Positions 1 to 64,000 of a stretch of 64,000 nucleotides of DNA are shown here, one piece after another. The stretch lies in assembly GCA_000002435.2 (NCBI GenBank), contig CM018789.1. One strand, given 5' to 3'. Under the pieces are notes generated by a model, which was given only the letters and a program-made list of their open reading frames with translations, was not told the DNA's origin and did no database searches. How positions within the stretch are numbered: position 1 is the first letter of the stretch; each line of letters begins with the position of its first letter. The position numbers and the translations under genes are program-made. The DNA comes from Giardia intestinalis (lineage: Eukaryota).

Positions 1-318
1 CTTCAACGTCTGAAGCGCAAGCTCACGAGTGGGGGAGAGAATAATGGCCTGAGGCGACTTGAGCCCGATGTCAATTCGCTGGAGCATGCCAATTGTGAAT
101 GCTGCCGTTTTGCCCGTCCCAGACTGCGCTTGGGCGATTGTATCCTTTCCAGAGATGATGGGAACAATCGCCTGGGACTGAATAGCAGACGGTATCTTAT
201 AGCCATAGGTAAAAATGCCGAACAGGAGATCCGGATGAAGGTTCATGTCGTCAAACTTTTCATAGCTCTTCAAGTCCGGTGTCTGTGCTATCTCTGCTCT
301 GTTGGTGCTGTCCTCCAT
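1..318 (-). CDS. EIF4A: Translation initiation factor eIF4A-like DEAD-box RNA helicase (N-terminal 106 aa; the gene continues beyond the window's left edge)
   Basis: The minus-strand translation from the ATG at 318 reads [106 protein letters not shown]. It contains the Q-motif and Walker A (AQSGTGKT) and the PTRELA motif, and aligns collinearly with the eIF4A N-terminus. The frame is open to nt 1. The ORF track missed it because it is partial. Confidence 0.88.
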
Positions 319-522
319 AAAGGTTGATTTATTTGATCATTAACTGAAAAAAACACAATTCAAATTTAAATTAGTTAGGTAAACAATCGGAGCCTCCGAA
401 GCCCATGAACTGCGCTGAGCTGCACAAACTGGACCCTCTTTTATAGTCCACACAGATCACAGCCATTTAAATCACAGCCACTTAACTTTGGTTTCAATCC
501 GCTGATAGCCACAACAATTAAA

Positions 523-1119
523 ATGTCTTTTGAGAAGCGTGTTAACGACTTGTTGGAGGAGAACAGCATACTACGCACGTATATTGCAGAAATAGAGCTG
601 GAGCGAGAACACTGGACAGAAGAGAGCCTCCGAGCCCTTAACGAGAAGCTTGACCGGTACATTCTAAGGTTGCGTGGTGTTCCTCCTGAAGAGCTGGCGG
701 TTGAAAAGCAGCGCATCCTGGCATCACAGGAAACGGTCGAAGAGCTACGCAATCATGTACATATGCTCGCAGAGACGGTGTCCCAGTTAAAAGCACTTAG
801 ATTTGAGTATCTGACAAAGGAGCAATTACGCAAGCTCTTGGTTGTTAGGGATACGTCACTTCAAGCGGAGAATAAGATCCTAAAGACCCAACTGCGGGAA
901 GCCCTTCTACGGATTTCTCAATTAGAGGCAGAAGAATCGAAGTACAAGGTGCTCCAGAGTAGGGTGGGCCTTTCCTCAACTAACTTTCTCTTCCCAGACC
1001 AGACCGATGCCACGGGCAACCTGGTGTCGGACTCTGAGCTTCGCACAGAAACAGAAAGTCTTACATTAAAGACCATACAGAGTAGTGCCGGAAGCAGCCT
1101 AGATGGTGCTGTTCATTAA
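523..1119 (+). CDS. Hypothetical coiled-coil protein (198 aa)
   Basis: ATG preceded by the AT-rich initiator caattaaaATG. Heptad-rich, charged sequence (LEENSILRTYIAEIELEREH...). Strong third-position GC codon bias typical of Giardia coding DNA. Confidence 0.6.
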   Translation: MSFEKRVNDLLEENSILRTYIAEIELEREHWTEESLRALNEKLDRYILRLRGVPPEELAVEKQRILASQETVEELRNHVHMLAETVSQLKALRFEYLTKEQLRKLLVVRDTSLQAENKILKTQLREALLRISQLEAEESKYKVLQSRVGLSSTNFLFPDQTDATGNLVSDSELRTETESLTLKTIQSSAGSSLDGAVH

Positions 1120-1152
1120 TAAGCGGCTGTGAAAGCAAGCACAGACTTGTTA

Positions 1153-4100
1153 CTATTTACTGCTACCAGTGTCAGATTGCCGGCCTATATTCGGTGGGGT
1201 CCTTGCGCGTGCCTTCGTCAACTGGTCCTCTAAGTCTACGATGGTGGCCTGTTGTTGCTGTACTCTTGATGCCAACGTTTTGCTTTCCGTGAATAGCCGG
1301 TGCATGGAATCGTCGGTACGACTTATCTGTCTCCTAAGGTCATCGTTTTCGGCCCGTGCTTCTTGAAGGCTGCTCTCCAGAGTCGTTGCTAACTCCCTTA
1401 CCGCACTGGACTCTTGGCTAATCCTTGCGATCTCCTCATTTAAAGCCTGTATAGTGTTCTTATCTGCTTGTTGCATTTCTTGGAGATTAGCCAGCTCGGT
1501 CCTGAGTCTCTCGTTTTCTTGAGTTGTAGCACCACCCTTCTGTGCAGTGGATGAGTCAACCGCTGAAACTGAGGAGAGGATGCTCTGAGTATTCATCGAT
1601 TGACGCAGCTGCTCATTTTTGTATAGCAGCTTTTCAATCTGTCGCGTTCCATTGTGTGCGGTTTCTGTCAGAAGATTTAGATCTTGTCGCAAGTTCCTGT
1701 TCTCCTCGTTGAGCTTCTCTATCATGGACAAGGCATCCATATGTGCAGATGAAAGGTCTTTAAGCTGATCCTGCAGCAGGGTGTTTTCTGATCGGAGATC
1801 CACCTCTAGAGATCCTAGTTTGTGTTCCAGGTTCCTTGCTTCCTTGATTTTTTCCCTAGCTGCAGTTAACTCGTCTGTAGATTGCTGGGACTGTCGCTGC
1901 TGATTTTCACGCAGATACTCGGTTTCTTCTTGCAACCTTTTAAGAGATGCGTTAGCTACTTCCAACTGTTGTAGTAAATCAGTCCTGGTATTGGTAAGCT
2001 CGAAGATTTCCTTCTTCAGATCAGACAGTGTGACGTTCAAAATGTCTATTTGTGTCCTTTTCTCAGTTAATTGAGCAGTTAGATCAGCAGTCTCAGATGC
2101 ACTGTTAGCGAGAAGGCGTTCAAGATTGAGAATTTTGACTTTGAGCTGCGCATTTTCTCTGCCCAGCTCTTCCTTACAAGCCACACCTGTCTCCGCGTCT
2201 TCTTCCCTCTTTGCCAACATTGCCTGCTGGGCCGTCATTATTTGCCGGAGCTGCTTTTGGAGAGCAGCCGTCTCAGCAGATGAATGAGCTAAGGAGTCCT
2301 GAGTCTCCTTTAATCGCGCTTCTAGGTCAGCCTTTTCGGCCACGTGCTGCTGCCGCTCAGTCTGTAATTGAAGGAGTTTTGCAGATAGCTCATTATTCTG
2401 TTTGATCAATTCCATGCTTTCCCTAGACGGCTCACTAGAGAGAACGCCAAGTTGAGGAGACACAGAATGTGTGGGGGATTGTGAGGCAGAGTGCTTGTTA
2501 CTGGCAGAGCGCATACTGGTTTTTATCTCCAGGAGCGTCGTTTGAGCCAATTGCAGCTCGCCCCGCAGCTGCGTGTTTTCTAGTGTAAGCCGCTTAGCAA
2601 GAGATTCGTCTGTGGATGCTTTTGCTTCTATTTCACCCAATCTGTTCTTTAGAATGCTGTTTGTCTCTGTCAGCTCCTTACATTTTTCGTCAGCTTCTGT
2701 CAGTCTTTTTTGCGTCAATGAAAGTGAGGCAATTGTCTCCGAATAGTTTTTCTTCTCTGTTTCAAACAATGACTTAAGAGACGTGTGTTCCTGAAGTAAC
2801 CCTTCATAACGTGCCTGCACCTGCATGAGTTCCTTTTCTCGGCCCTGTGATGTGGTTTCGTTTACGGCCAAATCTGTTTGAAGGCTTGTGATCAATCCGC
2901 TACTCTTTATTATTGATGCATTTTGAGTGGTAAGCTTATTCTGCAAGAGGCTGATCTCCTCCTGCTTCGATGTCAGAGTCTCCGTTAACAGCTTGTTTTC
3001 AGCTTCGTAGTTTTTCAGCGTACGCTCCAGAGCCTCTTTCAGTTCAGCCTGAAGGGCTGTTTCATGTTTCGAGGAGCCTAGTTTTATGTTCATTTCACTC
3101 AGCTGAGCTTCGTAGCTCACTAGTTGATCTTTATAGGCCTCTAACCTGCTTTCGAGATCCTTTATTAGGCGCTTTTGCCTAGCCAGATCTTCCTCAGTGG
3201 TAGTATGCTTTTCCTGCAAAGATCGTGTCTGCTCAAGGTTGTCCCGTTTCTCTCTATGCAAGGCTTCGTTAAGCTCCTTCATAGAGCTATACTGAGAAGA
3301 CAACTCCTCACAAGTCATTTCCTTTTCCTTATACTTTCGAGAAATCTCTGCAGTAGTGGCCTCCAACTCTTGTAGCTGACTCTTAAGTCTTGCATTTTCT
3401 TCGCGCAAAATTGCATCCGGCATGGATGCTTTACCCTGGCGAATGGTCTTCTCTGTTATTTGTGAAAGAAGATCGTCAATATCTTCTGGGGATCTACTCC
3501 TAGCGTCAACCTTGAAGGATTTCAGCCTTTTCAAAGTTCCTTCAATCATGAGTATGAATTGATCATACAATATCTGCTGCTGGGTACGGTTTCTCTCCAA
3601 TACTAACTCTGCTGTGCATTTATCTAGCCATGATTGAGCAGTGTCAAGTGTGCTGTCTTGGCTCTCCTGTTCCTGCTCATCGTTCAACCTTTGATGCGCA
3701 GGAACAGAGGGCTGATTACTGGAGTATTGAAAATGAAGACTCTGGGGAGTGTAGATTGCCGGAGATTTCGATCTTGATGGACACCTTTGGGCGGAGATGG
3801 AGCCAGTACCAGGGCGGAGAGCTGGTTTGGTGGATACAAGATGGCTGACGCTGAGTTTGCTACTTGACGTGTCGCCAGAGGTACCAGATGCAAACCGAAC
3901 ACCAGGGGATGTCCGGGAGCGACTGTGGCTATGACTGCCTGGCCTGGAGATATGTGCACCATACACTGGATCAGTAGGCGTATAGTTTGGTGTAAGGTCT
4001 TGTGTCGATTGATGCCACTCTGTAGGACCGCTTGTCTGCTGGCCAAGATGTGTCTTGCACTGAGTAGATAGTGAAAGATAATCTGGTACGTCCAGAGCGC

Positions 4101-4617
4101 CTCTCGCACCCGGATATTGGCGTGGAACAGAAAATCCAAAGCGGCGCTCCACAAATGTGGTTATTGTGGTTGTTAAAATTCTATCTTGAATGGCCCAATC
4201 TTCCGTGAAGATGTCTCCGTTGAAGTACAAATTGGGGTCGTACTGGCCCAAAAGATCGCAATACAGGCCAATAATAGCTTTATAGATGGCTAGCAGAGTT
4301 GTCAGTGGCTGAAAGCGCAAAATTCTAGCGACAAAATCCGCTACAATCCTCAGCCCCTCCTGAAAGAAAGACGAGGTCATGGACGGACGAAGACACTGCA
4401 TGAGGTTATCATAAGAAATGCTAAAGATCATTAAGTTGTGAAGCATCTGCCCGATCTTGTCTGGCAGCTGTCCTGTTCGTACAGACTGCTCCGAAATAAT
4501 GTGACTAAAGTCATGATACTCGATGAGTCTTGCACCCACTAGAAATGCTATTCCATTGGAAATAGCTATACTTTGCGCTAGATCATTTATCAGTGCTTCT
4601 CGATTTCGTGCTTCCAT
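1153..4617 (-). CDS. Large coiled-coil protein (1154 aa): N-terminal globular domain, S/T/P-rich linker, about 800 aa of continuous coiled coil
   Basis: Long uninterrupted ORF with an ATG start at 4617. Extended heptad and charged repeats (SMC- or myosin-tail-like). AGTAAAT polyA signal overlapping the TAG stop (1155-1161). Confidence 0.75.
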   Translation of the reverse strand: MEARNREALINDLAQSIAISNGIAFLVGARLIEYHDFSHIISEQSVRTGQLPDKIGQMLHNLMIFSISYDNLMQCLRPSMTSSFFQEGLRIVADFVARILRFQPLTTLLAIYKAIIGLYCDLLGQYDPNLYFNGDIFTEDWAIQDRILTTTITTFVERRFGFSVPRQYPGARGALDVPDYLSLSTQCKTHLGQQTSGPTEWHQSTQDLTPNYTPTDPVYGAHISRPGSHSHSRSRTSPGVRFASGTSGDTSSSKLSVSHLVSTKPALRPGTGSISAQRCPSRSKSPAIYTPQSLHFQYSSNQPSVPAHQRLNDEQEQESQDSTLDTAQSWLDKCTAELVLERNRTQQQILYDQFILMIEGTLKRLKSFKVDARSRSPEDIDDLLSQITEKTIRQGKASMPDAILREENARLKSQLQELEATTAEISRKYKEKEMTCEELSSQYSSMKELNEALHREKRDNLEQTRSLQEKHTTTEEDLARQKRLIKDLESRLEAYKDQLVSYEAQLSEMNIKLGSSKHETALQAELKEALERTLKNYEAENKLLTETLTSKQEEISLLQNKLTTQNASIIKSSGLITSLQTDLAVNETTSQGREKELMQVQARYEGLLQEHTSLKSLFETEKKNYSETIASLSLTQKRLTEADEKCKELTETNSILKNRLGEIEAKASTDESLAKRLTLENTQLRGELQLAQTTLLEIKTSMRSASNKHSASQSPTHSVSPQLGVLSSEPSRESMELIKQNNELSAKLLQLQTERQQHVAEKADLEARLKETQDSLAHSSAETAALQKQLRQIMTAQQAMLAKREEDAETGVACKEELGRENAQLKVKILNLERLLANSASETADLTAQLTEKRTQIDILNVTLSDLKKEIFELTNTRTDLLQQLEVANASLKRLQEETEYLRENQQRQSQQSTDELTAAREKIKEARNLEHKLGSLEVDLRSENTLLQDQLKDLSSAHMDALSMIEKLNEENRNLRQDLNLLTETAHNGTRQIEKLLYKNEQLRQSMNTQSILSSVSAVDSSTAQKGGATTQENERLRTELANLQEMQQADKNTIQALNEEIARISQESSAVRELATTLESSLQEARAENDDLRRQISRTDDSMHRLFTESKTLASRVQQQQATIVDLEDQLTKARARTPPNIGRQSDTGSSK
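1155..1161 (-). terminator. Giardia polyadenylation signal AGTAAAT overlapping the stop codon of the 1153-4617 gene
   Basis: The minus strand reads ...agc AGTAAAT ag, which matches the AGTRAAY consensus for Giardia polyA signals. Confidence 0.5.
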
Positions 4618-4672
4618 GTCCGCAATCTATGAAATCAAGAGAAGATTTTAAAAACTCAAAAGTGTGGGCTGC

Positions 4673-5581
4673 ATGAGTGACCTGCTTTATAAAGACATCT
4701 CTATGGCCATTGGGATTCTTCTAAATCTGTTACGGATCCTAGAAGGTGGCGAAAACAAGCTCTATGACTTTTGTGACGAACGCTTTGATGCGACGGAATT
4801 TAAGCGACTAACAGACTCTGTTTTAAGGAACCTAACCGCACAGGCAGATGGCTCTTCGCCACACAAATATTCTGAAACGTTTTATATTACGTCCAAAACA
4901 CTTCCAGCTGCCGCTCTCAGTGGCATTATCTACCAACACCCCAAGACGGCTAAGTTTATCTGCAAATCACACTATAAAATTGACAACCCAGATGAGATAC
5001 GGCTACTGTACTCTTTCAATTGCAACATGCTCAGTAGAAATTTAGCCTTGTTTCTTTCCCGGGACTTCCTCGGAGAAATCATTTGTGCGTATTACAATCT
5101 TGGCTCATCTACCCCCGTCGATGTCGATGGCTATCCATCGAAGAAGTTCTTCGTAACCAATGGAATGCTGGCACTTGTTTATGACCGTATCATTTACTGC
5201 ATGGTCAGATGGACCAACTTCACTCATTCTGCAGGAACTGCATGTACCGTGGACAGCATCCCCCAGGCCGAGCACGCCGCAGTCTATGAAATCGTCTCTC
5301 AAGCGCTGCATCATCTTCAGCGTGCGCACAGCATTTCCCACTACTTAGCCAGGTATCCAATTCACTCTAGCACAGAAGTAATAGACTATTTGAAACTTAA
5401 GAAGGAGGAATTAGAGTACTACGAGAAGACGCATCCCCTTTGGGCCGACAATTCAGATAGTCTCAATGTCGGTGCTTTCAACATGCTCTCTGCACGGGTC
5501 ATAGACAGTCCAGAAGCCATGCAAAAGTTCGGAAAGGTCATCGGCAGAGCAGAGGATGCTATGCAGCGAAGACGTAAGTAG
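4673..5581 (+). CDS. Hypothetical protein (302 aa)
   Basis: The ORF track starts at a GTG (4664). The first in-frame ATG is at 4673 (MSDLLYKDIS...). No recognisable domain. Confidence 0.55.
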   Translation: MSDLLYKDISMAIGILLNLLRILEGGENKLYDFCDERFDATEFKRLTDSVLRNLTAQADGSSPHKYSETFYITSKTLPAAALSGIIYQHPKTAKFICKSHYKIDNPDEIRLLYSFNCNMLSRNLALFLSRDFLGEIICAYYNLGSSTPVDVDGYPSKKFFVTNGMLALVYDRIIYCMVRWTNFTHSAGTACTVDSIPQAEHAAVYEIVSQALHHLQRAHSISHYLARYPIHSSTEVIDYLKLKKEELEYYEKTHPLWADNSDSLNVGAFNMLSARVIDSPEAMQKFGKVIGRAEDAMQRRRK

Positions 5582-5652
5582 GCGACTCAGTGTTCTTTCG
5601 GTGTTTCCTCAGTAACCTTGCACTTCCAACTATCTTCACTGGATGCATATAC

Positions 5653-6165
5653 TCACTTCCGCTTCCCCATGTTCTTGAATGCATCCCCGATTTTCTCCAT
5701 TGCAGGCTTCATCTTGTGCGACATGTCTTGAAAGAACTTGCATGATGCTTGGTTTGTCTTGCTGAAGAAGGCCTTAATCTTCTCGGCATCTGTACGTAAA
5801 CGGTCATTGTGTGTCCTTTCCTTTGCCTGTGCACACCCCTTCAAGTTTGAGAAAGGGTCTGAATCGCATTCAGAGTCTGGCATGCGAGAAGTCACGCTCA
5901 AGACAGTCACTGCAACCGGAGTGTTATGCAGCATGCATCCAGAAAGCCTAGAAACAGCGGACTGGGTCCCTTGAACAGTAGCAAGGCAAAATCCCTTTGG
6001 GCAAGTACTGACCGTATGATCTGGAAAGCTGTCTCTACTCGACTTTAGACCAGAAACATCTAAACGGAGTACTTGAAGGTCGTCTTCTGCTTGTTTTAAA
6101 AATTGAATGATGTCTTCCATTTGCGTGTCTGGGTGGAGACCAGTAATCTTCACGGTGATGATCAT
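5653..6165 (-). CDS. Hypothetical protein (about 170 aa). An alternative upstream ATG at 6282 would overlap the divergent gene starting at 6215
   Basis: ORF on the minus strand. The ATG at 6165 (MIITVKITGLHPDT...) avoids a 68-bp overlap with the divergent 6215 gene and has an A/T-rich stretch 15-35 nt upstream. The ATG at 6282 is also possible. Confidence 0.45.
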   Translation of the reverse strand: MIITVKITGLHPDTQMEDIIQFLKQAEDDLQVLRLDVSGLKSSRDSFPDHTVSTCPKGFCLATVQGTQSAVSRLSGCMLHNTPVAVTVLSVTSRMPDSECDSDPFSNLKGCAQAKERTHNDRLRTDAEKIKAFFSKTNQASCKFFQDMSHKMKPAMEKIGDAFKNMGKRK

Positions 6166-6200
6166 CCTGAACCCCGTCTTCTTTTGCCAAAAGGATTTTT

Positions 6201-6214
6201 TTATGTAGAGAAAA
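6201..6214 (+). promoter_or_regulatory. AT-rich initiator element immediately upstream of the ATG of the 6215 gene
   Basis: ttatgtagagaaaaATG. Giardia transcription starts within short A/T-rich initiators a few nt upstream of the ATG. Confidence 0.4.
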
Positions 6215-8452
6215 ATGTCACATAAAGGACCTCTCGTTTTTGACCTTCGTCCGGATACATCGTATAACTTGACCACGTACATAGATGTCTACGGGGATCA
6301 AGGTAAAGGTGGGCGACAAGAGGATGACGACACCCAGACTCTAGACACGGGCACGATCCAGTGTGGTGTCTTCCACCACCACTACCAAGATCTCTATGCG
6401 TGCGCCACAACGGGTAACATTTTTCTGATTAATATGGCCACAGGAACCTTGATGCGTTCATATTCACTTCAAAACATAGGGGTAGTAAAGCAGATGCTCT
6501 TCGTTAGTCCCATTCGCAGAGTAGTGCGGCGTGTCCCCAAAAAAGGAGATGACACAGTTATCTTCGACCAGCCGTGCTTCTATAACCCGTGTCTGGACGA
6601 CCTGTACATAGCCTTCATTGTTCAGTATCCTTTGGCTCAGTCGACAATTCTCTATCTGCTTGACCTTATGTCCCCCACTCCGGAGCTCTATCAGTATGTC
6701 CAGTCGGATGTTATCCTCTCCATTGCTACTCCTGTCTCCGGGGTTCAACTGAACGTTACCACTGCTCCAACCGTCAGTGAAGTAGAGAGCAAGCCATTTG
6801 GTGATTACTACAGCGTTTCTGAAAACGGACGCGTCCCTTACATGGTCATTGCGCTGTCGATGAAGTACCAAGTTTGCATCCTGTCGTTTCTGGCACCCAT
6901 GAACTTGATCTGCTCCCAAGATGCTCAGCGATCTCCACTAGAATTCTGCACCCTTCAGATAGCCTCACCCATACAGCTCGCCAACGCTATCTTCATTGCG
7001 TTTGGTAGTAAACCATGGAGTCTCTTCATCTGCAAGGGATCGTCCGTGTTCATGTACAACTTAGAGCTGGCCAAGCAAGAGGGCAACAGAGATGCGGCGA
7101 CAAATAGTGCCTTGAAATGGGTTGAGGAGCAGCGCATGAATCTCTTTCAACATTTCCACAGCCGTCGGGCCACCATGGACGCCTATTTTCTAGACAACTT
7201 TGCCGCATACACGGCCATATCTGAGTCCATGAGGTTGCCCTTTAACAACTGCAAACTTGCACTCCACTGGACACTCGACCAGTCACTAAGTAAGATTGAG
7301 CAACTGCTGCTACGTCAAGGAAATCCTGTTGTTGTGGCGCGGAGCAAACTATTGAAAGGCCATGTGCTTGAGATAAAGGCAATCTCTGTGGCTCCGGCTA
7401 GGGATTATCTCGCTCTAGCGACGGAGGCGTTTGTTCTCCTGTTTTCTATTTCTCTGCAGAAAATTTTGGCAGTGCTCACATATCCAGCGCCTGAGAATAT
7501 TGGTTTTGTTAACGTAACTCTTAATTTTATTAGCGGTGTCGATGAGGAAGGCGACGGAGCCGATTGCCGTTCCATTGCAAGTCACGAACTGGAGAATGCA
7601 AACGAGCAAGACCATGCAAATGATGTGGCCAATCTAGATGACTTTGACCTCTTCGCTGATGAGGCCGTTTCAATAGACAACGGTGATTCCCCTAATTCTG
7701 AGCCCACTCTGAAAAAGATAACGAACGAACCAGCCCTAAGCCCCTTAACACGAGATGCCATTCAACGCTTGATGTCTATGCCCTGCATCCTGGATACAGC
7801 AGTTCTTTCAGATATTAGCACTAGCACCACTGGCAAAACAACCAAGAACATCGTCAGCGCCGAGCTTGTCTCCCGGGATCCGTACCTTTACTTCATGAAC
7901 GAAAGTAACGTTGAGGTGCAACGAAGCGAAACAGTTAAGCAGCATTACAAGTTAGTAGACTTCATTTCTCGTCATAAGCACATGTACCCCGTTTTTCTAT
8001 CTCTTTACAACAAACACATAGATTCTATCAATCAATTCAGAATGGATCGTATCCTTTCAAGGCAATTAGGAGCCGCTCAGCAGAAGCAAGCCCATCCCCT
8101 AGCAAATGTGCCATCTATAGCATGTAAATCAGTGGCCTTCACCCCACAGCTGCATGTAGACCTTTCTCTCCACCAGAGTTTTGAATTCCTGTGCAACGGC
8201 TCAAGGCTTGTTCTGGCCTCAATGTGCGGTATTGGAAGACCTGTTGTCTGGAACCTGTCAGGTTTGGACGCATTTGCAGAGAAATGTAAGTCTAGGGAAA
8301 ACAGCACACTGATTCTTCCGGGATACTTGTGGAGCCTTGCTGTCCTTGAGGAGAAGGACCTTAGCTCCGCCAATGTTTGCCAGTTTAACCCTATCAGTGG
8401 GTTTATGATCAAGAACGTAGGCTCTCAACTGCGCATTTACATGCCAAAGTAG
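6215..8452 (+). CDS. Hypothetical protein (745 aa)
   Basis: Classic Giardia initiator agagaaaaATG at 6215. Long ORF with coding-type codon bias. No motif recognised. Confidence 0.7.
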   Translation: MSHKGPLVFDLRPDTSYNLTTYIDVYGDQGKGGRQEDDDTQTLDTGTIQCGVFHHHYQDLYACATTGNIFLINMATGTLMRSYSLQNIGVVKQMLFVSPIRRVVRRVPKKGDDTVIFDQPCFYNPCLDDLYIAFIVQYPLAQSTILYLLDLMSPTPELYQYVQSDVILSIATPVSGVQLNVTTAPTVSEVESKPFGDYYSVSENGRVPYMVIALSMKYQVCILSFLAPMNLICSQDAQRSPLEFCTLQIASPIQLANAIFIAFGSKPWSLFICKGSSVFMYNLELAKQEGNRDAATNSALKWVEEQRMNLFQHFHSRRATMDAYFLDNFAAYTAISESMRLPFNNCKLALHWTLDQSLSKIEQLLLRQGNPVVVARSKLLKGHVLEIKAISVAPARDYLALATEAFVLLFSISLQKILAVLTYPAPENIGFVNVTLNFISGVDEEGDGADCRSIASHELENANEQDHANDVANLDDFDLFADEAVSIDNGDSPNSEPTLKKITNEPALSPLTRDAIQRLMSMPCILDTAVLSDISTSTTGKTTKNIVSAELVSRDPYLYFMNESNVEVQRSETVKQHYKLVDFISRHKHMYPVFLSLYNKHIDSINQFRMDRILSRQLGAAQQKQAHPLANVPSIACKSVAFTPQLHVDLSLHQSFEFLCNGSRLVLASMCGIGRPVVWNLSGLDAFAEKCKSRENSTLILPGYLWSLAVLEEKDLSSANVCQFNPISGFMIKNVGSQLRIYMPK

Positions 8453-8497
8453 CGTTTGCTGAAGGCAATCTATCGGCAAAATTCCCTCAAGTAAATC

Positions 8498-10045
8498 ATG
8501 CTGTCTCAAGAGCTAGCCTCAGCAAGCTCTCCAGCCATCTTGGAAGACATACTTACCCTGTACTCTGGTACAAGCAAGGAACAAGTGCGTGCAGCACTTC
8601 GGGATGGCAATACAAAGCGCCTTGAGAAATTGCTTCTAGTTGAGCCTCTAAAGAATCTGTGTCGGATATTTTCATGGATCTTTGCACTCGATCTCCCCAA
8701 AACTATGCTTAAGCAACAAGCTGCTGAGCTGCTGGCCACCAACTGGAGAAGGTGCATGTCCTCCGCATCACGATGGAGTGTCCCAAGCAGCAATGATACA
8801 GCTCTGATGAATGCATATTTGGAGCTAGCGAAGAAGTACAATGTGTCATGGCTCAATTACGTCGTGGAGAAAACAAAAACCAACTTCATTCCATATCGCG
8901 AAATGGCGTTCCACAGCACTTTAGCCACTGGCTTCTCGCCGTACTATAAAGTTATTGCAAACATAGCCATCTTTAGCTTGCTTGGAAAGCCCGATGCAGA
9001 TAAAACTATCGTCCTTGAGATCCCCAAGGAGGTCTGTGATTGCATAGTCAATGATACCGCAGCCAGGATTATTATGTACTCGTTCTACGAGGTGCTTAAA
9101 GACTCCAAATTTCCTGCATTGCAGATCATGCGCTGGGAAGATGTTAAAGCTTCAACGGCAGATCTATCCATTTACGTCAACGGTCAGAAGGTAGTATTAA
9201 CCTCCTTTAAAGCCAAGAACCAAATAGCAATGCTCAAGGCCAAAGATCCTCAAGTCGTTCCCACCTCAACAGACCTGACGGCGCCTATAAAGTACGTCTT
9301 AGAGCAATCCTCATGCGGATATGCATACATAGACTTCAGTATAGCCACATTTCCTGCCCACCCAGACGCAGGGTCAGAGACCTATAAGTACCAAGCCCCC
9401 TACGTAGCACTGTATCTTGCAAAAGCTCTGAGCACAGCCGAAATATACCATCTATTAATGGCTCGGCCTATGCTGACAACCACTAAGCTGAAGCAACTCA
9501 TTCAGGAGAAAGAAACCCTATACGCAAAAGAGTTCTCTACGCTAATCTCCACTTGCACCACTGCCAACATTGAGACTTCAGTGGACACAGCAAAGCCCTC
9601 CGCAACTCCGCCTCTTTTCCTCAATTATGTATCCTTTGTAGACCAAGTGCGCACAGTCTCCAACAATGTCGCACAGACGGACGAGTATGAGAGTGATATT
9701 GAAATTGCTGATGAGCTCATCTACCTTGAGTCACATCTTACTCGAAAGAAAATCAAGATTCCTGTGCGCTCCTCAAACTGTCGCCATTTTAATCGAGTGA
9801 TGGATCTGGAGGAATATATTCAAGGGTGTAAAGAAACCAACTTGTGGAATTGCACTGTTTGTGGAGAGCCTGCTACCTTTGTGCAATTACATATTGATGC
9901 CTTCTATTGGTTCCTTCTTAACATAGTCCGTGTTACCCAAGATGTGATCCATCTGGACACGAACACAGGAGAGATTCAACTGGGAAGCGGGTGTGACGAC
10001 AACTCTGTGTCTTCTCCCAGTGGCTGGTCCTTTGGAGGTGATTAG
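8498..10045 (+). CDS. SP-RING (MIZ-type zinc finger) protein, candidate PIAS/Siz-like SUMO E3 ligase (515 aa)
   Basis: The C-terminal segment IPVRSSNCRHFNRVMDLEEYIQGCKETNLWNCTVCGEPATFVQLHIDAFYWFLL aligns with the SP-RING of PIAS1 ([53 protein letters not shown]). The C-x-H and C-x-x-C zinc ligands are retained. Confidence 0.6.
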   Translation: MLSQELASASSPAILEDILTLYSGTSKEQVRAALRDGNTKRLEKLLLVEPLKNLCRIFSWIFALDLPKTMLKQQAAELLATNWRRCMSSASRWSVPSSNDTALMNAYLELAKKYNVSWLNYVVEKTKTNFIPYREMAFHSTLATGFSPYYKVIANIAIFSLLGKPDADKTIVLEIPKEVCDCIVNDTAARIIMYSFYEVLKDSKFPALQIMRWEDVKASTADLSIYVNGQKVVLTSFKAKNQIAMLKAKDPQVVPTSTDLTAPIKYVLEQSSCGYAYIDFSIATFPAHPDAGSETYKYQAPYVALYLAKALSTAEIYHLLMARPMLTTTKLKQLIQEKETLYAKEFSTLISTCTTANIETSVDTAKPSATPPLFLNYVSFVDQVRTVSNNVAQTDEYESDIEIADELIYLESHLTRKKIKIPVRSSNCRHFNRVMDLEEYIQGCKETNLWNCTVCGEPATFVQLHIDAFYWFLLNIVRVTQDVIHLDTNTGEIQLGSGCDDNSVSSPSGWSFGGD

Positions 10046-10099
10046 AGCCACCTCGCAGGTTCTTGCTCAAATTAAAATAACGTGCACCCAGAGACCTAC

Positions 10100-12418
10100 A
10101 TGCAGGGTGGTCCTCATGCGCAGCCTGATGAACCCTTGTCGCTGAGCCCCACCGCAGACGATATAATTAACATGTATTGCCAGCAGATGAACCTCATGAA
10201 AGAGGAATACGGTAAAAGACTGTCAGAGCTCTATGCGACTGTTAGCAGCTCATTGGAATATGTACAGACTCTTCAAGACATTGTTCCGTATAACAATACA
10301 CAACTATCTAGTTCACGTGCGCCTTCTGGGCCTTCAACCGAGAAGTCTGATGGAGGCGTCACTCCCCAGGGTCACATAGGTTCCAGTATTAGTCAACATC
10401 TACTCAATGTCTTTAGGGAGTCACTCGAATCCGAAAAAGAGCTAAAGATTCAGGTGCTGATGGACGACCTGGCGCGCACAAAGGGCATTGTTAATGTTAT
10501 GGAAAGTAAGCTCTGTGAAAGCATGGGTACTTCCCAGAAGCTAACCAGAGAGCTGGATGAGCACAAGAAGCAGCTGCAGAATACCTCAACCTACACACAT
10601 AGTATCAAAAAGCGTGCCGCAAGCCTGGAGGCGGAGCTCAATTCACTACAACCACAGATCAACTCACTCACTCACCTCCAGGATAAGCTTATAGGTTTAG
10701 AAAAGCGCTCCAAGGCAAAGCAGGACGATTACAAGCGGCAACTTTCAACCCTTAAAGCCGACGTAAGCAAATTGGAATCGGAGAATGCCCTTTTAAAGCA
10801 CGATCAGGTCAATGTTTTTCAATTAAGGAACGAGTTAAATGATCTCCGGCTTAAGTACAATGTCCTGTATAAAGAGTATCAGGAGCTACAGAGCACTCAC
10901 TCCATTGCTCAGTATGATCTGCAGGCAAAGACAAAAACCCTTAGTGCAATGAAGTCAGCTAACACTCATCACATTTTAAAGGAGAAAGCAGCGTCGGATT
11001 CAATAAAATTAGCCGTGGATGCAGAGCTGAAGGACCAGCGCCGGTTGCTGTCAGAACTTGTTGAACAGGTTCGTCAGCAAGGCTCAGATCTCAAGAAATT
11101 GTCGAGCACCTCACCAGAGGAAATGGGAGTGGCTCTGGCAAACATTTTGTCAAAGCACCAGACCAACATTGACCGCCTATCAGTAGCAGCACTGGGCTCT
11201 GGTCAGGTATACTCCGGAGGAACCCCCTTTCATGGGGATCCAAACTATTTATATGATTATACTGGAACACCAGTGACTCAGCAGACCCACATTTCTATTG
11301 CACGACATACAGAGGCCATGAGGGCCCTTGAAGATGAGATTTGGCATAGAGCAGAGTCAAAGTACAAAACCTTGTTATTCAATGCAGAGTCGGACCTTCA
11401 AAGAAGACTCTCAGAAGCCAGGGACGAGTTCTATCAAAAGGAGATACAGCTCAAGAGACAAGTTCAAGAAGCTTTATCCAAAGGGACTGATAAGGTGCAG
11501 GATGAGCTAAGCAAGCTTCGCGAAGAATGTGCAAGTCTCAAGACGCTCTGCAGCCATAAGGACCTAGAAATGGACCGATTGACCCATATGCTAAACGCTG
11601 CACAGGAAGATATCGCCCGTTTCCAAACAGCCAACAGAGATTTACTTCAGTCTGCTGAAAGCTATCGCAATAGTCTGGAGTATTATGAAAACCTTAGTAA
11701 GCAAAGCATTTCTGCAAGAGGATTAATCAAGCTGTGCCATGATGAATTGAAGGAGATCAAGCGCCGCGTTCTAGATCTCAAAAAGACCCAGTTTTCTCCT
11801 TCAGACTGGCGAGAAGAGCAACGAGTTGGTGACGCTGAACTACTCTTCTCAGCCATAGCTGGAGATCTAAAGCTGACTTTCTCAGATGGCGGTTTGGCCC
11901 AGGTCCTTACGCCCATTGGAAACATGATAAAGACCAGTGTGGAGCACATAAAACAGCAGACAATCCGGATTAATGATGAGAAGTGGATGGCACAGATCCA
12001 CCAGATGGAGCGCGACTACGGGGATCAGATTGCATACATTATGAATGACAACGAAAAGCTGAAACAAACAATCATTGCGCTGCGCGAGAGAATGCAGGTC
12101 GAGATGGTTAAGCTTTTGGGAGTAGAGCTCACAGACATGCACGACAGATGCGCTACTCAATTGGATAATTTAAAATATGAAGCCGAAAGCATGAAGACCG
12201 CACTCGATGAATTTCTCAAGAATCGTCCTCATCAGCTTGCTGAGGCACGTTTGATGAGCTCCCCTATCGCACCTGGCCCTGCCTCCAAGGGAACTCCACT
12301 GACTTACAAGACACAGGCCGTCACACCGGGTCTTCTCATAGATGCGACACTCCCCACATTCGTGACTCCAGGAACTGTTCTGGAGCCAGCCACAGAGGGA
12401 AATGGCGGGACGCGGTAG
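10100..12418 (+). CDS. Coiled-coil protein (about 772 aa)
   Basis: The ORF track starts at a GTG (10082). The first ATG is at 10100, 20 nt downstream of aaattaaaataa. Extended heptad repeats. Confidence 0.65.
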   Translation: MQGGPHAQPDEPLSLSPTADDIINMYCQQMNLMKEEYGKRLSELYATVSSSLEYVQTLQDIVPYNNTQLSSSRAPSGPSTEKSDGGVTPQGHIGSSISQHLLNVFRESLESEKELKIQVLMDDLARTKGIVNVMESKLCESMGTSQKLTRELDEHKKQLQNTSTYTHSIKKRAASLEAELNSLQPQINSLTHLQDKLIGLEKRSKAKQDDYKRQLSTLKADVSKLESENALLKHDQVNVFQLRNELNDLRLKYNVLYKEYQELQSTHSIAQYDLQAKTKTLSAMKSANTHHILKEKAASDSIKLAVDAELKDQRRLLSELVEQVRQQGSDLKKLSSTSPEEMGVALANILSKHQTNIDRLSVAALGSGQVYSGGTPFHGDPNYLYDYTGTPVTQQTHISIARHTEAMRALEDEIWHRAESKYKTLLFNAESDLQRRLSEARDEFYQKEIQLKRQVQEALSKGTDKVQDELSKLREECASLKTLCSHKDLEMDRLTHMLNAAQEDIARFQTANRDLLQSAESYRNSLEYYENLSKQSISARGLIKLCHDELKEIKRRVLDLKKTQFSPSDWREEQRVGDAELLFSAIAGDLKLTFSDGGLAQVLTPIGNMIKTSVEHIKQQTIRINDEKWMAQIHQMERDYGDQIAYIMNDNEKLKQTIIALRERMQVEMVKLLGVELTDMHDRCATQLDNLKYEAESMKTALDEFLKNRPHQLAEARLMSSPIAPGPASKGTPLTYKTQAVTPGLLIDATLPTFVTPGTVLEPATEGNGGTR

Positions 12419-12460
12419 TTTACATGGTACACCAAAGCAATTCCAACACAGCAATTAAAG

Positions 12461-14974
12461 CTATACCTCTGTGGTATCCTTAGTCGACGAAGTCAGCCCC
12501 TCTCCTTCTACTTTTGAGGTAGAATGCCCGTTGCTATGTGCTTTCTTCATCCGTCTGCGGTTTGCGAACTCTCGCAAGCGCTCTATAACGCTTGGAACTC
12601 TCTGCCACGTACCTTCGGCTTTACATTTCTTGACATGCTGGCTGTATTTCACACACCGGAAGATAAAGTATCCTGTCAGCGAACCAATGAGCAGAGCTAG
12701 GATAATTGCCAAGCTAGTGTAAACTCCTGTCTCTAAAGCAGATACAGGCTGGTCCCATTTTTCGGGCTGTCTGACGCAGACCCCTGTTTCTGTAAGCATA
12801 TAGCCATCTATGCAGGAATAGAAGCTGCAAAGGTCTTCGTTATACCTGTCCTTTTGGGTATCACATGGATTAGCATAAATCCCCCCTCCCATGGAGGTGC
12901 AATACTTGCTGATTTTCATTTGAAATGGGTAGCACGTTGAGGACGCCTTTTTATAAGCCTCCACGGCCAACGTTAGATATGTGGTATGGTCCATATAACG
13001 TGACCCACCTGGTGGCCAATAATTAATATAATCATCCACCGGATTGTTGACGTACTCCAGCGGCGTCTTGACAGCATCGAAGGGCTGGCTCCAATTCCAT
13101 GAGAAGACCTGCTCGAATGCCCACCGATGTAGAGCTGTTGTGGGAAGCTTTTTGAGTCCAATGTGTGTTTCGTATTGGGGAGCGAAGGAGTCATCGAAGA
13201 TATATTGCGAGTCCATGACGGATCCTCCAGCAAAGCTCGCTACATCCATGTCCACAAAGCGATTCTCAGCATCCGTTTGGTTTCTGATCCTTCGGAGCGC
13301 CGGGTTGCCGCCCATTCCCATCCACACTCCCATGTGGGCCTCTCGCGCCCTCTTCGCAAAACACGCGCATGTCGATCCACAGGTGCCATCGGTAACAAAA
13401 ACGAGGCGCGAATTTCCAGACTCCTGTAGAAACTTTGGCGTCTTGATGTTCACAAGGCGTTCAAAGTCCTCCCGGAAGTCCACCTCATCATAGGCTAGGT
13501 CAAACGTGTAGATTCCGGAGAGGGCTTCCTCGTGCCCCGTCATATAAAGAAGATGCTCTGTCTCGCCTGTGTACCACGCGTTGTTCTTGTAACGCATCCA
13601 ATTACTAAGCCTGTACCTATCTTGCATTGAGAAATTGCCTCGAGAAGAGTAGAACTCCGCGTAGGGCGACTTGCGAACGGTATAGTTACCATACAGTGGA
13701 TTGATGTAGGGCGCAAGAACATGAAGAGTGCGGTATCCCAACGTCACATATCCTCCGCCGTTACGAGCAACATTAACTATCAGGAATGGATCAGCGATAT
13801 GCGTGTTATCAAGAATAGACATGGCAGCTTCGAAATCGTCTACATATTGCTTAGGGCTTTCAGGGGCAAAGGTCGGAATATTAAGGAGGTACCCAACGTG
13901 CTTGGTGTTTTTATAGAGGGAGTAGAGTGTGACATCCACTCCTGAGTGACTTACATCAATATAATACTCGTCTCCGTTATCAGTTAGTATCGGAGAAGCT
14001 TGAGTATGCTGAGTAGGACTTCTCGTACGTTCTTCCATGGTATCACTTAAAAATCTAGCAAGTGGAGTTCCCTGCTTCCCGGTTATCTCCAGAGAACCAG
14101 AGTCAGCGTCAGTGTGCGTATTCATAATGTATGCCTTAAGGTCAGCCACACCCCTGATTTCAGTAGTCACGTAGCCAAAGAAGGGAAGCTCGATGATGGA
14201 ATTGTCAGAGAGCTCAATGGAAAGAACCTCTGTATCCAGTGGACTGCCAGTTCTCCCCGGCCATCCGAACGACCGGAGACTCCTAACATAGAAGTCGGTG
14301 TTCAAGGCAGCATTAAATCTAGCATGTGGGTTTTTAGAGATATAAACCACATCATCTGCAAATCTCTGCATGGCCTCTGCCACAGGTATGCCATTAATAG
14401 ACAAAATGCGCTGGTCGATGAACTGGTCGATGTTGATGCCTTGTTCTCTAAGCTTTTTCCTGTACTCCCAAGTAACAAACTGGTACTCCGGAGGGAGCTC
14501 TGTTAGCGTATACTCCAGGACACGGTTGCGGTATATTGCCGTGACAGTGAGCGGCAAGACAATGCGAATAAAGGAGTATCCCTGTGGCTTGTCATACCGT
14601 GTATGCGGGTCCTTGAGTCTAAGGTAAATGGCTGACACTGCATCATGGAAGTCGAAGTCCGTTGTGTACTCCTCTATGTTATCACGAATGGATTGAAGCT
14701 CTCTTTTGACATCTGTGTGAGGGAGCTTGTACGCGTTTGTAGGGACGTCATATGGGGCAATGGGCTCCTTAGCCATCTCACCAAAGACGTACATTTCACT
14801 TAGTTTGAGAAGTGTGTCGATGGTGGGGTACCCCACGCCGTTCTTGTCCAATGGTATTGAATCGAAGCAGGCACGTAACTGACTGAGCTCAAGAACTTCA
14901 TTCGTGTGAGGGAAGTAGCACGGATCTGTCGTTAAGGCCACAACATACACGAGAAGAAGGCAGCCCAGTCCCAT
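12461..14974 (-). CDS. Type I membrane glycoprotein with signal peptide, large ectodomain, one C-terminal TM helix and a basic cytoplasmic tail. The ectodomain carries a tentative peptidase-S41-like signature
   Basis: N-terminus MGLGCLLLVYVVALTT looks like a signal peptide. A TM helix YTSLAIILALLIGSLTGYFIF lies near the C-terminus. The motifs VNVARNGGGY and LVFVTDGTCGSTCACFAKR resemble the S41 motifs DLRxNxGG and LVxxGSASASE, but Cys or Thr sit where the serines would be. The similarity is weak. Confidence 0.7.
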   Translation of the reverse strand: MGLGCLLLVYVVALTTDPCYFPHTNEVLELSQLRACFDSIPLDKNGVGYPTIDTLLKLSEMYVFGEMAKEPIAPYDVPTNAYKLPHTDVKRELQSIRDNIEEYTTDFDFHDAVSAIYLRLKDPHTRYDKPQGYSFIRIVLPLTVTAIYRNRVLEYTLTELPPEYQFVTWEYRKKLREQGINIDQFIDQRILSINGIPVAEAMQRFADDVVYISKNPHARFNAALNTDFYVRSLRSFGWPGRTGSPLDTEVLSIELSDNSIIELPFFGYVTTEIRGVADLKAYIMNTHTDADSGSLEITGKQGTPLARFLSDTMEERTRSPTQHTQASPILTDNGDEYYIDVSHSGVDVTLYSLYKNTKHVGYLLNIPTFAPESPKQYVDDFEAAMSILDNTHIADPFLIVNVARNGGGYVTLGYRTLHVLAPYINPLYGNYTVRKSPYAEFYSSRGNFSMQDRYRLSNWMRYKNNAWYTGETEHLLYMTGHEEALSGIYTFDLAYDEVDFREDFERLVNIKTPKFLQESGNSRLVFVTDGTCGSTCACFAKRAREAHMGVWMGMGGNPALRRIRNQTDAENRFVDMDVASFAGGSVMDSQYIFDDSFAPQYETHIGLKKLPTTALHRWAFEQVFSWNWSQPFDAVKTPLEYVNNPVDDYINYWPPGGSRYMDHTTYLTLAVEAYKKASSTCYPFQMKISKYCTSMGGGIYANPCDTQKDRYNEDLCSFYSCIDGYMLTETGVCVRQPEKWDQPVSALETGVYTSLAIILALLIGSLTGYFIFRCVKYSQHVKKCKAEGTWQRVPSVIERLREFANRRRMKKAHSNGHSTSKVEGEGLTSSTKDTTEV

Positions 14975-15058
14975 GTGTGACAGACTTTTTTATTTAACTG
15001 GCTGAGCCTGGCGCTGGATGTCACCAAATTCCGGGGACACAGTGCTGAGACTAGTACA

Positions 15059-15065
15059 GTTTACT
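15059..15065 (-). terminator. Polyadenylation signal AGTAAAC overlapping the SRP54 TAA stop
   Basis: The minus strand reads tca AAG TAA ACt. AGTAAAC is the canonical Giardia polyA signal. Confidence 0.55.
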
Positions 15066-16653
15066 TTGACATCTTTGCCTTCTGAATCTGCTGGAGTTTT
15101 TTAAGTTGCCCAGCAGACATGTTGCCCATCCCTGTGGCCATCTGCTGAATCTGCTGCATACTCAAGTTGCCTGGCATCTTCATGCCCATGCTTTTTGCGA
15201 TATCTGCCATCTCAGACATATTCTGGAGAGATCCCAAGCCGTTCATCATCTGCTGCATCATTTGTGGGTTCATCTTCATGCTCGAGAAGAGCTCCTGCAG
15301 CGCAGCTGGAGACTTCATCTTTCGTCCCATTTTCCCAAATATCTCACTGAACTCTGTAGCCTTGTCAAAGAACTCTAAGACTTCTTCTATGGTGTGTCCA
15401 GACCCTATTGCGATACGTCTGACGCGCGACCGGAACTTGTCTTCTCCCTCTTTCTTAAGGAGCTCTGTGTTAGAGTCTAGCTCCTTTGCTGCCATAGAGT
15501 CCATGATGGTGTTAAAGATCTGCAAGTGCTTTACCTCTGAATCCATGTCTATGTCCCCAGAGGCGGCCATCTGGGAGAAGCCGGGCACCATAGACGCAAT
15601 CTTCTGCAGGGGCCCCATTTTGTTAAGATTCTTAAGCTGCTCCTTGAAATCACGGAAGGAAAAATGGTTATGGAGCATACGGACAACCGTTTGTATGTGA
15701 GCTTTATGGTCAATGTTTCCTCCCTGCATGGCTTCATGTAACCCCACGATATCACCGTATCCTAACATAACTGACACAAAACGTGACGGATCAAAGAACT
15801 CGAGGTCTTCAATCTTCTCACCTGTGCCGAGAAAGACTATCGGAGCCTTAGTAGCACTGACAGCAGCCAGTGCTCCTCCCCCGCGACTGTGGCCATCAAG
15901 CTTTGTTAAGATTACTGATCCTATTTCAACTGCATTGCTAAAGGCGTCTGCTTGCTCATATGCGGCCTGGCCAATGGATGAGTCTAGGACAAAGACATGG
16001 TCATGGGGCTGCACAGCACTGTCAATTAGTTTCATTTCAGTAAATAACGCCTCCTCTTGCCTGTGACGCCCAGAGGTGTCCAAGATTATGAGCTCAAAGT
16101 TCAAACTTACAAAGTGCTTGACTCCGTCTTGAGCGATCTGAACAGGGTCCTTTTCGGAATAACTGCCGTAAAAGGGAAGCTTTACCGCTGTGCAGTTCTG
16201 CTTCAGCTGGTCAAATGCTCCAGTACGGAAGGTATCGCAGCAAACAAGCCCGACGCGCCACCCCTTCCGCTTGTAATATGCCCCAAACTTGACACACGTC
16301 GTGGTTTTGCCAGCTCCTTGCAACCCTACAAACATAATCACATTAGCCCGATTCCGGACAGGCCTAAAGGGCGGCCGCTCAGGGGAAAGCATAGAAACAA
16401 GCTCCTGGACAACGATGCGCTGAACAACCTGGTGTGTGTTGGCACGTCCTTCCATGATCGCTGGGTCACTCAAGATCTTCGTGGTCATCGATTTTCGCAT
16501 AGGCTCGAGTGTACGGGCAGGTACATCTGCTGCCTCCAGCACTCCGATGAATTCGTCTACCAGCGCATTTACCGCCTCATTTGTCGTCAGCCTTGTCTTA
16601 GCAAACTTGGTTATGACGTTTAGCACATTAGACCCCAATTCGTTGAGGACCAT
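15061..16653 (-). CDS. SRP54: Signal recognition particle 54 kDa protein (SRP54), with N, G (GTPase) and Met-rich M domains
   Basis: GLQGAGKTTT (G1), DTSGRH (G3), TKLDG (G4) and a C-terminal methionine-rich domain (MMQQMMNGLGSLQNMSEMADIAKSMGMKMPG). ATG at 16653. AGTAAAC polyA signal overlapping the stop. Confidence 0.95.
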   Translation of the reverse strand: MVLNELGSNVLNVITKFAKTRLTTNEAVNALVDEFIGVLEAADVPARTLEPMRKSMTTKILSDPAIMEGRANTHQVVQRIVVQELVSMLSPERPPFRPVRNRANVIMFVGLQGAGKTTTCVKFGAYYKRKGWRVGLVCCDTFRTGAFDQLKQNCTAVKLPFYGSYSEKDPVQIAQDGVKHFVSLNFELIILDTSGRHRQEEALFTEMKLIDSAVQPHDHVFVLDSSIGQAAYEQADAFSNAVEIGSVILTKLDGHSRGGGALAAVSATKAPIVFLGTGEKIEDLEFFDPSRFVSVMLGYGDIVGLHEAMQGGNIDHKAHIQTVVRMLHNHFSFRDFKEQLKNLNKMGPLQKIASMVPGFSQMAASGDIDMDSEVKHLQIFNTIMDSMAAKELDSNTELLKKEGEDKFRSRVRRIAIGSGHTIEEVLEFFDKATEFSEIFGKMGRKMKSPAALQELFSSMKMNPQMMQQMMNGLGSLQNMSEMADIAKSMGMKMPGNLSMQQIQQMATGMGNMSAGQLKKLQQIQKAKMSK

Positions 16654-16856
16654 CGGACACTACAGTAAAAGATTTTAAGGACCTGATATCGATTTAAGGC
16701 AATTTACTCATTGTCAGTTCAGCGGCGCCATAAGACACCACAAGGGACACCTAGCGTGATATGTTATGTTATGCTAGGCTATGCGGACGACAGAAGCCAT
16801 GATCTGCGCTCTGACTCGCCAAAAGCGTACACTTGAAATTGTATCGTTGCCAAAAA

Positions 16857-18068
16857 ATGCGTATGCTCATAGCTCGGCTTTCAGCGTTCAAAAGGCAATT
16901 TCATGATGTAGTGGGTGTTGGGATGCTTCACTTCTTAGCCAAGTATGCTGGTGCAACAAGTGCGAGTTCGATAGTGCGGCAGGAATATGAAGACATGCAA
17001 CTAGGAAGGGAGCCCCTTCGCATGAGTGATGTGGAGGACGCTATGGTTCTCTTTCGAGCAGTACAGGCATTCAACTCCAACTACATTCGAAGGGCTATGT
17101 ATGGAGGGCTGCCTTTCATATTACGTATAGCATGTGCTGTTTCAGCACTGGCACCGGATTACAACCAACGCTTCAGTCGGAATGTGACCCTGTACGAACA
17201 TCGGCTCCTTCGTCGCCTGTGTTCTGCTGTGGGGCTAGGCCCCGATAGTATCTTGTTGCATAACGTAAAGTGCTACCATGAAGAACTTTTGGCATGGGCT
17301 CTCTTGCATGATCAACCCAACAATCGCTTGCTGGTTATTATTCAGGGAATTTCTCAGCTGCACAACGCGTCTCTTCTTCTGTATATGAATCCGACACAAC
17401 TGCCATCAGGCTCCACGGTGCACACTGGCGTATACCGCGCAGCAAGCCCACTGTATGAGATTCTCTCTCCCTATATACATATGAACTTCGAGCATAACTT
17501 TCTCCGTGACTACTCCATTGTGTTGTGCGGTCACGGATTTGGCGGATCTGTAGCAGCCCTTGTGGGTGCTATGCTTCTGCGGCATCCCACTGGCACCTTT
17601 ACACCTAGCAATACTAAGGTTGTTACCTTTGGCCCCTTCCCCTTCGCTGGTCCAGACTTTGCATACAGGGAACATATACATGTAACGTCATTTATCTATC
17701 GGTTCGATGCCATTGCACGTCTCAGCTTACACGCTGCTGGAGTACTAAAGACTCGAAAAGCCACCAGAGAAGAGCAATCAACATCTGCCCTATCCCAAAA
17801 GGTTTTGCTTAACTCTTTGAGCAAAGACTGCGCGTACTTCATCCCTGGGACAATATACCTATTGCACCCAGGAGTACGACCAGTTACTTGCACACCCGAA
17901 GCTTCCGACGTCAGCATTGACGTCTTGGTGAACGAAGAAAAGCTGAAGGCATGTACGTGTTACCGAGCAATCGATTCTCACGACCTAGCAGAGGTTATAC
18001 TCTCCGAGCAGGCGATTAACGACCACTTCATGTATGAAGATGCCCTCAAATCCTTGTGCATTGACTGA
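16857..18068 (+). CDS. Class 3 lipase-like alpha/beta hydrolase (about 403 aa)
   Basis: The ORF track starts at a TTG (16833). The first ATG is in caaaaaATG at 16857. The nucleophile-elbow motif VLCGHGFGGSVAALVGAML matches the lipase_3 GHSLGG consensus, with Gly replacing the serine. Confidence 0.6.
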   Translation: MRMLIARLSAFKRQFHDVVGVGMLHFLAKYAGATSASSIVRQEYEDMQLGREPLRMSDVEDAMVLFRAVQAFNSNYIRRAMYGGLPFILRIACAVSALAPDYNQRFSRNVTLYEHRLLRRLCSAVGLGPDSILLHNVKCYHEELLAWALLHDQPNNRLLVIIQGISQLHNASLLLYMNPTQLPSGSTVHTGVYRAASPLYEILSPYIHMNFEHNFLRDYSIVLCGHGFGGSVAALVGAMLLRHPTGTFTPSNTKVVTFGPFPFAGPDFAYREHIHVTSFIYRFDAIARLSLHAAGVLKTRKATREEQSTSALSQKVLLNSLSKDCAYFIPGTIYLLHPGVRPVTCTPEASDVSIDVLVNEEKLKACTCYRAIDSHDLAEVILSEQAINDHFMYEDALKSLCID

Positions 18069-18096
18069 GAAATACTTTCTATCGTCACCAGACTGA

Positions 18097-18717
18097 TTAA
18101 TCTTTAGATGTTTGCAAGACCGGGGTCGACGACCGTGACTTGTTTGTTGGAGTATACGCTCTCAAAGCTCTTGAGAAGTCGTCTAGTTGTGTTTGACGGT
18201 AAGGAGAAGACGCCATCTCTTGTGCCCACCTTTTACGATTTCGTGCCGCTGCGGCCCTTTCTGCACGTTCATAGAGCTCCCGTTCCGCTAACATAGCTTC
18301 CTTCACCCGTTCTTTTTCTGCATCTCTGCGTACTTTGTATCTATGGTATTCGTCTATCGTTTTCTTGATGTGTTCCTCAGAGCTACCACGTTTGGAGCTA
18401 GACAAAGTAAACGGTTTAACCTTGGTGGGGTTGTTCAAGGTGGATTTGGCTCGGTAAGTGACGAGCATCCCGGAATGCTCAACTGCCGGTCTCGGTGTTG
18501 AGACGCTGTTAGCAGGAATTAATAAGGACTGCATGGGGGTATTGAGGTTAGACGATCTGACGGTTTTAGACCCATCAACTTCAGGTGTGACCGGGGCACC
18601 TGGAATTCTGAAGTGATGTGAGCCTCTGGGAGTCGACACCTTGGGCAGCTGATAAAAAAGCCCCCCTACTTGTGTATAGCTTGTCGCCGGCGTGGCGGTG
18701 GATCGAGAGCGATTCAT
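18097..18717 (-). CDS. Hypothetical basic protein with C-terminal coiled coil (206 aa)
   Basis: ATG preceded by ctagccaaaaaATG. S/T/P-rich N-terminus. KERVKEAMLAERELYERAERAAAARNRKR segment. Confidence 0.5.
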   Translation of the reverse strand: MNRSRSTATPATSYTQVGGLFYQLPKVSTPRGSHHFRIPGAPVTPEVDGSKTVRSSNLNTPMQSLLIPANSVSTPRPAVEHSGMLVTYRAKSTLNNPTKVKPFTLSSSKRGSSEEHIKKTIDEYHRYKVRRDAEKERVKEAMLAERELYERAERAAAARNRKRWAQEMASSPYRQTQLDDFSRALRAYTPTNKSRSSTPVLQTSKD

Positions 18718-19045
18718 TTTTTGGCTAGAGAAATTGAGTAAGAAAAGCCATCAAAAGATAAGAGTTTGCTTTAGGCTTTTATCCGCGGATATCAAAGTAC
18801 TGTGCAGCTTCGGGATCCGGCCTGACAACTTATTTTATGAAACTCACTTAAAGACTGCTTCCTAATCTCAGAAGTAAGTAGATGTAACCAGGCTGCGCGT
18901 GCTCATGCTGGTACTCCTCAAGGCACAGGTTTTCTAGTAAGAAGTGGCAGCCTAAGTCTCGGTGCAAGCTTAAAGCCTTCAGTGTAAATGTGACTGGAAG
19001 GCAGACGGCGGACTGCCCTGGTCATCACCTCACAGTACGCACCCA

Positions 19046-20290
19046 TTATGCCCCTGGCGGTAGCAGCTCATCACTGGACTCTGTCAGCAGACAGTTCTCC
19101 TCTGCTGCTACTCCCTCACCACTAAGGCCACAAAGACGCTGAGCTTCTGCCTCACACAGGCCTCGGTAGCGCAAGGCCTTCTGGCCAAGGCTGGAGGAGC
19201 AGAGCTGCTCCAGGACCCTTTGTCCGTTCAAGCTCTCTGTTTTATAGCTACTGTACAAGGCAATCCACGGGGCATTCTGCAATATGCTTTGCACAGTCTC
19301 GCCCAATTGAGGGACAGGGATGTCCATTCCAGAAAGTGAGGCATGATGTACGAGCTGGCGCTGCTTAAGGCTATTGTCAGTAATCCCCGGGTTCTTAATG
19401 ATCTCTAGAATGATACGCATGGCTAGTACACGGCCCAGCAGAGAGGGTCCGCCGATGCGGATGTGCGGGATATCGTCGTCCCCTAAGCTCACCCCACCGT
19501 CGGCTCTCTTTGTAATGACAACAGTACCCTTACGTCCGAGTAAAGCCCCGCCACCACGCAGCTGCAGTTCTGTTCCTGTCAGTGTCTGAAGTTCTCTCTG
19601 GGTGCTAGCCTGCGGTCCAAGTAAAAGCCCACTGTAGTTAACTGTATTTGTCCCCCCTACAGATTGCGGAAAATAGATGCAGATGGGCGGCAACTGGGTA
19701 GACCTTAAGTTTAATGATGGAATGAAGAATGGGTTTCCACGTTGAAAAGAGCTCTCTGTAGCGACATACTGTTGCAAAGATAGGTAGTGTAAAGATAAAA
19801 GACGGAGGCGATCCGGGGAGAGAGCGGTTGAAGAAGACAAGTATCCGGAAAGGCCGTCGACTGAAGAGGTAAGAATTGAAGTAAAGCCAGCTGCTATGTT
19901 AGGGTGTGCCGGATTAGCTAGGAATGCTCCATAAGGGGCATCTTCCTGCAAAATTGCTCTGTGTCTCATTCGTAAAAAAGCCTCAGTAATACGTAGATGG
20001 CTTTGAACAGCAGTAAGCTGAGCCTCCGTAAGGTAGTTTGGAATTCCCTGTGGCATGTGCTCAGAATAGACTGACTTGTTATTTGCGGGGGCAATGACCG
20101 GCGTTGGCTGTCCGAACGGACGCTTTGGACAAGAAACATACTTTTTGTAACTGAAGCGAGCTGCTGAGGGCTTGTGTGAAGAGGCTGCGAACTCTTTGGG
20201 TTTGGCTACCACTAGATGAGCAGATAAGTTGTAAGAGTCCATTACTAATCCTAAATCAGTTTTTTGATGACATACATGTTGTCTCAACAT
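19046..20290 (-). CDS. Hypothetical protein (414 aa; alternative start at the ATG at 20242)
   Basis: Long ORF with coding codon bias. The second in-frame ATG (MDSYNL, 20242) is preceded by the A/T-rich tcatcaaaaaactgatttagg. Confidence 0.5.
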   Translation of the reverse strand: MLRQHVCHQKTDLGLVMDSYNLSAHLVVAKPKEFAASSHKPSAARFSYKKYVSCPKRPFGQPTPVIAPANNKSVYSEHMPQGIPNYLTEAQLTAVQSHLRITEAFLRMRHRAILQEDAPYGAFLANPAHPNIAAGFTSILTSSVDGLSGYLSSSTALSPDRLRLLSLHYLSLQQYVATESSFQRGNPFFIPSLNLRSTQLPPICIYFPQSVGGTNTVNYSGLLLGPQASTQRELQTLTGTELQLRGGGALLGRKGTVVITKRADGGVSLGDDDIPHIRIGGPSLLGRVLAMRIILEIIKNPGITDNSLKQRQLVHHASLSGMDIPVPQLGETVQSILQNAPWIALYSSYKTESLNGQRVLEQLCSSSLGQKALRYRGLCEAEAQRLCGLSGEGVAAEENCLLTESSDELLPPGA

Positions 20291-20621
20291 AGTGGTGACG
20301 CGCGCAGTAGACCTTAGTGGTTACATGACTCAGCAGTCTTCTGTGAACAAGAGCTTAGCACTGCTGGGTTCACTTTATCTTGGCAGACGGCTTCATGACG
20401 AGCCGCAGCATCGACTCCATGGCTTGTTGCAAGAACACCGCTGGCCAAGAGCACTGTACAAGAGAATTGGCACCACGAGCACATTAATATAGAAGTGGCT
20501 GATGGACAAGACTAGGGAGACTCTCTGGCCACTGACACTGTTCGTTGTTATTGCAATCCACATTACAATATTATTAAACCCCTGTTCGTGTTGAGTACGC
20601 TCGCGGCGAACCGCCAGCTAG

Positions 20622-21230
20622 ATCGATAAGTGCGAAATAGTCGGTGACGCAGAGATCTGCACCCAGTGCAACGGAGATGGGTCTCAATCTGCCCCGACGG
20701 ACGGAGTGTGCTCAGCAGACAATAACGAGTGTACCCGGAAGCAAGATGGGAAGTGCACACAGTGCGCTAATAGGTCCTTCATGTACAAGGGCGGATGCTA
20801 CAAGGATAGCCAGGCACCTGGCAACACGATGTGTGAAGCAGCAAATGCTGGAGTATGCACACAGGCTAAGGAAGGGTACTTCCTGCTACCAGACGCAGAC
20901 GACTCTCACCAGTCGGTCATACCGTGCGGAGATGACACAGTAGTAACAGTTAGCGGCGATAAGAAGTACAAGGGCGTGCTGCACTGTACTTAGTGTAATA
21001 CACCTGACGCAGCACAGGATACTACTACTCCCAAGGCTGCCACTTGCACGACCTGTGAGGATGGTTTCTTTGTAGATAGTAGTAATAGATGCACTGCTTG
21101 TCCGGAGAACTGCCTGACCTGCACTGGTAAAATAGTCAAGGAAGAAGCCGACGGGGCAACTGCTTACATTGCTACTAATGACTGTATTCAACTTTCTAGT
21201 GAAGGCCCAATCTTTTTAATCCCCGTCTCT
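20622..21230 (+). pseudogene. VSP (variant-specific surface protein) pseudogene fragment: 5'-truncated, one in-frame TAG, 3'-truncated
   Basis: The reading frame from 20622 gives ...CTQCANRSFMYKGGCYKDSQAPGNTMCEAANAGVCTQAKEGYFLLPDADDSHQSVIPCGDDTVVTVSGDKKYKGVLHCT*CNTPDAAQDTTTPKAATCTTCEDGFFVDSSNRCTACPENCLTCTG. This is collinear with the N-terminal third of the intact VSP at 31678-33528 (CGSCKDGYFMYKSGCYNSGGSPGNEMCTSAPEGKCSTPAAGYFIIPTTDADASHQSVVSCSD...KIYKGVEGCAECT). There is no ATG or signal peptide, no TM helix and no CRGKA tail. The frame is broken by a TAG at 20991. Confidence 0.7.
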
Positions 21231-21914
21231 GAGGGGTTTGTCGTCTCCTGTTTCTATCTGCAGCCGCGCCGGGGACAGAGCGGCTCTCGCGGGGCCAGGC
21301 ACCTGGTGTCCTGGGCGGCGCCGGGTCTGAGTGGGTATGCGCCTTCAGCACTGTGGGCGTCCCCCGTCCCTCTCCTGTACAAGGGATCGGTGATGCGTAC
21401 CCCCTCGGTCTGCGTGCGGTTGTCAGTGCCCGTGCCTCGTGGTACCCCGGCTCTTTCAGCCCCAGCTGTCGTGGCGCCCTGCTCCGGCCATATCCCCACG
21501 AGGCCGCGTATTCTTCCATGGGACGGTCCTGGTTCCGTAGAGGCACGCCTGGGCCCACGATTCTCCCTGCGGAGGCCCCGTTGTCTGTGCTACTGGGGTC
21601 TGGGCCATCCGTCTGTACCGCTGCTTCAGGAGTCACATGAGTAAACTGCCTTTCACGTGGCTTTTTATAGAAGTAGACACTGATTGTAATCAACAGGGTC
21701 TAAAGATCTCTCGCCAATTGTACATGTCAGATCCTGTGGATTTTGGAATCCTTGGGTAGCATCCGTGCCCGGCTGATACGCGCGCCTCGGGCTCAGCAAG
21801 CCTGCCGCCCTCCTCCTCTTGCCCCCTGCGAGGACGCCGCCACTGGCTAGGCGCGTGCACAGCTTGTCCATCCGGCCCTTGAGAAGAGCCACATCACACG
21901 AGGAAGGGCGTCGT

Positions 21915-22721
21915 TTACTCGAGGAGAGAGGCGATTGCGTCGTGGCCATGCCTCCTTGCGATGTCGAGGGCGGTGGTGCCGGGCGGGAAGCCGAACCACT
22001 CACGGGTGGTCTGCATGCCCTTCTCCTTGTCCATCAGGAGCCTCGCACACTCCAGGCGGCCACTCTGCGCTGCATGCATGAGCGCTGTCCATCCATTGTT
22101 AGTCTTCATGCCGTCTTCTTTGTCTATTAGAAGCCTCACGCAGTCCGAGCAACCGTTGTCGGCTGCGTGCATGAGGGCAGTCCACCCACTGTTGGCCCTC
22201 ATTCCGCATTCCTTGTCCAGTAGAGCCTCCGCACACTCACAGCGCCCATACTGTGCTGCATACATTAGGGCGGTCTTCCCATCATCCGTTTTCATGCCAC
22301 CCTCCCTCTCCAGGAGGAGCTGCACGAACTCCAGTTTGCCGCGCTGTGCTGCGTACATAAGGGCAGTGGTGCCGTTGTTCCTCCTTTTGCTGCCTTCCCT
22401 CTCCAGCAGGAACTTCGCGCATTCCGGGTGGCCCCCGTACGCCGCCCGCATGAGCGCGGTCTCTCCAAGCTTATTCTGTGTGCTACCTTTCATCTTCAGC
22501 AGAACCTTCACGGCTCTCAGGTTTCCATACTCTGCTGCTGACATGATGTCGGTCTCGACGAAGCCGTATTTCAGCAACAAAAAAGACGAGAGACTCAGCC
22601 CGCTCCTCCCTTGTTGGTGGTAAAACTCTGCGGCTTCATCGATGCTCCTATCAGAAGCAGACCCCTCGGTGTCCTGAGAGCGACGACTCATTTCCGAAGC
22701 CCCAAGCACGTCGCTCGACAT
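21915..22721 (-). CDS. Ankyrin-repeat protein of the Protein 21.1 family (about 268 aa)
   Basis: About six repeats of 33 aa of the Giardia type (TALMxAAxxGxxExVxLLxxxEGG). The ORF track starts at a TTG (22871) inside GC-rich DNA. The first ATG (22721) is preceded by the initiator aagttaaaaATG. Confidence 0.8.
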   Translation of the reverse strand: MSSDVLGASEMSRRSQDTEGSASDRSIDEAAEFYHQQGRSGLSLSSFLLLKYGFVETDIMSAAEYGNLRAVKVLLKMKGSTQNKLGETALMRAAYGGHPECAKFLLEREGSKRRNNGTTALMYAAQRGKLEFVQLLLEREGGMKTDDGKTALMYAAQYGRCECAEALLDKECGMRANSGWTALMHAADNGCSDCVRLLIDKEDGMKTNNGWTALMHAAQSGRLECARLLMDKEKGMQTTREWFGFPPGTTALDIARRHGHDAIASLLE

Positions 22722-22879
22722 TTTTAACTTCGTCTGCTTGCAGGAAGACACTGCCACGGAAACACACACTTTGCTCTCTACTTCATTGAGAACGGTTTGC
22801 CAACTGCTGTCCGAGCATCTCCGTGGGAGCCGCCGCGCTGGGTGGGTCTCCGCTCGCCGTCCGGGGTCCAAATCCAGAG

Positions 22880-23940
22880 TCCGAGGTCGGATGCCCTCGA
22901 TCCCGGCGGAAGAAGAACTCCTATGTCTGCCTCCCCTGGAAGCTGCCGCTCCTCGCGGTGCCCCCTAGGACTTTCCTTCCTTTGGCTAGCTTGGGTCAGC
23001 TCCGTCTGATATCTAGTGAGCACCTGCTATCTCGGATCTTGCGTCAGTCGCGACGATCTGGCCTCCACAGAATCCAAGGCCCTGGTGCTCCATGACGAAG
23101 ATCCCACGCCACGACCCCGGGTGTCCACCCCGTTCCTCGGGGTGCCTCTTCGTCTCCTCGTGGAGGGCACCATCTGTTCCATTCTCAAGGGTGCGCTCCC
23201 CATGCGCCTCTATCTTGAGGTTGTGGTACGCGTTTGTGGATGCCGGCGGAGCACTCCCATGCGTTGTGTCGGGGGAGAGGCCCACCTCTCTGCTCATGGA
23301 TCGCAGAGGTGGTCTGTCACCCAGCACGAGATCATGTCGACGCCCACCCTGTGCAGTGCGTCTGGCTCGGCTGACAGTGTGAGCTGCGTCCATCTGACAG
23401 CACACTTGGAGATGATGCTTCGGTCTGTCGAGGCAGTCAGTCCAGGGCCACCCCTCTGAAGGGTGTCATATGAAGTATCAAGAGCGATCAGGACAGGTTC
23501 ACCGAAGTCGTCTCGCTTGGCGCTCATCTACTCGAGGGTGTCAGGCACTGCCAGCTGCTGCGGCAGACCCTAGGTAGGTGACCCAGACCACCACTCTCGG
23601 TGCGGGCAGGATCAGTCCGCCTCTGCCAGCCAAGCACCCCAACTCCCATCTCTTGTCGAGGGATTCACATGGGTCACGTGTGGATCCATCTCGACCAGCG
23701 TGACAAGTGATTAGTGCCATCACTGGCTTCAGGCTCTCCGTTGCCTTGGGCGTTCCTTGAGACCAGCCAGGAAGGAGGCCTCCTGCTTCTCAGTGTTCCT
23801 ATACTTGTCAGTGTTGACCGTCGAGCCATGTCGCTTCATCAGGCCTGCCGCCTCTGTGGCTACCCCCGTTGCGTCACTGTCGTCACTGTAAAAGATGAGT
23901 GTGTCGTCAGTGTAGGCAATGAGCTTGAAGCGGCTCACTA
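22880..23940 (-). mobile_element. Possible degenerate, 5'-truncated non-LTR retroelement remnant containing a reverse-transcriptase motif-C fragment
   Basis: The short minus-strand ORF at 23729-23938 encodes LIAYTDDTLIFYSDDSD, a tandem Y-x-D-D pattern that matches the RT active-site motif followed by hydrophobic residues. The surrounding 1 kb is GC-rich (unlike nearby genes) and lacks any long ORF, consistent with frameshifted decay. The extent is uncertain. Confidence 0.3.
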
Positions 23941-24207
23941 GACAGCGGCTGATTCAGAGAAGATTAAATAAAGAGAAGGTAAGATTCTTGGAAAGTTAAG
24001 ACGAGAAGTAAGATATTGGCTCTCAGCGTATAGAAACACAAAGTTCCTTCTTTCTTGCCGGAGCTGGATCGCATCCAAATGCTAAATCCTGAATTCCAAA
24101 TTCTGGACTTTTAAACAAACGAAGATGCTATCTGGAATGACAATTCAACTGGGCAGCAACTGGAAAGCCCGTCATAATGAAGCAGAGTAATTCAGTAGTG
24201 CAATTTA

Positions 24208-25716
24208 TTAAGCAAAATACCGATTCTTCTCGATGTCAGCAACAAAGAGCACTCTGTCCTCGCTGCACAGATAAACAGTGTCGATGGTAGGGTAGTCGAT
24301 GAAGTTCCCGTTCATGAGGGCCACCCCTGTCTCGGCCAGAATCGGGTTAACAAGGGGGAGGTACTTATCTAGAAGAAGACGCTTCAGTAGGGGAACAGGG
24401 TCGTCCATCCCTTCGCTGTGCTTCTTGGTGGCGATATCGTACACATCAAGGAACTCTACATATGCACGAACTTGGTCATTGGCAAACCCGTAGGTAAACT
24501 TCTTAAGCTTGACCGCAGAAGAGAAGAGCACGTCGCCCTCAAGGTTGGCCAGAGTTACAGAAGTTTGGTCTGAACTCTTGCTGGCTGTCACAGAGAGGGC
24601 CCCCGTGAGGTTGACCGGTAGTGTAGCCGCCCCGATCCACGGTATGTGGGGTGCGGCATCCTTGGAGGGACTGATCGATAGAGTCAAGGTGACCCCGAGT
24701 CCAAGGTCGCTAACACTGCTTAGTAGTCCGGCCTTCACAAGGGCCTCTGCAAGACCGGGTATGTTCTGCCCCCTGATGGTGCTGTACGGGACAGTGAGAC
24801 TATCTGCCTTGAACTTGTCATACGCCACATGCCAGGCATACAGGTAGGAGTTAACTGATTCCCTGTCTACATAGAACTCATAGTCTCGGTCGGTGTAGAC
24901 CGTCTTCGGAGGGGGAGAGGTGATCTTGTTTGGATAGAGAGCTCTAACCGACCAATCTGGGACAGTGATGATCATTGAAAAGCCACCCTGGTCTGCCACT
25001 ATCTTGTTATCGACGACATTGATGCCGTTGATGTAGCGCTGGTCAGTCAGATAGTCGTCGATCTGGACAACTAAGGGCAGGTTGAGCATTGACTGCTTTA
25101 TTGAATTGAAGATTGTGTTAAAGAGGAGCTGCAGCACAGTGTCCTTTATTAGGGTCTCCAACGTGGGGGCCATGCCTTGGATGGCAGTTGCAAGGACAGA
25201 GCCCCCTGTGTCGAGTCCGATGGCATCGATGTCAAGCCCAGACGAGTACACGACGTTCGATATCTCGGAGAGCCCGAAGTGGTACGGGCAGGTGGGGTCG
25301 TCTCCGAGCCTCAGAGAGATGTCTGCCCCGAAGTCCTTGAGGGTGAATATGCAGTCGACGGTCCCGGTGATCCCGGTGATGACTGCCTTGAGTCGCATCG
25401 AGATCTGCATGAGTCCGTCCCGGGCCTCCATCTTGACAAAGTTGTTATCTTGCAAATAAACCTTCATGGTTGAAACACGCACTGCACGGGGTCTGATATT
25501 GGAGAGAGTAATCTGCAAAGTCCCGACAGTTATGGGTATCTCTGGAAACGCTGGAAGACCAGAAATAATGTCAGGAATGATAGAGTAGCCCTTCTGGCAG
25601 AACTTCTCCAGCCCACGTCTGGTGAAGCGCATTCCCATTCCATGTTCAGGTTCGTTAGTAAAAGGTGTACCCAGGGCACATCCCAAAGTAATAGAAAATA
25701 GTAGTAGTATTAGCAT
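24208..25716 (-). CDS. Secreted protein with N-terminal signal peptide, tentatively BPI/LBP/CETP-like lipid-binding (502 aa)
   Basis: N-terminus MLILLLFSITLGCALG looks like a signal peptide. The region after it (RRGLEKFCQKGYSIIPDIISG...VKMEARDGLMQISMRLKAVITGITG...LRLGDDPTCPY) resembles the start of the BPI N-terminal barrel in spacing and in its single Cys pair. The call is tentative. Confidence 0.6.
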   Translation of the reverse strand: MLILLLFSITLGCALGTPFTNEPEHGMGMRFTRRGLEKFCQKGYSIIPDIISGLPAFPEIPITVGTLQITLSNIRPRAVRVSTMKVYLQDNNFVKMEARDGLMQISMRLKAVITGITGTVDCIFTLKDFGADISLRLGDDPTCPYHFGLSEISNVVYSSGLDIDAIGLDTGGSVLATAIQGMAPTLETLIKDTVLQLLFNTIFNSIKQSMLNLPLVVQIDDYLTDQRYINGINVVDNKIVADQGGFSMIITVPDWSVRALYPNKITSPPPKTVYTDRDYEFYVDRESVNSYLYAWHVAYDKFKADSLTVPYSTIRGQNIPGLAEALVKAGLLSSVSDLGLGVTLTLSISPSKDAAPHIPWIGAATLPVNLTGALSVTASKSSDQTSVTLANLEGDVLFSSAVKLKKFTYGFANDQVRAYVEFLDVYDIATKKHSEGMDDPVPLLKRLLLDKYLPLVNPILAETGVALMNGNFIDYPTIDTVYLCSEDRVLFVADIEKNRYFA

Positions 25717-26543
25717 ATCGATGTGTCAGTGGAGTTATCTAGCAAACTTAATTTTTAATAAATTTAACTATGCAGCACAGAATGCACTGGTTCGCATACC
25801 TCTTACGCTCATTCTGTTTTTAGGAAACATCATGGTCACTTTCAGGAAGACAAAGTAATTGTCTGCATGCTACGGGTTGAACACTAAGCATTCTTATGTT
25901 CGACATACAAAAGATTAGTATCAATAGTATGATCATTATTCACCACACGCATGGCTACTTACCCTAAGACCTTATCAGCTTGGATTGTGCTTTTCTGGTA
26001 ATTACTTAGCGCCATCGAGTGCACCTATTTACGAAGGCAGACTAAATCGTACAAGGCATTAGCTTTGAGCTTATAAGCGCTATAACTTCTGATGGATGAT
26101 TTCATACAGTATGCCCTGTTGTTCTGATGGAGCACTCAATATACCAGACAGATGATTTAGCATGGTATCTCTGCAAACCATATTTACTATTATACTTACG
26201 CACGCGCCCATGCATAAGATAGTATCGTGCTGCGTAGTACAATAAAAGCAGACATATCTTACTTATTCCTGTATTGCAGGAACGTATCACCTGACAATCA
26301 ATGTCACTGGACAAAGAGTTTGTGTGAAGGTATATGTACTTGTATATGAACCTATTAGAAGCAAACACTCGTGGCTCGTAGAGATATTTACAAATAAATT
26401 AGCTTAATGATTCATTATATTATTAAATTCTTGTTAGTAGGCTGTCTAGTGGGAGTGTAGTCGAGTTCACCAACTGCTGGATTGTTCTCACTTGAAAGAC
26501 ACGCCAGGGAGTCCTGCAATGTGTGGTTGGAGTCACTATGTGC

Positions 26544-28601
26544 TTATTTTGAGGACTGCTTAGAAAGAATAGAAAGTACTTCTCTATAGCCTTTCCTCCT
26601 GGCTATGTCTGAGGCTGTTGATTCAGATGGATAGGCCTGATCGTCATCTTCCCAATAGACATTATGAGTAGTTTTTATGTCCCCTTCTTTGCTTGCAAGA
26701 AGTCTCACGCATTCTAGATTGTTATTGCACGTTGCTCTCATAAGAGCGGTTATGCCATTCTTATCTTTCATACAGGCCTCCTTTTTCAGTAAGAGTTTAA
26801 CTGAATTCTGGTTGTTAGATTGAGCTGCATACATGAGGGCAGTACGATCCTCGCTGTTTTGTGCCCCTTCTTCCACGTTCATTAAAAGCCCTACAAGCTC
26901 AGTGTGGTTAGTGAGTGCAGCGTACATAAGAGCAGTCCAACCAGTGTTGTCTTTCATGCCTCCCTCATGCTCCATGAGTAGCTTTACAGCATCGGTATGT
27001 CCATATATTGTTGCGCCCATAAGCGCTGTTCGATTGCATAATGTATACCCATTGATATAGGCTTTCCCTGGAGCCTGACATCTTTTCTGAAGAGGAATCA
27101 AGAGCTTTACGACCTCCACATCCCCTCTATCTGCGGCCCGCATGAGTGCCGTGACTCCATCCTTGTCAGTTGGATCTATGAGCTCCACAATATCCTTATG
27201 TCCCATTCTCGCTGCAAGTGTCAACGCTGTATCTCCGTCTTTATTCATCTTATTTCTGTTATTGTCGATATACTTCTTAGCCGCTCTCGCATCTCCGACA
27301 ACCACAGCATGCATAAGCGGGGTCCAAGAGGAATCACACATGGGAATGAGGTTATTTAGCCTAAAACCCCGAGAAACCTGCATCCTGAGTTCTTCCGTGG
27401 CTTTAGAGAACTGTTGCTGTTGCTGCTGACTATTCTTTTGAAGTGCCTGCAGCTGGGAAATGCAACCCTTACACTGGGTTTCAAGGCCATCAATTCTGCT
27501 TGATCTGGCCCTAACCTCTTTTTGGAGGGAAATTATGTCAGCTGACTGCTTCTCGATAATGCTCTTTAGAGAGCTAATTTCAGTAGATTTGCTGTTGAGC
27601 TTCTCCTTGAGAGAAGTCAGCTCTGCTCTGTGGTTCTCGTTGGAACTATCAAGTGTCTGCTTGAGGATCTCACACTCACGCTGAAGAGATACCACCTGTG
27701 TCCTGAGCTCTTTACTGATCAGTAGTTCTATTAGCGTTTGATCTCTCGCCAGACTAACGAGCTCCTTGGCAGACAGACGGGCCTCGGGATCTAGAACAAG
27801 GATATATCTGAGGAGTTCCCTAAGGAGAGGACTCTGGACAGAGGTTAGATTCGGCTTCCAGTCATTTGTGAATGCTGATTGTGAATCGTCACTATTTGCA
27901 AAGCTTGGTCTGCTCAATGTGGCAAGCTCATAGATGATGCAGCCAAGAGCCCAAACGTCTGACGCAGGACTGTGTTTGCTATAAATAACTTCTTCTGGAG
28001 CAGAATAGGAAAAGATACTTGCACTGACCCCATTTTGTAAGAGCTCTCTGGGAAGCCCGTAGTCTGTGAGGACAAAGTGCTTGCCATTATCACTAGCAAG
28101 GATACTGGTAGGTGTGAGACCTCCGTGGATGATGACTGGGAGGGGCTTTCCGTTGGCAGCTATCTTCCCCGAGTCGTAGAGGTATGCAAGACCAGAGGCT
28201 ACTTGCTCAAGTATGAGAAAAATGTCTTGTTCGGAGACAGGCTGCCTCGCTCTTTTATGCCTATTGATCATGCTCTCAATGGTTTCCCTGTAGCAATCTA
28301 CAACAACGTAGATGAACTCTCCATCGCAGAGTACCTGGTAACACCTGAGGACATGTGGGTGGGAAAGCCTGGTATGAACAAGCAGGTTGCATTGTATATC
28401 CTTTATAATGTCCTCTGTGAAACTATCAAGTTGAATCTCTCTGACAGCTAAGGCTGGGTATCCCTCAAGAGCATAAAGGATTCCGGATGCCCCCCTTCCA
28501 AGTATTTCGCTTAGACAATGCAGAAGGCTTTCAAGCGTAAACTTAGGAATCGAACAGGTATCTTTGGCAGTGGATAGCATGCAGCTGGATGCAGAGGCCA
28601 T
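26544..28601 (-). CDS. NEK-family protein kinase-like protein with coiled-coil region and C-terminal ankyrin repeats. Predicted pseudokinase
   Basis: The ORF track starts at a TTG (28643). The first ATG is at 28601 (MASASSC...). Kinase-fold motifs are present but degenerate: G-loop GRGASG, beta-3 AVREI (Lys replaced by Arg), catalytic loop IIHGGLTPTS in place of HRDLKPEN, DYG in place of DFG, APE retained. The C-terminus has at least 6 Giardia-type ankyrin repeats. Confidence 0.85.
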   Translation of the reverse strand: MASASSCMLSTAKDTCSIPKFTLESLLHCLSEILGRGASGILYALEGYPALAVREIQLDSFTEDIIKDIQCNLLVHTRLSHPHVLRCYQVLCDGEFIYVVVDCYRETIESMINRHKRARQPVSEQDIFLILEQVASGLAYLYDSGKIAANGKPLPVIIHGGLTPTSILASDNGKHFVLTDYGLPRELLQNGVSASIFSYSAPEEVIYSKHSPASDVWALGCIIYELATLSRPSFANSDDSQSAFTNDWKPNLTSVQSPLLRELLRYILVLDPEARLSAKELVSLARDQTLIELLISKELRTQVVSLQRECEILKQTLDSSNENHRAELTSLKEKLNSKSTEISSLKSIIEKQSADIISLQKEVRARSSRIDGLETQCKGCISQLQALQKNSQQQQQQFSKATEELRMQVSRGFRLNNLIPMCDSSWTPLMHAVVVGDARAAKKYIDNNRNKMNKDGDTALTLAARMGHKDIVELIDPTDKDGVTALMRAADRGDVEVVKLLIPLQKRCQAPGKAYINGYTLCNRTALMGATIYGHTDAVKLLMEHEGGMKDNTGWTALMYAALTNHTELVGLLMNVEEGAQNSEDRTALMYAAQSNNQNSVKLLLKKEACMKDKNGITALMRATCNNNLECVRLLASKEGDIKTTHNVYWEDDDQAYPSESTASDIARRKGYREVLSILSKQSSK

Positions 28602-29029
28602 GTGGGTTTTTATTGACTGTGAATTATAGATCCGATTGGGCAATCAATTGAGTTCACCATAGAATTTCAAAGGAATGATGTGTAGTAATGTAAGTCTCAG
28701 TCCATCTAACTAGGAGATATTCCGTATCTGACGATAGAGGGATCTGTTGCAATTGGCGCAACTGATGCCAATCAGCCCTCTCACACGGATCGGATATGTT
28801 TTATCATACTGTAAATCTGACTATATGTCCACTTAGAATCCATATTAATACTCCTAGGCTCGTCATTGTTCAAGAATAAATATGACACTGTAATAGACAG
28901 TTGCACTCAGAATAATCTTCTTGCAGACTGGGACACAGATCAGTTGTTCTCTTCAAGGCTATATTGAACCAAAACCATCTATAGGCTTTATATGCTGATG
29001 ATTCACTCCACTCACTGGTTGTTTCCGGT

Positions 29030-29650
29030 GCTTTGCTGATGGGACCCTCGTCTGGGTGTGGTCCAGAGGTCTCACGAGTGACCCTCGCTCAATTCCTGGC
29101 CAGTCCGGAGACAAAGGTCGACTTTGGATAATATAACGAGAGAGTCCTCTCCAATGATATGTCCAGAGCCTGGTGCGCTCCTCGGTCGTTCCACAAGCGT
29201 GTGCTCAGACCGAATGCGTACATCGGTCCTTTAGGGGTTCAGCTTACTTACCCATCTGCGTCGTCCACCAGTGGCGCCTCTCCTTGGTCTTCCTTCACGG
29301 TGGGTGAAGCTCTGGTCGCCGTCTTTTTTAGATGCTCCCGTCTGACTCGGTGATTGCTGTCGGGGCTCTCCACTGGCCGCCCCTCGGTGTCCATCCGGCT
29401 GTGGTTCTGGGCAGTGGTCCCACAGTCGCGGTTACCTGGGTCCCAGTGGGCCAGCTGGTGGGGAGGCTGGGGTTGCTGGGGCGGTGAGGCCGGAGGGGAC
29501 TGGTGGGACCGGGGGCGGTGTTCATATGTGCCCCTGGGTCTGGTGGGCCATTGGGGTGGTGGGGTGATCGCAGCTGTGGTGACTGGGGGCTGTCCATCTG
29601 TGACTCACCCCTCTGTGTGCTCGTGGTCTGTGAGTGCCTCCACCCAGACA
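29030..29650. repeat. Left arm of a large inverted repeat. Core 29163-29404 is 100% identical to the reverse complement of 31272-31513
   Basis: Compared directly base by base. The outer and inner flanks are alignable but diverged, with indels. Confidence 0.85.
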
Positions 29651-31009
29651 ACACTCAGGAGCCGTGCACACCGGGACAGAGAGGGTGACCAAGGGGAGTC
29701 AAGCAGCCCTGCCATGAGAGTGCACAGCAACCAGCCTGAGCTGTAGAGTCTGCTCGAGCGATGGTAGTGGCAGACGACTCCCTCTGACAGCAACCCTGGT
29801 GACTGCACTGGTCTGCTCTCGAGGCTGAGTGACAGTGTGCACAGATGGACATGAGTGCAGGAGGACCATCCACACACGAACAGACTGTGTGGACCCAGAG
29901 AGGACTGGAGTCTGCTCGGGACACGCTGACTGTGCCCCGTACGAGAGTGTCAGGCAACCACCCGAGCACCCGAGAGGCAGCAACAGACACGGGCACTAGA
30001 GATCCCCAGCCAGACACATTGCTATGCCCATCCACAGGGGCATCAGAAGGCCAGGTGGGGTCACCCTCACAACCAGGACCTGATAGGAAGCCAGAGGACT
30101 CAAACACTACAGCAGAGCAGGCCCAAGGGAGGCACACTCCAGGCAGGCGAGCAGTGGCAGAGCCTTGATAGCTGCCATCCACCCCCATGACACCTATAGC
30201 AGGCACCAGACTCACCGAAGGCTCCGCTGGCCTCCACCGATGACCCGAGGGGACAGCGACCAGAGGAGTGAGGAGACCTTCGGATGACACAAGAGGCCGG
30301 CTGTCCAGCAAGCGATGGAACACAGGTGACCTCTGAGCACCATAAGGCACAGAGCCAACCATCAGAGTGATGCCCGATCACAGAGACGACCACGAGCACC
30401 CTCCACCGCACTCTGAGGGGCTGTCAATCATCCCACTGCCTCTCATAGCAGACCTCCTTAAGGGCAGTGCAGTGGGGCCCAGCTCATGCAGGGAGGTGCA
30501 CACCCCTCAGTATAGGACACCCCGGCTCTCCCCGAGGGGTCATCAGAGCCACGAGGAGGTGTCAAGGTCCTGGTAGACCACACCGAGAACTCCCGAACAG
30601 GCACAGCAGGTGATGTTGGGTGATCCTCAGCGTGCTCCTCTCTGATGGTAGAGCATCCTGAGACCAAGGGGGCTCACCTCTGCCTATGAACAACACACAG
30701 CACTCCACAACGAGGATCCACCAGGAGCAGCACAGCTGACCACGGGGACAGTGCAGCCACCCGGTACCCCACCGTGCCAGTCTTCTGGGCCATCACACTA
30801 GAGGCCTGAGAGAACCCCATCCCATCCACAGGGTCATCCATGCCCCTGCTAGCCCGAGGTGAACTACCCCCGTCGAGGCACTGGACAGGGCATGCCAGGG
30901 GCCCAGCAGACCCGCACAGAGCAACAGGAGAGGCTACGATAGCCTGCCTCACCCTTCACGTACTAGTCAAACAGAGAGGTAGTACTGCCTGAGGCATGCA
31001 GAGGCCAAG

Positions 31010-31650
31010 GGAGGCGCTCAGTCAGGGGGACACGACACGATCGTCGGTGTCTGTGTCTCGGGAGTGCAACGAAGGCTGGGGATCAGACACAACCACCTTG
31101 GCAAACAGAGCGGGGATCACCCACCACCCCAATGGCCCATCAGACCCAGGGGCACATACAGACATCACTCCCAGTCCCCTCCAGCCCTCACCGCCCCATA
31201 CCCCGCCTCACCCATCATCCGAACCCGCTGGGACCCAAGCGACCGCGACTGTAGAGCACTGACTCGAGCCACAGCCGGATGGACACCGAGGGGCGGCCAG
31301 TGGAGAGCCCCGACAGCAATCACCGAGTCAGACGGGAGCATCTAAAAAAGACGGCGACCAGAGCTTCACCCACCGTGAAGGAAGACCAAGGAGAGGCGCC
31401 ACTGGTGGACGACGCAGATGGGTAAGTAAGCTGAACCCCTAAAGGACCGATGTACGCATTCGGTCTGAGCACACGCTTGTGGAACGACCGAGGAGCGCAC
31501 CAGGCTCTGGATGTATCACTGGAGAGGATTCTCTCGTTATATTATTCACAACCAGCCATCGTCTCTGGACTGGTCAGGAAGGAGCGATGATTACCCACAC
31601 GATCTCTGGACCGCGCTCAGATAGCCCCAGCAGCACATCTACATAGGCTA
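31010..31650. repeat. Right arm of the inverted repeat. Ends about 15 nt from the VSP polyA signal
   Basis: Reverse complement of the left arm. The short ORFs 29328-29654 (-) and 31064-31345 (+) end with the identical peptide ...GGQWRAPTAITESDGSI, which confirms the mirror symmetry. Confidence 0.85.
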
Positions 31651-31663
31651 CATAAAGTAACGC

Positions 31664-31670
31664 GTTTACT
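31664..31670 (-). terminator. VSP polyadenylation signal AGTAAAC
   Basis: The minus strand reads GKA-TAA-cttaggt-AGTAAAC, the characteristic arrangement at VSP 3' ends. Confidence 0.6.
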
Positions 31671-31677
31671 ACCTAAG

Positions 31678-33528
31678 TTACGCCTTCCCTCTACATATGA
31701 ACCACCAACACAAGAAGCCTATGAGACCACCTACAACAACAATCACAGCAACGGAGATCCCTGCTATGGCCCCTGTGGAGAGGCCACTCTTGTTTGTACT
31801 ACCACCGGTGTTATCATCACCACCACTAGTGCCGTCTGTTTTGACATAGCAAGTAACAGAGCCACTACCACCAGCCGGAGGAGCGCAGCTTATGCAATTA
31901 GGCACACCAACTATTCCGTTGGCACTAGCATCACACTTCACGCAGCTACTTCCGGACTTATAGTATCCGGGGAGGCATTCTGAGCATGCTTTGGGACTAC
32001 CACTAGTCGCGCACTTTGAGCACCCATCCGGACACGCCGGGCAGGAACCCGAAGTGGTATCTGCTGCTTGCCCATTGGCACATGTCTGGCACTTTCCATC
32101 GCTAGCCGTTGTGCACAGCGTATTACCCGGAAAGGCTCCGGCGCTGTAGCACCCACCCGATTGCAGGAAGTATGAGCCTGTACACGCAGTACATACTCCG
32201 TCACCCGGCGTGCATCCAGTCGGCGCCCTTGTCGTTGTCGACACACAGACGCCGTCCACTGGGACGTATCCGGCCTTGCACCTGCTGCAGTACTTGGAGC
32301 CACCTACGACGGCCTTGCACTGGTCAGCCTCGCAGTTCTCTGCGTACCTTCCCGTGCACTCTTTTATGCACGCTCCTGTGTCACCAGACGACCGATTCAG
32401 CACAGACCCCGGATAGCAGGCCGTGCACGACGCTTCTGCGTCATTGCTACAGCTTGCGCACGACTCGTGGCAGGGGGTGCACACCTTGCTGTTGGCATAC
32501 ATCCCGGCAGGGCAGGCTGTTAGACACGCGTCCTTCAGGGGGCTCAGGTTGTGAGTGGTGCACTCAGAGCACGTGATTAGTGGGCCTGCGCTTGCAGGAG
32601 TTGCCTTGAGAGAGCACTTTGCACAATCCTCTATGCCACCATTGACAGTATCGCTGCACTTAGCACACACCTTCTTGCCCTGTGCATCGGCTGTGGGGAA
32701 GAATCCATCCTTACACTCCTCTGCGCTAACACAAGAGGTTGTCCCCGATTCTGTCTTCAGATATTTGTCTTGATCACATTTTTCACAGACAACCTTAGTA
32801 TCATATGTGCATTTGACACAATTTGGCACCCCTGTCGCGGCTGGAATTAAGCTTGCTTCAGGCGAACTACACGACTGGCAAGTCTTTAGCTGCTTTCCAC
32901 TTGTTGCTGTGTGCCCGAAGTATCCTTCCGGGCATTCAGTCAGACATGCAGTTCCACCTTCGATTGGGGCGTGTAGAAAGTCAGTCGTACACTTAGTACA
33001 GGTCGCGGTGGTAGCTAAGTTATCTAGTGTGCATTCAGCACATCCTTCCACGCCCTTATAAATCTTGTCGCTTTTCCCGTTCGCTCCCTCACTGTCACTG
33101 CACGACACGACAGATTGATGAGAGGCGTCTGCATCTGTTGTTGGAATGATGAAGTATCCAGCTGCAGGAGTGCTACATTTTCCTTCAGGTGCACTAGTAC
33201 ACATTTCGTTCCCTGGAGAACCTCCCGAATTATAGCATCCGCTTTTGTACATGAAGTATCCATCTTTACAAGATCCGCACTTTCCTTCAACTGGATCAAT
33301 GCACTTCGTATTTGCTTGATCCGTTGCACTCACTACACACGTTCCGTCAACAAGGTGTTCGTTATCCACGGAACATTTTGAGCAATAAGGCTGTTCTCCT
33401 ATGGATACATCACAGTGACCCTTTTTACACTTAGTAGTGTCATGAGTCCCCGGATTTCCATCATCTTCCAGGCACGCTGCCCAAGCCAATTGCAATATGC
33501 AGTTTGCGAAGAGAATTTTTTCGAACAT
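31678..33528 (-). CDS. Variant-specific surface protein (VSP), intact (616 aa)
   Basis: N-terminal signal peptide MFEKILFANCILQLAWAA. Dozens of CXXC motifs and GGCY motifs. C-terminal TM helix followed by the invariant CRGKA-stop tail (...FLCWWFICRGKA*). AGTAAAC polyA signal 7 nt after the stop. Confidence 0.95.
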   Translation of the reverse strand: MFEKILFANCILQLAWAACLEDDGNPGTHDTTKCKKGHCDVSIGEQPYCSKCSVDNEHLVDGTCVVSATDQANTKCIDPVEGKCGSCKDGYFMYKSGCYNSGGSPGNEMCTSAPEGKCSTPAAGYFIIPTTDADASHQSVVSCSDSEGANGKSDKIYKGVEGCAECTLDNLATTATCTKCTTDFLHAPIEGGTACLTECPEGYFGHTATSGKQLKTCQSCSSPEASLIPAATGVPNCVKCTYDTKVVCEKCDQDKYLKTESGTTSCVSAEECKDGFFPTADAQGKKVCAKCSDTVNGGIEDCAKCSLKATPASAGPLITCSECTTHNLSPLKDACLTACPAGMYANSKVCTPCHESCASCSNDAEASCTACYPGSVLNRSSGDTGACIKECTGRYAENCEADQCKAVVGGSKYCSRCKAGYVPVDGVCVSTTTRAPTGCTPGDGVCTACTGSYFLQSGGCYSAGAFPGNTLCTTASDGKCQTCANGQAADTTSGSCPACPDGCSKCATSGSPKACSECLPGYYKSGSSCVKCDASANGIVGVPNCISCAPPAGGSGSVTCYVKTDGTSGGDDNTGGSTNKSGLSTGAIAGISVAVIVVVGGLIGFLCWWFICRGKA

Positions 33529-34002
33529 TAGCTAATAGCAGTAAGGAGTGTCCGAAAGATAGTCTCATCCTGCGCTTGCTCCTCTGCTCAGGCCCACGGT
33601 CTCCTGTCTCTGGCACTGAACCCTGAACTATGTGCTGGGCGGGCTTCAGAAGCGAAGAGCGGCGCACACTGTGAACGAAGAAAAACTGCAAGGTGAGACC
33701 ACAATTCTGCCATACAAGATCCCCTATAGCCACACGCTCATCATCAAAGTTCGATTTATTCCATCTAGATGAGCAAATGATACTTCGTACCTGTATCGAA
33801 TCTTAAACGTCTCGCCCACGCATTACTTACGTCGCTAAACCACCGTTCTGAGGGCGAGATATCTTTCAGCATTTATAACCAAAAAATTAAGCTCACCCAA
33901 AGTCAACGGAGCGCCAGCTACGTGTTATGGGCAGCGAAAGTACCAGAGCCAAAGAGTTCCTCTGATCGCCTGGCCGGAGCACATTTGTGATCTCCTATAC
34001 CT

Positions 34003-35997
34003 TCATTTAATTAGCGTCCTCTGGGAGGATGCATTCACCAGCCAGCCTGCTATAGTGCGGGGCGCAGACCACAAGTCACAGGGTGCTCCATGATATACTT
34101 CTGTAGTGGTGTCTGAGAGTTCGACTTGCAGGGCCTCGGCAACCCTAGTAAGGACCTCCACACGTTCTTCATCAGATCCAAATAGATCACACTCTATCGT
34201 TGACGGACCCCTTGTGCAATCATACGCAGAGATAATTAGAAGAGAGAAAGTAGTATTTGGCAGAGAGAGACCGTTTGAGACGAACTCATCCAATTTGATG
34301 GCTTGGGAGTTGTGCGCTGCAGCCTGAGAAATTGACGCCATATACCCCTCTGAAAAGGTGCACAGAGATGTTCGTCTACGAAACTGGCCAGCTTTAGATA
34401 TTTCAACATCGGGGACCATGTCTGAAAGATGCATCACGTAGTCGTGTATCTCTGTGTACTTTCCTGTGTCATATACGTAACTAGCCAAGCTAAAGGAGGC
34501 GATTACCGACTTTACAGGTTCTAACTTTCCTTCCTCATTCTGCAAGATAGCTGCTGAGGCATTAACACCAAATAACGCTTCTAAAACAAGATGTTGTGGG
34601 AAGTAGTCTATTCCAACTACCTCATCCACTGGTACTACAAGAGTTTGTAAGGCTCTGGCTGCCAGCTTAGCCCAAGTGAGACACACCGAGGTCCCGCTAC
34701 CATGGCCCACGCAGGTAAATCTCACCCTCTGTGAAATTAATTCTGTGGAAATATTTTGCTTGGCAAAGCAAGCCTCGATATGTCGAGCATCAGTCAACTC
34801 ATATTGTTTCGAGTCAGGATTGTATCTTGCAGGCAGCTGGCAACGCTCGCGAAGGTCAAATATCAACTCAGCTGCGAGCAGAAGAGCTATATTATTCACC
34901 ATCTTGGCCTCTGTGACAAGCTCCAGAGGATACTTCCCTACACTGGATGACCCATATCCGGGTCTATCTACGAGGACATAAAGGCACCCATATGGGTCCA
35001 GTGCCGATGCATTGCGAGCCAGAGGTAGAAGGGTGGTGCTGTCCTGCCCTTGATCATGAAGCATAATAGTTATGCAACTGTAAGTGCCTGAATCTTCTTG
35101 AGTAGACCTAGCGATGTCGAGACTCGCCGAAGATATGTATCTTCCTGTTTGCATCTCATCATCAACATAACTATACAGGATAACTGAGCGGCTTGTCAGG
35201 GATTTTGAGGAGGACGTGGCCAATAAGTAAGTCTGTGAGCAAAGAAAAATGTGGATACAAAGGGATAAAATTAATAGGATTGCTACTATTGCTAATCGTG
35301 CCGTTACTGGGATATTAGATAGTCTGGATGTCTTTGGTTGCTCGACAGTACTAAGAACGTCCTCAACCTCAGGCTGGTCGAAGAGTAGCGCGTTATCACC
35401 TTCACATTGAGCCCCATTATAACCGCCATCAGATACTTTTGAGGGGTCAAAGCAGGCCACCTCCGCCCTGGTGGATTGGCTTGGGGTTAAACTCTCGATT
35501 GGTGTTTCCGAAAGCAGAGATGCGGTAGTAGATGGAGCAGTCTGAGTGTTGCGAAGTTTGTGCGATAAATGACTTTGTGCAGAAATCCAGAGAACACTTA
35601 TGTGTAGAAGGATGGCTGTACTTAAATAGACCACTGCTGCGGAGACATACCTAAGAGCATATGTCATAAATATATCCACTCCTATCTTCAATACGGCTAT
35701 GACACTGATAAAGATTAACTCAAGAGAAGACTTACGGTTTCTGAAAAATATCACGGCAATAAGTTCAAAGAGCACAGAAAATGCATCAAGAGCATTGGCA
35801 ACAGCCATCCAGAGAATCATCCACGGGCCTATTGGTGAACTATAGTCCATGACACCCACAAGTGGAAGTGATTGCGCAATAATTCCAATAACAGATTGGA
35901 GGGTTCCTATTACTGCGATACACGTAAGGCAGAGCTCAACGATGAACAGAGAGCCCTCCCTGGTGCAGGCCCCGGGGCGCCTAAAGGCAGCCGGCAT
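34003..35997 (-). CDS. Multi-pass membrane protein (about 5 N-terminal TM helices) with a C-terminal alpha/beta-hydrolase-like domain (664 aa)
   Basis: Hydrophobic helices in the first 150 aa. DRPGYGSS (abhydrolase D-x-x-G-x-G-x-S box) and VGHGSGTSV at the nucleophile-elbow position, which is degenerate relative to GHSxGG. ATG at 35997, 12 bp from the upstream gene's stop. Confidence 0.65.
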   Translation of the reverse strand: MPAAFRRPGACTREGSLFIVELCLTCIAVIGTLQSVIGIIAQSLPLVGVMDYSSPIGPWMILWMAVANALDAFSVLFELIAVIFFRNRKSSLELIFISVIAVLKIGVDIFMTYALRYVSAAVVYLSTAILLHISVLWISAQSHLSHKLRNTQTAPSTTASLLSETPIESLTPSQSTRAEVACFDPSKVSDGGYNGAQCEGDNALLFDQPEVEDVLSTVEQPKTSRLSNIPVTARLAIVAILLILSLCIHIFLCSQTYLLATSSSKSLTSRSVILYSYVDDEMQTGRYISSASLDIARSTQEDSGTYSCITIMLHDQGQDSTTLLPLARNASALDPYGCLYVLVDRPGYGSSSVGKYPLELVTEAKMVNNIALLLAAELIFDLRERCQLPARYNPDSKQYELTDARHIEACFAKQNISTELISQRVRFTCVGHGSGTSVCLTWAKLAARALQTLVVPVDEVVGIDYFPQHLVLEALFGVNASAAILQNEEGKLEPVKSVIASFSLASYVYDTGKYTEIHDYVMHLSDMVPDVEISKAGQFRRRTSLCTFSEGYMASISQAAAHNSQAIKLDEFVSNGLSLPNTTFSLLIISAYDCTRGPSTIECDLFGSDEERVEVLTRVAEALQVELSDTTTEVYHGAPCDLWSAPRTIAGWLVNASSQRTLIK

Positions 35998-36006
35998 CTG
36001 AAAATA

Positions 36007-36013
36007 ATTTACT
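36007..36013 (-). terminator. AGTAAAT polyA signal of the CCCH gene, overlapping its TAA stop and lying 10 nt upstream of the next gene's ATG
   Basis: The minus strand reads gcc AAG TAA ATt att ttc ag ATG. Confidence 0.5.
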
Positions 36014-36590
36014 TGGCTGTGGCTGCTCCGGGTTTTGAGACACTTATGTGTGCATGCCCTGGTTTATCAGGCGACGTCTCACCGTCCCGACACAGGAGAG
36101 ACTCTGCCTCTACGTACGTATCTGAAAACCTAATGCTGCACCCAGGACCTTCCTTGATCTGGTGAGCTATGACGACACGGCTCGAAGGCTCGTCCTGTCG
36201 AGACTCCCGCAGGAATTTGTTGTATGCAGCAATAACAGATTGGTCTATGTGAGAGGGTTCGCTAAAGAGTGTGGGCTGCGTGGTGTCGCAAACTAGCCCA
36301 TCCGGGGATTGATGCAGGAAATTGCAGCGTCGACCATACGGGCAGTATCCATGCGTGATGAAATCTGTGCACAATTTCATATCCTTCACATTGCTTCTGC
36401 GCCTATGCTGAAACTCCTCCATGGAGTGGGCAAATTGGCAACGGTCCCCATAATCACATCTACCAAACTCTGCAAAGCAATTACAAAATTCAGTCTTGTA
36501 TTTTGCTCCTGTGGATGAGCTCGTCTGGCCTACCGCTAGGGACTCCGCGTTCCGAAGGGAAGACTCCATATTGCGCATCACTATGCTCAT
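36009..36590 (-). CDS. Tandem CCCH zinc-finger protein (TIS11/tristetraprolin-like TZF), 193 aa
   Basis: Two C-x8-C-x5-C-x3-H fingers, each preceded by the YKTE-like lead-in: YKTEFCNCFAEFGRCDYGDRCQFAH and KDMKLCTDFITHGYCPYGRRCNFLH. Initiator ccatttaaataatttttcaaaaaataaaggATG. Confidence 0.8.
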   Translation of the reverse strand: MSIVMRNMESSLRNAESLAVGQTSSSTGAKYKTEFCNCFAEFGRCDYGDRCQFAHSMEEFQHRRRSNVKDMKLCTDFITHGYCPYGRRCNFLHQSPDGLVCDTTQPTLFSEPSHIDQSVIAAYNKFLRESRQDEPSSRVVIAHQIKEGPGCSIRFSDTYVEAESLLCRDGETSPDKPGHAHISVSKPGAATAK

Positions 36591-36629
36591 CCTTTATTTT
36601 TTGAAAAATTATTTAAATGGAAAAGAAAG

Positions 36630-37691
36630 CTATTCCGTCTTCCCTCCCAAAGGCAGCTCTACCCAGTCTGCTTGCATGATGAGCTCGTCTATATTCAAGT
36701 CTTCCCAGCGCATGCCATCTATTGGATCAGGATCCACGACCTTGGCAAGATATTGGTCCTGAATCCCCTCTTCACTAGAGTTCAATTTATGCAGAAAATC
36801 CTCAAGGTTCTGTAAGTACAACATGTTGATATGCTCGAAGATCATCTCTACATGACCACGCCTAGAATCCTCTACACCCCCTTCCCCTCGCTGGAAGCCA
36901 CAATCGCTGAGATACAACGTGGTAATCTGCGCTGTGAGATCACTATCAATGGGTACGCCGTACCTCAGCTCTTGGAACTTTGGACTGCATAGAACAGCCT
37001 GCAAGATCGCATCTCCTTCTTCCTCATCCACCCCTAAACTTTGAAGCGCCTTCATGGCACAATCAGTGAATGACACTTCCGAACTCATGTTTCTTAGTAT
37101 ACACACGGTGCCCGTGAGAGCCCGGCCATCGATGCCTTGCTGTGTAAGATGGTTGATAAAATGCGACAGAGACAGACAGCCCCGCCTGCATTTCATCTTG
37201 GAGAGCTCTCTGGCTGCCATCCGTATCAGGTTCTCTGCTGAATCTGCCTCCTGCGGCTTCAGTATCGAAAGAAGGAGCAGCACTATCTCGTCTTGGGTGA
37301 TAAAGAGCCTCTGCACTCTTCCAGACGGATAGAGTCCAAGCACAAGTAGCAGGTCAGAGAAGGCATCCTTCCACGGCTGTGGGTCGTCGACTAGGCGATC
37401 CACAGTAGCAGACCATAATGCGGTTACAAGGCGCAGCAGAATCTCGTCGTCAACGGCTTCGAGCATAGAGGCAAGATCTGAAAGCCGCAGATCCTGTCCA
37501 CTCTGCTTGTGGAGCTCTGCTGATGCGTCGCTAAACAGTTGCTGCGTGGCCTCAGCAAACTGCAAAACGTCATTGTTACCGGTTTCTGTCATTAGAAATA
37601 GCTGGATCAAGCGCTCGAAGTCCTCAGGTGTTGAGACACCAAGGTACCTTGCTTCGAGGTACACAGAAAAGACAAGGGGCCTCTGGACCAT
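36630..37691 (-). CDS. Hypothetical protein (353 aa)
   Basis: ATG start. Coding-type codon bias. No motif recognised. Confidence 0.6.
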   Translation of the reverse strand: MVQRPLVFSVYLEARYLGVSTPEDFERLIQLFLMTETGNNDVLQFAEATQQLFSDASAELHKQSGQDLRLSDLASMLEAVDDEILLRLVTALWSATVDRLVDDPQPWKDAFSDLLLVLGLYPSGRVQRLFITQDEIVLLLLSILKPQEADSAENLIRMAARELSKMKCRRGCLSLSHFINHLTQQGIDGRALTGTVCILRNMSSEVSFTDCAMKALQSLGVDEEEGDAILQAVLCSPKFQELRYGVPIDSDLTAQITTLYLSDCGFQRGEGGVEDSRRGHVEMIFEHINMLYLQNLEDFLHKLNSSEEGIQDQYLAKVVDPDPIDGMRWEDLNIDELIMQADWVELPLGGKTE

Positions 37692-37722
37692 TTTTTCTTT
37701 GAGACGATTTGTGACAAGGACC

Positions 37723-40700
37723 CTAAAACTCTAGGCTGTTACAAGGGTACGTAGATTTAACTTCTGCGGGTGTAGGTGTACGTGGACCAAGAAATTCCGT
37801 GGCGTGTACTGAGGGGTTCCGAACTGAGATTGTTTGAACAGTATAGCACCAGAAGCAAGACTTATTAAACTTTTTCACCGGAGAAAGTTGCAGAGAAGAA
37901 GTCGTGGGGGATGCTGGGGATTCTATAGTCTCGAGCTGGAGAGCGTCAACTCCGTTCATAAATAGTTCTCTGGTAAACTTGAGACTCAGGCGAGCATCAC
38001 TGGCGACAACTGGGATAGAACCTGTTGTGACACCATTCATTATAGAACGCGCCCATCTCTGGGCGCTGGAAAACTCCTCCACTTTTAAGATTTGTCGCGC
38101 ATACACAAACAGCCTACTATGGAGCATAAGAAGAGCGATAGTGGGAACGATATACGGTCCCATATAATCGGGGGACTTGAAGCTAAATTTCTCCGACGGT
38201 ACAACACATTGCAGTAAGCAAGTAAGAATATCAGTTGAAGAGATGATAGAGCTTATTGATTCAGGGATGAATAGATAAACCACGTTATTGTGCCCTATCC
38301 AAGGGAGTTTTAAGGGATGGATGCGACCAACCTTGGGTCCGAGTACCCTCTCTTTAGTGACACTCTTTACGAGTGAATTTGCCTCTGCTGATACGCCTGA
38401 CTTCTGCTCGTTGTAAACAAAGTGCACCATGTAAAAGTAGATCTCAGACTGAGAGAATAAGGACGGCTGTATTTCTAAGGCTGGCCTAGGCAAGTATATG
38501 AGCGTTGCACGATTGGACGACAGATAACGCCCGTAGCGCACGAAGAAGGACTCCTCTGGCTCTATGCCTCGGCACTTGCGGGATTCGATATACCGGTATC
38601 TGCCTTTGAATGTGTCAGTGACAAATGATATGTTATCAACGGCCCAGCAAGAGAGTCTTCGAGAGTTCCCCTCTAGCATATCAGGAGGTGTGGCTTGGTC
38701 GATTACATAGACATGCGTGCCATTTGGGAGCACATTAAATTCATACAGCTCACTGTTCTTGGTCTCGTCAGCATCCAAGATGTCATTAAGAAGTCCGCAC
38801 GGGGAAGAGTAAAGGCTATCGGATATATCCATCACCTTGTGATATGCTCCCTCCTTCAAGGTGTAGCGCAACAGCATCCCAACCTCAAGCCGATCTGCCA
38901 CTAACTTTGGTAAAATAAGGCGAAAGAAGCTGCAATCCACGTGAGTATTCTGGTAGTACTCTGTTATGATAAAGCCCATGACAAGTGTCATTTTAGATAG
39001 CTTTCCTGGGGTCTCAATAGTAGGAGATACTATTTTGGTTCGAAAGCTGCTGTTCATCAGGTCCAGAACGTGCTGACCTAGCTGCTCGCACTCCTTGCCC
39101 CTAAGAAGGAGCACTACACGACCTATTAACCAATGTTGCTGAATGGGTGGTCGCAAAAGAGATCCATGCAATTCGCACGTATTCCTGTGGGTCTTATTAT
39201 GTGAAGTAAGCGTTATAGTCACCAGGTGGCCCAGATAATTCGTTGGAGTGTTGGTAGAGAAATGGCGCTCGTAGCCATTACACAATCGGACAAAGCCAAA
39301 TGAGGTGTGCGTCTCCGCTCTTTTGGTACTCTCCTGCCAATACACACTTGCGTGGATAACCCGAGCAGACGTCGCTGCTCCTTCCACAGCTTGCCTTTTC
39401 CCCCTTTTCATCTTGCCCCAAAGATCCTTTGTTGCCAGAACTCCGTCACATGGATTGTAGTAGTCCAAAAAGCGGACGTCCAACGCTATATAGACTGCAC
39501 TTGTCCCATTAAATGGCACAACTGTGCAGCGGACACGTGCCCTAGCGAAAAACGGACGCTTAAATTCCGGCGTATCATCATGTACGTTTTTCCCTTGCTT
39601 GCTCTGAGCGGACGGGGTCTTTCTATAGCATATCCTACTGTTTTGCATGGAAGCCGGAACAGTCCAAATAGCGAGGGAATGAACCCAGCCGTCTACCCGG
39701 AGAGGATCCTCAAATGAAATGACGGCCAAGTTAAAGCTAGGAAAATGATAGCGGACATACCCCACAACAGAACGCAGACCCTCTAGTGAGATGTTACTCA
39801 TACCTTGAGAAAAGAACAAGTGGCGTGAACAATCAAGCGTAGCAAGTAGGTCTACAGACTCGTGGAAGCTACCAGTTGTGGAGTGGTTTTCGTCGTAGCA
39901 GGAAAGGCCGTTTGTACGGGTCGTATCACTAGCTGTCTGCGGATTCAAGTAGCTGTGCGTACGCACATCAGATGATAACTCTGACACATCAGTGATATTT
40001 GTAATGACAGGAAAGAAGGTCCTCTTTGGGGTGGAGACTGCGCTAGAGGTAATAAAGGGGTTGTTCGAAACGGGGGCCGGGGCATCAATTGCCGGAAACA
40101 ACAGCATGCTATTGCTATTACTGTTTGTCAATGGAAATAGTAACCCCGAGTCGACACGATGGTACACACCGGAAGGTCCTTGTTCCACAGAGGTCTTAAA
40201 TTGCGGGACGGAGAAGGACTGCTGCTGAGATAGGCAAATAGAAGTAGAAGGCGAAGGTGGATTCGATGCCTCCTCCAGAAACGTGGGATCGAATAGACTC
40301 TCTGGGCTCTGATCAAAGTAATACTTCGGAGTACTCAGATTGATACCGTTACTTATGAGAAACGGATTAGCAGGAGAGCCAGGGACATCTATAAGCAAAT
40401 CGGGGACAGATGAAATCGCAGGCAAAACGGGCTTCGCCGGAGTCTGTTCATCACGAAGCAAGGGCGTGAAACTGGTGTCGAAAGAAATGAAGCCAGTTCC
40501 TTTACAGCGCAGAGAGATAACTTCTATTTCAGTAAGGCATATGCTCTTGCCGTTAAAGAATAACTCAGCACAAGTGCACTGTCCTAACAAAGAATCACCT
40601 TCTTCTAGAATTGGAAAATCACTGGAGTCTGCTAAGTGCGAAGATCCTGCTCTCTCAGACAAGGAAATGTATCGTAGAATAGCACACATGAGCGTGTTGG

Positions 40701-42735
40701 TATGGACAAAAACACAGGGAGCCGAAGAATTGCTTCTATTGATCCCATGAGAAAGCATGGCCTCAAGCACCCTTTCGCGGACAGCATTAGAATTTCCTGG
40801 GCTAAGCTCTCCACCTAGAGGGGTGTTACTGGATAAGAAGACCAAGGGCGCGTTAGCATACCAAATAACTTCGAAAGGTACGGGAATAGTAAAGCGGGCT
40901 ACGTGTGCACAGACAACGGCAGTCCAAGTACTGAGACCTCCGCACAGACTGCAGGACACCTCCCCAGTGCGAAGAAGCAGTTCGTGCTCTTCCACGGATG
41001 AACAACTCTGACAAGACACACCGGGAAGACAAGATAAGTGCGAATATATTCCTGCAAAGGATTGCGAGTAAAGCAGCGGGGATTTGCTAATATTGCTAGC
41101 GGCAAGGCTATTGCTAGTGATATGCTGATTAGTGGCGGAGAATTGAGCTACACGTACATCAGACCACAGTGAGGTTATGGTCTTGACGTCCAAGTCAATG
41201 GAAACGGGTGCAGTTCTGGTAATGAAACCGATCAGGCTTTTATACTGTGCAGCTGATATGTTGAAAAGTTGATGCTCACGGCCCGTAGTTGCTATTTCTA
41301 ATAACAAGTCAGAGGTATCATTGTCAACTTTTCCATAGAATCGAATAGGCAGCTGAATATCAACTATAAGTAAGCCAGTGTGAAGCAAAGAGGATGCTCG
41401 AATGCTCCACGACGGTAGCAGAGACGGGGTCTCGCTAGAGACATATAAATCCATAACGCATAGGTTAGAGGCTGTCCACAGACAATACAAAGGTGATCCT
41501 ATTTGTACAAGAACCTCGTACAATAGCCGCGATAGCCTGCTAATGGCCAGAATAATAAAGCTATAGCCCGCAACGGTAACACGGAGGGCAACTGCAGCCC
41601 AAAATGTGTCTCTCAGAGCCTTTGACGGCTCAACTTTCTCAGCCTTGGTGGAGCTGGCGTGGGCGGTGAAAGCAGGCGACTGATTGATAGACAATGGCTG
41701 ATCCTCTAGCTTTTTAGTATGAGCAGAAGCTCCGCTGGAAGGAACACATGGCTCTATAGACAGAATCTCCACAAACTCGCTCAAGTAGGTGGGATAAAGG
41801 CGAACAGATGTAACAACACGTTGGGTACCCGAGGACGCTTGTTGTACCACCGGTTCAGTAGTAAGGAGCACACCCTGCAGCAAAACTGAAAAAGGGTCAA
41901 CAGAGGCTATGCCTGAATTACAATTATATGGAAGAAGATCCAAGGCGAGGTTAGCATAAATGCAGGAGGTTGTAGTAACTGAAAACGATGTAGAAGTTAC
42001 ACGAGTTATGAGACCAAATTCCTTGACTTGACTTGTAGAAGGAGCAGAACTAAAAGCCTGATCTGGTTGCAAATTGGCCTCAACGTAGAAGGGTGGCAAC
42101 GTCAGTTTGACCATCCTCCTTCTGGTTGACGGAGAGGCCACAAGGCGAACACGCTGCAGAGCTGAAGGAGGCATGGCCAGGTCCTCGAGGATTTCACGTC
42201 CACCTTTCACCACAAGCAAAACATTACCAGAGCCAAAGATACTGTGAGACCCAAGAGTAAGTAAATGCGTTGCACAATAGTAAGCTCTTCCAGATAGACC
42301 GAGGAGGCCTGTGCTATAGAACAGCTCCAGAAGAACGTCTAACGAGACCGCCTCGGAAAGCAAGGTGCTATGGTCAAGGGCAGCTAAGGTAATAAGGTCG
42401 ATGCTGCTCTTAAGAACAAAAGTAACGAGGCTATACCAAGCAGCTGGTGTTTTCAAACAGAGCGCACCCAAGACGTGGACCAGATCTGTACTAGTCAAAT
42501 TCACAGCCTCTCCATTTTGAAGAATAATCGGGGCTACGCCAAAAAGCTGGAACATGGCCGATTGGTTGAATTGCGCCACTTGCGCCAATGAAATGCATCG
42601 CTCTTCGCGGACATCACAATCCTTTCGGATTGTAATAAGTGCTTGATCGTCTTGCTGTGTCGCATTCGATTGCAAAGATGAGGGATCGGAAATAGGCCTC
42701 ATATCCACCCTCCTTACATTGAGTTTTTTAGTCAT
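37723..42735 (-). CDS. Very large hypothetical protein (1670 aa)
   Basis: Uninterrupted 5-kb ORF with an ATG start (agtcATattac on the plus strand). No recognisable catalytic motifs. Confidence 0.75.
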   Translation of the reverse strand: MTKKLNVRRVDMRPISDPSSLQSNATQQDDQALITIRKDCDVREERCISLAQVAQFNQSAMFQLFGVAPIILQNGEAVNLTSTDLVHVLGALCLKTPAAWYSLVTFVLKSSIDLITLAALDHSTLLSEAVSLDVLLELFYSTGLLGLSGRAYYCATHLLTLGSHSIFGSGNVLLVVKGGREILEDLAMPPSALQRVRLVASPSTRRRMVKLTLPPFYVEANLQPDQAFSSAPSTSQVKEFGLITRVTSTSFSVTTTSCIYANLALDLLPYNCNSGIASVDPFSVLLQGVLLTTEPVVQQASSGTQRVVTSVRLYPTYLSEFVEILSIEPCVPSSGASAHTKKLEDQPLSINQSPAFTAHASSTKAEKVEPSKALRDTFWAAVALRVTVAGYSFIILAISRLSRLLYEVLVQIGSPLYCLWTASNLCVMDLYVSSETPSLLPSWSIRASSLLHTGLLIVDIQLPIRFYGKVDNDTSDLLLEIATTGREHQLFNISAAQYKSLIGFITRTAPVSIDLDVKTITSLWSDVRVAQFSATNQHITSNSLAASNISKSPLLYSQSFAGIYSHLSCLPGVSCQSCSSVEEHELLLRTGEVSCSLCGGLSTWTAVVCAHVARFTIPVPFEVIWYANAPLVFLSSNTPLGGELSPGNSNAVRERVLEAMLSHGINRSNSSAPCVFVHTNTLMCAILRYISLSERAGSSHLADSSDFPILEEGDSLLGQCTCAELFFNGKSICLTEIEVISLRCKGTGFISFDTSFTPLLRDEQTPAKPVLPAISSVPDLLIDVPGSPANPFLISNGINLSTPKYYFDQSPESLFDPTFLEEASNPPSPSTSICLSQQQSFSVPQFKTSVEQGPSGVYHRVDSGLLFPLTNSNSNSMLLFPAIDAPAPVSNNPFITSSAVSTPKRTFFPVITNITDVSELSSDVRTHSYLNPQTASDTTRTNGLSCYDENHSTTGSFHESVDLLATLDCSRHLFFSQGMSNISLEGLRSVVGYVRYHFPSFNLAVISFEDPLRVDGWVHSLAIWTVPASMQNSRICYRKTPSAQSKQGKNVHDDTPEFKRPFFARARVRCTVVPFNGTSAVYIALDVRFLDYYNPCDGVLATKDLWGKMKRGKRQAVEGAATSARVIHASVYWQESTKRAETHTSFGFVRLCNGYERHFSTNTPTNYLGHLVTITLTSHNKTHRNTCELHGSLLRPPIQQHWLIGRVVLLLRGKECEQLGQHVLDLMNSSFRTKIVSPTIETPGKLSKMTLVMGFIITEYYQNTHVDCSFFRLILPKLVADRLEVGMLLRYTLKEGAYHKVMDISDSLYSSPCGLLNDILDADETKNSELYEFNVLPNGTHVYVIDQATPPDMLEGNSRRLSCWAVDNISFVTDTFKGRYRYIESRKCRGIEPEESFFVRYGRYLSSNRATLIYLPRPALEIQPSLFSQSEIYFYMVHFVYNEQKSGVSAEANSLVKSVTKERVLGPKVGRIHPLKLPWIGHNNVVYLFIPESISSIISSTDILTCLLQCVVPSEKFSFKSPDYMGPYIVPTIALLMLHSRLFVYARQILKVEEFSSAQRWARSIMNGVTTGSIPVVASDARLSLKFTRELFMNGVDALQLETIESPASPTTSSLQLSPVKKFNKSCFWCYTVQTISVRNPSVHATEFLGPRTPTPAEVKSTYPCNSLEF

Positions 42736-42758
42736 ATTACGGTCGCAATTAAGGAATT

Positions 42759-43040
42759 TTACTCTGACTTTTCTTTTCGGCTAGTCTTTCTGAGCTCTGT
42801 GAGCCGATAGAGGAAGTCCGACGCAACAAGAAGGAAGAGGAGGAGTAAAACATTTACGACCCCTACCGCGAAGAGTCCACCTCGCACCGTCGCAGTCAGG
42901 GAGTCCATCCCATGCTGAGTCATGTAGTAAGCTCGCACTGCGTACATGACCCCCATTGGAGCAGCAATAATGACTACCATCCATGGCCATCCGTGAACAG
43001 CAAGACGTGAAAACGCCGGGCAATGATCAAATATCTTCAT
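42759..43040 (-). CDS. Small predicted two-TM membrane protein (93 aa)
   Basis: ATG preceded by gaagacaaaaATG. Two hydrophobic helices (WPWMVVIIAAPMGVMYAV and LFAVGVVNVLLLLFLLVA). It fits exactly between the neighbouring genes. As a short ORF it remains uncertain. Confidence 0.4.
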   Translation of the reverse strand: MKIFDHCPAFSRLAVHGWPWMVVIIAAPMGVMYAVRAYYMTQHGMDSLTATVRGGLFAVGVVNVLLLLFLLVASDFLYRLTELRKTSRKEKSE

Positions 43041-43191
43041 TTTTGTCTTCCCCTCTTATTTTTATCACCTAATCTTCTCTCATCACCAGATACAAATAAG
43101 CGAAAAGGCGGAGACATCAAATTCATATGGAAATGCGCATCACAAACGTCATAAAAAGGTCGTGTAAATCGCGCAGAGCTTGTAGCGAGCA

Positions 43192-43860
43192 TCAGTTATT
43201 AAACAACACAACGGGCTCCACAGCACTGAGCCTTGTAATTTCGTCTGCAGGGAGGGCAATGTGGTAAATCTGATGACTGCTATCGAGAATGCAGGCTCTC
43301 AGAACAGCCTGAACGTCTAGACGCTGCATAAAGGCAGAGTATTCCGAAAAGGAAACCAAGGTATCCCAATCTATGTTCTGCAAGTACTCCTGCTCAAATA
43401 CAGCAAGCATATCGGGTCCGTAGTGTGAAAGTGACAACTCGTTCCATTGCTCGAGTGTAGGTGGATTATCAATCAGGAGGCGGGAGCTAATAATAACGCT
43501 GGTCAGCATAATACGGTATACATTATTGATTGTAAGGGGATAGAAGCGATTGCGACTCATGAACCGCCGGAGTAATATTATTGCATATACGTAGCATTGC
43601 CGGGGTGCAACAGATCTGCTGAGTAGCGCGTCAATAAAGACAGCTAGCTTGCATTGCGGCTCTCCACTGTGAGGCCTTGGAAGTTGAGTTGCATTTTCAA
43701 TGTGAGCCATCAGAAGATCTGATACGAATCCCACAAATTGTCGTCCTGTTAATCCATAGACGTCCACTGATACCCGTGGGGTTCTGTACCGCTTCTTCAC
43801 TGTATCTGTGTGCATATAAGGAAAGACCGATCTCAAACGAGGGACGGAGTTTTTTTTCAT
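43192..43860 (-). CDS. PHO80-like (cyclin-U/PCL-type) cyclin (222 aa)
   Basis: Cyclin-box segment VFIDALLSRS...YVYAIILLRRF...LTINNVYRIMLTSVIISSRLLIDNPPTLEQWNELS...MLAVFEQEYLQNIDWDTLV matches the PHO80-type pattern (nvHRLlLta..vAsKflDD...N..wa.v.gis..ELN.LE..fL..ldf.L.v). Confidence 0.6.
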   Translation of the reverse strand: MKKNSVPRLRSVFPYMHTDTVKKRYRTPRVSVDVYGLTGRQFVGFVSDLLMAHIENATQLPRPHSGEPQCKLAVFIDALLSRSVAPRQCYVYAIILLRRFMSRNRFYPLTINNVYRIMLTSVIISSRLLIDNPPTLEQWNELSLSHYGPDMLAVFEQEYLQNIDWDTLVSFSEYSAFMQRLDVQAVLRACILDSSHQIYHIALPADEITRLSAVEPVVLFNN

Positions 43861-43903
43861 GTGTACGTGGGAAAATTAACGATCAAATCAGGCTTTTATT
43901 ACT

Positions 43904-44659
43904 CTATTTTGTCTTGAATGAGGAGGTCCCTTTTAACGATATGTGCGCTAAGCCTGTTGACAGCTCCTTAAGGGACTTGCAGACAAATTTATATTGTTGA
44001 GCTCCTACTGTAGCGGTGTAAAAACACGACTGTTCATCCAGTATGAAGCTCTCAGGATCAATAGTAAGTGCATAGTCAGTCACGCATACAGCTATGCATG
44101 CCTTGGCGTGGCTCAGAGGCAGTTCTACGGAGATGTTGACCTTCTGGGGTAAGTGCACTCCCATGAACTCCTCCAGTTGTCGAATTACATGAGCAGCTTG
44201 AGCAGAGGCAGGCTGCTGGGTTACGCGGTAGTGCAGGTCATTTTTCATGGCGAACTCTATCAAGGTTCGAGGGTATGCAGCCCCCGTGGCAGGGTTTGTT
44301 AATCTCAGGGCCACAATAGAGGCTATCTCAGTGAACTTTCTCTCCTGTTCGACAGTGCGTTCCAATTCTGAAAGATGTACACGTCCGTTGAGGATGATCT
44401 GGTTGCAAATTGACAGAGTGTTCTGGGTCCCAAAAGCCTTCTGCAAATTCTCCGCGCTTTGCAACTCCCCCTTAACTGCGTCTGAGAAGATAGCATGAGC
44501 CTGGATGACTTCGTTGATGTCCTTTTCAACCCCATTTCTGTAAGATGCCACTTTGCTGGAATAACAAGCCACCTCGAACCTCTGATCGTTGACCACATAT
44601 TGTACTATGGCTACGTTCGTAAACCACTTCTGGGTCACTGGCTGGACGATATAACTCAT
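43904..44659 (-). CDS. SBDS: SBDS/SDO1 ribosome maturation protein homologue (251 aa)
   Basis: N-terminus FTNVAIVQYVVNDQRFEVACYSSKVASYRNGVEKDINEVIQAHAIFSDAVKGELQSAENLQKAFGT aligns with human SBDS ([66 protein letters not shown]). The full three-domain length is conserved. Confidence 0.9.
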   Translation of the reverse strand: MSYIVQPVTQKWFTNVAIVQYVVNDQRFEVACYSSKVASYRNGVEKDINEVIQAHAIFSDAVKGELQSAENLQKAFGTQNTLSICNQIILNGRVHLSELERTVEQERKFTEIASIVALRLTNPATGAAYPRTLIEFAMKNDLHYRVTQQPASAQAAHVIRQLEEFMGVHLPQKVNISVELPLSHAKACIAVCVTDYALTIDPESFILDEQSCFYTATVGAQQYKFVCKSLKELSTGLAHISLKGTSSFKTK

Positions 44660-44767
44660 TTACTCACGGGAGCGGAGTATGAAGACAATTCTATGACTCT
44701 AAAATTATTAAACTTCTTACACAGTTACAAGTTGTGGGGAAACTCCTAGCCTCCTTCAGGTTACACT

Positions 44768-45247
44768 ATGAATACCCTACTGCAAGAAGTATCCATCGAA
44801 AGGTATGACGCTCCGCCCGAGGAACCGGTGCCCGAAGAAGGCGAGATCTACACCGACTTCCTCGACAGAGAAGGGGCCGCTATCGGTTCCTTTCGTCAGC
44901 TTGCATCCAAGCACTACAATAAGCTCTCCCAGTATATCTTCGAGCTTGAGCATCTGGCCGCATACGGTGAGCTGCAATTGAGTAGAGGTTTTCTCATTGA
45001 TGGCGTGCATCTTTCGCAAATTCTGTGCCATGCTCGTAACGAATCCCTGACGCATTTCAGCGGACTCATGACAAACTATTTTAAAATGATCAAGGTGAAG
45101 GAGATATTCCAGGGTAACGAGCCTCGTGAAGCCCAAGAGATTAGCGCAGCGCTGAGGCACAGAAAGTTTTCGTGGCACAGTTTTATTTATCACCCAATTG
45201 ATTGCAGCCCCACGCTCGTTGAGCTCAACAAGGAACAAGAAGAGTAA
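44768..45247 (+). CDS. Hypothetical acidic protein (159 aa)
   Basis: ATG start. Strong third-position G/C codon bias. Preferred over the overlapping antisense ORF 44777-45328, which lacks that bias. Confidence 0.5.
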   Translation: MNTLLQEVSIERYDAPPEEPVPEEGEIYTDFLDREGAAIGSFRQLASKHYNKLSQYIFELEHLAAYGELQLSRGFLIDGVHLSQILCHARNESLTHFSGLMTNYFKMIKVKEIFQGNEPREAQEISAALRHRKFSWHSFIYHPIDCSPTLVELNKEQEE

Positions 45248-45387
45248 TCTTTCATGCTTGACACGGCTGTGCACAGGAGCAGGAGCAGGAGCTTTCTTTA
45301 CTATCTCTCCCTGCATGTTCTTCTTCACACAAGCTCTTACCTTATTCTAGAATTTGCAAAAATGCACCACAAAATTATAGGAAGTTT

Positions 45388-46008
45388 ATGGATGGCGACT
45401 CCTCGAAAGTTCCAGAGCAATCTATCCACGTTCCACTAAAGTGCTCCCTTCCATGTGATTCTCGAAGCCAAATACACAAATCCAGATTAGAAAACCAAGA
45501 CACACGATCATTCTTTCAGCAGGTAGATTATGCCGAACGGGACCTTGATCTTCTTCTCTGTCGTAGCAAAAGACACATAGACAAGACTATTTCTGTGGTG
45601 CATCATCAAACCGAGCGGCTGCGACAGCTGATGTTTGGGCAGATGGTGACGGCAATCAACCAAAAGGTGGAGTTGTCTCGCTTACGGGCACAGCAGGCAA
45701 AGAAGTTGGGCGGGCGGAAACGTGCTACCGACATGACCGCCGCTGACTGCCAGCAACATGCACAAACCCAGGTAGACCTCCTTAAAATGCAGACTAGTCC
45801 GGAAGAGTTCTTGCAGCGGATCACCAAGAGGAGCTCTGCTTACATGTACCAACAAGATAGCGACATAGATAGAACAACCCGAGCTCTTGCGAGTTGCCGC
45901 ACTAGGCTCGACAAGCTGGACTTTCAGTTCATGGGACCATGTCCACGGAACGGTTTATCGGATAAAGAGGTCAAAGAAGAGCTGCGCGGCCTATTTGACT
46001 CTCTATAA
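45388..46008 (+). CDS. Hypothetical protein (206 aa)
   Basis: ATG start. It ends 13 bp before the HECT gene. No motif recognised. Confidence 0.5.
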   Translation: MDGDSSKVPEQSIHVPLKCSLPCDSRSQIHKSRLENQDTRSFFQQVDYAERDLDLLLCRSKRHIDKTISVVHHQTERLRQLMFGQMVTAINQKVELSRLRAQQAKKLGGRKRATDMTAADCQQHAQTQVDLLKMQTSPEEFLQRITKRSSAYMYQQDSDIDRTTRALASCRTRLDKLDFQFMGPCPRNGLSDKEVKEELRGLFDSL

Positions 46009-46020
46009 AAAAGGCTTTGC

Positions 46021-48792
46021 ATGGGCGCCGTGCTTTCTGGTCGGCCCCATGTGTCTGCCCCGACCGATCCCTCTTCACTTCTACCACCGTCACATGTAAA
46101 CGCAATTGATGCGTCGTTCCACAATCAAGACGATTCCTTCCCTTACGTGGTACTCTTCAATGGAAGCCACTACGACCTCTTCATTGCTTCAGTAGATGGT
46201 CAGCCCATGGATGCCGTCCTTTCCCAATCACTTCTTTATCTAAATTTCTGCATTGAAGATGACCCTCCCGCTGTAGACTCTCTCTTGCTCCCTTCGCGAC
46301 GAGGTTCCTTTGAAGGCCGCCTCTTCCGGGGCCAGCTTACCGCCTTTATAACGGTCGGGCATGTCATCCGTGCCGTTCTTTATAGTGAGGATATCATCAG
46401 CAATCTAACCCTCGTATTGATTGATAAATACCCAGCAACCGGAAAAAGAGCTAGGAATGGACGGCCCTCTTGTGAGCGGCTTTCCCCTACATATATCGTG
46501 ACCCCCTTCTATTGTCCGCCCCTGCCTGGGCGCGGATCTCCCACGCTCTTTCACGATGTGCGGAGCATTTTCCGCGAGGGGCTTGTTGTGCCTCAACTGA
46601 CAATAGGCGGCTTCGGAAAAGCTATCACTTACCGCTCTGTTCGTGTCTTTACAAGCCCTCATCGGCTCAGCGTCTATGCGACACAGAGCCCTCACGGAAA
46701 GGACTCCGGCGCCCACGAAGCTTCGTGGCTGACAGGCCAGGAGTCCATCTTTCGAGACACTCTGACGGTCATGCCTCTGATCTGGCGTCGCCCCGATGCC
46801 GTTATTTCTCAGATAGCGCCTCACTACCCAGACGTTTCCAAATACGATGTCCCTGTCATCAGGTGGCAGCACGTAGTGGGAATGGATAACCCTTCGACGA
46901 CCTTACTTTGCAGTGTTGATGGGTCTCAGTTGGAAGATCTCATGGCTAGACGGGAGCGGCACGGATCCATTGAAGACCCGGCCCTCATCATTGTGTTCTT
47001 TGCTGGAACCCCGTACAGGATGTACTGGGATCTTAAGTTTCATCATATGACTACGGCCTTTGTGCGACGGATAATAGAGTATTTTGAGGCTATTATCCAT
47101 GATGCTGCTCGTAGCTTTCGGCCTGCTACGCCTCGTGAAAGTTCAAGGAATATGCAAGCACACCTTACTCCAAATAGAGCTACAGCTCGGTACCGGGTGA
47201 CAGTGCGTCGGAGTGAGATGTTTGGCGGGATACTCTCTCGGTTCCTACGAATTCCTGTGACTCTTCAGTACTTCATCCCACAAGTTAAACGGATTGCAGA
47301 CGCACCGTATACACGCGTCCCACAGGTTACATTTGATGGAGAGCAAGGAGTGGATGCAGGCGGTCTTCTAAAAGAGTTGCTTGTGGGCATCGCAGCAGAT
47401 GTACATGAATCAGGGCTTCTGGCGTGCATCAACAAGGTAGACAAACTCTGGAGTATTGCCCCAGAGTGTGGAGTAGCAGATCTTTCTATTTGTCAGGATC
47501 TTCCGTCGATGACACGCATTACCATGTATAGAGTGATAGGCCATTTGTTAGCAGTCTCCTTAATTAAGGACTTCAAGTTCCCCATTGCCTTATCACCGGC
47601 GCTATTGTTTTTACTCCTGCACTGCACAGTCTCCCCAGTGGGAGCCCACTACTATGGTGAGATACAATATAGCAGTACACTAATGGCTTTAAAGGAGACT
47701 GCCGCCCAGATTTTCCATGAAAAGATCACAGGAAGAAAGCATCTTTCACCACAGCGATACCAGTCATATCTTACGTTAAGGGGGTGCTCTCTCATTGCAG
47801 CTGCCATTACTCAAGGCAAAACGCTGGATGCATTTCCTGATGTGCAATTCGGTCCATGGGGCGTAGGAGTCGCTGCTCTTTCTTTACACCCGTATGACGC
47901 ACTTACACTTTATTGCTTGGACATGGATACTGGAAGCTCAAATATGAGTCCAGCATATCTTCTCTTCCCGGATTTGAAGGCCATTGGGATGGACGGCTGT
48001 ATCTCAACCACACTTCAATCGACGAATATACGAACCGACACCAATCTGATTGCTTTTGATAGATTGATAAAATTCTATCGAAAGAGCGGACATATGTTTA
48101 GAAACTTGAGCAGGAGAAAGGTATATACGCCTATTTCTCTCGTTAGCGCTCATATGACTGGGCCCTCCAGCGTTGGCAAAGAGAACCAGATGTCTACTGT
48201 TCTTTGCAGTGACTCCTCCGAAGAAAGCGAAGAGCATAAGACGAATGTGGAAGCGTCTGCGATAGAGACAGATGCAGATGGTACTCTTCCGAGGAACAAA
48301 GGGGCTGTCTATGCATCCCATTTGGCATATTCCCATATCCTCGGTCTAATTTACTATGAGGCATGTGCCTTAGCGGACGGATTCTGTACCTTACTACGCA
48401 TGGCGGGTGTTAATTTGACCAATGAGCAGATCCCTGTGACCTATATCCTAAAACGCTTCTATGCTACACTAGATCCTGTCCATCTCACGAGGGAACTCAT
48501 CCTTCGCCACTTTCGCTTTGACAATACATCAACAGAAGAAGCGCGTCAATTTGTGCGAGTCTGCCTAGCTCTTACCGTGGCAGAGCAGGCATCTCTTCTA
48601 CGCTTTTGCACGGGAATACCCTATCTGGAGTCTAATGTCCTGGTGACTGTGTGCTTTTCCCTTCCAAAGGGATTTCTTCCTCAAGGGCGTACGTGCGCCA
48701 ACTTGCTGGAGCTTCCAAAGAAATCAACCGACAGCGAGCTTCTGCAGCTCCTCCGAGACGCTATGGAACACATGTATTATGGGTTTCTCTAG
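46021..48792 (+). CDS. HECT-domain E3 ubiquitin-protein ligase (923 aa)
   Basis: C-terminal HECT lobe ending LRFCTGIPYLE...LPQGRTCANLLELPKKSTDSELLQLLRDAMEHMYYGFL. The catalytic-Cys context TCANLLELP corresponds to HTCFNRLDLPPY and lies about 35 aa from the C-terminus. Initiator ctctataaaaaaggctttgcATG. Confidence 0.8.
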   Translation: MGAVLSGRPHVSAPTDPSSLLPPSHVNAIDASFHNQDDSFPYVVLFNGSHYDLFIASVDGQPMDAVLSQSLLYLNFCIEDDPPAVDSLLLPSRRGSFEGRLFRGQLTAFITVGHVIRAVLYSEDIISNLTLVLIDKYPATGKRARNGRPSCERLSPTYIVTPFYCPPLPGRGSPTLFHDVRSIFREGLVVPQLTIGGFGKAITYRSVRVFTSPHRLSVYATQSPHGKDSGAHEASWLTGQESIFRDTLTVMPLIWRRPDAVISQIAPHYPDVSKYDVPVIRWQHVVGMDNPSTTLLCSVDGSQLEDLMARRERHGSIEDPALIIVFFAGTPYRMYWDLKFHHMTTAFVRRIIEYFEAIIHDAARSFRPATPRESSRNMQAHLTPNRATARYRVTVRRSEMFGGILSRFLRIPVTLQYFIPQVKRIADAPYTRVPQVTFDGEQGVDAGGLLKELLVGIAADVHESGLLACINKVDKLWSIAPECGVADLSICQDLPSMTRITMYRVIGHLLAVSLIKDFKFPIALSPALLFLLLHCTVSPVGAHYYGEIQYSSTLMALKETAAQIFHEKITGRKHLSPQRYQSYLTLRGCSLIAAAITQGKTLDAFPDVQFGPWGVGVAALSLHPYDALTLYCLDMDTGSSNMSPAYLLFPDLKAIGMDGCISTTLQSTNIRTDTNLIAFDRLIKFYRKSGHMFRNLSRRKVYTPISLVSAHMTGPSSVGKENQMSTVLCSDSSEESEEHKTNVEASAIETDADGTLPRNKGAVYASHLAYSHILGLIYYEACALADGFCTLLRMAGVNLTNEQIPVTYILKRFYATLDPVHLTRELILRHFRFDNTSTEEARQFVRVCLALTVAEQASLLRFCTGIPYLESNVLVTVCFSLPKGFLPQGRTCANLLELPKKSTDSELLQLLRDAMEHMYYGFL

Positions 48793-48840
48793 TTTAGGCG
48801 TTCAAAGCATGTTCTAAAAACCAAAAAATAACAGATAGAC

Positions 48841-49845
48841 ATGAGCTTTGAAGACAACCAAGCAGAGCTGCGCGATTTTTACGCAGAGGGCCTAGCAGAG
48901 CAGCAGAAGCTCGAGGAGGAGAACTTCCTCTTGCAGCAGGAGGCCAAGCGCCTCATTAAGCTTCCTTCTCTTCAAGCGAAGCTCCACCCCTTCAAGGACC
49001 ATGGCCAGCGAACGGAAGCAGAGCTCATAGTGAAATATCACCAGAGCCTTTCAGACATAGACCAGTGCAGGGTTGACTTGGATACGCTGCAATCCAGTAT
49101 TGATCAGGATACAGTTGTGCTCCGAACAAACCTGGAAAAGCTCGAGAGTGAGGCGACAGAATTAACTACAGCATTTACTGCTTTGCGGCGCGCCTCCTTC
49201 GGACACCTGGAGCGGTCCCATGGGGTGATGCTCACTCAGGCGGAGGCAGAGAGTTTGGAGGACAAATTCCAGGCCCTTGTGAAAGAGCATGATGCTCTGC
49301 GCCTACAAGGTATTACTCAAAAAGAAAAGATCGCTGCTCTCACGTCCAAGATAAAGAAGACTAATGAGTTTGGAGATAGAATGAAACGTATAGACTTCGA
49401 ACAGATTAAAATAGAAAATCAGACACTTGCTGAAAAGATAGAGGAGCGCTCAGAGGAACTCTTAAAGCTCCGCCGGAGAACAGTGTCCACGCTCCAAATT
49501 CTTGCTCACATCCGAGAAAAGCGGCACTTCATCACTGCACAGGTACAGATGATGAAAAGGGATCTATTGAATTTAGACGAGCAGCTAGGCAAACTCCGGG
49601 ACCGGCTCTCTCAGCTTAAGAATGCTAGGACGCATGTCCGGAAGCAGGCCGACGACTCTAGGGACATGACAGGACTAAGCGGCAATCCTATACTACTGGC
49701 AGACTATAAGCAGAGAGAGCAGAATGTGTCACAACTTCACGAGGATGTGGCGAGGATAAAGGAGCGATACGATGAACTTACTAGTAAAGTACAAAGTTTA
49801 GAAAAAACAAAACGAAAGATTCAAAAGGCACTTCTAAACCATTAA
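48841..49845 (+). CDS. Coiled-coil protein (334 aa)
   Basis: ATG start. Heptad-rich sequence throughout. Confidence 0.6.
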   Translation: MSFEDNQAELRDFYAEGLAEQQKLEEENFLLQQEAKRLIKLPSLQAKLHPFKDHGQRTEAELIVKYHQSLSDIDQCRVDLDTLQSSIDQDTVVLRTNLEKLESEATELTTAFTALRRASFGHLERSHGVMLTQAEAESLEDKFQALVKEHDALRLQGITQKEKIAALTSKIKKTNEFGDRMKRIDFEQIKIENQTLAEKIEERSEELLKLRRRTVSTLQILAHIREKRHFITAQVQMMKRDLLNLDEQLGKLRDRLSQLKNARTHVRKQADDSRDMTGLSGNPILLADYKQREQNVSQLHEDVARIKERYDELTSKVQSLEKTKRKIQKALLNH

Positions 49846-49889
49846 TGAACAGATTAGAGTGTGCTCTGAGTACTGTAAATCCTCCGGCC

Positions 49890-52800
49890 TCATGCCTTTT
49901 CACGCTTATCCGCGGGGAAGTTCATCAGGACCATTCCAGCAGTGTTCATTTGGGCGGCTAAAGAGCTCTTTGGCCCCTTTCCTATAGTGATAGTGTTTAG
50001 ATCCTCCTGGATCTCCTCCATTTGGTTGGAAAAGTTGACACTCTTCTTGGGCTGAGGTTCGGCCCCCGCTGCAAATCTAGAGGTCTGCTTTACCGCAGAT
50101 TTAACATGTATTGGAGACTGAAACATCCAATTGTGCGGCTGATTAGGAGGCACTGGGCTTACTTTTGTATCGACAGGGGTGGAAGCGCGAGGTTTTTGCC
50201 AAGGAGGGGGATTTTGCAGCTGTACTGGATGTGTCCGAGCGTTATTCTGTATGGTGTTTGCTGCATTGTACGAGTTGACTGGCTGAGGCCGTTGTCTAGC
50301 CACAGACGCAACAGAGACTCCTCTCTGTGCGGATTTAAAGGGCGGTCTCTTGATCGGGATCCCAACAGCCTTATTGTATTGCTTAGCCGGAACCTGGGCC
50401 TGCGGCAGTGCTACAGGCTGCTCGGTAAATAGGTATCCCAAAGGCTCAGAACCATGGATGGGTGCGTGACCCTGGGGCTGATCAGATTGTAGCTGCATAT
50501 TGTACCCGTCCCCAAATTGTCGCGTCTGGATAGGCCCCATGCTTCTGCCAGCCCTCTTCAGCAAGAAAAGAGGCTGTGTTGCGTCCAGAGGCTGCTTCTC
50601 GATTTCTTCGTACTTTGGTATGTACAAAACGTCTGCGGCTCCCAGACCACACTCATCTTCGTCTGGGTCGTGACTTTCCAGGCGGGTGTAAGTAAGAAAT
50701 GATCTGTTCATCGGATTCTTAGTGCTGTAGAGCTCGTTTGCAGCAATAGCCTCCTCGGTTAGATTGTAAGGCAAGTGAGCCTGCGGATCCAGGCTAAACT
50801 GGCAAGCTGCAAGCAGCGTCCCCGACCTCATGCTTAGAGAGAGACCGGTCGTTCGCGAGAGGACTTCCTCGTTGTTCACGTTTATTGGGCGGAGACAAAA
50901 AGGAATCTTGGCCTCCAACTCAGTAATTCTATACACAAGCCCGTCAAGGTTCTTCTTGTTATCAGTGTCGATTACGGTCAGTGTTTGTAAGAACCGCAAC
51001 GCCTTTTTAGTATCATGGGATATAAGAAATGCCAGGAGATAGGGGTAGAACTCATCGTGATGTAGACAGAAGGCGGTTATGGCCGAGACTTCTGCTTTGG
51101 TGATGGGAGAGTAATTGATCAGCTTGCAATAAATTGGCACTGTTCCGTGAGTAGCCTTCCTTTTGTCCGTAGTTTCTTCGAGCTCATTGAGACACCGTAA
51201 TGACTGCCCAAGACTGGTATTTGCAGCTGACTCCCTATCTACTGTCAATTCCTCCAGATCAAGAGTGTTAGAGGGCATGTTATCAAACCTGCGTCGGCAG
51301 TTGGACCTCCCCACGATGCGCATTGTCTCTTGAAGCACTGATCTGGCCATATCTGGCTCCACATCACTCCCTAAGGAAGAGACAAGATGAAGCTCATCAT
51401 AAAACTCTTCAATCCGGTAATTATTTGTTGCTAACTCTGAAAATATGTAGGCAAGCCGCAGACCTAGACAGCGATCACTACAGAAGCTGGTGTCATTAGA
51501 AACAATTCCGTTAAAGTCTCTACGCAACTGATAAATCGCTCGTGACATCTGCTGGTTAATAGAGGTCTCGACAATGCGCTTGTGCTCCGCACTATGAATC
51601 CCAGGAGAGGGCTCTGTGAGGCTAATAAACACAGAGGACATGATACACGAACGCATGATTAGCTCAGTCCTGGCTACTCCTGGATGCACGGGCCAAAGCA
51701 GAGTATTGTGGAGCCCATCGGAGTACTCCATGGATGAGAAGGCCAGTGGCCGTGCAAGAGAGATCAACCCTTTGAGGAGCGACAGATGGCAGAGCCTTCC
51801 TGCCCACTGCTTAGAGCTCTTTTCCACGTCATCCCTGCTTATTGTATAGAACCCAGCATCTGTACTAATCGCTCCAGCGTAGGGCAGGTAGCTCAATGCA
51901 TGGAAGAGCAGAAGCCTGAGACTCCGCCGCGTTGTGTCGCTCAAGGCCATGCTCGAGGAGAGCAACTGGATACCTATGAAGTCCCCCTCGCCAGGCACCT
52001 GCATCAGTTGGTTAAGATAGATTGTGTCTTCAGACAAAGAAACGTCTTCGATTTCCCGGTCAATAGGGCCGCAGTATCCCATATCGACAGCAAACAAAAT
52101 GCGGGCTGATAGATAGATGCAGCGAGCATAGTATTCCACCGCCTTGGAGTGCTTTTCGTCTGTGTATCCAAGCACGCCGTCATCCCCACCGCAACTTATT
52201 TTTGCAGCCTGGAGAATAAAGGGCCTGAGATCTGTCCCCATGAAGCAAAGCGACATGCAGGCATCCATACATGCCTTTGGCGTTTCCCCATTCACAAGTA
52301 GGGCGTACACAATGAAGATCCTGCACCCGTGGATCCCAGCCTCCTTCAGCAAAGCAGTTCTAGGGTCTATTGTCTCAAAGGAGAAGCTGTTGCTGTGAGA
52401 GGTCGACGAGTTAATATCTTCTTGTAGAAGAGCCTTTAACGCGTCCACTATTGTCATGCGCGTAAAGCCGGGCCTCCGCTTTCTATAATCTACCCCTGGC
52501 CTCTCCCCAGACAAGACGAGCTGAGTATAGAACTGCACAAGAGACCAGATTGCTGTGTTGCCCACCATATTATGTGCTGCGTAAACAGACGAAAAATCCT
52601 GTATATCCCTGTACGGGTTTCCTTCTATGCTCTTCATTGTCTCATCGACAGTATAATAACCAAACTCATGTGTGTATAGCATGTTGGGGCTCTTGCTCTC
52701 GTCTGCCACGCTCTTCCTAAGGCTACGAAGCATCATGGAGTAGGCGTGGACGGTGCAATTAAAAAATACTTCATTATCGTCATCACGAGCTGCAGTTGGA

Positions 52801-54875
52801 ATTATGGCCGTACTGTCCACGCCCCCATATACAGTAGAGGCATCCGCACAGGTGGCGAGGTGCTTTGTCTTCGTATAATTCAAGATTGTTGCTATCCTGG
52901 AGAACTTCTGGGAGTGGTTTCTGGATAGGGGGAACGGCACGTTGATGAACGACCGGATGCTTGTTAGATAGTGCATCATGCCCAGCGCACTGCTTGCTGT
53001 CTCAGCGATAATTCTGATGGTAGATGCCTCCGCTCCCAGACTAACGTCTAGTTTCCGGACTCTAAGAAGCGTGTCCACAATTCGCGCAGACGCGTATGTG
53101 ATTGGCTGTAAAAACTTACTCAAGTATGCGAGTGCCTCATACTCAGTATCAGCGTTACTGTCCAACTTTTTAGCAAGACAATTCAGCAGATATAAAGAGT
53201 TTTTGATGATGATAATGCACACATGAATAAGTACACGTATGTTGTTGAATACAAATACGTAGTCTGGATCCGTGCCAAGAATAGCTCCTATTGCTCCGTG
53301 AGCCAGCTTGGCATTGGTGATGTGTTCTCTATGCTCCTTGCGCATGATGGCGCGCTCCAGAACAATGTACAGCTGGCTATAGCGCAGACAGGAAAAGACG
53401 GCAGCGATAGAGTAGAACTCACTATTCTCATATATGTTCGTCGATGGCTTGGCTTCTTCAGGAGCCTTGAGGCATTGCGCTCCTATGAGAATTGCATGAG
53501 AATTTTCCACGCTCATCGCCCCGGGATAGTTCAGAGATGCTAGCTTGCTCGCGGCATGGGCACTTTTTGTGCAAAACAATGTATTCTCTATGCTATCACA
53601 TAGTACTAACACCGCAGATATCCGAATGACCCGCTGGTCATCTTTCAGTGCAGCCATGGAGGTATTGGTGTGGGCTTGGGTCGCTGAGCCACTGGGGCCA
53701 TCTGTGCAGTTTAGCATGTCAAGGAATATGGGATCAAAGATAGCGACGGATGATGCCAATTCGCTTACTGCCTTAGGGGCCTGTGCAAGCTCTGTGAGAG
53801 AAATGTGCGCAGATAGCACAAGCTTGTCGCACTTGACATTTGGATCCATTCTGGAAGGGTCATCATAAAAGATTGGGAGGATGCCAGGTGTCTCCTGTGC
53901 CCCGTGGAGGAACACAGTGGGGACAGAGACAGCAAACGGATTTGTATTTGATCCTGTGAAAAGGATATTTAAAAATTGACCATCTCTGGTGTACGTGTAA
54001 GAAAGCAGTTGAAAATCCACTGAATACTTATTGGTCTTAAGGGGAAACGAAAACATTCCTACCACAAAATGATACGAATCTCCTTGTCGTAGCCGCTTCA
54101 CCACGTATAGTAGACACGTGTAGGCACCTGGTGTTCGAGAGTTTCCGAGAATTGACATGAGAAGGAATGCTCCGTGTTCCACTCGATCAATCAGAGTGAA
54201 CGCTGCAGCAACATCGTGCAGCTGGCCTTCTGTGTTAATTCGCTTGAGAATAGATAGTGTTCTCGTGCTCAAAATAACAGAAGAGCTGTTGTCAAGGGAC
54301 AGCATCAGAGTAGTTCCCATCACAGCCAGCCCTGTGGCCGTTACCTTCTGCTTTGAGTCTGAAGGCAAGATCTGACTGACCTCTTTTAGACCGAAGTCGT
54401 AAGTATCGTGAGCCAAAGTCGCAATGACCAAGAGTGTAGACGATATTCCGAAAAACGCAGATGTCCCACTCTGGGCACGGATGGTGATCAGCCCGCCAGC
54501 TATGTTGTAGGAGCACACATACCGACTCGGTGCACCGTCAGAGATATTAAAGATGAGGATCTGCGAATGGCTATCATTATGTGACTTGGCCACTACAGCC
54601 AGATACTTCTCGCACGAGGAGAGGCACGGCGGGAGAAAGAGAAAGTTCTTCTGTGTTCCTGAAAAAAGACCAGATAAAAAGCTCTTATTTGCAGAAATAA
54701 GCCCCTTGGTAAAATGAGGCTCCATGTCCTCAGTCCATAAAAAAGTTGGTGACTTTGATTTGAGAGAGACTGCAACAAGGGACAGCCCTGAAACAATGTA
54801 TGCTGTATCCCCAGTCTCCGATATCTTTGCAGCTGTTGCCTGGCCGCCTATTCCGAACTCACTCAGGGAAAACAT
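49890..54875 (-). CDS. Very large hypothetical protein (1661 aa) with Pro/Gln-rich disordered C-terminus
   Basis: 5-kb ORF with an ATG start preceded by aagaataaaaattaaaatctggcccATG. Only 18 bp separate this start from the HCMP stop. Confidence 0.75.
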   Translation of the reverse strand: MFSLSEFGIGGQATAAKISETGDTAYIVSGLSLVAVSLKSKSPTFLWTEDMEPHFTKGLISANKSFLSGLFSGTQKNFLFLPPCLSSCEKYLAVVAKSHNDSHSQILIFNISDGAPSRYVCSYNIAGGLITIRAQSGTSAFFGISSTLLVIATLAHDTYDFGLKEVSQILPSDSKQKVTATGLAVMGTTLMLSLDNSSSVILSTRTLSILKRINTEGQLHDVAAAFTLIDRVEHGAFLLMSILGNSRTPGAYTCLLYVVKRLRQGDSYHFVVGMFSFPLKTNKYSVDFQLLSYTYTRDGQFLNILFTGSNTNPFAVSVPTVFLHGAQETPGILPIFYDDPSRMDPNVKCDKLVLSAHISLTELAQAPKAVSELASSVAIFDPIFLDMLNCTDGPSGSATQAHTNTSMAALKDDQRVIRISAVLVLCDSIENTLFCTKSAHAASKLASLNYPGAMSVENSHAILIGAQCLKAPEEAKPSTNIYENSEFYSIAAVFSCLRYSQLYIVLERAIMRKEHREHITNAKLAHGAIGAILGTDPDYVFVFNNIRVLIHVCIIIIKNSLYLLNCLAKKLDSNADTEYEALAYLSKFLQPITYASARIVDTLLRVRKLDVSLGAEASTIRIIAETASSALGMMHYLTSIRSFINVPFPLSRNHSQKFSRIATILNYTKTKHLATCADASTVYGGVDSTAIIPTAARDDDNEVFFNCTVHAYSMMLRSLRKSVADESKSPNMLYTHEFGYYTVDETMKSIEGNPYRDIQDFSSVYAAHNMVGNTAIWSLVQFYTQLVLSGERPGVDYRKRRPGFTRMTIVDALKALLQEDINSSTSHSNSFSFETIDPRTALLKEAGIHGCRIFIVYALLVNGETPKACMDACMSLCFMGTDLRPFILQAAKISCGGDDGVLGYTDEKHSKAVEYYARCIYLSARILFAVDMGYCGPIDREIEDVSLSEDTIYLNQLMQVPGEGDFIGIQLLSSSMALSDTTRRSLRLLLFHALSYLPYAGAISTDAGFYTISRDDVEKSSKQWAGRLCHLSLLKGLISLARPLAFSSMEYSDGLHNTLLWPVHPGVARTELIMRSCIMSSVFISLTEPSPGIHSAEHKRIVETSINQQMSRAIYQLRRDFNGIVSNDTSFCSDRCLGLRLAYIFSELATNNYRIEEFYDELHLVSSLGSDVEPDMARSVLQETMRIVGRSNCRRRFDNMPSNTLDLEELTVDRESAANTSLGQSLRCLNELEETTDKRKATHGTVPIYCKLINYSPITKAEVSAITAFCLHHDEFYPYLLAFLISHDTKKALRFLQTLTVIDTDNKKNLDGLVYRITELEAKIPFCLRPINVNNEEVLSRTTGLSLSMRSGTLLAACQFSLDPQAHLPYNLTEEAIAANELYSTKNPMNRSFLTYTRLESHDPDEDECGLGAADVLYIPKYEEIEKQPLDATQPLFLLKRAGRSMGPIQTRQFGDGYNMQLQSDQPQGHAPIHGSEPLGYLFTEQPVALPQAQVPAKQYNKAVGIPIKRPPFKSAQRGVSVASVARQRPQPVNSYNAANTIQNNARTHPVQLQNPPPWQKPRASTPVDTKVSPVPPNQPHNWMFQSPIHVKSAVKQTSRFAAGAEPQPKKSVNFSNQMEEIQEDLNTITIGKGPKSSLAAQMNTAGMVLMNFPADKREKA

Positions 54876-54892
54876 GGGCCAGATTTTAATTT

Positions 54893-57800
54893 TTATTCTT
54901 TAGAAGACTGCTTTGTAGAGGCGAATGTAAAGGTATGGCTAGCATTGTTCAACACGTTTATGAACGAGAGAGACGTATCAGTGTCCTCCTGGGTCACTAA
55001 TGAAGTGTCGTCCTCTTCGGACTTCTGAGCAGAGCGGCGTTTCTTGACACAGACTATGGCAATGATAGTCATGGAAACTATCAGTGCAACTAGGCCAGCT
55101 GATACCCCGATGGCTATTGGCGTTGTGTTGAGTCTCACCTCGTTCTTGGTGCATATGTTTCCTGGAACCATCAGGGAATATCCTTTATAGCATAAGAGGC
55201 ACTGATCTGGATTATTTGTAGAACAGTATAGACAGTACGGCGTGGTACACTTTGTAGAATACATGCATGTTCCCATAACCGGTCGTTTTTGGGTGTCGAT
55301 ACAACTTGTGCACAGCACTGGGGTGCAGGTCTTGCATTCGCTAGGGCATTGTTGGCATGTTCCCTCAAAGAAGGAAAGATATGTGTTAAGTCCGCACACA
55401 GAACAACGATTTGAATTTCCTGCTTCACAGACCACGCAGTTAGAGAGTGTACAGTATGTCTGATTGGATACCACACATACTCCATCACTATTTGGGCGCA
55501 TGTTCCACTTGTTACAACTGACACAGTAGAAGGGGTCTGACGCTTGGCAGAATTGGCAGTTTGTATTGTCGATGCAGAGAGTACTATAGTCGCAATATCC
55601 AGAAAGAGGCGGGCTTCTTATATTTTTACATCGTAGGCATTGTGTTGAAGAGCTGCACTCAAAGCAATTTGATGGGCACGCGTCGCATCTGTTGAAAGCC
55701 TTGTTGAGCCAGTATCCATTCGTGCAACGGAGGCAGAGAAGCTTTTTGTTGGCACCTTCGTAGCAATGCGTACACTGTTCAATAGAACATGCTCGAAACT
55801 TAATGCAGACGCCACTGGTGGTTGTGACGTAAGAGGCATCCGAGCACACTTCACAAATGCTACTGAGCGTGGGACACGCCATACATCCTGACTTACAGGG
55901 GGTGCACACAGAGTAGGAGTTGTCCAGGGCTCCAGAACTGCACGCAATGCAACGTTTGTCAGATGCCTCAAGACAGGAGGCGCATAGACCTACACTACAT
56001 TCATTTATGAAGAACTGCAGGTCAATCATTCCTGTGTTCCTGCCAACAACCCATGTGGTGTTATAGTCCCAGCACAGGGGAGCTGAGCAAGACACCGCTA
56101 TGAGATCAATGACCTTGTCGGTAATTACAACTGCATATGGAAGTGTGGTGAGTATGGGAAGCGCTGTATTGAAAAAGTTCCACCCGCTGTTTTCATTTAA
56201 CCACCATCCACGCGCTAGGTATGTCGTGGACAGCGTCAAGAACTCCGGGACAATGCTAAATAAATCTGTTTCATCGATACCCGGGTTTGCGGCGACCAGA
56301 ATATTTTCACATTTGGTGCAATGGCTTGCATTCAGCCCTGGGCCGAAGGCTTTGATACTGTACGGTTTGTATCCCGGTTCTGTGTAGGTAAATGTGACAT
56401 TCAACAGAACTCTCGCTGCAGACAGGCCATTCATGTGTCCAAAGTAGACAAAAGATGCCAGTCCATAGTCGGCTTTAAAGCCTGAGCACGACCCTGTAAA
56501 GTTAACGGTGCCTGCGCAGTCTGAGATCAGAACATTATCGGTTATGGCGGCCGCAAAGCCTCCGTAGCGTATCGCGGCTGTGTCATTCCAGGTTGAGCAC
56601 GCAATAGACACGTTCATGAACCACCAGAGGCTCTTCAAGTAATGTACGTTACCAGTTACTGCTCCTGAAGGACCATTGACTGCACCAAGAAAGCTACCAA
56701 ACGTTAAGTTGTGGCTCGTTCTAAAGTTGTAGAGGAAGGAGCGCACAAACACGAACGAGTTGTCAATCAGTGAGTTGTTAGTCCGTGAGTACAGCTGCCC
56801 ACAAAAGCCCCCGATAGTTATGGAGCTCGTAGGCGACACTTGCATTGTAACTATCTTAAACCATGCAAAGCAGTTGGCTATTATGCTATCCACGCTAGTC
56901 CCCACAAAACCGCCAAAGAGATAAAGCGGTGTATTGAACGTGTAATAGTTAATACGCACATATGAGTCTGCTATGCTAGTATCTGAGTTAGCAATAGCAA
57001 CGAAACCGCCAGAGCCGGAGCTTTCTATATAGCTTTGAGTTAAGTTTTCCATGACGACAGCACATTGCTCCACAGTAGTGACACTGGCCGTAGAAACAAA
57101 TCCGCCCACTATGCCAGAAAACAATCCGGTTGTGATATTAACCACTGAGTGTCTCACTAAGACTCCGGCTAGATTAGCAGCAAAGCCACCGATGTACATA
57201 ATGTCTGTGCCCACAGAGAAGCTATAATAGTTTGCTACACACTTGTCGATGACAACACAATGAATGCAATCGGATTGTAAGTTTCCCAGAAATCCGCCTA
57301 TGTATGAATATGTACCAAGATTGGTTAGCTCTACAATATTGGCAGTAACGGTGGAAGACCCCACTGACGCGTAGTGTATGCCAACGAGGCCTCCATAAAC
57401 GCATGGGGACAGCCACTCGCTCCGTACGTAGACCCTGCTGAAGTTTGCACTGCAATTGAGAAGGCTTCTCCCACACTCTCCTGCGACTCCACCCAGGATA
57501 CAAATACTATTCCTGCACTCTATAGATCCATTGAATGATAGCCCACTGATGATAGACGCATCAACGTTTAGTCCTGGTTTTGCGATGTTGCCTATAACTC
57601 CTCCCAGGATAGCTTTGCGGAGCCCGCTGTACCTGATTGTCGCATTGACGGCAACGTTCGATGGCGTAATGTACGACCTGCCTGCCAGTCCCCCGACGGC
57701 AAGAGCTTCAGAGTCGCTATTCATTGGCTTGGTTAGTAGTAAACTTCCGTTGATAGTCACTTTGTACAGACTTGTCGAGTTGAGTATCCCTGCTAGGAGT

Positions 57801-58138
57801 CCTACATTTAGCAGATCCTTTGTGCCTTCGTCTAGAGTAATGTCAAAGACCACGTTCCTAAGTGTTCCATGCACCTCAGTGAAGAGACCCACATTTGTTC
57901 CCAGATTCTGGAACCCTTTAACGGATATCTTGTGTGACTGGCCTATTATGATCCCGTAGAAAGGCGGTAAAGGGGTTAATGGTCCCTGTATATCGATATC
58001 ATTCAACAGCACAAAGAACCCTCGAGGACACTCGCGAATCAGTTCAATATCTGCAGCAGTCCTTAGCTCCAAGCGAAGATTACAGTTCGTAGCTGTACAA
58101 AGGGCGCCGGCAAACAGCAACGGCAGAAAGAGCCCCAT
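54893..58138 (-). CDS. High-cysteine membrane protein (HCMP): signal peptide, large CXXC-rich ectodomain, one TM helix, short acidic tail (about 1081 aa)
   Basis: The ORF track starts at a GTG (58237). The first ATG is at 58138 and gives the signal peptide MGLFLPLLFAGALCTA. More than 40 CxxC or CxC motifs cluster in the C-terminal half. TM helix IAIGVSAGLVALIVSMTIIAIVCV with a KKRRSAQKSEEDD... tail and no CRGKA. That pattern is HCMP rather than VSP. Confidence 0.85.
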   Translation of the reverse strand: MGLFLPLLFAGALCTATNCNLRLELRTAADIELIRECPRGFFVLLNDIDIQGPLTPLPPFYGIIIGQSHKISVKGFQNLGTNVGLFTEVHGTLRNVVFDITLDEGTKDLLNVGLLAGILNSTSLYKVTINGSLLLTKPMNSDSEALAVGGLAGRSYITPSNVAVNATIRYSGLRKAILGGVIGNIAKPGLNVDASIISGLSFNGSIECRNSICILGGVAGECGRSLLNCSANFSRVYVRSEWLSPCVYGGLVGIHYASVGSSTVTANIVELTNLGTYSYIGGFLGNLQSDCIHCVVIDKCVANYYSFSVGTDIMYIGGFAANLAGVLVRHSVVNITTGLFSGIVGGFVSTASVTTVEQCAVVMENLTQSYIESSGSGGFVAIANSDTSIADSYVRINYYTFNTPLYLFGGFVGTSVDSIIANCFAWFKIVTMQVSPTSSITIGGFCGQLYSRTNNSLIDNSFVFVRSFLYNFRTSHNLTFGSFLGAVNGPSGAVTGNVHYLKSLWWFMNVSIACSTWNDTAAIRYGGFAAAITDNVLISDCAGTVNFTGSCSGFKADYGLASFVYFGHMNGLSAARVLLNVTFTYTEPGYKPYSIKAFGPGLNASHCTKCENILVAANPGIDETDLFSIVPEFLTLSTTYLARGWWLNENSGWNFFNTALPILTTLPYAVVITDKVIDLIAVSCSAPLCWDYNTTWVVGRNTGMIDLQFFINECSVGLCASCLEASDKRCIACSSGALDNSYSVCTPCKSGCMACPTLSSICEVCSDASYVTTTSGVCIKFRACSIEQCTHCYEGANKKLLCLRCTNGYWLNKAFNRCDACPSNCFECSSSTQCLRCKNIRSPPLSGYCDYSTLCIDNTNCQFCQASDPFYCVSCNKWNMRPNSDGVCVVSNQTYCTLSNCVVCEAGNSNRCSVCGLNTYLSFFEGTCQQCPSECKTCTPVLCTSCIDTQKRPVMGTCMYSTKCTTPYCLYCSTNNPDQCLLCYKGYSLMVPGNICTKNEVRLNTTPIAIGVSAGLVALIVSMTIIAIVCVKKRRSAQKSEEDDTSLVTQEDTDTSLSFINVLNNASHTFTFASTKQSSKE

Positions 58139-58233
58139 TTTGATTGCATAAAAGATGATTGCATAAAGGATTAAGAAAAGATATAAATTCGGCTTAAATA
58201 GAGGGGGGATACGGTTGGTGTCGGAAACCGTGT

Positions 58234-61200
58234 TCACTTAGGAGTGGTGTAGGGCAAGGCAGAACCAGGCGTGCCACAAAAGAACCTCTCTATATGCTTT
58301 TGAATGCTCTGCGGAGAAATTCTGTTATGGGTTTTGAACGCAGAGGCAGTGATTGGAGAGAATTGGCACACGTTGTAGTACTGTTGGACAACGACTAGCA
58401 CATTGTTAAGTACGTAGTCTTGGATTTTTCTTTGAAGAGACGCGGAGGGCACAGTGGCTGTGACATGAGCATCCAAAAGAGGGAGAATCAGACCCTCAAA
58501 TTTTGGTAGGCAAGATGTTAGTGTGGCAGTGATCCTTCTGCTCTTGATGGATGCGTGAGACGCTGGCCTTTGAGTCCCTCCAAGGGTCTCCGTGTCATCT
58601 TGGACTTCAGACGCTGTCCAGGACTCTGGCACACATTCCGTCCCTTCTATGCGAGCAGAGACTTCTCGAGCCTGGTCGAGCACCACTGAGAGCTCACTCA
58701 TTACGACCTTGGTAATTACATGACTATTTCGTTCGTGCCACTTGTCATAGACATGTTGCAAATCACTTATAAGGCGGCGCAGATCAAGCGCAACAAGAGC
58801 TGGCTTCCATATCATTTCATAGTACTTGGCAACTAAATTATCTACTTGCTTGCGTATAAATCTCGAATACTCGTGTGAAACAAGGCTACGCAAGGGTCCG
58901 TTGTCGGAACTGACAGCTTCAGAAAGGTAGTTCAGGTTGTTGAGCTTAAATAGGTAGCTGTTCACCAGGCCCTTGGGTGGTTGAGTGCGGTACAAAAGAA
59001 TGCACGACAAATAGTAGAGCTTCTGTTCGAGAACGGCCGTCTTCAGACTCTCAGACCCTGAGGGGAAGAGGTAGTCCTGGAGAACAAATTCTGCCCCACT
59101 GTCCACGAATGTGGTGGCTGAAAAGCCTGTAGAAGTGCAGACCTGATTGACATTGCCATTATGCGGGGCAGTATCCTCTATGGATGCATTGGCAAGGAGT
59201 GCAGGAGAGAGCGCCTGAGCCACTTTCACGATATCTGAGCAAAGAGAGATGCTCTTCGAGTAGAGACCCTGCTGATTGAGCCAAAGAATGATATTTGGTA
59301 ATTCTGAGATTATATTAATGCTGTCTGTACGTGTTGGAATGACGAAGAGCGTTTCTTCAAAGGCAGTAAGCACCTCCTTACTCTTGAGAGCGACACAGAT
59401 CACTAACAGTAGAAAGTCATGTCTGAGGCTATCAAATGTAGAGAGATTAAGGTCTGACTTAGTGTATTGATAGTATAGGAGCTGGTCTAAGAAGTTTCGC
59501 TGATTGAGACTACAAGATACGACGCTACTAGAGAGAGGACCAAGCATGTCAATGATGGCTGTGTAGAGCTTTGGCAAAGACGTGAAGAGATCCCCATGAA
59601 CTATGTTGTTGATGGCATCGAATGGAATGTTCCACGTGAACTTACTAGCAGTAGAACTGTCGGTGTCCACAGTGCCCTGGGAAGTCATCAAGAGAGTACC
59701 ATTCATTCCCATGCCGTTTATAAATGAGCTCTCACTGTCGTAAACAGTGGTCTCCTTCCCTATAGCCTGAGCAACAAGCTTGCTCGGCGCGTCAGTCATC
59801 GGCAAGCCACCAAGAGAAAAGCTGAGTATTTCCGTGTAGTTAGTCAAGAAAACAATAGGTATCATGGCGTGTAATACTTGTAGTATATCAAGAGTCTCGA
59901 AGGTTAAGCGCTTAGTGTCAATGTTAGAAATCAGCCCAAGACACACTTGGCAGACATATTGAAGAACTGGCGTGGCAATATACGAATAGCAGACGTCCAT
60001 TAGCCTACATGCGCTTTCTACTAGAGGCTTGCTATCGGCTATTAGCCCTGAGCTAAAGGGTGTCGCGTCACCGCAGTAGTGGGAAAGCATCAAGTTAATG
60101 AACATGACAAGCTGTTCACGCTCGTCCAAAAGCATAGACAAGACGTACACAAAATAGTAGTAAAATGGATGTGATTCCTGCTTATAAAGAGCAGGCGGTG
60201 GTGATGAAGCAGGCCCGTCTTCGATGGCCTTGATGTAGTCTGACCTGTTGAAAGAGGCCACACCCTCTTTGAGCTTTGCTCGGTGTAAGTGTGCAAGTAG
60301 GCGCAACGGCACAGAGAGTTGTGTGTCCCCACGGATTGGTGAGTCATGAATAGGTGGGATGGGCTGAGTATCGTTGAATAATAGATAGTCCTTTAGATCC
60401 CTGCTGTTCTTAATTTTCAAGGTATCAGGAAGCTTCTTCAAGAAGTCAAGGATTGCTATCAGAAGGGTCTCAGTCCTCAGTTTAGAAGTATCCATGGCGG
60501 GTACACCTTTTAGTTTGGAGTAGGCTCTTGACTTGAGAACTCCGTAAGATGATACGATACTAGAGCACACACGTAGTAGAAAGTCTATGCGCTGATTCAT
60601 GAACTCTAAAAAGGCGTCCTTGAAGGTGCCAGGAGATGCCGGAGATGCTATAAGGGCATCAAACAGAGCTAGAAACGAGGAATTTAGTGCTGAAGGTCGT
60701 CCATTGTCATAAATGGTGTTTGCAACTTGAGCACTGGGAGAGGCGTCCAGGGATGCTGCAAGGGTTATATGCTTCAGGAGATAATAGAGAGGCGTGTTTG
60801 GAAGAAGCCGCTCGACAAAGTCGGCAAACATCTGCACATGGAATCGCAATAACGAGTGGAGTTCTAGGGCTACCTTACCAGCTCCTTGTGTTACAAGAGA
60901 AGTTGTCCGCGAAAGGCCTGAATTTGAAAGCAAAACACCGCTTGCTGATCCTTCGACGAACACTAGTATATCTCGGCGCTGAATATAGAACCGGTGTGTC
61001 TTTGTGGCTATTAGTCGTTTAATAGCAAATAGACTCTGGTCGATACCTTGCTGGATCTCTCCCAGCAGCTCTGTGCTGCAGTCTGCAAAAGTCTCATGAA
61101 TAAATTTCCTCCCCTTCAGCATGGCTGCAATATTCTGGCCAAGGTTGGACTGGTCCACCTCTGTGGGATTCTGACTCTGCGAAATAGTTGCAATGAAGTT

Positions 61201-61443
61201 CAGCGCTTTGCGTATCTCTGCGACGCATGCATTATATGCCTTTGCTTCTTTTTCCAACGCAAGGATGTTAAGCACTTCGTGGCCTGCAGAGTGCGCTGGG
61301 TCCTGGTCTGCTCCGGGTGGATCTAAAATGTCCAACTGACTTTCTAATTTGGAAGCAATATCCAGCATTGATGAGAACAGCCCACGCTGTTGTTCAATGG
61401 TCGCAGTTATCCAGGACAGGAGGCCTGGAAGACTAGTACTCAT
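58234..61443 (-). CDS. Hypothetical protein (1069 aa), probably alpha-helical-repeat
   Basis: ATG start. Long ORF with coding codon bias. No catalytic motif recognised. Confidence 0.7.
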   Translation of the reverse strand: MSTSLPGLLSWITATIEQQRGLFSSMLDIASKLESQLDILDPPGADQDPAHSAGHEVLNILALEKEAKAYNACVAEIRKALNFIATISQSQNPTEVDQSNLGQNIAAMLKGRKFIHETFADCSTELLGEIQQGIDQSLFAIKRLIATKTHRFYIQRRDILVFVEGSASGVLLSNSGLSRTTSLVTQGAGKVALELHSLLRFHVQMFADFVERLLPNTPLYYLLKHITLAASLDASPSAQVANTIYDNGRPSALNSSFLALFDALIASPASPGTFKDAFLEFMNQRIDFLLRVCSSIVSSYGVLKSRAYSKLKGVPAMDTSKLRTETLLIAILDFLKKLPDTLKIKNSRDLKDYLLFNDTQPIPPIHDSPIRGDTQLSVPLRLLAHLHRAKLKEGVASFNRSDYIKAIEDGPASSPPPALYKQESHPFYYYFVYVLSMLLDEREQLVMFINLMLSHYCGDATPFSSGLIADSKPLVESACRLMDVCYSYIATPVLQYVCQVCLGLISNIDTKRLTFETLDILQVLHAMIPIVFLTNYTEILSFSLGGLPMTDAPSKLVAQAIGKETTVYDSESSFINGMGMNGTLLMTSQGTVDTDSSTASKFTWNIPFDAINNIVHGDLFTSLPKLYTAIIDMLGPLSSSVVSCSLNQRNFLDQLLYYQYTKSDLNLSTFDSLRHDFLLLVICVALKSKEVLTAFEETLFVIPTRTDSINIISELPNIILWLNQQGLYSKSISLCSDIVKVAQALSPALLANASIEDTAPHNGNVNQVCTSTGFSATTFVDSGAEFVLQDYLFPSGSESLKTAVLEQKLYYLSCILLYRTQPPKGLVNSYLFKLNNLNYLSEAVSSDNGPLRSLVSHEYSRFIRKQVDNLVAKYYEMIWKPALVALDLRRLISDLQHVYDKWHERNSHVITKVVMSELSVVLDQAREVSARIEGTECVPESWTASEVQDDTETLGGTQRPASHASIKSRRITATLTSCLPKFEGLILPLLDAHVTATVPSASLQRKIQDYVLNNVLVVVQQYYNVCQFSPITASAFKTHNRISPQSIQKHIERFFCGTPGSALPYTTPK

Positions 61444-61468
61444 TTTTTGGAAATGACATTCACTTGCG

Positions 61469-64000
61469 TTACGTTCTGAGCATCTTGATGGCTGCTAAAA
61501 TATTATCTATGCCTTCGCGCACTTCTTTGCCGTCCTTGACATCTCTAAGCAACTTCTCACATTCAGATAGGGCAAACCGTTCGTGTCTTGTCGCTAAAGC
61601 CTTGGCGCAATACTCCCCAATCTCATCAAACGGAACGACAACCTGCTCTGTCGTCGATAGATTCTTCACGTTAATGACTCGATTCTCTATCTCATCGCCG
61701 CCGATAATAAGGGCGAGGAGAGCATGGCCTGCCACGCCTTCATCAATGTCCTTTTTCAGTAGCTTCTGGCTGCACCCTTCTTTACAACTCATGCCCACAG
61801 AGATGCCTAGTCCCCAAAGGATTCCTGCCACTTCTAGGCGGGCCTCTATGGTGCACCCCGGTGCTCCACAAATATAAACATCATATCGCTTGGCAGACGC
61901 CAACTTGCATGAGGAACCACCGTCCTCAACGTCCCCAGTCGCTAGGCCATCAAGTGATGCTTGCCGTGCTTCCAGAATGGCAAATATGCGTTCTATCCCT
62001 ATGCTTCCCCCGACTGCGCAAAGCTCGTCTCCCCGTGCTCTAAACTTACCTAGCAGCTCATCATAACGTCCCCCTCCTGCTATCGATCCTGTGCGCTCTC
62101 CGTGGTCAGAGATCAGCTTTGCTTCGAAAACCATTCCGGTGTAGTAGTCAAGTCCTCGCGCTAACGAGAAGTCCAGCACCATATACTCTAGTGACTGCGG
62201 ACACATGAGTGAGGCATATCTAAAAAGAAGACCTAGTTGCTCAAGCCTTGGGCTGATCGCGTCGATGAATTGAGAGGAGAGCGTGCTGTCCAAAGAAATA
62301 GATGCATGCAGCTCCTTAAGAGCCGCGATCGCAGTGGACACGAAGTCAAAGGGAGAGTTGGCAAACATGTGCGGGGATGTAGGAAGCTTAAAGTCAATTA
62401 AAGCTAAAACCGTGTCGGCCACAACAGGAGTGAGCCCCTTGGACTTCACGATCTTATCCCTTACTTCCTCCTTGGAGTGCTTATCCAGCTGGTCGATACA
62501 GCTGCACACCGCCTTTTTCTGCTCATCTGAAACACCTGCCACTGCCATCGCTGAGTCGAGTATGCCGCGGTGATTTATCAATATTTCGAAGTTACGGATG
62601 CTCTTCCTTAGAGCATGCAGAATCTCAAATACAATAACTACGACCTCAGCGTCAGCAGCCATCGGTGCCTGCGTGTTGGGCTCATAGACAATATCCAGAT
62701 CGCATTGATAAAACTCACGAAAACGCCCCTTTTCCATAACAGGCTTGTCTCGTCTGTAAACGCGCCCGATGGAATAGCGCTTAATCGACTTCTCCCTGTG
62801 TGTGGCACAATAGCGCGCAAACGGGACCGTTAAATCATACCGAAGAGATAGAGGTTCCTCCCCATAATCAGAGACATTGTAAATCAGCTTCTGCTCTTCG
62901 CCATACTTGCCCATCAGCACAGACCGCGATTCCATGACTGGGGTCTCTATGCAGACGGCGCCATGTTGTTGAAATACGCTCGTTATCAGTGAAAGAGCAG
63001 CTTGCCTAAGCACCATCTGTCCAGGGAGCAAGTCACGCATACCGCACGGAGGCTGGGGGATGCGAGCGTTAGAAATAGCAAGGAAGAGGTGGTCAGTCAT
63101 GGCACGCACGATCCTCGAGATACACCAAAACTGGTGCGCACCGGATGCGGACTGACATTCTCTAAAAAGATCACCATAGGTATCCATAGCTATCAGTACC
63201 CCCTGGCCCACTTGTATCTTCCCCTTGGAAAGTCCTGCTTGAGCAATAGATAGCTTGGTAAAGGCAGACAGCAACTCTGTAGAAAGGTCCTTGAGAACAC
63301 CACATAGCTGCACAGGGAGTAGCAGCGCGTGCAAAACCGGCACTGGCTCCTTCTTTAGTGCGTCTAGCATCTCGCTTTCCGCAACCCCGTATGCATCGTC
63401 CGAGGGTGCTTTCCAAATCCCCTTTTCTACCACGACAGCATCGACCAAGTGGCGGCGTGCAATCGACAGTGAACGGATAGTCGCTATCTTCAACTGTACG
63501 CCGTGTAGGAGAGAAAGTGTTGTTACATCAGTCAAAGGCCTTGTATCGAGACTAGTGTATGCTGCCGAAGCCGTATCCGGTCGCACGGCGGTTCGCAACT
63601 CCGTGGCCAGCTCACGTATCTCCCCAGCCAATGATAGCGACTGTGAGCAGAACAAATTACTCCCTTTCTGAGTTACCTTTTTAGAGCCAGATATAAGACT
63701 CATCACGTTTGACATGGCTGCCTTCATCCCAGAGTGCTTTCGCTGAACGGTATAATTGACGAAGTCAAATAACTCTCTAACCCTTGCACACATAAGTTCG
63801 AAAGAAAAGGAAAGAGCAGCCTCATGGAGCGTGGCTACAAAGGACAGGAGAATGGACGACGCAAATGACACGGACAGGGTAAAGGCATGAGCATTTAGCT
63901 TGAAAATGTTAATATCTTCGTCCGATAGCTCGATGTAGAAAGGGTTATCTGGGCCCTCGGTGAGAATAGAGAGCAGCTGATCCAGCAAGTCTTTTTCAAG
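61469..64000 (-). CDS. HARS: Histidyl-tRNA synthetase (class II) with an unusually long N-terminal extension (more than 310 aa). Partial: the ORF is open to the right-hand window edge
   Basis: HisRS core from about residue 317: MRDLLPGQMVLRQ...GAVCIETPVME, motif 2 region RYDLTVPFARYCA, HisA box RVYRRDKPVMEKGRFREFYQCDLDIV, and motif 3 GGGRYDELL...AVGGSIGIERIF, plus a C-terminal anticodon-binding domain. The upstream 310+ aa are in the same frame with no stop. The ORF track's start is a TTG, and the frame continues to the window edge. Confidence 0.85.
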   Translation of the reverse strand, partial: LEKDLLDQLLSILTEGPDNPFYIELSDEDINIFKLNAHAFTLSVSFASSILLSFVATLHEAALSFSFELMCARVRELFDFVNYTVQRKHSGMKAAMSNVMSLISGSKKVTQKGSNLFCSQSLSLAGEIRELATELRTAVRPDTASAAYTSLDTRPLTDVTTLSLLHGVQLKIATIRSLSIARRHLVDAVVVEKGIWKAPSDDAYGVAESEMLDALKKEPVPVLHALLLPVQLCGVLKDLSTELLSAFTKLSIAQAGLSKGKIQVGQGVLIAMDTYGDLFRECQSASGAHQFWCISRIVRAMTDHLFLAISNARIPQPPCGMRDLLPGQMVLRQAALSLITSVFQQHGAVCIETPVMESRSVLMGKYGEEQKLIYNVSDYGEEPLSLRYDLTVPFARYCATHREKSIKRYSIGRVYRRDKPVMEKGRFREFYQCDLDIVYEPNTQAPMAADAEVVVIVFEILHALRKSIRNFEILINHRGILDSAMAVAGVSDEQKKAVCSCIDQLDKHSKEEVRDKIVKSKGLTPVVADTVLALIDFKLPTSPHMFANSPFDFVSTAIAALKELHASISLDSTLSSQFIDAISPRLEQLGLLFRYASLMCPQSLEYMVLDFSLARGLDYYTGMVFEAKLISDHGERTGSIAGGGRYDELLGKFRARGDELCAVGGSIGIERIFAILEARQASLDGLATGDVEDGGSSCKLASAKRYDVYICGAPGCTIEARLEVAGILWGLGISVGMSCKEGCSQKLLKKDIDEGVAGHALLALIIGGDEIENRVINVKNLSTTEQVVVPFDEIGEYCAKALATRHERFALSECEKLLRDVKDGKEVREGIDNILAAIKMLRT

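Follow-up and report, generated by a model that had tools for sequence, protein, structure and literature searches.

A 3′-truncated and 5′-decayed VSP pseudogene of Giardia intestinalis that probably still exchanges sequence with its paralogues

Background

The VSG pseudogenes of Trypanosoma brucei, msp2 of Anaplasma and the vls cassettes of Borrelia serve as silent donors in antigenic variation. In Giardia, the switching of VSPs is considered an epigenetic or post-transcriptional process that proceeds without DNA rearrangement, and truncated vsp pseudogenes as well as recombination among vsp genes were described earlier (Adam et al. 2010, PMC2996952). High cysteine proteins (HCPs) that lack a signal peptide are likewise considered to be pseudogenes (Rodriguez-Walker et al. 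2022, bioRxiv 10.1101/2022.03.07.483299).

The sequence considered here lies in a window of 64,000 nt of chromosome 1 of Giardia intestinalis WB (NC_051856.1:1344001-1408000), and resembles the pVSPs and signal-peptide-less HCPs of Giardia in being Cys-rich and VSP-like, with no working start or signal peptide, no TM domain or CRGKA tail, and an internal stop. Its best similarity is to VSPs, and it has lost both signal peptide and open frame; in the scheme of Rodriguez-Walker et al. (2022), loss of either or both makes such a sequence a pVSP or Cys-rich pseudogene. The class of feature, and effectively the locus too, is already known, and the relic adds no new kind of element or mechanism. We consider, with a probability of about 0.88, that it is a dead VSP gene, truncated at its 3′ end and decayed at its 5′ end, that extends from 20566 to ~21218 of the window, is common to sub-assemblages AI and AII, and has gone on taking part in gene conversion.

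Genomic context and VSP homology

The relic (NC_051856.1 ~1364565-1365217) sits on the plus strand of a chromosome of 1,485,438 bp, which is also home to the intact VSP and the neighbours named here, between two WB C6 ORFs on the minus strand, GL50803_0010270 (19046-20290) and GL50803_00113130 (24208-25716). Its Cys-rich body, delimited by translation, tblastn and Pfam, occupies 20622-21218 (plus strand, ~199 codons); translated over 20622-21230 it reads IDKCEIVGDAEICTQCNGDG…KKYKGVLHCT*CNTPD…CLTCTGKIVKEEADG…EGPIFLIPVS. As in functional VSPs, a Pfam VSP (PF03302) match goes together with a Cys-rich CXXC/GGCY ectodomain: the 202 codons of 20622-21227 hold 20 Cys, 6 CXXC motifs and one GGCY motif (YKGGCY), and PF03302 scores 40.9 bits on 20622-20990 and 18.8 bits on 20994-21230 (gathering threshold 31.4). 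The reading frame of a functional VSP is uninterrupted, and that of the relic is broken in WB by TAG at 20991-3, TGA at 20592 and TAG at 20619. The first of these, an in-frame TAG that the original prediction had placed at 20991-20993, is indeed seen in the plus-strand translation of 20622-21230, and it is specific to WB; isolate DH, sequence L001 and the paralogues L002 and L003 have CAG or CGG there, i.e., a C at 20991, on which both alignable paralogues agree.

The body had been described as collinear with the N-terminal third of the intact VSP at 31678-33528 (minus strand), and tblastn bears this out, aligning 20640-21107 with residues 43-201 of that protein in one collinear match (167 aa aligned, 37% identity, E=1.7e-21); another match, less strong, falls on an internal repeat of the same VSP. 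Of the sequence blocks said to be shared, FMYKxGCY, PGNxMC and DADxSHQSV are common to both, but the 'GYF' portion of the first is absent from the relic, which reads RSFMYKGGCY. Overall, the VSP homology is far beyond chance. The only other tblastn match to the fragment in the window (55652-55747) is weak and lies inside an ORF of 1114 aa (54893-58237, minus strand), which, with its Cys-rich, CXXC-dense C-terminal half, TM segment and non-CRGKA tail, resembles HCMP/CRMP.

The intact VSP, GL50803_0087628 (exactly XP_001709063.1 / KAE8301851.1), has a signal peptide, a TM domain and a CRGKA tail. Its closeness to the relic (10.4-10.5 kb) looks incidental, because the two share just 37% aa identity, lie on opposite strands and differ in signal-peptide class (MFEKILF… in GL50803_0087628), and it is not the source of the relic. 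An inverted repeat starts ~100 nt 3′ of this gene; its arms (29093-29419 and 31254-31580) match over 327 nt with 94% complementarity, and a second part (29505-29563 and 31120-31178) over 59 nt with 86%. No VSP lies beside the left arm, and the repeat may once have flanked a second VSP, arranged tail-to-tail with this one and since lost.

The 3′ breakpoint and the GC-rich block

The last Cys-rich module, TGKIVKEEADGATAYIATNDCIQLSSEGPIFL (21135-21218, plus strand), has a homologue, TGKIVKEEADGTTTCIAEGACTQNGNDGPNFL, in several Cys-rich pseudogenes of WB; the peptide that matches this homologue beyond CLTCTG is KIVKEEADGATAYIATNDCIQLSSEGPIFL. Cys-rich homology ends in a breakpoint at 21213-21230, at a T5 run (A5 on the minus strand), where a GC-rich block starts, GC content rising from ~0.48-0.54 to 0.64-0.68 at about 21200-21600. 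The abrupt end that had been put at about 21230, with GC-rich non-coding DNA beyond it, is right, since Cys-rich homology runs to ~21218 and GC stands at 0.64-0.68 from ~21200 onwards. The block itself (21230-21640, 64-68% GC) is a flank of the locus and not part of the VSP. It is 92-100% identical per 100 nt between WB and AII, with one 1-nt indel, shows no codon periodicity in codon-position GC, and gave no Pfam match in six frames and no Rfam match, and its minus-strand ORF has 0 relatives among 1.84 billion representative proteins.

The C-terminal TM domain and CRGKA tail of functional VSPs are absent from the relic, and tblastn with the intact VSP and a TM+CRGKA probe found no remnant of them in any frame of 21000-24200, ~3 kb downstream. 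Judged from the alignments at both ends, only the 3′ two-thirds of the gene, these elements included, are missing.

The downstream DNA has several features of its own. The T5 run (21213-21217) lies exactly at the junction between relic and GC-rich block. It may mark where a retroelement on the minus strand ended in poly(A), or may be merely Phe-Leu codons of the VSP module; insertion of a retroelement is a possible cause of the 3′ truncation. Reverse-transcriptase (RT) remnants occur on the minus strand in GC-rich non-coding DNA 2.5 kb from the junction (~23768-23944 and 23294-23527). One of their peptides, 'LIAYTDDTLIF', reaches 18.8 bits against Pfam RVT_1 (E=0.0014, below the gathering score), and an RT-motif-A-like 'LIALDTSYDTL' stands in the wrong order for a single RT, which suggests scrambled debris of a non-LTR retrotransposon. 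The 3 kb from 21225 to 24207 have roughly 58-65% GC, are unusual for the compact Giardia genome, and probably contain only one annotated gene; one ankyrin-repeat ORF (21915-22722/22871, minus strand) with strong Pfam Ank matches is a putative gene model. WB 22871-23496 is not alignable to DH. An AGTAAAC at 21640-46 (plus strand), overlapping the TGA that ends the ~350-codon ORF of DH (21638-21646), fits the Giardia poly(A)-signal consensus AGTRAAY; it may be a chance occurrence, with ~1 such site to be expected per 4 kb, or may mark a genuine 3′ end on the plus strand. A match to Rfam pRNA RF01518 at 22783-22867 (plus strand; 26.6 bits vs a gathering score of 34, E=0.022) is very likely chance in GC-rich DNA.

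A decayed 5′ end

The original prediction had the fragment lacking a start codon and signal peptide, and called it truncated. Intact versions of both are indeed absent, but degenerate remnants of both can be made out at 20566-20621, so 'truncated' holds for the lost 3′ end and not for the 5′ end, which appears decayed rather than cut. Functional VSPs have their ATG in an Inr-like context, PyAatgTT (Adam et al. 2010, PMC2996952), followed by a signal peptide of 14-17 aa. Read from the sequence, the relic has CAATATT at 20566-20572 (plus strand), with ATA in place of the start ATG at 20568-20570; this CAataTT aligns to the ATG of VSP GL50803_0050375, and the ATA is identical in DH and L001. The signal-peptide region that follows (20568-20621, plus strand) opens with ATA TTA TTA ('MLL'), aligned with the ATG TTA TTA of GL50803_0050375, has suffered a net 4-nt deletion, and continues in another frame with TTC GTG TTG AGT ACG CTC GCG GCG (20585-20608), i.e., FVLSTLAA, which corresponds to the core of MLLxxFYFVLSALAA, the signal peptide most often seen in VSPs. 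In WB the region is closed in the frame of the body by TGA at 20592-4 and TAG at 20619-21, and the first in-frame ATG of the body is the FMYK Met at 20781.

It might be argued that recombination cut the relic cleanly at both ends and that the DNA before 20622 has nothing to do with it, as strong nucleotide similarity to 'KCEMVG'-class VSPs starts only at 20625-20627 and two in-frame stops stand just upstream. Several observations make this unlikely. CAATATT falls exactly at the aligned VSP ATG, and 'MLL' and FVLSTLAA follow it in the right order and spacing. Local alignment of the 55 nt upstream of the strong homology with the first 59 nt of GL50803_0050375 gives a score of 34 (P=0.001 from dinucleotide shuffles, as the maximum over four VSP 5′ ends), reached by 0.4% of random pieces of the window (an empirical P of 0.004), and the peptide pattern F[VI][LVI]S[AST]L[ATV][AG] occurs once in the six-frame translation of the 64 kb and in 0/20 shuffles. 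In DH the remnant aligns with a weaker score (P≈0.05), and there it is in frame with the body (VLSKLVADHPPADKCEII…). We consider, then, that the 5′ end of the dead gene, start context and signal peptide included, is still recognisable, and was probably mutated and frameshifted rather than removed.

A hydrophobic ORF at 20503-20594 (plus strand; MDKTRETLWPLTLFVVIAIHITILL / MDKTRETLWPLTLFVVIAIHITILLNPCSC) was also considered as a signal peptide but set aside for the aligned CAATATT and FVLSTLAA, being unlike VSP signal peptides and out of frame in DH. It shares the frame of the relic in WB, overlaps the decayed VSP start and is conserved in DH; as it is conserved there but out of frame, it is probably fortuitous.

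The orthologue in sub-assemblage AII

The best database match of the fragment (P0001, 84% aa identity over the whole fragment) comes from an AII-like metagenome contig that is collinear with 10603-21688 of the window (11 kb, 97.2% nt identity). Its cluster mate ESU38982.1, 'VSP, partial' of isolate DH (assemblage AII), lies on a contig collinear with the window from 10588 to beyond 31000. The DH copy occupies the same locus between the same neighbours, and shares with the WB relic the ATA for ATG, the deletion in the signal peptide and the 3′ junction with the GC-rich block. It differs in having CAG in place of TAG, a signal-peptide remnant in frame with the body, and other paralogue-derived patches. 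Identity between WB and DH is 87% at the nucleotide level over the VSP part vs 97% over the flanks.

Loss of the start and truncation of the 3′ end predate the AI/AII split, because they are common to WB and DH, and the TAG at 20991 and a 1-nt frameshift at ~20620 are lesions of the WB lineage, because AII has CAG and a remnant in frame. The DH frame is open for ~350 codons, ~290 of them past the position of the WB TAG and on into the GC block, without a start codon; that it is a transcribed chimeric gene is a weaker reading of this open frame. The contigs that carry the neighbouring gene in Giardia lineages farther off (87%, 77% and 72% aa identity in that gene) end 74-612 nt upstream of it, and no VSP similarity was seen in that stretch.

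Evidence for gene conversion with VSP paralogues

The closest intact relatives of the relic by sequence comparison are two WB VSPs of the same chromosome, GL50803_0013727 and GL50803_0050370 (VSP AS12). Over 20671-20885 (plus strand) the relic matches them at 208/215 positions (96.7%), and its positional orthologue in DH at only 197/215 (91.6%). The derived variants 'ECTRKQDGKC' and 'CTQAKEGYFL' are confined, among the sequences compared, to the pair and the relic, and a haplotype, ACCCGGAAG, carried in the tract of the relic is shared with GL50803_0013727. Outside this tract they part: the two VSPs have an MFYAFLL signal peptide, differ in their N-terminal 45 residues, lose all similarity to the relic after ~20886 and are complete, TM domain and CRGKA tail included. 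Within it, at 20723-20741, WB matches GL50803_0013727, and each site of the DH relic is as in the AII paralogue L003 and in at least one further WB VSP, paralogue B.

Directly downstream lies a candidate gene-conversion patch (20886-20960, plus strand), where WB and DH differ in 31 of 81 columns (62% identity, 50/81), including a 6-nt indel. In its first part (20886-~20925), the WB version with its 6-nt deletion matches VSP GL50803_00101380 as far as the two were compared (~20925), and the DH version (20887-20912) matches L003 and another WB VSP (paralogue B); at 20925-20960, WB resembles paralogue L002 and DH resembles L003. Synonymous divergence between WB and DH (dS, Nei-Gojobori) is 0.36 in the relic and 0.47 in its 5′ half vs 0.079 in the adjacent gene, 4.5-6x the neighbouring value (Fisher P=2e-7 for synonymous differences, relic vs adjacent gene), and omega in the relic is 0.23. 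The ankyrin gene was left out of the omega comparison, its value being an alignment artefact. Among the 17 informative sites of the 215-nt tract, a sign test gave 12 vs 5 (P=0.14), which is not significant, and the case for conversion is therefore built on the haplotype blocks and the excess of dS.

Pseudogenes do evolve faster, and the adjacent intergenic stretch (20293-20592) is just 90-96% identical between WB and DH, so that the raised divergence could be put down to neutral decay of an unconstrained pseudogene, without any gene conversion. This is improbable, as dS of 0.36-0.47 lies far above the 0.079 that serves as a neutral proxy for the locus, and also above the divergence of 4-10% in the intergenic DNA alongside, and the differences are clustered (62% identity over 20886-20960, with a 6-nt indel). 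Moreover, both haplotypes are found intact in other VSP genes, and a WB paralogue is closer to the WB relic than is the DH orthologue. High dS coupled with low omega fits import from selected paralogues, and neither constraint in situ nor neutral decay.

The occurrence of the WB and DH haplotype blocks, intact, in other VSP genes argues that the relic takes part in gene conversion, and points to ectopic conversion later than the separation of AI and AII; independent mutation is the less likely origin of these blocks. The short-read contigs of 35 sequencing runs without exception break off at ~20706-20770, before the TAG and just inside the stretch of the relic that is shared exactly with GL50803_0013727, which is independent evidence that the tract is multi-copy. 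The earlier proposal that the fragment records past recombination or decay in a VSP locus proved apt on both counts, given the lesions and the paralogue-matching blocks, and the suggestion that such pseudogenes fuel diversification of the repertoire gains partial direct support from the haplotype blocks intact in other VSPs. That the relic was not just a passive acceptor but a reservoir from which expressed VSPs drew tracts of sequence we think doubtful; a candidate for such a tract may be the 'ECTRKQDGKC…CTQAKEGYFL' haplotype, which the relic has in common with the GL50803_0013727/0050370 pair alone. If true, such donation would be the Giardia counterpart of mosaic antigen formation from pseudogenes.

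Annotation of the locus

The WB reference does not label the locus a pseudogene, and annotates inside it an ORF of 70 aa as 'High cysteine protein' (20781-20993, plus strand), which runs from the FMYK Met to the WB TAG. The 70-aa sequence is identical under XP_001709067.1 and KAE8301847.1, and an error of sequencing at the TAG, raised at the outset as a possible objection, is unlikely for this reason. Secreted Cys-rich proteins are expected to combine a signal peptide with two or more CXC/CXXC/CXXXC motifs and to lack a TM domain (bioRxiv 10.1101/2022.03.07.483299). The two flanks of the ORF bear the names GL50803_intergenic632 and GL50803_intergenic633 in that preprint, which describes them as 'similar to Cys-rich genes'. 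A supplementary table of the same preprint gives NC_051856.1:1364993-1365914, the sequence that begins at window 20994. In the available part of its tables, the 5′ flank, the ORF and the 3′ flank do not appear together as one pseudogene, and the ORF is absent from what is available of Table S7, probably because it has no CXXC-type motif.

The annotated ORF could be a real small gene, expressed and functional, seeing that it is present in both WB protein records, has an ATG and evolves with a WB-DH omega of 0.23. We regard this as very unlikely. Its 5 Cys form no CXC, CXXC or CXXXC motif, it has no signal peptide and does not belong with the High cysteine or secreted Cys-rich proteins, and signal-peptide-less HCPs are regarded as pseudogenes in the preprint just cited. 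Its Met is a conserved internal residue of VSPs, that of FMYK, and its stop is a C->T change found only in WB, the DH frame running on for ~290 codons into GC-rich DNA without codon periodicity. The low omega, lastly, comes with a dS 4.5-6x that of the neighbour, as import from selected paralogues would give. The 'High cysteine protein' is most likely an annotation artefact, and together with the 'intergenic' stretches on either side it makes up a single VSP pseudogene, of which the DH gene 'VSP, partial' is the same relic. It is chiefly through this correction of the annotation that the locus is of value.

An assembly artefact or chimeric mis-join in a repetitive VSP region, which the breaking of short-read assemblies inside the relic might suggest, is hardly credible, as the same structure, collinear across both junctions, is present in the chromosome-scale WB assembly, the independent DH assembly and the metagenome contig.

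History of the locus

From the homology, lesions, synteny, excess dS and block-wise paralogue matches, all observed directly, we infer the following order of events and a lack of function. A complete VSP would once have stood at this locus on the plus strand, head-to-head with GL50803_0010270. Three lesions would have struck it before the split of AI (WB) and AII (DH): loss of the start (CAatgTT->CAataTT), a net 4-nt deletion inside the signal peptide, and loss of everything 3′ of about codon 220, leaving the junction with GC-rich non-coding DNA. Later, in WB, a 1-nt frameshift between signal peptide and body and the C->T nonsense change (TAG 20991) would have followed. The relic would make no functional protein, the 70-aa 'High cysteine protein' being an artefact of ORF annotation. 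As DNA, it would have been anything but inert, exchanging patches with intact paralogues until the WB and DH copies came to be the different mosaics that they now appear to be.

Some points count against a dead gene. An omega of 0.23, taken by itself, might be read as a sign of purifying selection, the reference annotates a 70-aa ORF, and the DH frame is open for ~350 codons; the sign test (P=0.14) and the DH signal-peptide remnant (P≈0.05) also fall on this side.

Comparison with other antigen gene families

The relic bears on the diversification of the VSP repertoire, and on the reasons for which assemblies from short reads are broken at sites like this one. It offers a clean and datable case, with positional orthologues in AI and AII that carry different paralogue-derived patches, and these differences imply that even dead VSP copies remain in the gene-conversion network of the family, a tidy illustration of concerted evolution involving a dead family member. 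Like the VSG, msp2 and vls donors, it appears to be an incomplete copy of an antigen gene that exchanges segments with intact members of its family. Unlike them, it would do so on an evolutionary timescale, and with no expression site involved.

Follow-up and report, generated by a model that had tools for sequence, protein, structure and literature searches.

Three retroposon families, GilM, GilT and GilD, are known from Giardia strain WB and have been summarized as 'two telomeric, one dead'; only two of them encode a reverse transcriptase (RT). GilD is said to be the dead one, the third non-LTR family of Giardia lamblia WB (reportedly so described by Arkhipova and Morrison in 2001), and it is equated here with Genie 2 (Burke et al. 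2002), which reportedly carries an inverted repeat of its 3' end at its 5' side. Small RNAs have been reported from Giardia retrotransposons, namely from the telomeric families. The RT genes of Giardia form G+C-rich islands (PMC3091692). GilM is 5,474 bp long, and RT remnants (psi-RTs) are annotated at internal positions of the WB reference genome, among VSP, ankyrin-repeat and NEK genes (Xu et al., Sci Data 7:38, PMC7000408).

The segment 22770..23932 (minus strand, 1163 bp) of the 64,000-nucleotide stretch of DNA analyzed here (the window) is almost certainly a dead, decayed copy of a 5'-truncated Giardia non-LTR retrotransposon of R2-like type, probably GilD. Its GC content is 59.8%, compared with 40.0% in the adjoining flank (23933..24207) and 48.8% in the window as a whole. 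A preliminary description had singled out a peptide with two YxDD boxes at the edge of GC-rich DNA and had read it as part of a frameshifted, 5'-truncated non-LTR relic. Both the composition of the two sides and the general identification agree with the results given below, which place an RT remnant and an endonuclease remnant in the same order as in L007, a related copy on a contig from Giardia P15.

The peptide is part of a 74-aa stop-to-stop segment of the minus strand, 23732..23953 (ISRCLVSRFKLIAYTDDTLIFYSDDSDATGVATEAAGLMKRHGSTVNTDKYRNTEKQEASFLAGLKERPRQRRA). The flagged stretch itself (23879..23938, minus strand, KLIAYTDDTLIFYSDDSDATG) aligns with RLIAYADDILIFHSDNSDATG of P0002, an RT fragment from Giardia P15, with 61% identity and an E-value of 6e-12. 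On the minus strand, YTDD occupies positions 23914-23903 and YSDD positions 23890-23879. In the alignments, YTDD is in register with YADD of P0002, P0010 and P0013, and YSDD lies opposite HSDN, HNDL or a gap. Judged from these alignments, YTDD qualifies as a genuine RT motif C, and YSDD as an accidental look-alike produced by decay, with no duplication of the catalytic box; the look-alike would have originated through H-to-Y and N-to-D changes within a non-conserved loop. The tandem of boxes described earlier accordingly stands only in part: the minus-strand peptide is real and its YTDD corresponds to motif C, but its YSDD aligns with the non-conserved HSDN. In the six-frame translation of the window, the [YF]xDD pattern occurs 11 times, against 7.5 +/- 2.6 in block shuffles, and two such boxes no more than 15 residues apart appear in only 2% of the shuffles. 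Because single [YF]xDD boxes often arise by chance, the case must rest on homology. The longest start-to-stop ORF at the peptide (23729..23938) encodes 69 aa from a GTG start and is simply the tail of the RT palm; as had been remarked, no intact ORF follows.

A Pfam search identifies similarity between residues 8-62 of the 74-aa segment and positions 146-201 of the 205 in the RVT_1 profile (PF00078), with an E-value of 7.8e-5 and a score of 22.9 bits. Since no more than about a quarter of the profile is left, the score falls short of the RVT_1 gathering threshold (29.6 bits), and the matching fragment is a remnant, not a member protein. The other nine minus-strand segments show no RT match in Pfam. 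The RT palm remnant delineated by RVT_1 and tblastn (23741..23932, minus strand) runs in a single frame and includes motifs C, D (GSTVNTDK) and E (SFLAG), the latter two in register with GLTINxDK and SFLGA of bona fide RTs. Weak repeated matches of 'EAFLRLRHAAHL' at 19823-19984, within a 414-aa ORF, were rejected as chance; Pfam finds no RT there.

A word-indexed protein search started with the 74-aa segment gives no match; an exhaustive search with phmmer/HMMER detects two true relatives, P0001 and P0002, both RT fragments from Giardia P15 or G. duodenalis; the E-values of the two matches are 1e-7 and 8e-6. P0002 ends in ...RLIAYADDILIFHSDNSDATGTIAEATTLARRYGLTINIDK, and P0001, another decayed copy, runs on into KPVMALITRHAG, a stretch that the window contains in a different frame. 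Started with P0002, the search yields nothing but short fragments (102-200 aa) from Giardia, found in P15, G. duodenalis and ENA contigs. When P0001, P0002, P0009 and P0010 are compared with the window by tblastn, the similarity extends from 23926 to 23741 in one frame and from 23753 to 23694 in another, with E-values from 1e-13 to 4e-8. Similarity to RTs is hence not confined to the 17 aa first noticed, and it hops between frames, as proposed for a frameshifted relic. A frameshift-aware protein-to-DNA local aligner, written for this analysis and calibrated with shuffled queries, aligns the window with residues 426-477 of the intact protein P0013 (score 62, versus 40 +/- 4.9 for shuffles); against the intact family, motifs C and D are the only part that is significant in the window. 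In tblastn searches of the window, intact full-length Giardia RT/endonuclease proteins produce nothing except low-complexity, proline-rich noise.

Beyond the palm, tblastn in the second frame and frameshift-aware alignment reveal a remnant of the RT thumb at 23537..23753 on the minus strand (KPVMALITCHAG ... LVEMD ... ESLDKR ... GGLGHLP), disrupted by some 4-5 frameshifts and by the loss of about 18 codons from its interior. The frameshift-aware alignments of P0009 and P0010, which extend from 23926 to about 23537, have an overall z of 17-18. On its own, the thumb gives a marginal result with P0009 and P0010 (5-7 of 200 shuffles), and the DNA identity of this stretch to L004, L005 and L007 supports it.

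Remnants of an endonuclease downstream of the RT, anticipated in the preliminary description, are found through L007. The pseudo-protein of this locus retains a CCHC knuckle and a restriction-like endonuclease (CVLCGARMDANHIVNC...MRHDAIL...QKPDLFLPD...AVDIGV...PIILGTDGTL), and the alignment of L007 6380-6758 with residues 656-784 of P0013 has a z of 12.6 (0/100 shuffles). Aligned in turn with the window from 23396 to 23127, the L007 pseudo-protein reaches a score of 101, versus 32.4 +/- 4.7 for shuffles (0/300); the opposite strand and three further GC-rich stretches, used as controls, score 33-40. The CCHC knuckle and restriction-like endonuclease remnant so located (23127..23396, minus strand; QMDAAHTVS.. 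RRHDLVL .. GTDGALHEETKRH) contains about 7 frameshifts and is collinear with the RT remnant, downstream of it on the same strand. Its catalytic residues are not preserved: the alignment of L007 with the window skips the KPD stretch and most of the C-x2-C, and the KPD-bearing stretch appears to have been deleted in the window copy. RRHDLVL falls at the RHD motif, not at PD. The identification of both the thumb and the endonuclease depends on L007 as a better-preserved intermediate that has its own DNA homology to the window. An HMM of the intact CCHC/endonuclease domain finds no match in the relic among 2389 six-frame segments, and frameshift-aware alignment of the window with the thumb and the endonuclease of the intact family stays below significance (z of -0.8 and 1.4, respectively). 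Endonuclease motifs picked by eye (RPKHHLQVCC..., EPDALHRVGVDM... and AYHNLKIEAH) were dropped as not significant.

At the DNA level, the best homology of the relic has an E-value of 6e-156, and the homology spans 1.1 kb and involves several independent RT-bearing loci. The ENA contig L004 matches the window from 23884 to 23248 with 78% identity over 672 bp, up to the end of the contig. Positions 5708-7006 of L007 form a collinear blastn chain with the window at 69-77% identity, in blocks 23924-23754, 23747-23717, 23700-23654, 23487-23316, 23261-23082 and 23054-22903. A gapped local alignment of window positions 23000-22770 with L007 6905-7199 continues this chain (score 60, versus 20.7 +/- 2.9 for shuffles), and the counterpart from strain DH, L009 10241-10326, aligns with L007 7103-7199 (score 41, versus a shuffle maximum of 25). 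The extent to about 22900 given in the preliminary description was therefore slightly conservative, the blastn chain reaching 22903 and the gapped alignment about 22770. These matches (blastn to L007 6600-7006 and the gapped alignment) define a non-coding 3' terminal segment at 22770..23126 on the minus strand. The homology to L007 stops at GAGAGCAAA (GAGAGTAAA in L007), at about 22770 and about 50 bp upstream of the ATG of the ankyrin gene; this terminus resembles the AGTRAA polyadenylation signal of Giardia. The 3' end of the relic has no A-tract or poly(A) tail, and no target-site duplication is recognized in this copy, which is about 25% diverged.

At the 5' end, RT motifs upstream of C (motifs 1-B, represented by P0004-P0008) find no tblastn match in the window. 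Upstream of ...GAGATACCCGAGGCTCAT, five other copies remain alignable with one another; the window turns into unrelated AT-rich sequence at about 23927-23942. These results bear out the 5' truncation that had been proposed. Self-blastn of 20800-24300 against the window detects no direct repeats other than the ankyrin repeats and no long terminal repeats, and around the relic the only inverted repeat in the window is a 22-nt pair with 77% complementarity. L007 and L002 carry, upstream of the RT remnant, an inverted copy of about 121 bp of the 3' terminus; the window has no such arm, which is consistent with 5' truncation.

The relic is flanked upstream by an intergenic stretch outside the element (23933..24207, 40% GC) that matches no RT locus, spans the distance from the truncated 5' end to the stop codon of the neighboring gene, and is 92-95% conserved in the syntenic DH block. 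The neighbor (24208..25716, minus strand) encodes a 502-aa protein that an exact look-up shows to be identical to GL50803_00113130 of G. intestinalis WB C6, located on a 1.49-Mb contig. On this side of the relic lie a BPI-like gene and, further upstream, a NEK-type kinase/ankyrin gene. Downstream of the relic is an intact ankyrin-repeat gene (21915..22721, minus strand; 268 aa from the first ATG; Pfam Ank_2, E-value 1.9e-78), which is adjoined by a VSP-like pseudogene fragment. The telomeric repeat (TAGGG)n does not occur within the window, and the site of the relic is chromosome-internal and non-telomeric.

The same insertion is present in L009, from strain DH of assemblage A2, which is syntenic with the window from 30000 to 18000 at 92-95% identity. 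The junction between the flank and the 5' end of the relic is uninterrupted and common to the window and L009, so that both the insertion and the truncation are older than the split of the WB and DH blocks. These blocks may be orthologues or paralogues: the protein encoded in DH has 93.0% identity to that of the window's gene and 94.2% to another WB paralogue. Look-ups of WB paralogues, aimed at a segmental duplication that would carry the relic along, gave no match. Identity between WB and DH is not uniform: it is 92-95% in the flank (24300 to 23901), 82-93% in the 5' third of the relic (23900 to 23603), 62-75% from about 23600 to 22873, and 88-95% from 22872 onward. Where identity is low, the DH sequence is longer by about 300 bp and lies nearer to L007 (78% over 803 bp). 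Such a mosaic points to exchange with a further copy or to a local rearrangement, and it gives a hint that dispersed dead copies exchange sequence in the fast-evolving VSP, ankyrin and NEK neighborhoods. The broader proposition, that ectopic gene conversion or recombination still acts on the dispersed dead RT copies, is unlikely in our view; if it were true, such exchange would contribute to the breaks of synteny and the segmental duplications near VSP, ankyrin and NEK clusters.

Four intact Giardia RT/endonuclease proteins, P0013-P0016, are 883-973 aa long, are 64-72% identical to each other, and probably represent GilM and GilT. All relatives of the relic that were retrieved (L002-L009 and P0001-P0010) are, in this sample of database returns, either fragments of 102-214 aa or disrupted. 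The relic is very unlikely to be a decayed copy of GilM or GilT that landed at, or moved to, an internal site. This origin would fit the domain architecture (RT, CCHC and restriction-like endonuclease), which is the same as in P0013-P0016, and it gains some room from the uncertain labeling of these proteins as GilM or GilT. The distances, however, argue against it. Fragments of the relic's family show 27-37% amino acid identity to P0013-P0016, compared with the 64-72% among the intact proteins themselves; the window peptide is 61-69% identical to members of the decayed family, but its identity to the corresponding part of P0013 is only about 30%; and neutral decay of 11-15% per copy cannot convert one family into the other. 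The lack of telomeric repeats in the window also speaks against this origin. By elimination, and from statements in the literature, the family of the relic is probably GilD.

Some part of the relic might also have been co-opted, as a 69-aa small protein, as promoter or 5' sequence contributed by the 3' end of the relic to the ankyrin gene, or as a source of small RNAs. The 3' terminus does abut the ankyrin gene, about 50 bp from its ATG, the junction regions keep 88-95% identity in the DH block, and the small RNAs reported from Giardia retrotransposons give a precedent, although one from telomeric families. Yet the interior of the relic is only 62-75% identical between WB and DH, with flanks at 92-95%, which is the opposite of what constraint predicts; stops occur in all frames; no Rfam family is found (a search of 20500-26000 gives no match); and the 69-aa ORF is the GTG-started tail of the RT palm. 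Together these observations make co-option highly improbable. The three sense frames of the relic contain 38 stops, and there are some twelve frameshifts; the relic therefore cannot function, and neither the 69-aa ORF nor the ORFs of 130-150 aa inside it should be called genes.

That the YxDD peptide arose by chance in GC-rich non-coding DNA, with no RT ancestry, has practically no probability left: [YF]xDD boxes are common (11 versus 7.5 expected), the Pfam score is under gathering and intact endonuclease profiles find nothing, but the tblastn E-value of 1e-13 and the DNA homology (E-value 6e-156 over 1.1 kb), with RT, thumb and endonuclease in collinear order, refute this reading.

Under the interpretation of the locus as a dead non-LTR copy, the source element would have had one ORF, with the RT first and the CCHC knuckle and restriction-like endonuclease after it. 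Judging by the class of the element, its RNA was probably copied into the chromosome from the 3' end by target-primed reverse transcription. When this process is abortive, the usual outcome is 5' truncation. Copying may have ended soon after it had passed RT motif C, or the 5' part may have been lost through a later deletion. Afterwards, the copy would have decayed neutrally, acquiring frameshifts, stops and internal deletions and losing the KPD segment of the endonuclease.

For the annotation of the genome, the locus should be masked or recorded as a psi-RT, the relic of a dead non-LTR element that is probably GilD; it is of little import beyond that. Motif C and the extent of the relic were recognizable from the sequence alone.

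In comparison with the described elements, the relic most resembles GilD. It comes from the same strain, WB, is chromosome-internal as GilD is, and belongs to the same non-LTR RT/endonuclease class; like GilD, its family comprises only dead copies, with frameshifts, stops and internal deletions, and forms a lineage apart from the intact families; none of the results obtained here contradicts membership in GilD. The inverted 3' repeat reported for Genie 2 is present in L007 and L002 and absent from the window copy. With GilM and GilT (Genie 1), the relic's element shares the RT motifs, the thumb, the CCHC knuckle and the PD...D...K order of the restriction-like endonuclease, and these families are likewise G+C-rich; however, they are intact, telomere-associated and arranged in head-to-tail subtelomeric arrays, whereas the relic is solitary, internal and non-coding. 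At about 1.16 kb, it amounts to about one fifth of a full-length element; GilM measures 5,474 bp, and the intact ORFs have about 950 aa. Elements of the R2 type also have the endonuclease C-terminal to the RT, after a CCHC knuckle, as in the element from which the relic derives, but R2 is specific for rDNA, whereas the relic shows no evident target specificity, poly(A) tail or recognizable target-site duplication. The 5'-truncated, 'dead on arrival' copies of L1-like elements offer a mechanistic analogy. With the psi-RTs of the WB reference, the relic shares the internal setting among VSP, ankyrin and NEK genes, although the position between a divergent VSP pair, highlighted for psi-RTs, is not that of the relic (PMC7000408). 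Remnants of this type are already known and annotated in the Giardia genome, and the relic is of the ordinary psi-RT kind.

The identity between the strain WB window and the syntenic block of Giardia DH (assemblage A2) is mosaic around the relic, the dead, 5'-truncated copy of a non-LTR retrotransposon (window 22770..23932, minus strand). The flanks of the relic are 92-95% identical between the two blocks and its 5' third 82-93% identical; past this third, the identity drops abruptly to 62-75%. The divergent interval (window 23600-22873, aligned with positions 9115-10219 of the DH contig) is about 300 bp longer in DH than in WB, and the 3' half of the DH copy is closer to L007, a better-preserved copy from Giardia P15 (78% identity over 803 bp). 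This pattern suggests that gene conversion or rearrangement may have occurred between dispersed dead reverse transcriptase (RT) copies.

In one isolate (G. duodenalis, GCA_000498735.1), three RT elements are arranged head-to-tail on one strand of contig AHHH01000176 (8001-14419). Two disrupted copies of the decayed family to which the relic belongs (8001-10125 and 10673-12500) are followed by an intact RT ORF of 582 aa from the other lineage (12671-14419), so that, in this isolate, copies of the dead family share an array with an intact element.

The upstream neighbor of the relic, GL50803_00113130 (502 aa, 24208-25716, minus strand), has close paralogs in WB (GL50803_112938, GL50803_112630 and GL50803_61453, 89-97% identical); this cluster suggests that the gene block surrounding the relic may belong to a segmental duplication. 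A search of GL50803_00113130 against Pfam yields no match at an E-value of 0.01; the name given to one DH member of the paralog cluster is that of a domain protein of the lipid-binding serum glycoprotein type (BPI/LBP-like).

Next to the ankyrin-repeat gene downstream of the relic lies a cysteine-rich, VSP-like pseudogene fragment (20706-21900), in which the segment 20994-21641 (plus strand) weakly matches PF03302 (E-value 3e-4, profile positions 266-315 of 397); no clear ORF is present where the fragment continues into GC-rich DNA (about 59%). A GC-rich block of about 2.5 kb (29093-31580, about 60% GC) has a strong AT skew and immediately adjoins a VSP gene that is intact (31678..33528, minus strand; PF03302, E-value 9.5e-90). 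This block is bounded by inverted repeats of 327 nt each (29093-29419 and 31254-31580, 94% complementary) and contains a second inverted pair (29505-29563 and 31120-31178); it includes no ORF longer than 240 aa, has no Pfam match, and shows no match to the RT loci in a DNA comparison.

In tblastn, a weak match at 19823-19984 (minus strand), within a 414-aa ORF (19046..20290), recurs with several fragments of the RT family, aligning EAFLRMRHRAILQ with EAFLRLRHAAHLD (E-value 0.08-3). Given that Pfam detects no RT domain in this ORF, the match was judged to be due to chance.

The P15 relics L007 and L002 (another such copy) carry, upstream of the truncated RT, an inverted copy of about 121 bp of the 3' terminal segment of the element, with 86-87% identity (arm coordinates 5114-5234 and 7083-7203 in L007, 7768-7892 in L002). 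Unlike these, the window copy retains only the homolog of the 3' arm, at about 22870-22770.

Follow-up and report, generated by a model that had tools for sequence, protein, structure and literature searches.

GL50803_17510 of Giardia intestinalis encodes a predicted pseudokinase with a retained kinase fold and TALM-type ankyrin repeats

GL50803_17510 lies on the minus strand of the 64,000-nucleotide stretch of Giardia intestinalis DNA that was analyzed (the window) and encodes a protein with a kinase domain that is predicted from its sequence to be inactive. In all likelihood the kinase fold has lost catalysis and the protein has been kept for a non-catalytic job, and its role is probably that of a scaffold. 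A maintained non-catalytic role is supported by the confident prediction of a kinase fold, by purifying selection, and by a loss of Asp166 (numbered as in PKA) that the orthologs share while other catalytic positions drift.

The open reading frame spans 26544..28643, and its first ATG, at 28601, gives a protein of 685 amino acids. An A-rich stretch, AATAAAAACCCAC, precedes this ATG, and the orthologs likewise begin with MAS. In G. intestinalis ATCC 50803, the entry 'Kinase, NEK' (XP_001709064.1, KAE8301850.1, UniProt A8B6V4) matches the window protein at 100% identity, which bears out the organism and the NEK label proposed by an initial annotation of the DNA. The locus is GL50803_17510 of G. 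intestinalis WB, kinome ID GK107, placed in Other/Nek/Nek-GL4 in Additional file 1 of Manning et al. 2011 (PMC3218828), with 1:1:1 orthologs in WB, P15, and GS. Table S1 of that work (PMC3218828), in which row G067 holds the exact window protein sequence, gives for GK107 the verdict 'Dead Nek - missing K72, D166' and counts 1 coiled coil and 7 ankyrin repeats. This curated entry coincides exactly with the pseudokinase call of the initial annotation; because it was already in Table S1, the dead status has been known since the published kinome of 2011 and there is nothing new at GL50803_17510. The P15 ortholog is GLP15_229, which lies in the same gene order as in the window (VSP, NEK, and a 503-aa gene).

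Table 1. Features of GL50803_17510, with coordinates in the window
Feature	Coordinates	Strand	Evidence
CDS GL50803_17510, complete (685 aa + TAA stop)	26544..28601	-	exact match XP_001709064.1 / A8B6V4
TAA stop of GL50803_17510	26544-26546	-	
Glycine-rich loop GRGASG (G35-G40), GxGxxG intact	28482..28499	-	PLK4 + family alignments
Arg54 at β3 lysine position (VAIK, PKA K72), AVREI	28440..28442	-	alignments; Manning 'missing K72'
Asn72 at αC glutamate position (PKA E91)	28386..28388	-	PLK4 alignment; family column E38/K5/N2
Degenerate catalytic loop HGGLTPTS (H159-S166)	28104..28127	-	alignments; Manning Alignment S1 row GK107_WB
DYG (D180-G182) for DFG, Asp (PKA D184) kept	28056..28064	-	PLK4 + family alignments
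APE motif (A201-E203), retained	27993..28001	-	alignments; invariant in family
Protein-kinase-like (pseudokinase) domain, residues 32-282	27756..28508	-	Pfam PF00069 E=3e-29; AF2; Foldseek; dN/dS
Continuous 110-residue α-helix, residues 289-398, predicted coiled coil	27408..27737	-	AF2 DSSP H289-398
Low-confidence linker, probably disordered, residues 399-427	27321..27407	-	pLDDT <50 at residues 395-422
Eight TALM-type ankyrin repeats, residues 428-684	26550..27320	-	Pfam Ank_2; AF2 helix-turn-helix pairs
Met621 codon, junction of 93-bp one-repeat deletion in WB	26739..26741	-	vs compared orthologs

The N-terminal domain matches PF00069 (Pkinase) with 102.6 bits (E=3e-29; gathering cut-off 31.7 bits) over profile positions 5 to 258 of 263, and AF2 predicts a bilobal kinase fold (pLDDT 87.6, pTM 0.87). 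A Foldseek search with this model matched at least 1999 kinase chains of the PDB (E<=0.001), and the top matches include NEK7, NEK2, CDK2, and PTK6 (E~1e-14, TM 0.65-0.69). We considered whether the PDB matches identify a specifically NEK-like domain and dropped this reading. NEK7 and NEK2 occupy Foldseek ranks 2 to 6 but are level with PTK6 and CDK2 by fold, and in the PDB sequence search PLK4 (62 bits) and PLK1 (55.6) outscore NEK2 (53) and NEK7 (52). The Nek label of GK107 rests on Manning's curated transitive homology via Giardia paralogs (PMC3218828), and a 2025 re-annotation of the kinome (PMC12538575) renames most such proteins 'non-core protein kinases' on the ground that their Nek membership is doubtful. 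Human NEK2, NEK7, and PLK4 share the bilobal ePK fold with GL50803_17510 but are active enzymes with the complete set of K, E, D, N, and D, and they have no ankyrin repeats. NEK2 has a C-terminal coiled coil. Unlike PLK4, which shows a gap there in the alignment, the Giardia family also carries an insertion of ~11 residues (DSGKIAANGKPLPV) after αE and before the catalytic loop.

The catalytic positions were read both in a residue-wise alignment with PLK4 and in the columns of a 53-sequence family alignment (52 Giardia paralogs). The latter tells live members from dead ones, since 28 of 50 paralogs carry the full K/D/D triad. Four of the residues that phosphotransfer requires are lost. The β3 Lys is Arg54, aligned to the PLK4 Lys, in a family column of 41 Lys, 5 Arg, 3 Met, and 1 Gln, as had been read initially from AVREI. 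The αC Glu is Asn72. The base Asp of HRD, D166, is Gly161 of HGG (family column 37 Asp, 7 Asn, and 2 Gly), and the catalytic, Mg-binding Asn171 is Ser166. The changes at E91 and N171 were missing from the initial list, which on the other hand over-read two substitutions. The catalytic-loop Lys is indeed replaced by Thr163, but the loop of active PLK4 reads HRDLTLSN, with Thr at the same position, so that Thr163 is not diagnostic of inactivity; and DFG is indeed DYG, but this is not a catalytic loss because the metal-binding Asp180 is kept.

An alignment in which the Lys and Asp were present but offset would overturn the pseudokinase call, and neither residue was found in such a position. There is no Lys in EILGRGASGILYALEGYPALAVREIQLDSFT, the β1-β3 stretch, no substitute near β2/β3, and no WNK-like Lys in β2; nor is there any Asp in the catalytic loop, PLPVIIHGGLTPTSIL. 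The domain has kept the intact glycine-rich loop and the fold-stabilizing APE, both noted initially, together with DxWxxG and the Arg that pairs with the APE Glu. APE, D215/W217/G220, and R275 are invariant in the family. Manning et al. class as a pseudokinase any domain in which at least one of K72, D166, and D184 is absent. In GL50803_17510, K72 and D166 are absent and D184 is present as Asp180, whose retention is no obstacle, since one loss suffices and two are found. The wider picture drawn by the initial annotation, of an expanded and mostly inactive NEK family, agrees with the published kinome, in which there are 198 Neks and 139 of 195 (71%) lack at least one of K72/D166/D184 (PMC3218828).

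We compared these motifs across the WB, P15, 96%-identical, and assemblage-B-like lineages, drawing partly on Manning Alignment S1. HRD reads HGG, HGG, HGG, and HGA in the four, and since the loss of Asp166 is common to all orthologs examined, it is old. Other catalytic positions drift freely: in the same order, the β3 residue is R, R, R, and K, the Asn171 position S, N, S, and S, and the DFG motif DYG, DYG, DYG, and NYG, and GRGASG, kept in the first three lineages, is DQGAFG in the B-like ortholog. APE, DxWxxG, and DPxxR are invariant in all four. Taken as a whole, the domain evolves under purifying selection, with a dN/dS between WB and P15 of 0.22 (95% bootstrap 0.14-0.34; dS 0.43), compared with 0.20 for the coiled coil, 0.13 for the ankyrin region, 0.18 overall, and 0.20 for the neighboring syntenic gene; the comparison with the B-like ortholog was set aside, its dS being saturated at ~1.9. 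An ancient Asp loss, purifying selection, and drifting catalytic positions are together what one expects of a non-catalytic fold that is being maintained. WB, DH, P15, and the 96%-identical lineage all have an unbroken open reading frame. The B-like ortholog has a frameshift ahead of the ankyrin region, where the coiled coil meets it, so that this lineage may be able to do without the full architecture.

GL50803_17510 has the TALM-ankyrin Nek architecture described by Manning et al. 2011, an N-terminal kinase (residues 32-282) followed by repeats (residues 428-684), which occurs in 133 of 198 Giardia Neks (PMC3218828). Between the two lies the helix that answers to the coiled coil of the initial annotation and to Manning's '# Coils 1'. 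It ends in a Gln run, and it shows weak heptad periodicity and marginal matches to Pfam coiled-coil families. Pfam ankyrin families cover ~ residues 420-645 (Ank_2 E=2.4e-48). The full-length AF2 model contains eight helix-turn-helix pairs, against seven repeats in Manning's table and at least six in the initial annotation. The exact TALM motif is present in five of the eight (at residues 484, 525, 556, 587, and 618), and the last repeat is a degenerate C-terminal cap. The 93-bp deletion in WB is exactly in frame and repeat-sized, and the WB array is shorter by one ankyrin repeat than those of the DH, P15, and 96%-identical orthologs.

Among known systems, the Nek-GL4 TALM-ankyrin pseudokinases (PMC3218828) are those of which GL50803_17510 is itself a listed member: it has the same kinase-like domain without K72/D166, the coiled coil, and the TALM-ankyrin repeats, and apart from the missing repeat of the WB allele there is no substantive difference. 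Orf_15409 (Nek-Unclassified, inactive, with four ankyrin repeats) likewise combines a dead kinase domain with ankyrin repeats, although it belongs to another subfamily and no coiled coil has been reported for it. Deletion of one of its ankyrin repeats re-localized the protein, and no other inactive Giardia Nek has a published localization (PMC3218828). The Protein 21.1 family of Giardia has ankyrin repeats of the same TALM type, some of its members also have coiled coils, and 21.1 proteins appear among the homologs of GL50803_17510 through the ankyrin region; they have no recognizable kinase domain, whereas that of GL50803_17510 is clear. Manning et al. suggested uniting Neks and 21.1 proteins in a single family (PMC3218828). 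Of 13 NEKs associated with the ventral disc, nine lack catalytic residues (bioRxiv 10.1101/361105), and the 2025 re-annotation (PMC12538575) regards the class as interaction-domain pseudokinases, 'Int-ncPsK', into which GL50803_17510 would fall by the criteria given there.

By analogy with other Giardia Neks and from the types of its domains, GL50803_17510 may serve as a scaffolding or adaptor protein. It would dimerize through the 110-residue helix, which would form a coiled coil; the eight TALM-ankyrin repeats would recruit partners or direct the protein to a site in the cell; and the pseudokinase domain would be a protein-interaction module, possibly also a nucleotide-binding one. Binding of nucleotide or metal is still conceivable, since the glycine-rich loop and the Asp of DYG are intact in WB and P15.

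Some proteins formerly termed pseudokinases have turned out to be active. One alternative that we weighed is that GL50803_17510 is an active enzyme of an atypical kind, or else a switch that depends on nucleotide. It would hold ATP through GxGxxG and the DYG Asp, with Arg54 standing in for Lys, and phosphotransfer would proceed by a non-canonical route or nucleotide would control conformation. The purifying selection on the kinase domain is compatible with this reading, as is the retention of GRGASG and Asp180 in WB, P15, and the 96%-identical lineage. However, K72, E91, D166, and N171 are all lost together, with neither a WNK-like Lys in β2 nor an Asp in the catalytic loop to replace them, and β3 Lys-to-Arg is the standard kinase-dead mutation. 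The residues of the nucleotide site also vary among orthologs (DQGAFG and NYG in the B-like lineage, Asn171 only in P15), which disfavors an ATP-dependent function, since such a function would be expected to keep them. We regard this alternative as improbable. It is equally doubtful that the dead domain, through GxGxxG and the DYG Asp, is an ATP-dependent conformational switch or non-canonical catalyst that controls binding by the ankyrin array; should the numerous other members of the class in Giardia work in this way, ligands would regulate a large part of the 'dead' kinome.

Less probable still is the reading in which the gene has no function and is decaying, a leftover of the fast-turnover Nek-GL4 expansion whose reading frame is open only through recent death: the repeat lost in WB, the frameshift in the B-like ortholog, and weak evidence of expression would fit, but the HGG/HGA loss predates the split of the compared lineages and yet the frame is intact in three of them and in DH, dN/dS is far below 1 even at the upper bound for the kinase domain and equals that of the neighboring gene, orthology is 1:1:1 rather than strain-specific, and the WB deletion preserves both frame and repeat length.

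Evidence of expression for the gene consists of SAGE tags (R 2.52, max 5.4; Manning table, PMC3218828) and, at the protein level, a single low-scoring peptide from a mitosome-enriched fraction (MASCOT 25). Apart from its kinome entry, that one-peptide match is all that a literature search yielded for the gene, with no localization or partner on record, and GL50803_17510 / A8B6V4 is not named in the main text of the 2025 kinome re-annotation (PMC12538575). As a protein catalogued as 'dead' in 2011 and one of ~139 similar proteins in Giardia, GL50803_17510 by itself adds little. The wider question for parasitologists is why Giardia keeps >100 pseudokinase-ankyrin proteins, ~3.7% of its proteome, and to this it contributes one small, clean data point, in which an ancient Asp loss and drifting catalytic positions go together with neighbor-like purifying selection.

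The surroundings of the gene were also searched. A scan for bacterial-type promoters and terminators around GL50803_17510, which is not relevant to a eukaryote, gave counts like those in shuffled sequence; there are no tandem repeats between the NEK gene and the VSP gene. The nearby inverted repeat is an element separate from GL50803_17510. A tblastn search for VSP, NEK, or ankyrin coding sequence from which it might derive gave no significant matches, and a 235-aa open reading frame within it has no gene on record and no Pfam match. The initial annotation had placed this element about 440 bp from the gene; it is indeed close by, and its start was measured at 491 bp upstream of the ATG and 449 bp from the upper bound of the open reading frame.

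An open reading frame on the minus strand (26544..28643) has its first ATG at 28601, which opens a protein of 685 aa, GL50803_17510. An A-rich stretch, AATAAAAACCCAC, precedes this ATG and the orthologues likewise begin MAS, so the start is at 28601. End to end, the product has the same sequence as XP_001709064.1 / KAE8301850.1 / UniProt A8B6V4 ('Kinase, NEK', Giardia intestinalis ATCC 50803, WB clone C6), and 99 contigs carry the exact sequence. A peptide-string search of the supplements of Manning et al. 2011 (PMC3218828) located the curated kinome entry, row G067: GK107, group Other, family Nek, subfamily Nek-GL4, WB:P15:GS 1:1:1, with 1 coiled coil, 7 ankyrin repeats, SAGE values of R 2.52 and max 5.4, and the remark 'Dead Nek - missing K72, D166'. 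Alignment S1 of that paper gives the rows GK107_WB (VIIHGGLTPTSILASDNGK), GK107_P15 (TIIHGGLMPINILASDNDK) and GK107_GS (AVVHGALEPSSILVSDGV). The prediction of a pseudokinase in the initial annotation agrees with this entry; the dead-Nek status is correct and was already in print in exactly that form in 2011, and the selection, structure and orthologue results described here are confirmatory and hold no surprise. The picture of an expanded, mostly inactive Giardia NEK family also holds: Neks make up 198 of the 278 Giardia kinases, at least one of K72, D166 and D184 (PKA numbering) is missing in 139 of 195 WB Neks (71%), and in 133 of the 198 Neks an N-terminal kinase domain precedes TALM-ankyrin repeats (PMC3218828), an architecture that GL50803_17510 shares. 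A 2025 re-annotation (PMC12538575) calls most such proteins 'non-core protein kinases' and reserves 'Int-ncPsK' (79 members) for the ones that lack the KDD triad and carry interaction domains, a definition that GL50803_17510 appears to fit from its sequence.

Catalytic positions were read in two ways, from a phmmer alignment to human PLK4 (residues 1-300) and from residue counts per column of a Giardia paralogue alignment (53 sequences), and the two concur. The consensus of the paralogue family is that of a canonical active kinase (LAVKEI, VHRDLKPANIL, LADFGL, YMAPE) and the full K/D/D triad occurs in 28 of 50 scorable paralogues, so the alignment tells live from dead members. As first described, the G-loop (GRGASG) is intact and APE is retained. 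D215/W217/G220 and R275 are kept too, and their columns and that of APE are invariant or almost so. The β3 Lys, K72, is replaced by Arg54 (family column K41/R5/M3/Q1) and D166 by Gly161 (D37/N7/G2), bearing out the claim that key catalytic residues are replaced and placing the protein, by sequence, among the pseudokinases. Two real losses had escaped the initial annotation, namely the αC Glu, E91 (Asn72; column E38), and the catalytic Asn, N171 (Ser166; column N46/S4). DFG does read DYG, but Asp180 stays (column D39) and the change is not a catalytic loss; likewise, in the reported shift from HRD-x-K to HGG-x-T the Asp is lost, but Thr163 in place of the catalytic-loop Lys was over-read, active PLK4 itself having HRDLTLSN. 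When the sequence was checked against the family alignment, the β1-β3 stretch proved to have no Lys and the catalytic loop no Asp; these residues are therefore not simply present at offset positions, the one outcome that had been named as fatal to the prediction. Relative to PLK4, an insertion of ∼11 residues follows helix αE ahead of the catalytic loop (residues 145-158, DSGKIAANGKPLPV); it is common to the Giardia family consensus (LHxxxxVxAxGxxxxGxVHRDL) and hence a lineage-specific structural feature.

Pfam matches comprise a PF00069 kinase domain at residues 32-282 (E=3e-29, 102.6 bits with a cut-off of 31.7) and ankyrin repeats spanning roughly residues 420-645 (Ank_2, E=2.4e-48), with only marginal coiled-coil-type matches between them. 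The protein has the ePK fold: the AlphaFold2 model of the kinase domain is of high confidence (pLDDT 87.6, pTM 0.87), and its Foldseek matches include NEK7, NEK2, CDK2 and PTK6 (E∼1e-14, TM 0.65-0.69). In the full-length model (pLDDT 82.7), the kinase domain (residues 23-286) is followed by a single unbroken helix (289-398), a low-confidence linker (∼399-427) and eight helix-turn-helix ankyrin repeats (428-684). The helix has modest heptad periodicity, the best register placing hydrophobic residues at 17 of 32 a/d positions versus 30% hydrophobic overall. PLK4 and PLK1 score above NEK2 and NEK7 in sequence comparison with the kinase domain, and CDK2 and PTK6 are level with the NEKs in fold comparison, in line with the reluctance of PMC12538575 over the Nek label.

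The HRD Asp is gone in every compared orthologue: an assemblage-B-like lineage reads HGA, and the other three (WB, P15 and a 96%-identical lineage) read HGG. The β3 residue is Arg in these three. The B-like copy has Lys there, Asn for the DFG Asp, and DQGAFG as its G-loop; Asn171 is retained in P15 only, and APE, DxWxxG and DPxxR are constant throughout. Judged from sequence, loss and drift of this kind are to be expected of a fold that is maintained for a non-catalytic role. That the domain is an atypical active enzyme or a nucleotide switch is unlikely: NYG and DQGAFG in the B-like copy and the restriction of Asn171 to P15 show site residues varying among orthologues, and such variability argues against a conserved nucleotide-dependent function. 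Codon alignments of WB with the P15 orthologue (locus L001) gave dN/dS values of 0.22 for the kinase domain (dS 0.43, dN 0.095, bootstrap 95% interval 0.14-0.34), 0.20 for the coiled coil and 0.13 for the ankyrin region. The neighboring syntenic 502-aa gene, taken as the local baseline, gave 0.20, so constraint on the dead domain is at the level seen in an ordinary gene; a decaying relic is likewise unlikely.

GL50803_17510 has kept its fold and lost four catalytic residues, the loss is old, and purifying selection is ongoing, in an architecture of kinase, long helix and ankyrin array. By analogy with domain biology and other Giardia Neks, we infer a non-catalytic scaffold or adaptor that the long helix probably dimerises and to which the ankyrin repeats would give partner binding or targeting. 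The inactive Nek Orf_15409 moved to a new localisation after ankyrin-repeat deletion (PMC3218828), and catalytic residues are missing in 9 of 13 ventral-disc NEKs (bioRxiv 10.1101/361105). Experimental traces of GL50803_17510 consist of SAGE tags and a single peptide (MASCOT 25, mitosome-enriched fraction), and no localisation or partner was found in the published literature.

DH (P0112), P15 and the 96%-identical lineage (orthologues L003:533-2683 and L001:6001-8151) have one complete ankyrin repeat (93 bp, 31 aa, VAANCNNPECVILLLKKEACMKDNNGWTALM) that is missing from the WB allele. The junction falls within a GCTCTTATG (..TALM) microhomology common to two adjacent repeats, so the loss resembles unequal recombination or slippage. 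Assembly collapse was rejected as the cause, since the WB accessions of 2007 and 2019 agree on the 685-aa form, which recurs on the 99 contigs. In the assemblage-B-like orthologue (P0038), which is 51% identical and carries HGA/NYG, the reading frame shifts by 1 nt exactly at SSWTP|PLMCAAF, where the ankyrin region begins. The shift is seen in Logan contigs from at least 11 samples (L005:∼1776-1830, L006), and beyond it the repeats run on in a different frame as far as the contig reaches. It may mark a genuinely split gene or a pseudogene in this lineage; alternatively, a C-run may have been misassembled repeatedly.

The inverted repeat placed ∼440 bp from the gene exists, but lies 491 bp upstream of the ATG. 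Its arms, ∼480 bp each, are 88-89% identical and ∼1.5 kb apart, and the 2.5-kb element has 60% G+C versus 42% in the 490 bp adjoining GL50803_17510. Within the element we found no recorded gene, long ORF, Pfam match or tandem repeat, and a tblastn comparison with VSP, NEK and ankyrin proteins showed no similarity. Gene order at the P15 locus matches (VSP, NEK, 503-aa gene), but the element has no counterpart there: VSP and NEK are only 1.1 kb apart, and WB-P15 similarity upstream of the NEK is confined to ∼400 bp adjoining its start. The element stands apart, as an insertion between two genes, and nothing links it to the pseudokinase.

Positions of GL50803_17510 and surrounding features in the window
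Feature	Position	Strand	Description
Ankyrin-only ORF, Protein 21.1-like	21915-22871	minus	318 aa, Ank_2 E=1.5e-77
502-aa gene	24208-25716	minus	no Pfam match; downstream of GL50803_17510
Region past the stop with AGTGAC	26525-26543	minus	
GL50803_17510 (GK107)	26544-28601	minus	685 aa
Junction of WB repeat deletion	26739-26741		
αE/catalytic-loop insertion	28128-28169		
Inverted-repeat element	29093-31580		2.5 kb
Inverted-repeat arm	∼29093-29569		
Inverted-repeat arm	∼31106-31580		
VSP gene	31678-33528	minus	616 aa, Pfam VSP E=9.7e-90; upstream of GL50803_17510, at higher coordinates
H/ACA snoRNA GlsR27 (Giardia)	33890-34002	plus	Rfam, 143 bits, full length, E=3.8e-30

The VSP shares only 38% identity with the 771-aa VSP that occupies the corresponding place in P15, so the two are positional and not sequence orthologues. 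The N-terminus encoded by the 502-aa gene (MLILLLFSITLGCALG...) is hydrophobic, and the gene is syntenic with the P15 503-aa gene (78.5% identity, dN/dS 0.20). GlsR27 is the sole Rfam match within the window. The ankyrin-only ORF, with a predicted TTG start, sits in a G+C-rich region (20000-24000, 54-58% G+C) otherwise without long ORFs and may represent part of a gene that is longer or has been disrupted. The AGTGAC 6 nt past the TAA stop of GL50803_17510 is a near-match to AGTRAAY, the Giardia polyadenylation signal.

Follow-up and report, generated by a model that had tools for sequence, protein, structure and literature searches.

An intact VSP gene of Giardia intestinalis WB C6 (sub-assemblage A1) is adjoined at its 3′ end by a large inverted repeat, which raises the question of whether such a structure acts through RNA, as a hairpin, or at the level of DNA, as a mobile element or as a substrate for recombination between VSP loci. 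We analyzed this locus within a 64,000-nucleotide stretch of the reference genome (hereafter the window, with positions counted from its first letter), starting from an original prediction that had described a perfect core inside diverged arms and had considered gene conversion, selection, an RNAi-related hairpin, a foldback-type transposon and the relic of a tail-to-tail VSP pair. The reading that we prefer, with a probability of approximately 0.78, is that of a VSP inverted-pair spacer module which carries a single VSP and is prone to recombination, and whose core is a recent conversion tract. This would give a palindromic stretch of 2.6 kb, unannotated in the WB reference genome, a place among the VSP inverted-pair spacers, a class already known.

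Chance cannot account for the inverted repeat, which is genuine (BLAST: 86.6% identity over 531 nt), and no other inverted repeat of at least 60 nt occurs in the window. A search for a second copy of the element across the window, including the GC-rich block at 21.2–23.9 kb, found none. In the gapped arm-to-arm alignment 470 of 548 columns are identical when gaps are counted (~86%), and the outer limits of the arms agree with those originally proposed (Table 1). The inner limits had been placed at 29650/31010 but fall at 29578/31106, and the enclosed DNA therefore measures 1,527 bp instead of 1.36 kb. The perfect core was likewise recovered, at 243 bp, although the right-arm coordinates first given for it were 2–3 nt off: 29163–29404 and the reverse complement of 31272–31513 differ by 171 mismatches because that diagonal is shifted by 3 nt. 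Outside the core, the arms are ~75–80% identical to each other. The inner end of the right arm lies 572 nt past the VSP stop codon, and further in the two sides are unrelated. Counted from the VSP stop codon, the left arm reaches out to 2,644 nt, and mirroring the 42-nt 3′ UTR on the left side would bring the span to ~2,686 nt. Beyond the left arm follows a distal tail that is 98–100% identical to its counterpart at the orthologous locus of DH (A2), and in which a motif scan located AGTGAAT, resembling a poly(A) signal, at 29001–29007 of the minus strand.

Table 1 Coordinates of the inverted repeat and its surroundings in the 64-kb window.
Feature	Position	Strand	Basis
NEK kinase gene with ankyrin repeats (XP_001709064.1)	26544–28601	-	Translation, Pfam matches, exact WB C6 protein match
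Distal tail, non-palindromic, common to L013	28989–29033	.	Window–L013 alignment begins at 28989
Left (VSP-distal) arm	29034–29578	+	Gapped alignment to 31635–31106; BLAST E = 2e-177
Perfect core, left copy (243 bp)	29162–29404	+	Perfect run on diagonal p+q = 60673
Unique spacer interior, non-coding	29579–31105	.	Composition, pairwise identities, Pfam/VSP/Rfam/structure tests
Right (VSP-proximal) arm	31106–31635	-	Gapped alignment to left arm; BLAST
Perfect core, right copy (243 bp)	31269–31511	-	Pairs with 29162–29404 as 31511–31269
VSP poly(A) signal AGTAAAC, between stop codon and right arm	31664–31670	-	Sequence reading and motif scan
Intact VSP gene, 616 aa, C-terminus CRGKA (XP_001709063.1)	31678–33528	-	Translation, exact WB C6 VSP match
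Block diverged between WB (A1) and DH (A2): arms, interior and ~310 VSP 3′ codons	29050–32612	.	

The presence of an intact VSP beside the repeat, as had been claimed, was borne out by the exact match of the whole gene to the annotated WB C6 protein, the stop codon being located at 31678–31680 directly after CRGKA. Its AGTAAAC signal does stand beside the right arm, whose alignable part stops ~29 nt short of it (at 31635) rather than the ~15 nt given before. On the left, the neighbor of the element is the NEK kinase gene, whose 5′ end points to the element. The NEK, VSP and GL50803_006579 proteins are all exact WB C6 matches with consecutive accession numbers, and the block therefore carries no annotated gene. 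These matches identify the window as WB C6, in which the GlsR27 snoRNA is also present.

The interior is GC-rich and skewed in composition (60% GC; A 26% and T 14% on the plus strand), and its description as ORF-free holds biologically, given that the comparison of copies identifies it as non-coding, but not mechanically, since a 235-aa ORF is present on the minus strand (29655–30362). Across copies the interior lacks codon periodicity and its indels are mostly 1–2 nt. Exact-protein look-ups with the VSP and with the 235-aa ORF matched no record, a Pfam search of nine ORFs or ORF-derived proteins found no protein remnants, and a tblastn search for a decayed left-hand VSP, using two VSPs against 28644–31677, gave a best E of 2. 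Scans for RNA features were equally unproductive: Rfam covariance models had zero matches at a relaxed threshold of E ≤ 1, searches for tandem repeats and tRNAs turned up nothing beyond trivial results, and the search for a consensus structure of the interior gave alifold z-scores of −2.2 or weaker in all 200-nt windows, as measured against a crude column-shuffle control. The DNA of the module is non-coding.

The element is a member of a dispersed repeat family, of which seven related copies were recovered (L012, L013 and L016 coming from one sample), with the VSP to the left of the spacer in some and to the right in others. The copy L013 aligns with the window over 2,875 nt at 84% identity, both arms included, and is flanked by a VSP on one side and by a Mec-17 acetyltransferase gene on the other. 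We considered whether L013 could be the orthologue from another assemblage and rejected this, given its Mec-17 distal neighbor and the presence of a DH-like (A2) VSP in the same sample; the true A2 orthologue is L019. The VSP adjoins the right-type arm in the window, in L013 and in DH, and these last two loci repeat the one-VSP layout of the window. At L012, L015 and L018 the left-type arm runs on into VSP 3′-end sequence, at L017 it extends to DNA immediately past the stop codon of a VSP, and L016 consists of the interior only, ending at the arm boundaries. When JGI metagenomes were scanned for a 20-mer kept in all arms, one match came up, by chance and unrelated to the element. Between loci the interiors are 90–95% identical among all copies and the arms 72–87%. 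The lesser divergence of the interior is not what simple neutral decay would give had the unit been duplicated in one piece, and it counts against the reading that we prefer.

A multi-copy, dispersed element with long terminal inverted repeats (arms of ~545 nt) and an interior with star-like relationships at ~92% identity could be taken for a foldback or TIR transposon that inserts beside VSP genes, and the same distal end is indeed found in WB and L013 in different genomic contexts. We regard this reading as very unlikely. Target-site duplications, sought at equivalent positions of the window and L013, are absent (WB has a 12/14-nt direct repeat, but L013 lacks an equivalent), and no transposase or other coding capacity was found in the element. 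The copies are not independent of VSPs either: wherever the outer flank is sequenced, in seven copies, the neighbor is a VSP 3′ end or the DNA immediately past its stop, and the homology runs on into VSP coding sequence. Moreover, the arms are more diverged than the interior, the opposite of what is expected for termini bound by a transposase.

Of the original readings of the repeat, the one favored by the evidence is that of a tail-to-tail VSP pair, surviving as a relic or in variant form. Adam 2010 (PMC2996952) described identical tail-to-tail VSP pairs with 2,393–3,222 nt between the ORFs (including 2,687 and 2,670) and 3′ flanks that are identical for 318–572 nt and then diverge (Table 5 therein), and Rodriguez-Walker 2022 (bioRxiv 10.1101/2022.03.07.483299) reported near-identical spacers of 2,648/2,649 nt between different pairs. 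The geometry of our locus matches these published pairs, in that the spacer length from stop codon to outer arm end falls within the published range, and the inverted 3′ flanks break at the 572 nt noted above, with arms whose 86% identity is below the published near-identity. Homologous spacers bear VSPs on either side, including the side that is empty here. Two facing VSP ORFs are not present, as only the right-hand VSP exists. The link to the WB pairs rests on these published dimensions together with copies from metagenomes or of DH-like type. A left-hand VSP was probably once present. Against a purely local relic stands the 45-nt non-VSP tail that WB and L013 have in common; with no trace of a left VSP, this tail indicates that the one-VSP form may have spread as a variant of long standing, or could even be ancestral.

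The orthologous locus of DH, which was assembled independently, has the same architecture of two arms and one VSP. Its flanks are 96–100% identical to those of WB (~98%; 97.5% in a long right-flank BLAST match), and on the left this identity of 96–100% extends up to 29046. Inside the block listed last in Table 1, A1 and A2 have diverged: in 50-nt bins the arms are 44–92% identical and the interior about 78–100%, and for the 3′ part of the VSP no significant nucleotide match between WB and DH was found. The two arms of DH are 79.6% identical to each other with a longest perfect run of 43 nt, and a perfect core is absent. The block was probably replaced, or converted, from paralogous modules.

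A palindrome of this kind might also have been created falsely in the reference by assembly or polishing, and VSP pairs are known to disturb assemblies (Adam 2010, PMC2996952). Independent short-read support covers the left side, where the unique left flank leads into the core at 100% identity in four assemblies built from short reads of different runs; for the right arm, the core is known from the reference alone, the short-read contig P0019 spanning only 32695–34043. With the two-arm architecture found at the orthologous site in the DH assembly, and both arms present in L013 likewise, such an artefact is barely credible.

The arms have evolved in concert. A four-arm alignment of WB and L013 contains 49 sites at which both WB arms are alike and differ from both L013 arms, of which 46 lie inside the arms and almost all at 29184–29393, whilst the outer parts of the arms keep position-specific differences. 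Locus-specific variants are thus common to both arms in their central part, in WB and in L013 alike, which supports the earlier proposal of ongoing gene conversion; gene conversion or ectopic recombination is the probable process. Selection on the core, the other option raised at the outset, found no such support. It would hold the sequence identical as, for example, a protein-binding site or a functional RNA, and would fit a 243-nt perfect run within otherwise dissimilar arms as well as a sub-block of ~75 nt (~29265–29340) that is well conserved across the arms compared (86–96% to WB in the 29300 bin). However, the core is 73–87% identical to sampled arms at other loci and to none of them above 87%, it is ~79% identical to the left arm of the DH orthologue, it has no Rfam match, and L013 has homogenized the same region to another sequence, all of which make a selected core highly improbable. 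For the 243-bp core, a recent patch of gene conversion is the best explanation, ahead of a selected RNA hairpin, with the qualification that selection for pairing would also give concerted arms and is not fully separable from conversion by sequence alone.

Pairing of the arms in RNA is nevertheless the basis of a further explanation, in which read-through of the VSP past AGTAAAC would produce a stem of ~545 bp, with the 243-bp perfect segment, that is diced and regulates in cis or in trans. In silico, the joined arms have minimum free energies of ~−1,022 and −988 kcal/mol for the two strands; the AGTGAAT just past the left arm reads in the sense direction of the VSP and is kept in L013; VSP transcripts with long alternative 3′ UTRs are on record in the literature; and the central part of the arms stays complementary in both WB and L013. 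The arms begin ~29 nt downstream of the poly(A) signal, however, and therefore outside the normal mRNA. G:U-compatible mismatches between the arms are not in excess on either strand (WB 22 vs 21; L013 25 vs 33), and the arms of the DH orthologue have only the 79.6% identity given above. Of the 105 Argonaute-associated small RNAs of Saraiya 2014 (Table S1), 55 were compared with the window and none maps there with up to four mismatches allowed, a result to be read with the caveat that small-RNA reads from repeats are often discarded. The genes flagged as belonging to the endo-siRNA region SRI lie elsewhere, and few perfect 26-mers exist for action in trans because the arms are only 72–87% identical between loci. 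Taken together, we consider the hairpin explanation unlikely. A more elaborate version is quite improbable: a regulated read-through unit, in which the poly(A) signal would be skipped, the transcript would extend to AGTGAAT, and the resulting 3′ UTR hairpin of ~545 bp would be cleaved by Dicer. The same applies to its proposed consequences, namely that the VSP message would be destroyed in cis, that small RNAs would be made, and that gene conversion would serve to keep the stem.

Returning to the spacer-module reading, the region from 29,034 to 31,635 would be one copy of a dispersed non-coding module in which arms of 545 and 530 nt, inverted relative to each other, bracket an interior of 1.5 kb. 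In its full form the module would separate two VSP genes that lie tail to tail. In the window and in DH, only the right-hand VSP is present, and the left arm leads to a 45-nt tail beside the NEK promoter region. The arms would be inverted duplicates of the DNA 3′ of VSP genes, and, as inverted repeats with 1.5 kb between them, they would recombine with each other; in the WB lineage, their centers would have become identical through a recent conversion without crossover, over a tract of at least 243 bp. Exchange with paralogous modules at other loci would extend to the whole module and the 3′ half of the VSP. The module therefore probably acts as a DNA-level recombination substrate that turns over VSP 3′ halves, rather than via RNA. 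To the published accounts consulted, the locus adds three points: the full two-armed spacer also exists beside just one VSP, at no fewer than two loci; arm centers are homogenized independently per locus; and the module and VSP 3′ half have probably been exchanged between A1 and A2 within flanks that differ by ~2%. If general, such modules would be hotspots that swap VSP 3′ halves, which bears on the diversification of the antigen repertoire; the silencing of VSP expression is not clarified by the finding alone.

Human Y-chromosome palindromes and plastid inverted repeats have large inverted arms that are homogenized by arm-to-arm gene conversion. The window resembles them in its concerted arms around a unique spacer and in its perfect tract bounded by older divergence, but it is far smaller, its arms are only partly homogenized, and its module also exchanges with paralogues elsewhere. 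With the hairpin endo-siRNA loci of animals and fungi it has in common a long inverted repeat and the potential to form double-stranded RNA if transcribed. Endo-siRNA generating regions have been described in Giardia (Liao et al. 2014, as cited in PMC11080815), and the published region SRI maps to another locus than the window. In Giardia muris, identical VSP pairs are arranged head-to-head and tail-to-tail (Xu et al. 2020, PMC7641422), an inverted-pair arrangement like the present one, and recombination or gene conversion has been invoked for that VSP family; the G. muris spacers hold NEK, ankyrin or zinc-finger genes or pseudogenes, whereas the spacer in the window is without a coding remnant. 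The tail-to-tail VSP pairs of WB itself (vsp1267 and others) are alike in their spacer of ~2.65 kb, which is similar between loci, in its non-coding, unannotated interior, and in inverted 3′ flanks that are similar for ~500–570 nt past the stop and then diverge abruptly. The window differs from these pairs in having one VSP, arms at 86% identity with a 243-bp perfect patch, and a distal arm that ends in a 45-nt non-VSP tail beside the NEK kinase gene.

No inverted repeat in the window reaches 60 nt except the one formed by the two arms of the module lying between the NEK kinase gene and the variant surface antigen (VSP) gene, which BLAST aligns at 86.6% identity over 531 nt (E = 2e-177), so that the inverted repeat put forward in the original prediction is real. 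The perfect core described there also exists and measures 243 bp on the corrected diagonal (29162-29404 against 31511-31269), although the coordinates first given for it were 3 nt off and yielded 171 mismatches as written. In short-read contigs of several independent runs, the unique left flank runs into the core with 0 mismatches. GC content is ~60% across the whole block compared to 44-49% in its surroundings, and A greatly exceeds T on the plus strand of the interior and right arm, with the mirrored skew in the left arm. Over 29579-31635 this asymmetry amounts to 26% A and 14% T on the plus strand, and it is common to all copies of the module irrespective of the side on which the VSP lies.

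Features of the locus, with positions in the window.
Feature	Position	Strand	Details
NEK kinase XP_001709064.1	26544-28601		exact protein match to WB C6
Left arm	29034-29578		gapped alignment to 31635-31106, identical columns 470/548
Enclosed interior	29579-31105		1,527 bp
Right arm	31635-31106		gapped alignment to left arm 29034-29578
VSP XP_001709063.1	31678-33528	minus	616 aa, cysteine-rich, translation ends CRGKA; exact match to WB C6
GlsR27, Giardia H/ACA snoRNA	33890-34002	+	Rfam scan, 143 bits
GL50803_006579	34003-35997		exact match to WB C6

The NEK kinase, the VSP and GL50803_006579 are three consecutive WB C6 genes (GenBank KAE8301850, -851 and -852) on a 1,485,438-bp record; since these accessions are consecutive, the interval from the NEK gene to the VSP carries no annotation, and the module is therefore unannotated DNA of Giardia intestinalis WB. 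GlsR27 fills the gap between the VSP start (33528) and the GL50803_006579 stop codon (34003), which places a snoRNA gene in the VSP upstream region. Elsewhere in the window, a second GC-rich block (21200-23900, 58-59% GC), which contains an ankyrin-repeat ORF (21915-22871, minus strand), comes after a VSP pseudogene fragment without a 3′ end (20505-21110, plus strand; 35-37% identity to intact VSPs). BLAST found no relation between this block with its fragment and the inverted-repeat module.

A search of the protein collection with the translated longest mechanical ORF of the interior returned nine frame-shifted pseudo-proteins, whose contigs, together with one orthologue look-up, provided seven related copies of the module. 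The copy L013 aligns to window 28989-31815 over 2,875 nt at 84%, has two arms of its own (87% identical over 369 nt), and lies between a VSP 3′ end and a gene for Mec-17 tubulin acetyltransferase. In L012, L015 and L018 the equivalent of the window’s left arm runs on into VSP 3′-end sequence, and in L017 it extends to the sequence immediately 3′ of a VSP stop codon; the VSP is thus found on left-type or right-type arms, so the module can bear it on either side. L016 consists of the interior only and terminates at the arm boundaries, as expected when identical arms break a short-read assembly. The VSP of the single sample that yielded L012, L013 and L016 clusters with a DH protein (A2 isolate), and these three copies are therefore paralogues in one genome. 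Within L012, a second, shortened arm in direct orientation (191-478) is joined to the interior at the equivalent of window 30655, which indicates rearranged or nested module copies.

Long terminal inverted repeats and numerous copies are also what a foldback transposon would present. The module has no coding capacity, however, and all copies whose flanks are known adjoin a VSP 3′ end or the sequence directly 3′ of it. The check for a target-site duplication retrieved one direct repeat immediately beyond both module ends, CATCTA(CA)TAGGCT (12/14 nt, at 28976-28987 and 31636-31649), which has no counterpart in L013 and so is probably not such a duplication; these observations speak against a transposon.

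When the two WB arms were aligned with the two L013 arms and the informative sites sorted, both arms of one locus agreed with each other and differed from both arms of the other locus at 49 sites, 46 of them inside the arms and nearly all at 29184-29393, whereas in the outer arm parts (29044-29160) differences track position (VSP-proximal vs VSP-distal) across loci. The centre of the arms has therefore been homogenised separately at each locus, a pattern that is the signature of arm-to-arm gene conversion and supports the ongoing conversion originally proposed. Selection on the core, the other explanation offered for its perfection, is unsupported: the core matches the sampled arms at 73-87% identity and the orthologous DH left arm at ~79%, and the DH arms are 79.6% identical to each other, their longest perfect run being 43 nt. 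This makes the 243-bp tract specific to the WB lineage. Between copies, interiors are 90-95% identical in a star-like pattern, whereas arms are only 72-87% identical with far more indels; this could reflect an older and larger reservoir of arm-like sequences downstream of unpaired VSPs, repair that is mutagenic within the palindromic arms, or constraint acting on the interior.

Exchange also appears to have taken place between loci. Gene order and the two-armed spacer at the orthologous DH locus (L019, AHGT01000007.1) match those of WB, and from the NEK side the two loci are 96-100% identical up to 29046, where identity drops abruptly to 44-92% through left arm, interior and right arm. The 3′ part of the VSP has no detectable nucleotide identity, and 97.5% identity resumes from 32612; at protein level, the N-terminal ~300 residues of the VSPs correspond and the rest has diverged. 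The block 29050-32612, i.e., the spacer and the VSP 3′ half, is between sub-assemblages A1 (WB) and A2 (DH) 44-92% identical or unalignable within flanks that are ~98% identical. Annotation splits the DH VSP into two ORFs (409 and 218 aa), yet it aligns to the WB VSP in one frame, and in DH the left edge of the interior (window ~29655) has an insertion of ~90 nt that is absent from WB and the other copies. Divergence of 10-25% inside flanks differing by ~2% excludes point mutation and implies replacement or patchwise conversion from paralogous modules after the A1-A2 split; alignments of the arms show a mosaic of this kind as well.

Neither a protein nor a structured RNA was evident in the interior. 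Its variable sites lack codon periodicity (95/99/100 by position), its indels are mostly 1-2 nt, and in our interpretation its long stop-free stretches are consistent with the strong skew in base composition. The interior and its ORF products had no match in Pfam, nor in Rfam even at E <= 1, and consensus folding of four to eight copies in 200-nt windows never gave a z-score stronger than -2.2. The joined arms fold in silico at ~-1,000 kcal/mol, and a VSP read-through RNA might form such a hairpin as a putative source of small RNAs for RNAi, a reading to which we assign low probability. One point in favor of read-through is that the VSP sense strand carries a poly(A)-signal-like AGTGAAT (29001-29007, minus) just past the left arm, which is kept in L013 (~3045-3055). 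The arms, however, begin ~29 nt downstream of AGTAAAC and so lie outside the normal mRNA, and on either strand G:U-compatible and A:C changes are evenly represented among the transition mismatches between them (22 vs 21 in WB, 25 vs 33 in L013). Furthermore, 0 of 55 tested Argonaute-associated small RNAs (of 105; Saraiya 2014) map in the window with up to 4 mismatches, and the genes flagged as endo-siRNA region SRI lie at another locus. Many of the Giardia ‘miRNAs’ in Table S1 of the Saraiya study form a cluster outside the window, at CH991767 1.35-1.39 Mb, amid putative DNA polymerase genes that a later study flagged as SRI, a distribution suggestive of a single large siRNA-producing element in place of separate miRNA genes.

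The closest known counterparts are the identical tail-to-tail VSP pairs of WB, whose ORFs lie 2,393-3,222 nt apart and whose 3′ flanks are nearly identical until an abrupt divergence 318-572 nt after the stop codon (Adam et al. 2010); spacers of different pairs, 2,648 and 2,649 nt long, have almost the same sequence (Rodriguez-Walker et al.). In the window, the inner end of the right arm lies 572 nt beyond the VSP stop codon and the outer end of the left arm is 2,644 nt from it (~2,686 nt with the 42-nt 3′ UTR mirrored), and the dimensions therefore fit a pair module. The suggestion that the structure is the relic of such a pair is supported by these dimensions and by the copies bearing a VSP on the other side; no left VSP remnant or any protein remnant was detected in the module. 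A 45-nt non-VSP distal tail is common to WB and L013 in different genomic contexts, and the one-VSP form itself has therefore propagated. The module thus resembles the pairs in spacer length and 3′ divergence point and differs from them in having one VSP instead of two, and it belongs to a known class of VSP-associated inverted duplications that is prone to recombination.

What the first reader, a model, noticed from the sequence alone, without database searches (positions are those of the whole stretch)
29651..31009. 1.36-kb C+A-rich, G-poor, ORF-free spacer between the inverted-repeat arms
The plus strand between the arms is dominated by C and A (runs of cacagc, ccacc, acagag), has strong strand asymmetry, and has no ORF with Giardia-like codon bias. 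All six-frame ORFs here are short and GC-skewed. Its composition differs sharply from the flanking genes, which are about 49% GC and strand-balanced. It could be a structured or long non-coding RNA, a decayed insertion, or the loop of the palindrome.
Basis: seen in the sequence. Interest (0 to 1): 0.55.

Follow-up and report, generated by a model that had tools for sequence, protein, structure and literature searches.

The report
Core of Giardia VSP tail-to-tail spacer
The odd C+A-rich stretch is the unpaired middle of a 2.7-kb non-coding module that Giardia carries just downstream of some surface-antigen (VSP) genes; this kind of module is already described, and here it has only one VSP gene instead of the usual inverted pair.

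Summary
The window is Giardia (assemblage A-like). The stretch is real and compositionally extreme, but it is T-poor (13.6% T), not G-poor (28.7% G). It holds a 235-aa minus-strand ORF that is not conserved.

It is the unpaired core (29579-31105) of a 2,672-nt element (28990-31661). The element starts 16 nt after the stop of a VSP gene (31678-33528, minus). The arms are inverted copies of the VSP 3' flank.

Six further copies from metagenome assemblies carry a VSP next to one arm or the other. The size (2,688 nt from stop codon to far end) and arm length (about 530-570 nt) match the published tail-to-tail VSP pair intergenic regions of isolate WB (2,526-2,813 bp). Here the second VSP is missing. 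The syntenic locus of isolate P15 has an unrelated 676-nt stretch instead.

The core is non-coding: 91 of 96 indels break the frame, there is no codon periodicity, and Pfam, Rfam and RNA-fold tests are all negative. It is 90-95% identical between copies, against 73-88% for the arms. It forms most of the longest stretch in the window without an AT-rich octamer (2,014 nt).

Verdict: a new member of a known kind. Function is not shown; the best guess is a palindrome spacer and promoter-free buffer.

The parts
28990..31661 (.). Whole 2,672-nt VSP-downstream module (left arm + core + right arm).
   Evidence: Homology to the syntenic P15 locus ends at 28989 and resumes at 31662; P15 has an unrelated 676 nt in between. 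Homology to the paralogous copy L012 also ends at 28989. From the VSP stop codon to the left end is 2,688 nt.
29051..29578 (+). Left inverted-repeat arm, an inverted copy of the VSP 3' flank. It is A-poor on the + strand.
   Evidence: BLASTN 29051-29578 against 31621-31106 gives 86.6% over 531 nt. Weaker similarity extends outward to about 29011 by comparison with L011, which has a VSP there.
29579..31105 (.). Unpaired core (the finding, 29651-31009, lies inside it). It is T-poor, 60% GC, non-coding, and the best conserved part of the module.
   Evidence: Composition. Pairwise identity between 7 copies is 90-95%, against 73-88% for the arms. 91 of 96 indels are not multiples of 3, and variable sites show no period of 3 (p=0.69). 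No Pfam, Rfam or fold signal.
31106..31621 (-). Right inverted-repeat arm, the actual 3' flank of the VSP gene. It is T-poor on the + strand.
29162..29404 (.). Left half of a perfect 243-nt inverted match between the arms (partner 31269-31511). It is probably a recent arm-to-arm gene-conversion tract.
   Evidence: Longest common substring analysis. The rest of the arms is 50-80% alike. Short-read Logan contigs L001-L004 end inside this tract; the other six end left of it.
31269..31511 (.). Right half of the perfect 243-nt inverted match.
29322..29333 (+). T6AGAT tract in the left arm. TTTTTTAGATG is identical in all six left arms examined. Together with its right-arm mirror it is one of the few AT-rich sites in the module.
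   Evidence: With its partner it bounds the 2,014-nt stretch free of AT-rich octamers, the longest in the window.
31340..31351 (+). Mirror copy of the tract (CATCTAAAAAA) in the right arm. In L012's right arm it is shortened to A4.
31678..33528 (-). VSP gene (616 aa, ends in CRGKA). Its AGTAAAC poly(A) signal lies at 31664-31670, just outside the module.
   Evidence: Pfam PF03302, E=9.7e-90. Translation. Poly(A) signal.
29655..30362 (-). 235-aa ORF, judged spurious.
   Evidence: Its 'homologues' P0001-P0009 are frame-shifted versions of the same DNA. An exhaustive HMMER search of 1.84 billion representatives found only six such pseudo-ORFs. Stop triplets are not depleted relative to dinucleotide shuffles.

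Best explanation
The stretch is the unpaired, single-copy core of a conserved non-coding module of about 2.7 kb. In Giardia duodenalis this module sits directly after the poly(A) signal of certain VSP (variant-specific surface protein) genes. In its complete form it separates two identical VSP genes arranged tail to tail.

The two arms are inverted copies of the first 530-570 nt of the VSP 3' flank. The core between them has no partner and keeps a fixed polarity.

This window holds an orphan, or 'half-pair', version. The VSP on the right is present, the one on the left is absent, and the arms have drifted to 87% identity apart from a 243-nt perfect tract.

Shown:
- Family membership.
- Architecture and sharp ends.
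- Absence of the module at the syntenic P15 locus.
- Non-coding nature.
- Higher conservation of the core than of the arms.
- Lack of AT-rich sites.

Inferred:
- (a) The core acts as the spacer that lets a large inverted repeat be kept stably, while the arms (and, in full pairs, the VSP genes) are homogenised by arm-to-arm gene conversion.
- (b) It has no A/T run longer than 4 nt and no AGTRAA signal. It therefore offers none of the AT-rich initiators or poly(A) signals that Giardia uses, so it behaves as a promoter-free buffer between convergent VSP units.
For: Organism and context:
- GlsR27 snoRNA.
- VSP and NEK/ankyrin kinase as flanking genes.

Architecture:
- Inverted-repeat arms.

Family:
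- Seven copies were aligned.
- The VSP adjoins the left arm in L011, L013, L015 and L016.
- The VSP adjoins the right arm in the window and in L012.

Match to published tail-to-tail pairs:
- The 3' flanks are identical for 318-559 nt and the ORFs lie 2,393-3,222 bp apart (PMC2996952).
- WB has 12 pairs 2,526-2,813 bp apart with no gene between them (PMC7000408).
- These intergenic regions are 'very similar' between pairs and also occur between non-duplicated VSPs (bioRxiv 10.1101/2022.03.07.483299).
- Here the distance from stop codon to far end is 2,688 nt.

Sharp ends and absence from the syntenic P15 locus.

Non-coding.

No RNA family or fold signal.

Conservation:
- Core 90-95% against arms 73-88% in every pair of copies.
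- For scale, assemblage A versus E four-fold sites are about 77% identical and intergenic DNA 72.5%.

Arm-to-arm conversion: a 243-nt perfect tract.

AT-rich-free stretch of 2,014 nt and no internal AGTRAA signal.
Against: - No complete tail-to-tail pair could be fetched. Identity with the WB pair spacers therefore rests on architecture, size and the metagenomic copies, not on a direct alignment.
- The function is inferred only. No transcript, small-RNA or genetic data were available.
- The spacer role does not by itself explain why the core sequence is conserved about three times better than the arms, nor why it is T-poor, CpG-poor and ApA/TpT-poor.
- The lack of AT-rich octamers follows from the dinucleotide bias (dinucleotide shuffles give zero in 71% of trials). 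It may be a by-product rather than a selected property.
- The source assemblage of the metagenomic copies is unknown, so their age, and with it the argument for constraint, is uncertain.
Confidence: 0.72

Rival explanations
1. The core is a functional non-coding element under purifying selection. It could be a long non-coding RNA. Alternatively it could be the loop of a hairpin transcript whose paired arms feed Dicer, tying the module to VSP silencing or switching.
For: - The core is 90-95% identical in all pairs of copies, while the arms of the same copies are 73-88%. Neutral A-versus-E sites are about 73-77%.
- A transcript spanning the module would fold into a stem of about 500 bp: 506 arm-to-arm pairs in the MFE structure, duplex energy -1059 kcal/mol.
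- TTTTTTAGATG is identical in all six left arms, with a mirror copy in the right arms. These tracts could serve as Giardia-type AT-rich initiators.
- An AGTGAAT poly(A)-like signal lies on the minus strand exactly at the left end and is shared with L012.
Against: - No local folding signal (mean z +0.2 on both strands).
- No Rfam match.
- Only weak covariation in the arms (covariation term -1.9 kcal/mol).
- No expression data were available.
- The arms may simply evolve faster because they are mosaics exchanged along with VSP genes; alternative 25-nt sub-blocks are visible. That would remove the argument for constraint on the core.
Confidence: 0.15
2. The module is a mobile or formerly mobile element, such as a foldback-like or long-TIR non-autonomous transposon or a retroelement relic. 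Under this view it inserted behind the VSP gene, and the core is its decayed interior.
For: - It is present here but absent from the syntenic P15 locus, with sharp ends.
- It is multi-copy, with different flanks in L011 and L012.
- It has long inverted arms.
- The literature reports retrotransposon relics near duplicated VSPs.
Against: - The inverted repeat fades before the ends: 48-64% identity in the outer 100 nt.
- No target-site duplication is visible at the junctions.
- There is no Pfam hit for transposase, RT or endonuclease in six frames at E<=1.
- In the literature the RT relics lie between head-to-head pairs, whereas tail-to-tail pairs have 'None' between them.
- P15 differs across the whole VSP cassette, not just the module. 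A swap of the VSP cassette explains the difference equally well.
Confidence: 0.08
3. It is a decayed protein-coding gene. Either the 235-aa minus-strand ORF is a remnant, or the region is a VSP pseudogene.
For: The 235-aa ATG ORF is longer than in 98% of dinucleotide shuffles. Other copies also carry 150-270-codon open stretches on the minus strand.
Against: - The open frames differ between copies.
- 91 of 96 indels break the frame, and variability shows no period of 3.
- There is no period-3 signal in the sequence.
- Stop triplets are at the expected number.
- No Pfam hit.
- VSP proteins do not hit the core in tblastn.
- An exhaustive HMMER search found only the same repeat.
- The predicted protein has almost no K, N or I.
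Confidence: 0.03

Closest known systems
[quoted passage not shown] 2010, PMC2996952; Xu et al. 2020, PMC7000408; Rodriguez-Walker et al. 2022, bioRxiv 10.1101/2022.03.07.483299)
   Same: - It begins right after a VSP stop codon and poly(A) signal.
- The total length of 2,688 nt falls within the published 2,526-2,813 bp.
- The inverted 3' flanks of about 530-570 nt match the published 318-559 nt before 'abrupt divergence'.
- There is no gene inside.
- The sequence family is shared between unrelated VSPs. The literature notes the same and also finds it between non-duplicated VSPs.
   Different: - Only one VSP is present; the left arm abuts the upstream region of a NEK kinase gene.
- The arms are 87% identical rather than nearly identical.
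- Direct alignment to the WB pair spacers could not be done with the tools available.
Large genomic palindromes with spacers that are kept alike by arm-to-arm gene conversion (for example the human Y-chromosome palindromes; from general knowledge)
   Same: Inverted arms flank a unique spacer. A perfect 243-nt tract inside otherwise diverged arms points to conversion. In full pairs the two genes are identical.
   Different: The scale is kilobases rather than tens to thousands of kilobases. Here the spacer itself is a conserved repeated sequence, shared between palindromes that carry different genes.
Foldback or long-TIR non-autonomous DNA transposons
   Same: Long inverted arms, no coding capacity, multi-copy, and present or absent between related genomes.
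   Different: The arms do not reach the element ends. No target-site duplication was found. The element is always tied to a VSP 3' end in the copies seen.
Hairpin (inverted-repeat) endo-siRNA loci of other eukaryotes
   Same: A read-through transcript would form a stem of about 500 bp with a loop of 1.5 kb.
   Different: There is no evidence of transcription or small RNAs. The arms lie downstream of the VSP poly(A) site, so any derived small RNAs would not match mature VSP mRNA.

Membership tests
VSP tail-to-tail pair intergenic module | Starts immediately 3' of a VSP ORF (CRGKA tail, AGTAAAC signal). | tested here: met
   The VSP at 31678-33528 (minus) hits PF03302 at E=9.7e-90 and has a CRGKA tail. 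The module ends at 31661, 16 nt after the stop codon.
VSP tail-to-tail pair intergenic module | Inter-ORF length of about 2.4-3.2 kb (2,526-2,813 bp in the PacBio WB assembly), with no gene inside. | tested here: met
   2,688 nt from the stop codon to the left end, against the tables read. No conserved ORF lies inside.
VSP tail-to-tail pair intergenic module | The 3' flanks of the two genes are inverted copies for about 320-560 nt and then diverge abruptly around a unique centre. | tested here: met
   Arms 29051-29578 and 31106-31621, with no similarity beyond them. Identity is 86.6% overall with a 243-nt perfect tract. That is lower than the near-identity reported for intact pairs.
VSP tail-to-tail pair intergenic module | Two identical VSP ORFs in convergent orientation. 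| tested here: not met
   No VSP lies left of 28990. The sequence there is the NEK upstream region, syntenic with P15. The locus is therefore an orphan or half-pair copy, not a pair.
VSP tail-to-tail pair intergenic module | Sequence similarity to the intergenic regions of other VSP pairs. | tested here: inconclusive
   Six metagenomic copies are 84-90% identical overall, with VSPs on either arm. No intact pair, and no WB pair spacer, could be retrieved for direct alignment.
Structured non-coding RNA (any Rfam family) | Covariance-model match, or folding energy beyond shuffled controls. | tested here: not met
   No Rfam hit at gathering score or at E<=1. Mean z is +0.19 (+ strand) and +0.24 (- strand) over 19 windows per strand.
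Protein-coding gene or pseudogene | A conserved frame, codon periodicity, or a domain or homologue outside the repeat. | tested here: not met
TIR or foldback DNA transposon | Inverted repeats that reach the element termini, plus a target-site duplication. | tested here: not met
   The outer 50-100 nt of the arms are 48-64% alike. No duplicated flank is seen at 28989/28990 versus 31661/31662.
Non-LTR retrotransposon relic (GilM/GilT/GilD) | Remnants of RT or endonuclease domains, or nucleotide similarity to the Gil elements. | tested here: inconclusive
   No Pfam hit in six frames at E<=1. Nucleotide comparison with the Gil sequences was not possible because no such sequences are available to the tools.

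The most novel reading that the evidence does not exclude
The 1.5-kb core is a selectively constrained non-coding element. It is shared by VSP tail-to-tail modules and evolves about three times more slowly than its own arms. It acts in the biology of antigenic variation, for instance as a promoter-free insulator or terminator zone between convergent VSPs, as the loop of a hairpin transcript, or as the organiser of arm-to-arm conversion that creates and maintains identical VSP pairs. Orphan copies such as this one would then be either precursors or remains of such pairs.
Probability: 0.2. Interest if true: 0.6.

Novelty: new member of a known kind. Interest (0 to 1): 0.3.

Why it matters
VSP genes drive antigenic variation in Giardia. 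Why about a third of the intact VSPs of isolate WB sit in identical inverted pairs has been called 'cryptic' in the literature.

This locus shows the pair spacer surviving as a discrete, sharply bounded module with a single VSP. It also shows that the unpaired core is the best conserved part of that module. The core also has an unusual composition, with almost no A/T runs, in an organism that starts transcription at AT-rich sites.

If the conservation reflects selection, the core becomes a concrete target for deletion or transcript mapping in studies of VSP duplication and switching. If it does not, the finding is ordinary: one more decaying copy of a known repeat.

Tried and rejected
1. Exact-sequence look-ups of the window's VSP and of ORF235 found nothing on record. 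Look-up of P0012, a WB 'VSP S8' that I hoped was a paired gene, also failed. No intact tail-to-tail pair was obtained.
2. Logan short-read contigs for the NEK gene are 100% identical to the window. They all end at or before 29289, inside the left arm or left of it, so they say nothing about the core.
3. Two scans of JGI metagenome contigs (peptide patterns, then a 22-mer) found no relative. The same 22-mer is absent from IMG/VR viral contigs and from 185,579 prokaryotic genomes. There is thus no viral or bacterial source.
4. The closest relative of the window's VSP (P0010, locus L017) has no module behind it. The module is therefore not a general VSP feature.
5. An apparent 'flipped' core in L011 was re-examined. 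It is simply a copy whose VSP adjoins the left arm, as expected for the other half of a pair. I do not claim an invertible segment.
6. CpG depletion as a sign of methylation-driven decay: CpG sites are only slightly more variable between copies (25% against 17%, p=0.08). This is not supported.
7. Tandem or cryptic periodic repeats: none found.
8. G-quadruplex motifs: the only canonical ones in the 64 kb lie in the two arms. However, they are missing from the left arms of the other five copies, so they are not a defining feature.
9. Conserved RNA structure in the arms: RNAalifold gave a covariation term of only -1.9 kcal/mol, and 6 of 90 pairs had double changes.
10. Similarity to the other GC-rich, ORF-poor zone of the window (21000-24000): none.

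Full report
**What the window is**

An Rfam scan finds the Giardia snoRNA GlsR27 at 33890-34002. The ORF at 31678-33528 (minus strand) is a variant-specific surface protein (VSP): it hits Pfam PF03302 at E=9.7e-90 and ends in CRGKA. The ORF at 26544-28601 (minus strand) is a NEK-type kinase with ankyrin repeats.

Short-read assemblies from many sequencing runs match the NEK region at 100%. The locus is syntenic with contig ACVC01000123.1 of Giardia isolate P15 at 80-86% identity. The finding lies in a 3-kb gap between the 5' end of the kinase gene and the 3' end of the VSP gene. The median intergenic distance in this genome is about 80 bp (PMC7641422).

**Checking the observation**

- The stretch 29651-31009 has A .259, C .318, G .287 and T .136, against about .25 for each base in the window.
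- It is 60% G+C, and the lowest T content of any 1-kb window falls here.
- The asymmetry is A over T (AT skew up to +0.49). It is not C over G, so 'G-poor' is wrong.
- A 235-aa ATG ORF lies on the minus strand, so 'ORF-free' is also not literally true.
- The dinucleotide make-up is unusual: CpG observed/expected is 0.32-0.35 (window mean 0.72, sd 0.12), ApA 0.37, TpT 0.28, and TpG/CpA about 1.5.
- There is no tandem repeat and no periodicity, including period 3.
- The T-poor domain continues through the right arm to about 31450, and the left arm is its mirror image.
- The arms pair over 29051-29578 and 31106-31621 (86.6%) and not beyond. The unpaired core is therefore 29579-31105.
- Within the arms there is a perfect 243-nt inverted match (29162-29404 with 31269-31511).

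**It is a repeated module, not a local loop**

The translated minus-strand ORF finds nine predicted proteins in metagenome assemblies. They match in patches that jump between frames. Their contigs (L011-L016) align to the window at 83-91% identity.

- L012 carries the whole unit of left arm, core and right arm. It has a different VSP at the right end and a different left flank.
- L014 spans the core.
- L011, L013, L015 and L016 carry a VSP 3' end joined to the left arm, followed by the core.
- Across the family, then, a VSP can adjoin either arm, always tail-first.

This is the layout that Adam et al. described for inverted tail-to-tail VSP pairs in isolate WB. There the 3' flanks are identical for 318-559 nt, then diverge abruptly, and the ORFs lie 2,393-3,222 bp apart (PMC2996952). 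The long-read WB assembly lists 12 such pairs, 2,526-2,813 bp apart, with no gene between them (PMC7000408). Rodriguez-Walker et al. note that these intergenic regions are 'very similar' or identical between different pairs, and that they also occur between non-duplicated VSPs. In the window, the distance from the VSP stop codon to the far end of the unit is 2,688 nt.

**Sharp ends, and absence in another assemblage**

In P15 the same neighbours are present. Homology with the window runs from the kinase side up to 28989. It resumes at 31662, which is the VSP poly(A) signal and the last 134 nt of the gene. Between these points P15 has 676 nt with no detectable similarity to the module.

Homology with the paralogous copy L012 also stops at 28989. 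The module is therefore 28990-31661. No target-site duplication is visible, and the inverted repeat fades before the ends.

The P15 VSP at this position is a different gene (771 aa). The difference between the two isolates thus covers the whole VSP cassette, not only the module. The closest relative of the window's VSP, on a 67-kb metagenomic contig, has no module behind it.

**Not coding, and not a recognisable RNA**

- Among the seven copies, 91 of 96 indels in the core are not multiples of three.
- Variable sites are spread evenly over the three codon phases (p=0.69).
- Substitutions are mostly transitions.
- Stop triplets on the minus strand are as frequent as in dinucleotide shuffles (36 against 39+/-4). 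Only the single longest open stretch is unusual (P=0.02).
- Six-frame translations of the whole module hit no Pfam family at E<=1.
- VSP proteins do not hit the core.
- An exhaustive HMMER search of 1.84 billion representative proteins found six hits, all pseudo-ORFs of this repeat.
- Rfam finds nothing, even at E<=1.
- Folding energies of 150-nt windows equal those of shuffled controls on both strands (mean z +0.2).
- A consensus fold of seven arm copies has a covariation term of only -1.9 kcal/mol.

**What stands out**

First, the core is the best conserved part. All pairwise identities between copies are 90-95% in the core but 73-88% in the left arm. The adjacent VSPs share only 38-53% of residues. 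For scale, four-fold degenerate sites of the flanking genes are about 77% identical between the window and P15, and the kinase upstream region is 72.5% identical. However, the source assemblage of the metagenomic copies is unknown. The arms also look mosaic, with alternative sub-blocks of about 25 nt. The contrast could therefore mean either constraint on the core or faster turnover of the arms.

Second, the 243-nt perfect tract sits inside arms that are otherwise 50-80% alike. This points to recent arm-to-arm gene conversion, even in this orphan copy.

Third, the 2,014 nt from 29326 to 31340 hold no octamer with seven or more A/T. This is the longest such stretch in the window; the next longest is 1,166 nt. 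The longest A/T run in the core is 4 nt. The stretch is bounded by the T6AGATG tract and its mirror (CATCTAAAAAA). TTTTTTAGATG is identical in all six left arms examined. No AGTRAA poly(A)-type signal lies inside the module, apart from an AGTGAAT on the minus strand at the very left end, which L012 shares. The absence of AT-rich octamers follows from the dinucleotide bias.

**Interpretation**

With good confidence, the finding is the core of an orphan copy of the VSP tail-to-tail module. How it works is inference. By analogy with other large palindromes, a long unique centre allows inverted arms, and in full pairs the VSP genes, to persist and be homogenised by conversion. Because the core lacks the AT-rich sequences at which Giardia starts transcription (PMC1885649 appeared in the search list but was not read), it would be a promoter-free zone between convergent genes.

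Three rivals remain:
- A constrained non-coding RNA or hairpin locus. A full-length transcript would form about 500 arm-to-arm pairs.
- A formerly mobile element.
- A dead gene, which is essentially excluded.

No expression or small-RNA data could be consulted.

**Novelty**

The class is already in the literature, including the remark that the spacers resemble each other. This locus adds a single-VSP copy with defined ends, the contrast in conservation between core and arms, and the compositional description. I rate it a new member of a known kind, of modest interest.

Noticed in passing
window 33890-34002 (+): GlsR27 H/ACA snoRNA (143 bits; gathering score 100). It lies in the 475-nt gap between the start of the VSP gene and the end of the next gene, on the strand opposite to both.
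   Followed up: no
window 20505-21110 (+) and 21000-24000: A VSP-like fragment is detected by tblastn with two VSPs, and there is a 95-aa ORF at 20706-20993 with CXXC motifs. It is followed by a 3-kb zone of 58-60% GC with few ORFs. That zone contains an ankyrin-repeat ORF (21915-22871, minus) and the second-longest stretch free of AT-rich octamers (22723-23889). It shows no sequence similarity to the module.
   Followed up: partly
window 29536-29564 (+) and 31120-31213 (-): The only canonical G-quadruplex motifs (four G3+ runs, loops of 7 nt or less) in the whole 64 kb lie in the inner parts of the two arms. In each case they are on the strand that is sense for the adjacent (or missing) VSP. 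The motif is present in L012's right arm but absent from the left arms of the other five copies.
   Followed up: partly
window 29001-29007 (-): An AGTGAAT consensus Giardia poly(A) signal lies on the minus strand exactly at the left end of the module. It is shared with L012, the other copy that lacks a left VSP. A minus-strand read-through from the VSP would meet it after 2.67 kb.
   Followed up: no
L011 1-478 (ENA ERZ27317378 k141_36282): In this copy the core breaks off at the equivalent of window 30655. It is followed by a weak (68-73%) second arm-like segment, so this is a rearranged or truncated module.
   Followed up: no
window 29225-29260 and equivalent positions in L011-L016: The arms are mosaics. 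A block of about 25 nt exists in two unrelated versions, CTTACTTACCCATCTGCGTCGTCC and CCTCTCGCAGACTCTCTGCTCT. These versions are distributed among copies independently of the rest of the arm.
   Followed up: no
window 25478-25659: The ten Logan short-read contigs carrying the kinase gene end on the other side at 25478, 25634 or 25659, inside the 502-aa ORF at 24208-25716. This suggests another repeat or a heterozygous site there.
   Followed up: no
window 34003-35997 (-): The 664-aa neighbour has no Pfam domain above threshold. Its nearest database cluster (96% identity) is named '6-phosphogluconate dehydrogenase' by one source, which looks like a mis-annotation. The P15 orthologue is called hypothetical.
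   Followed up: no
window 31678-33528 (-): The database holds no cluster representative close to this VSP. The best hits are 73% identity over 74% of the length and 83% over 52%, although the neighbouring kinase is 100% identical in many public runs. The VSP itself appears to be isolate-specific or unannotated.
   Followed up: partly
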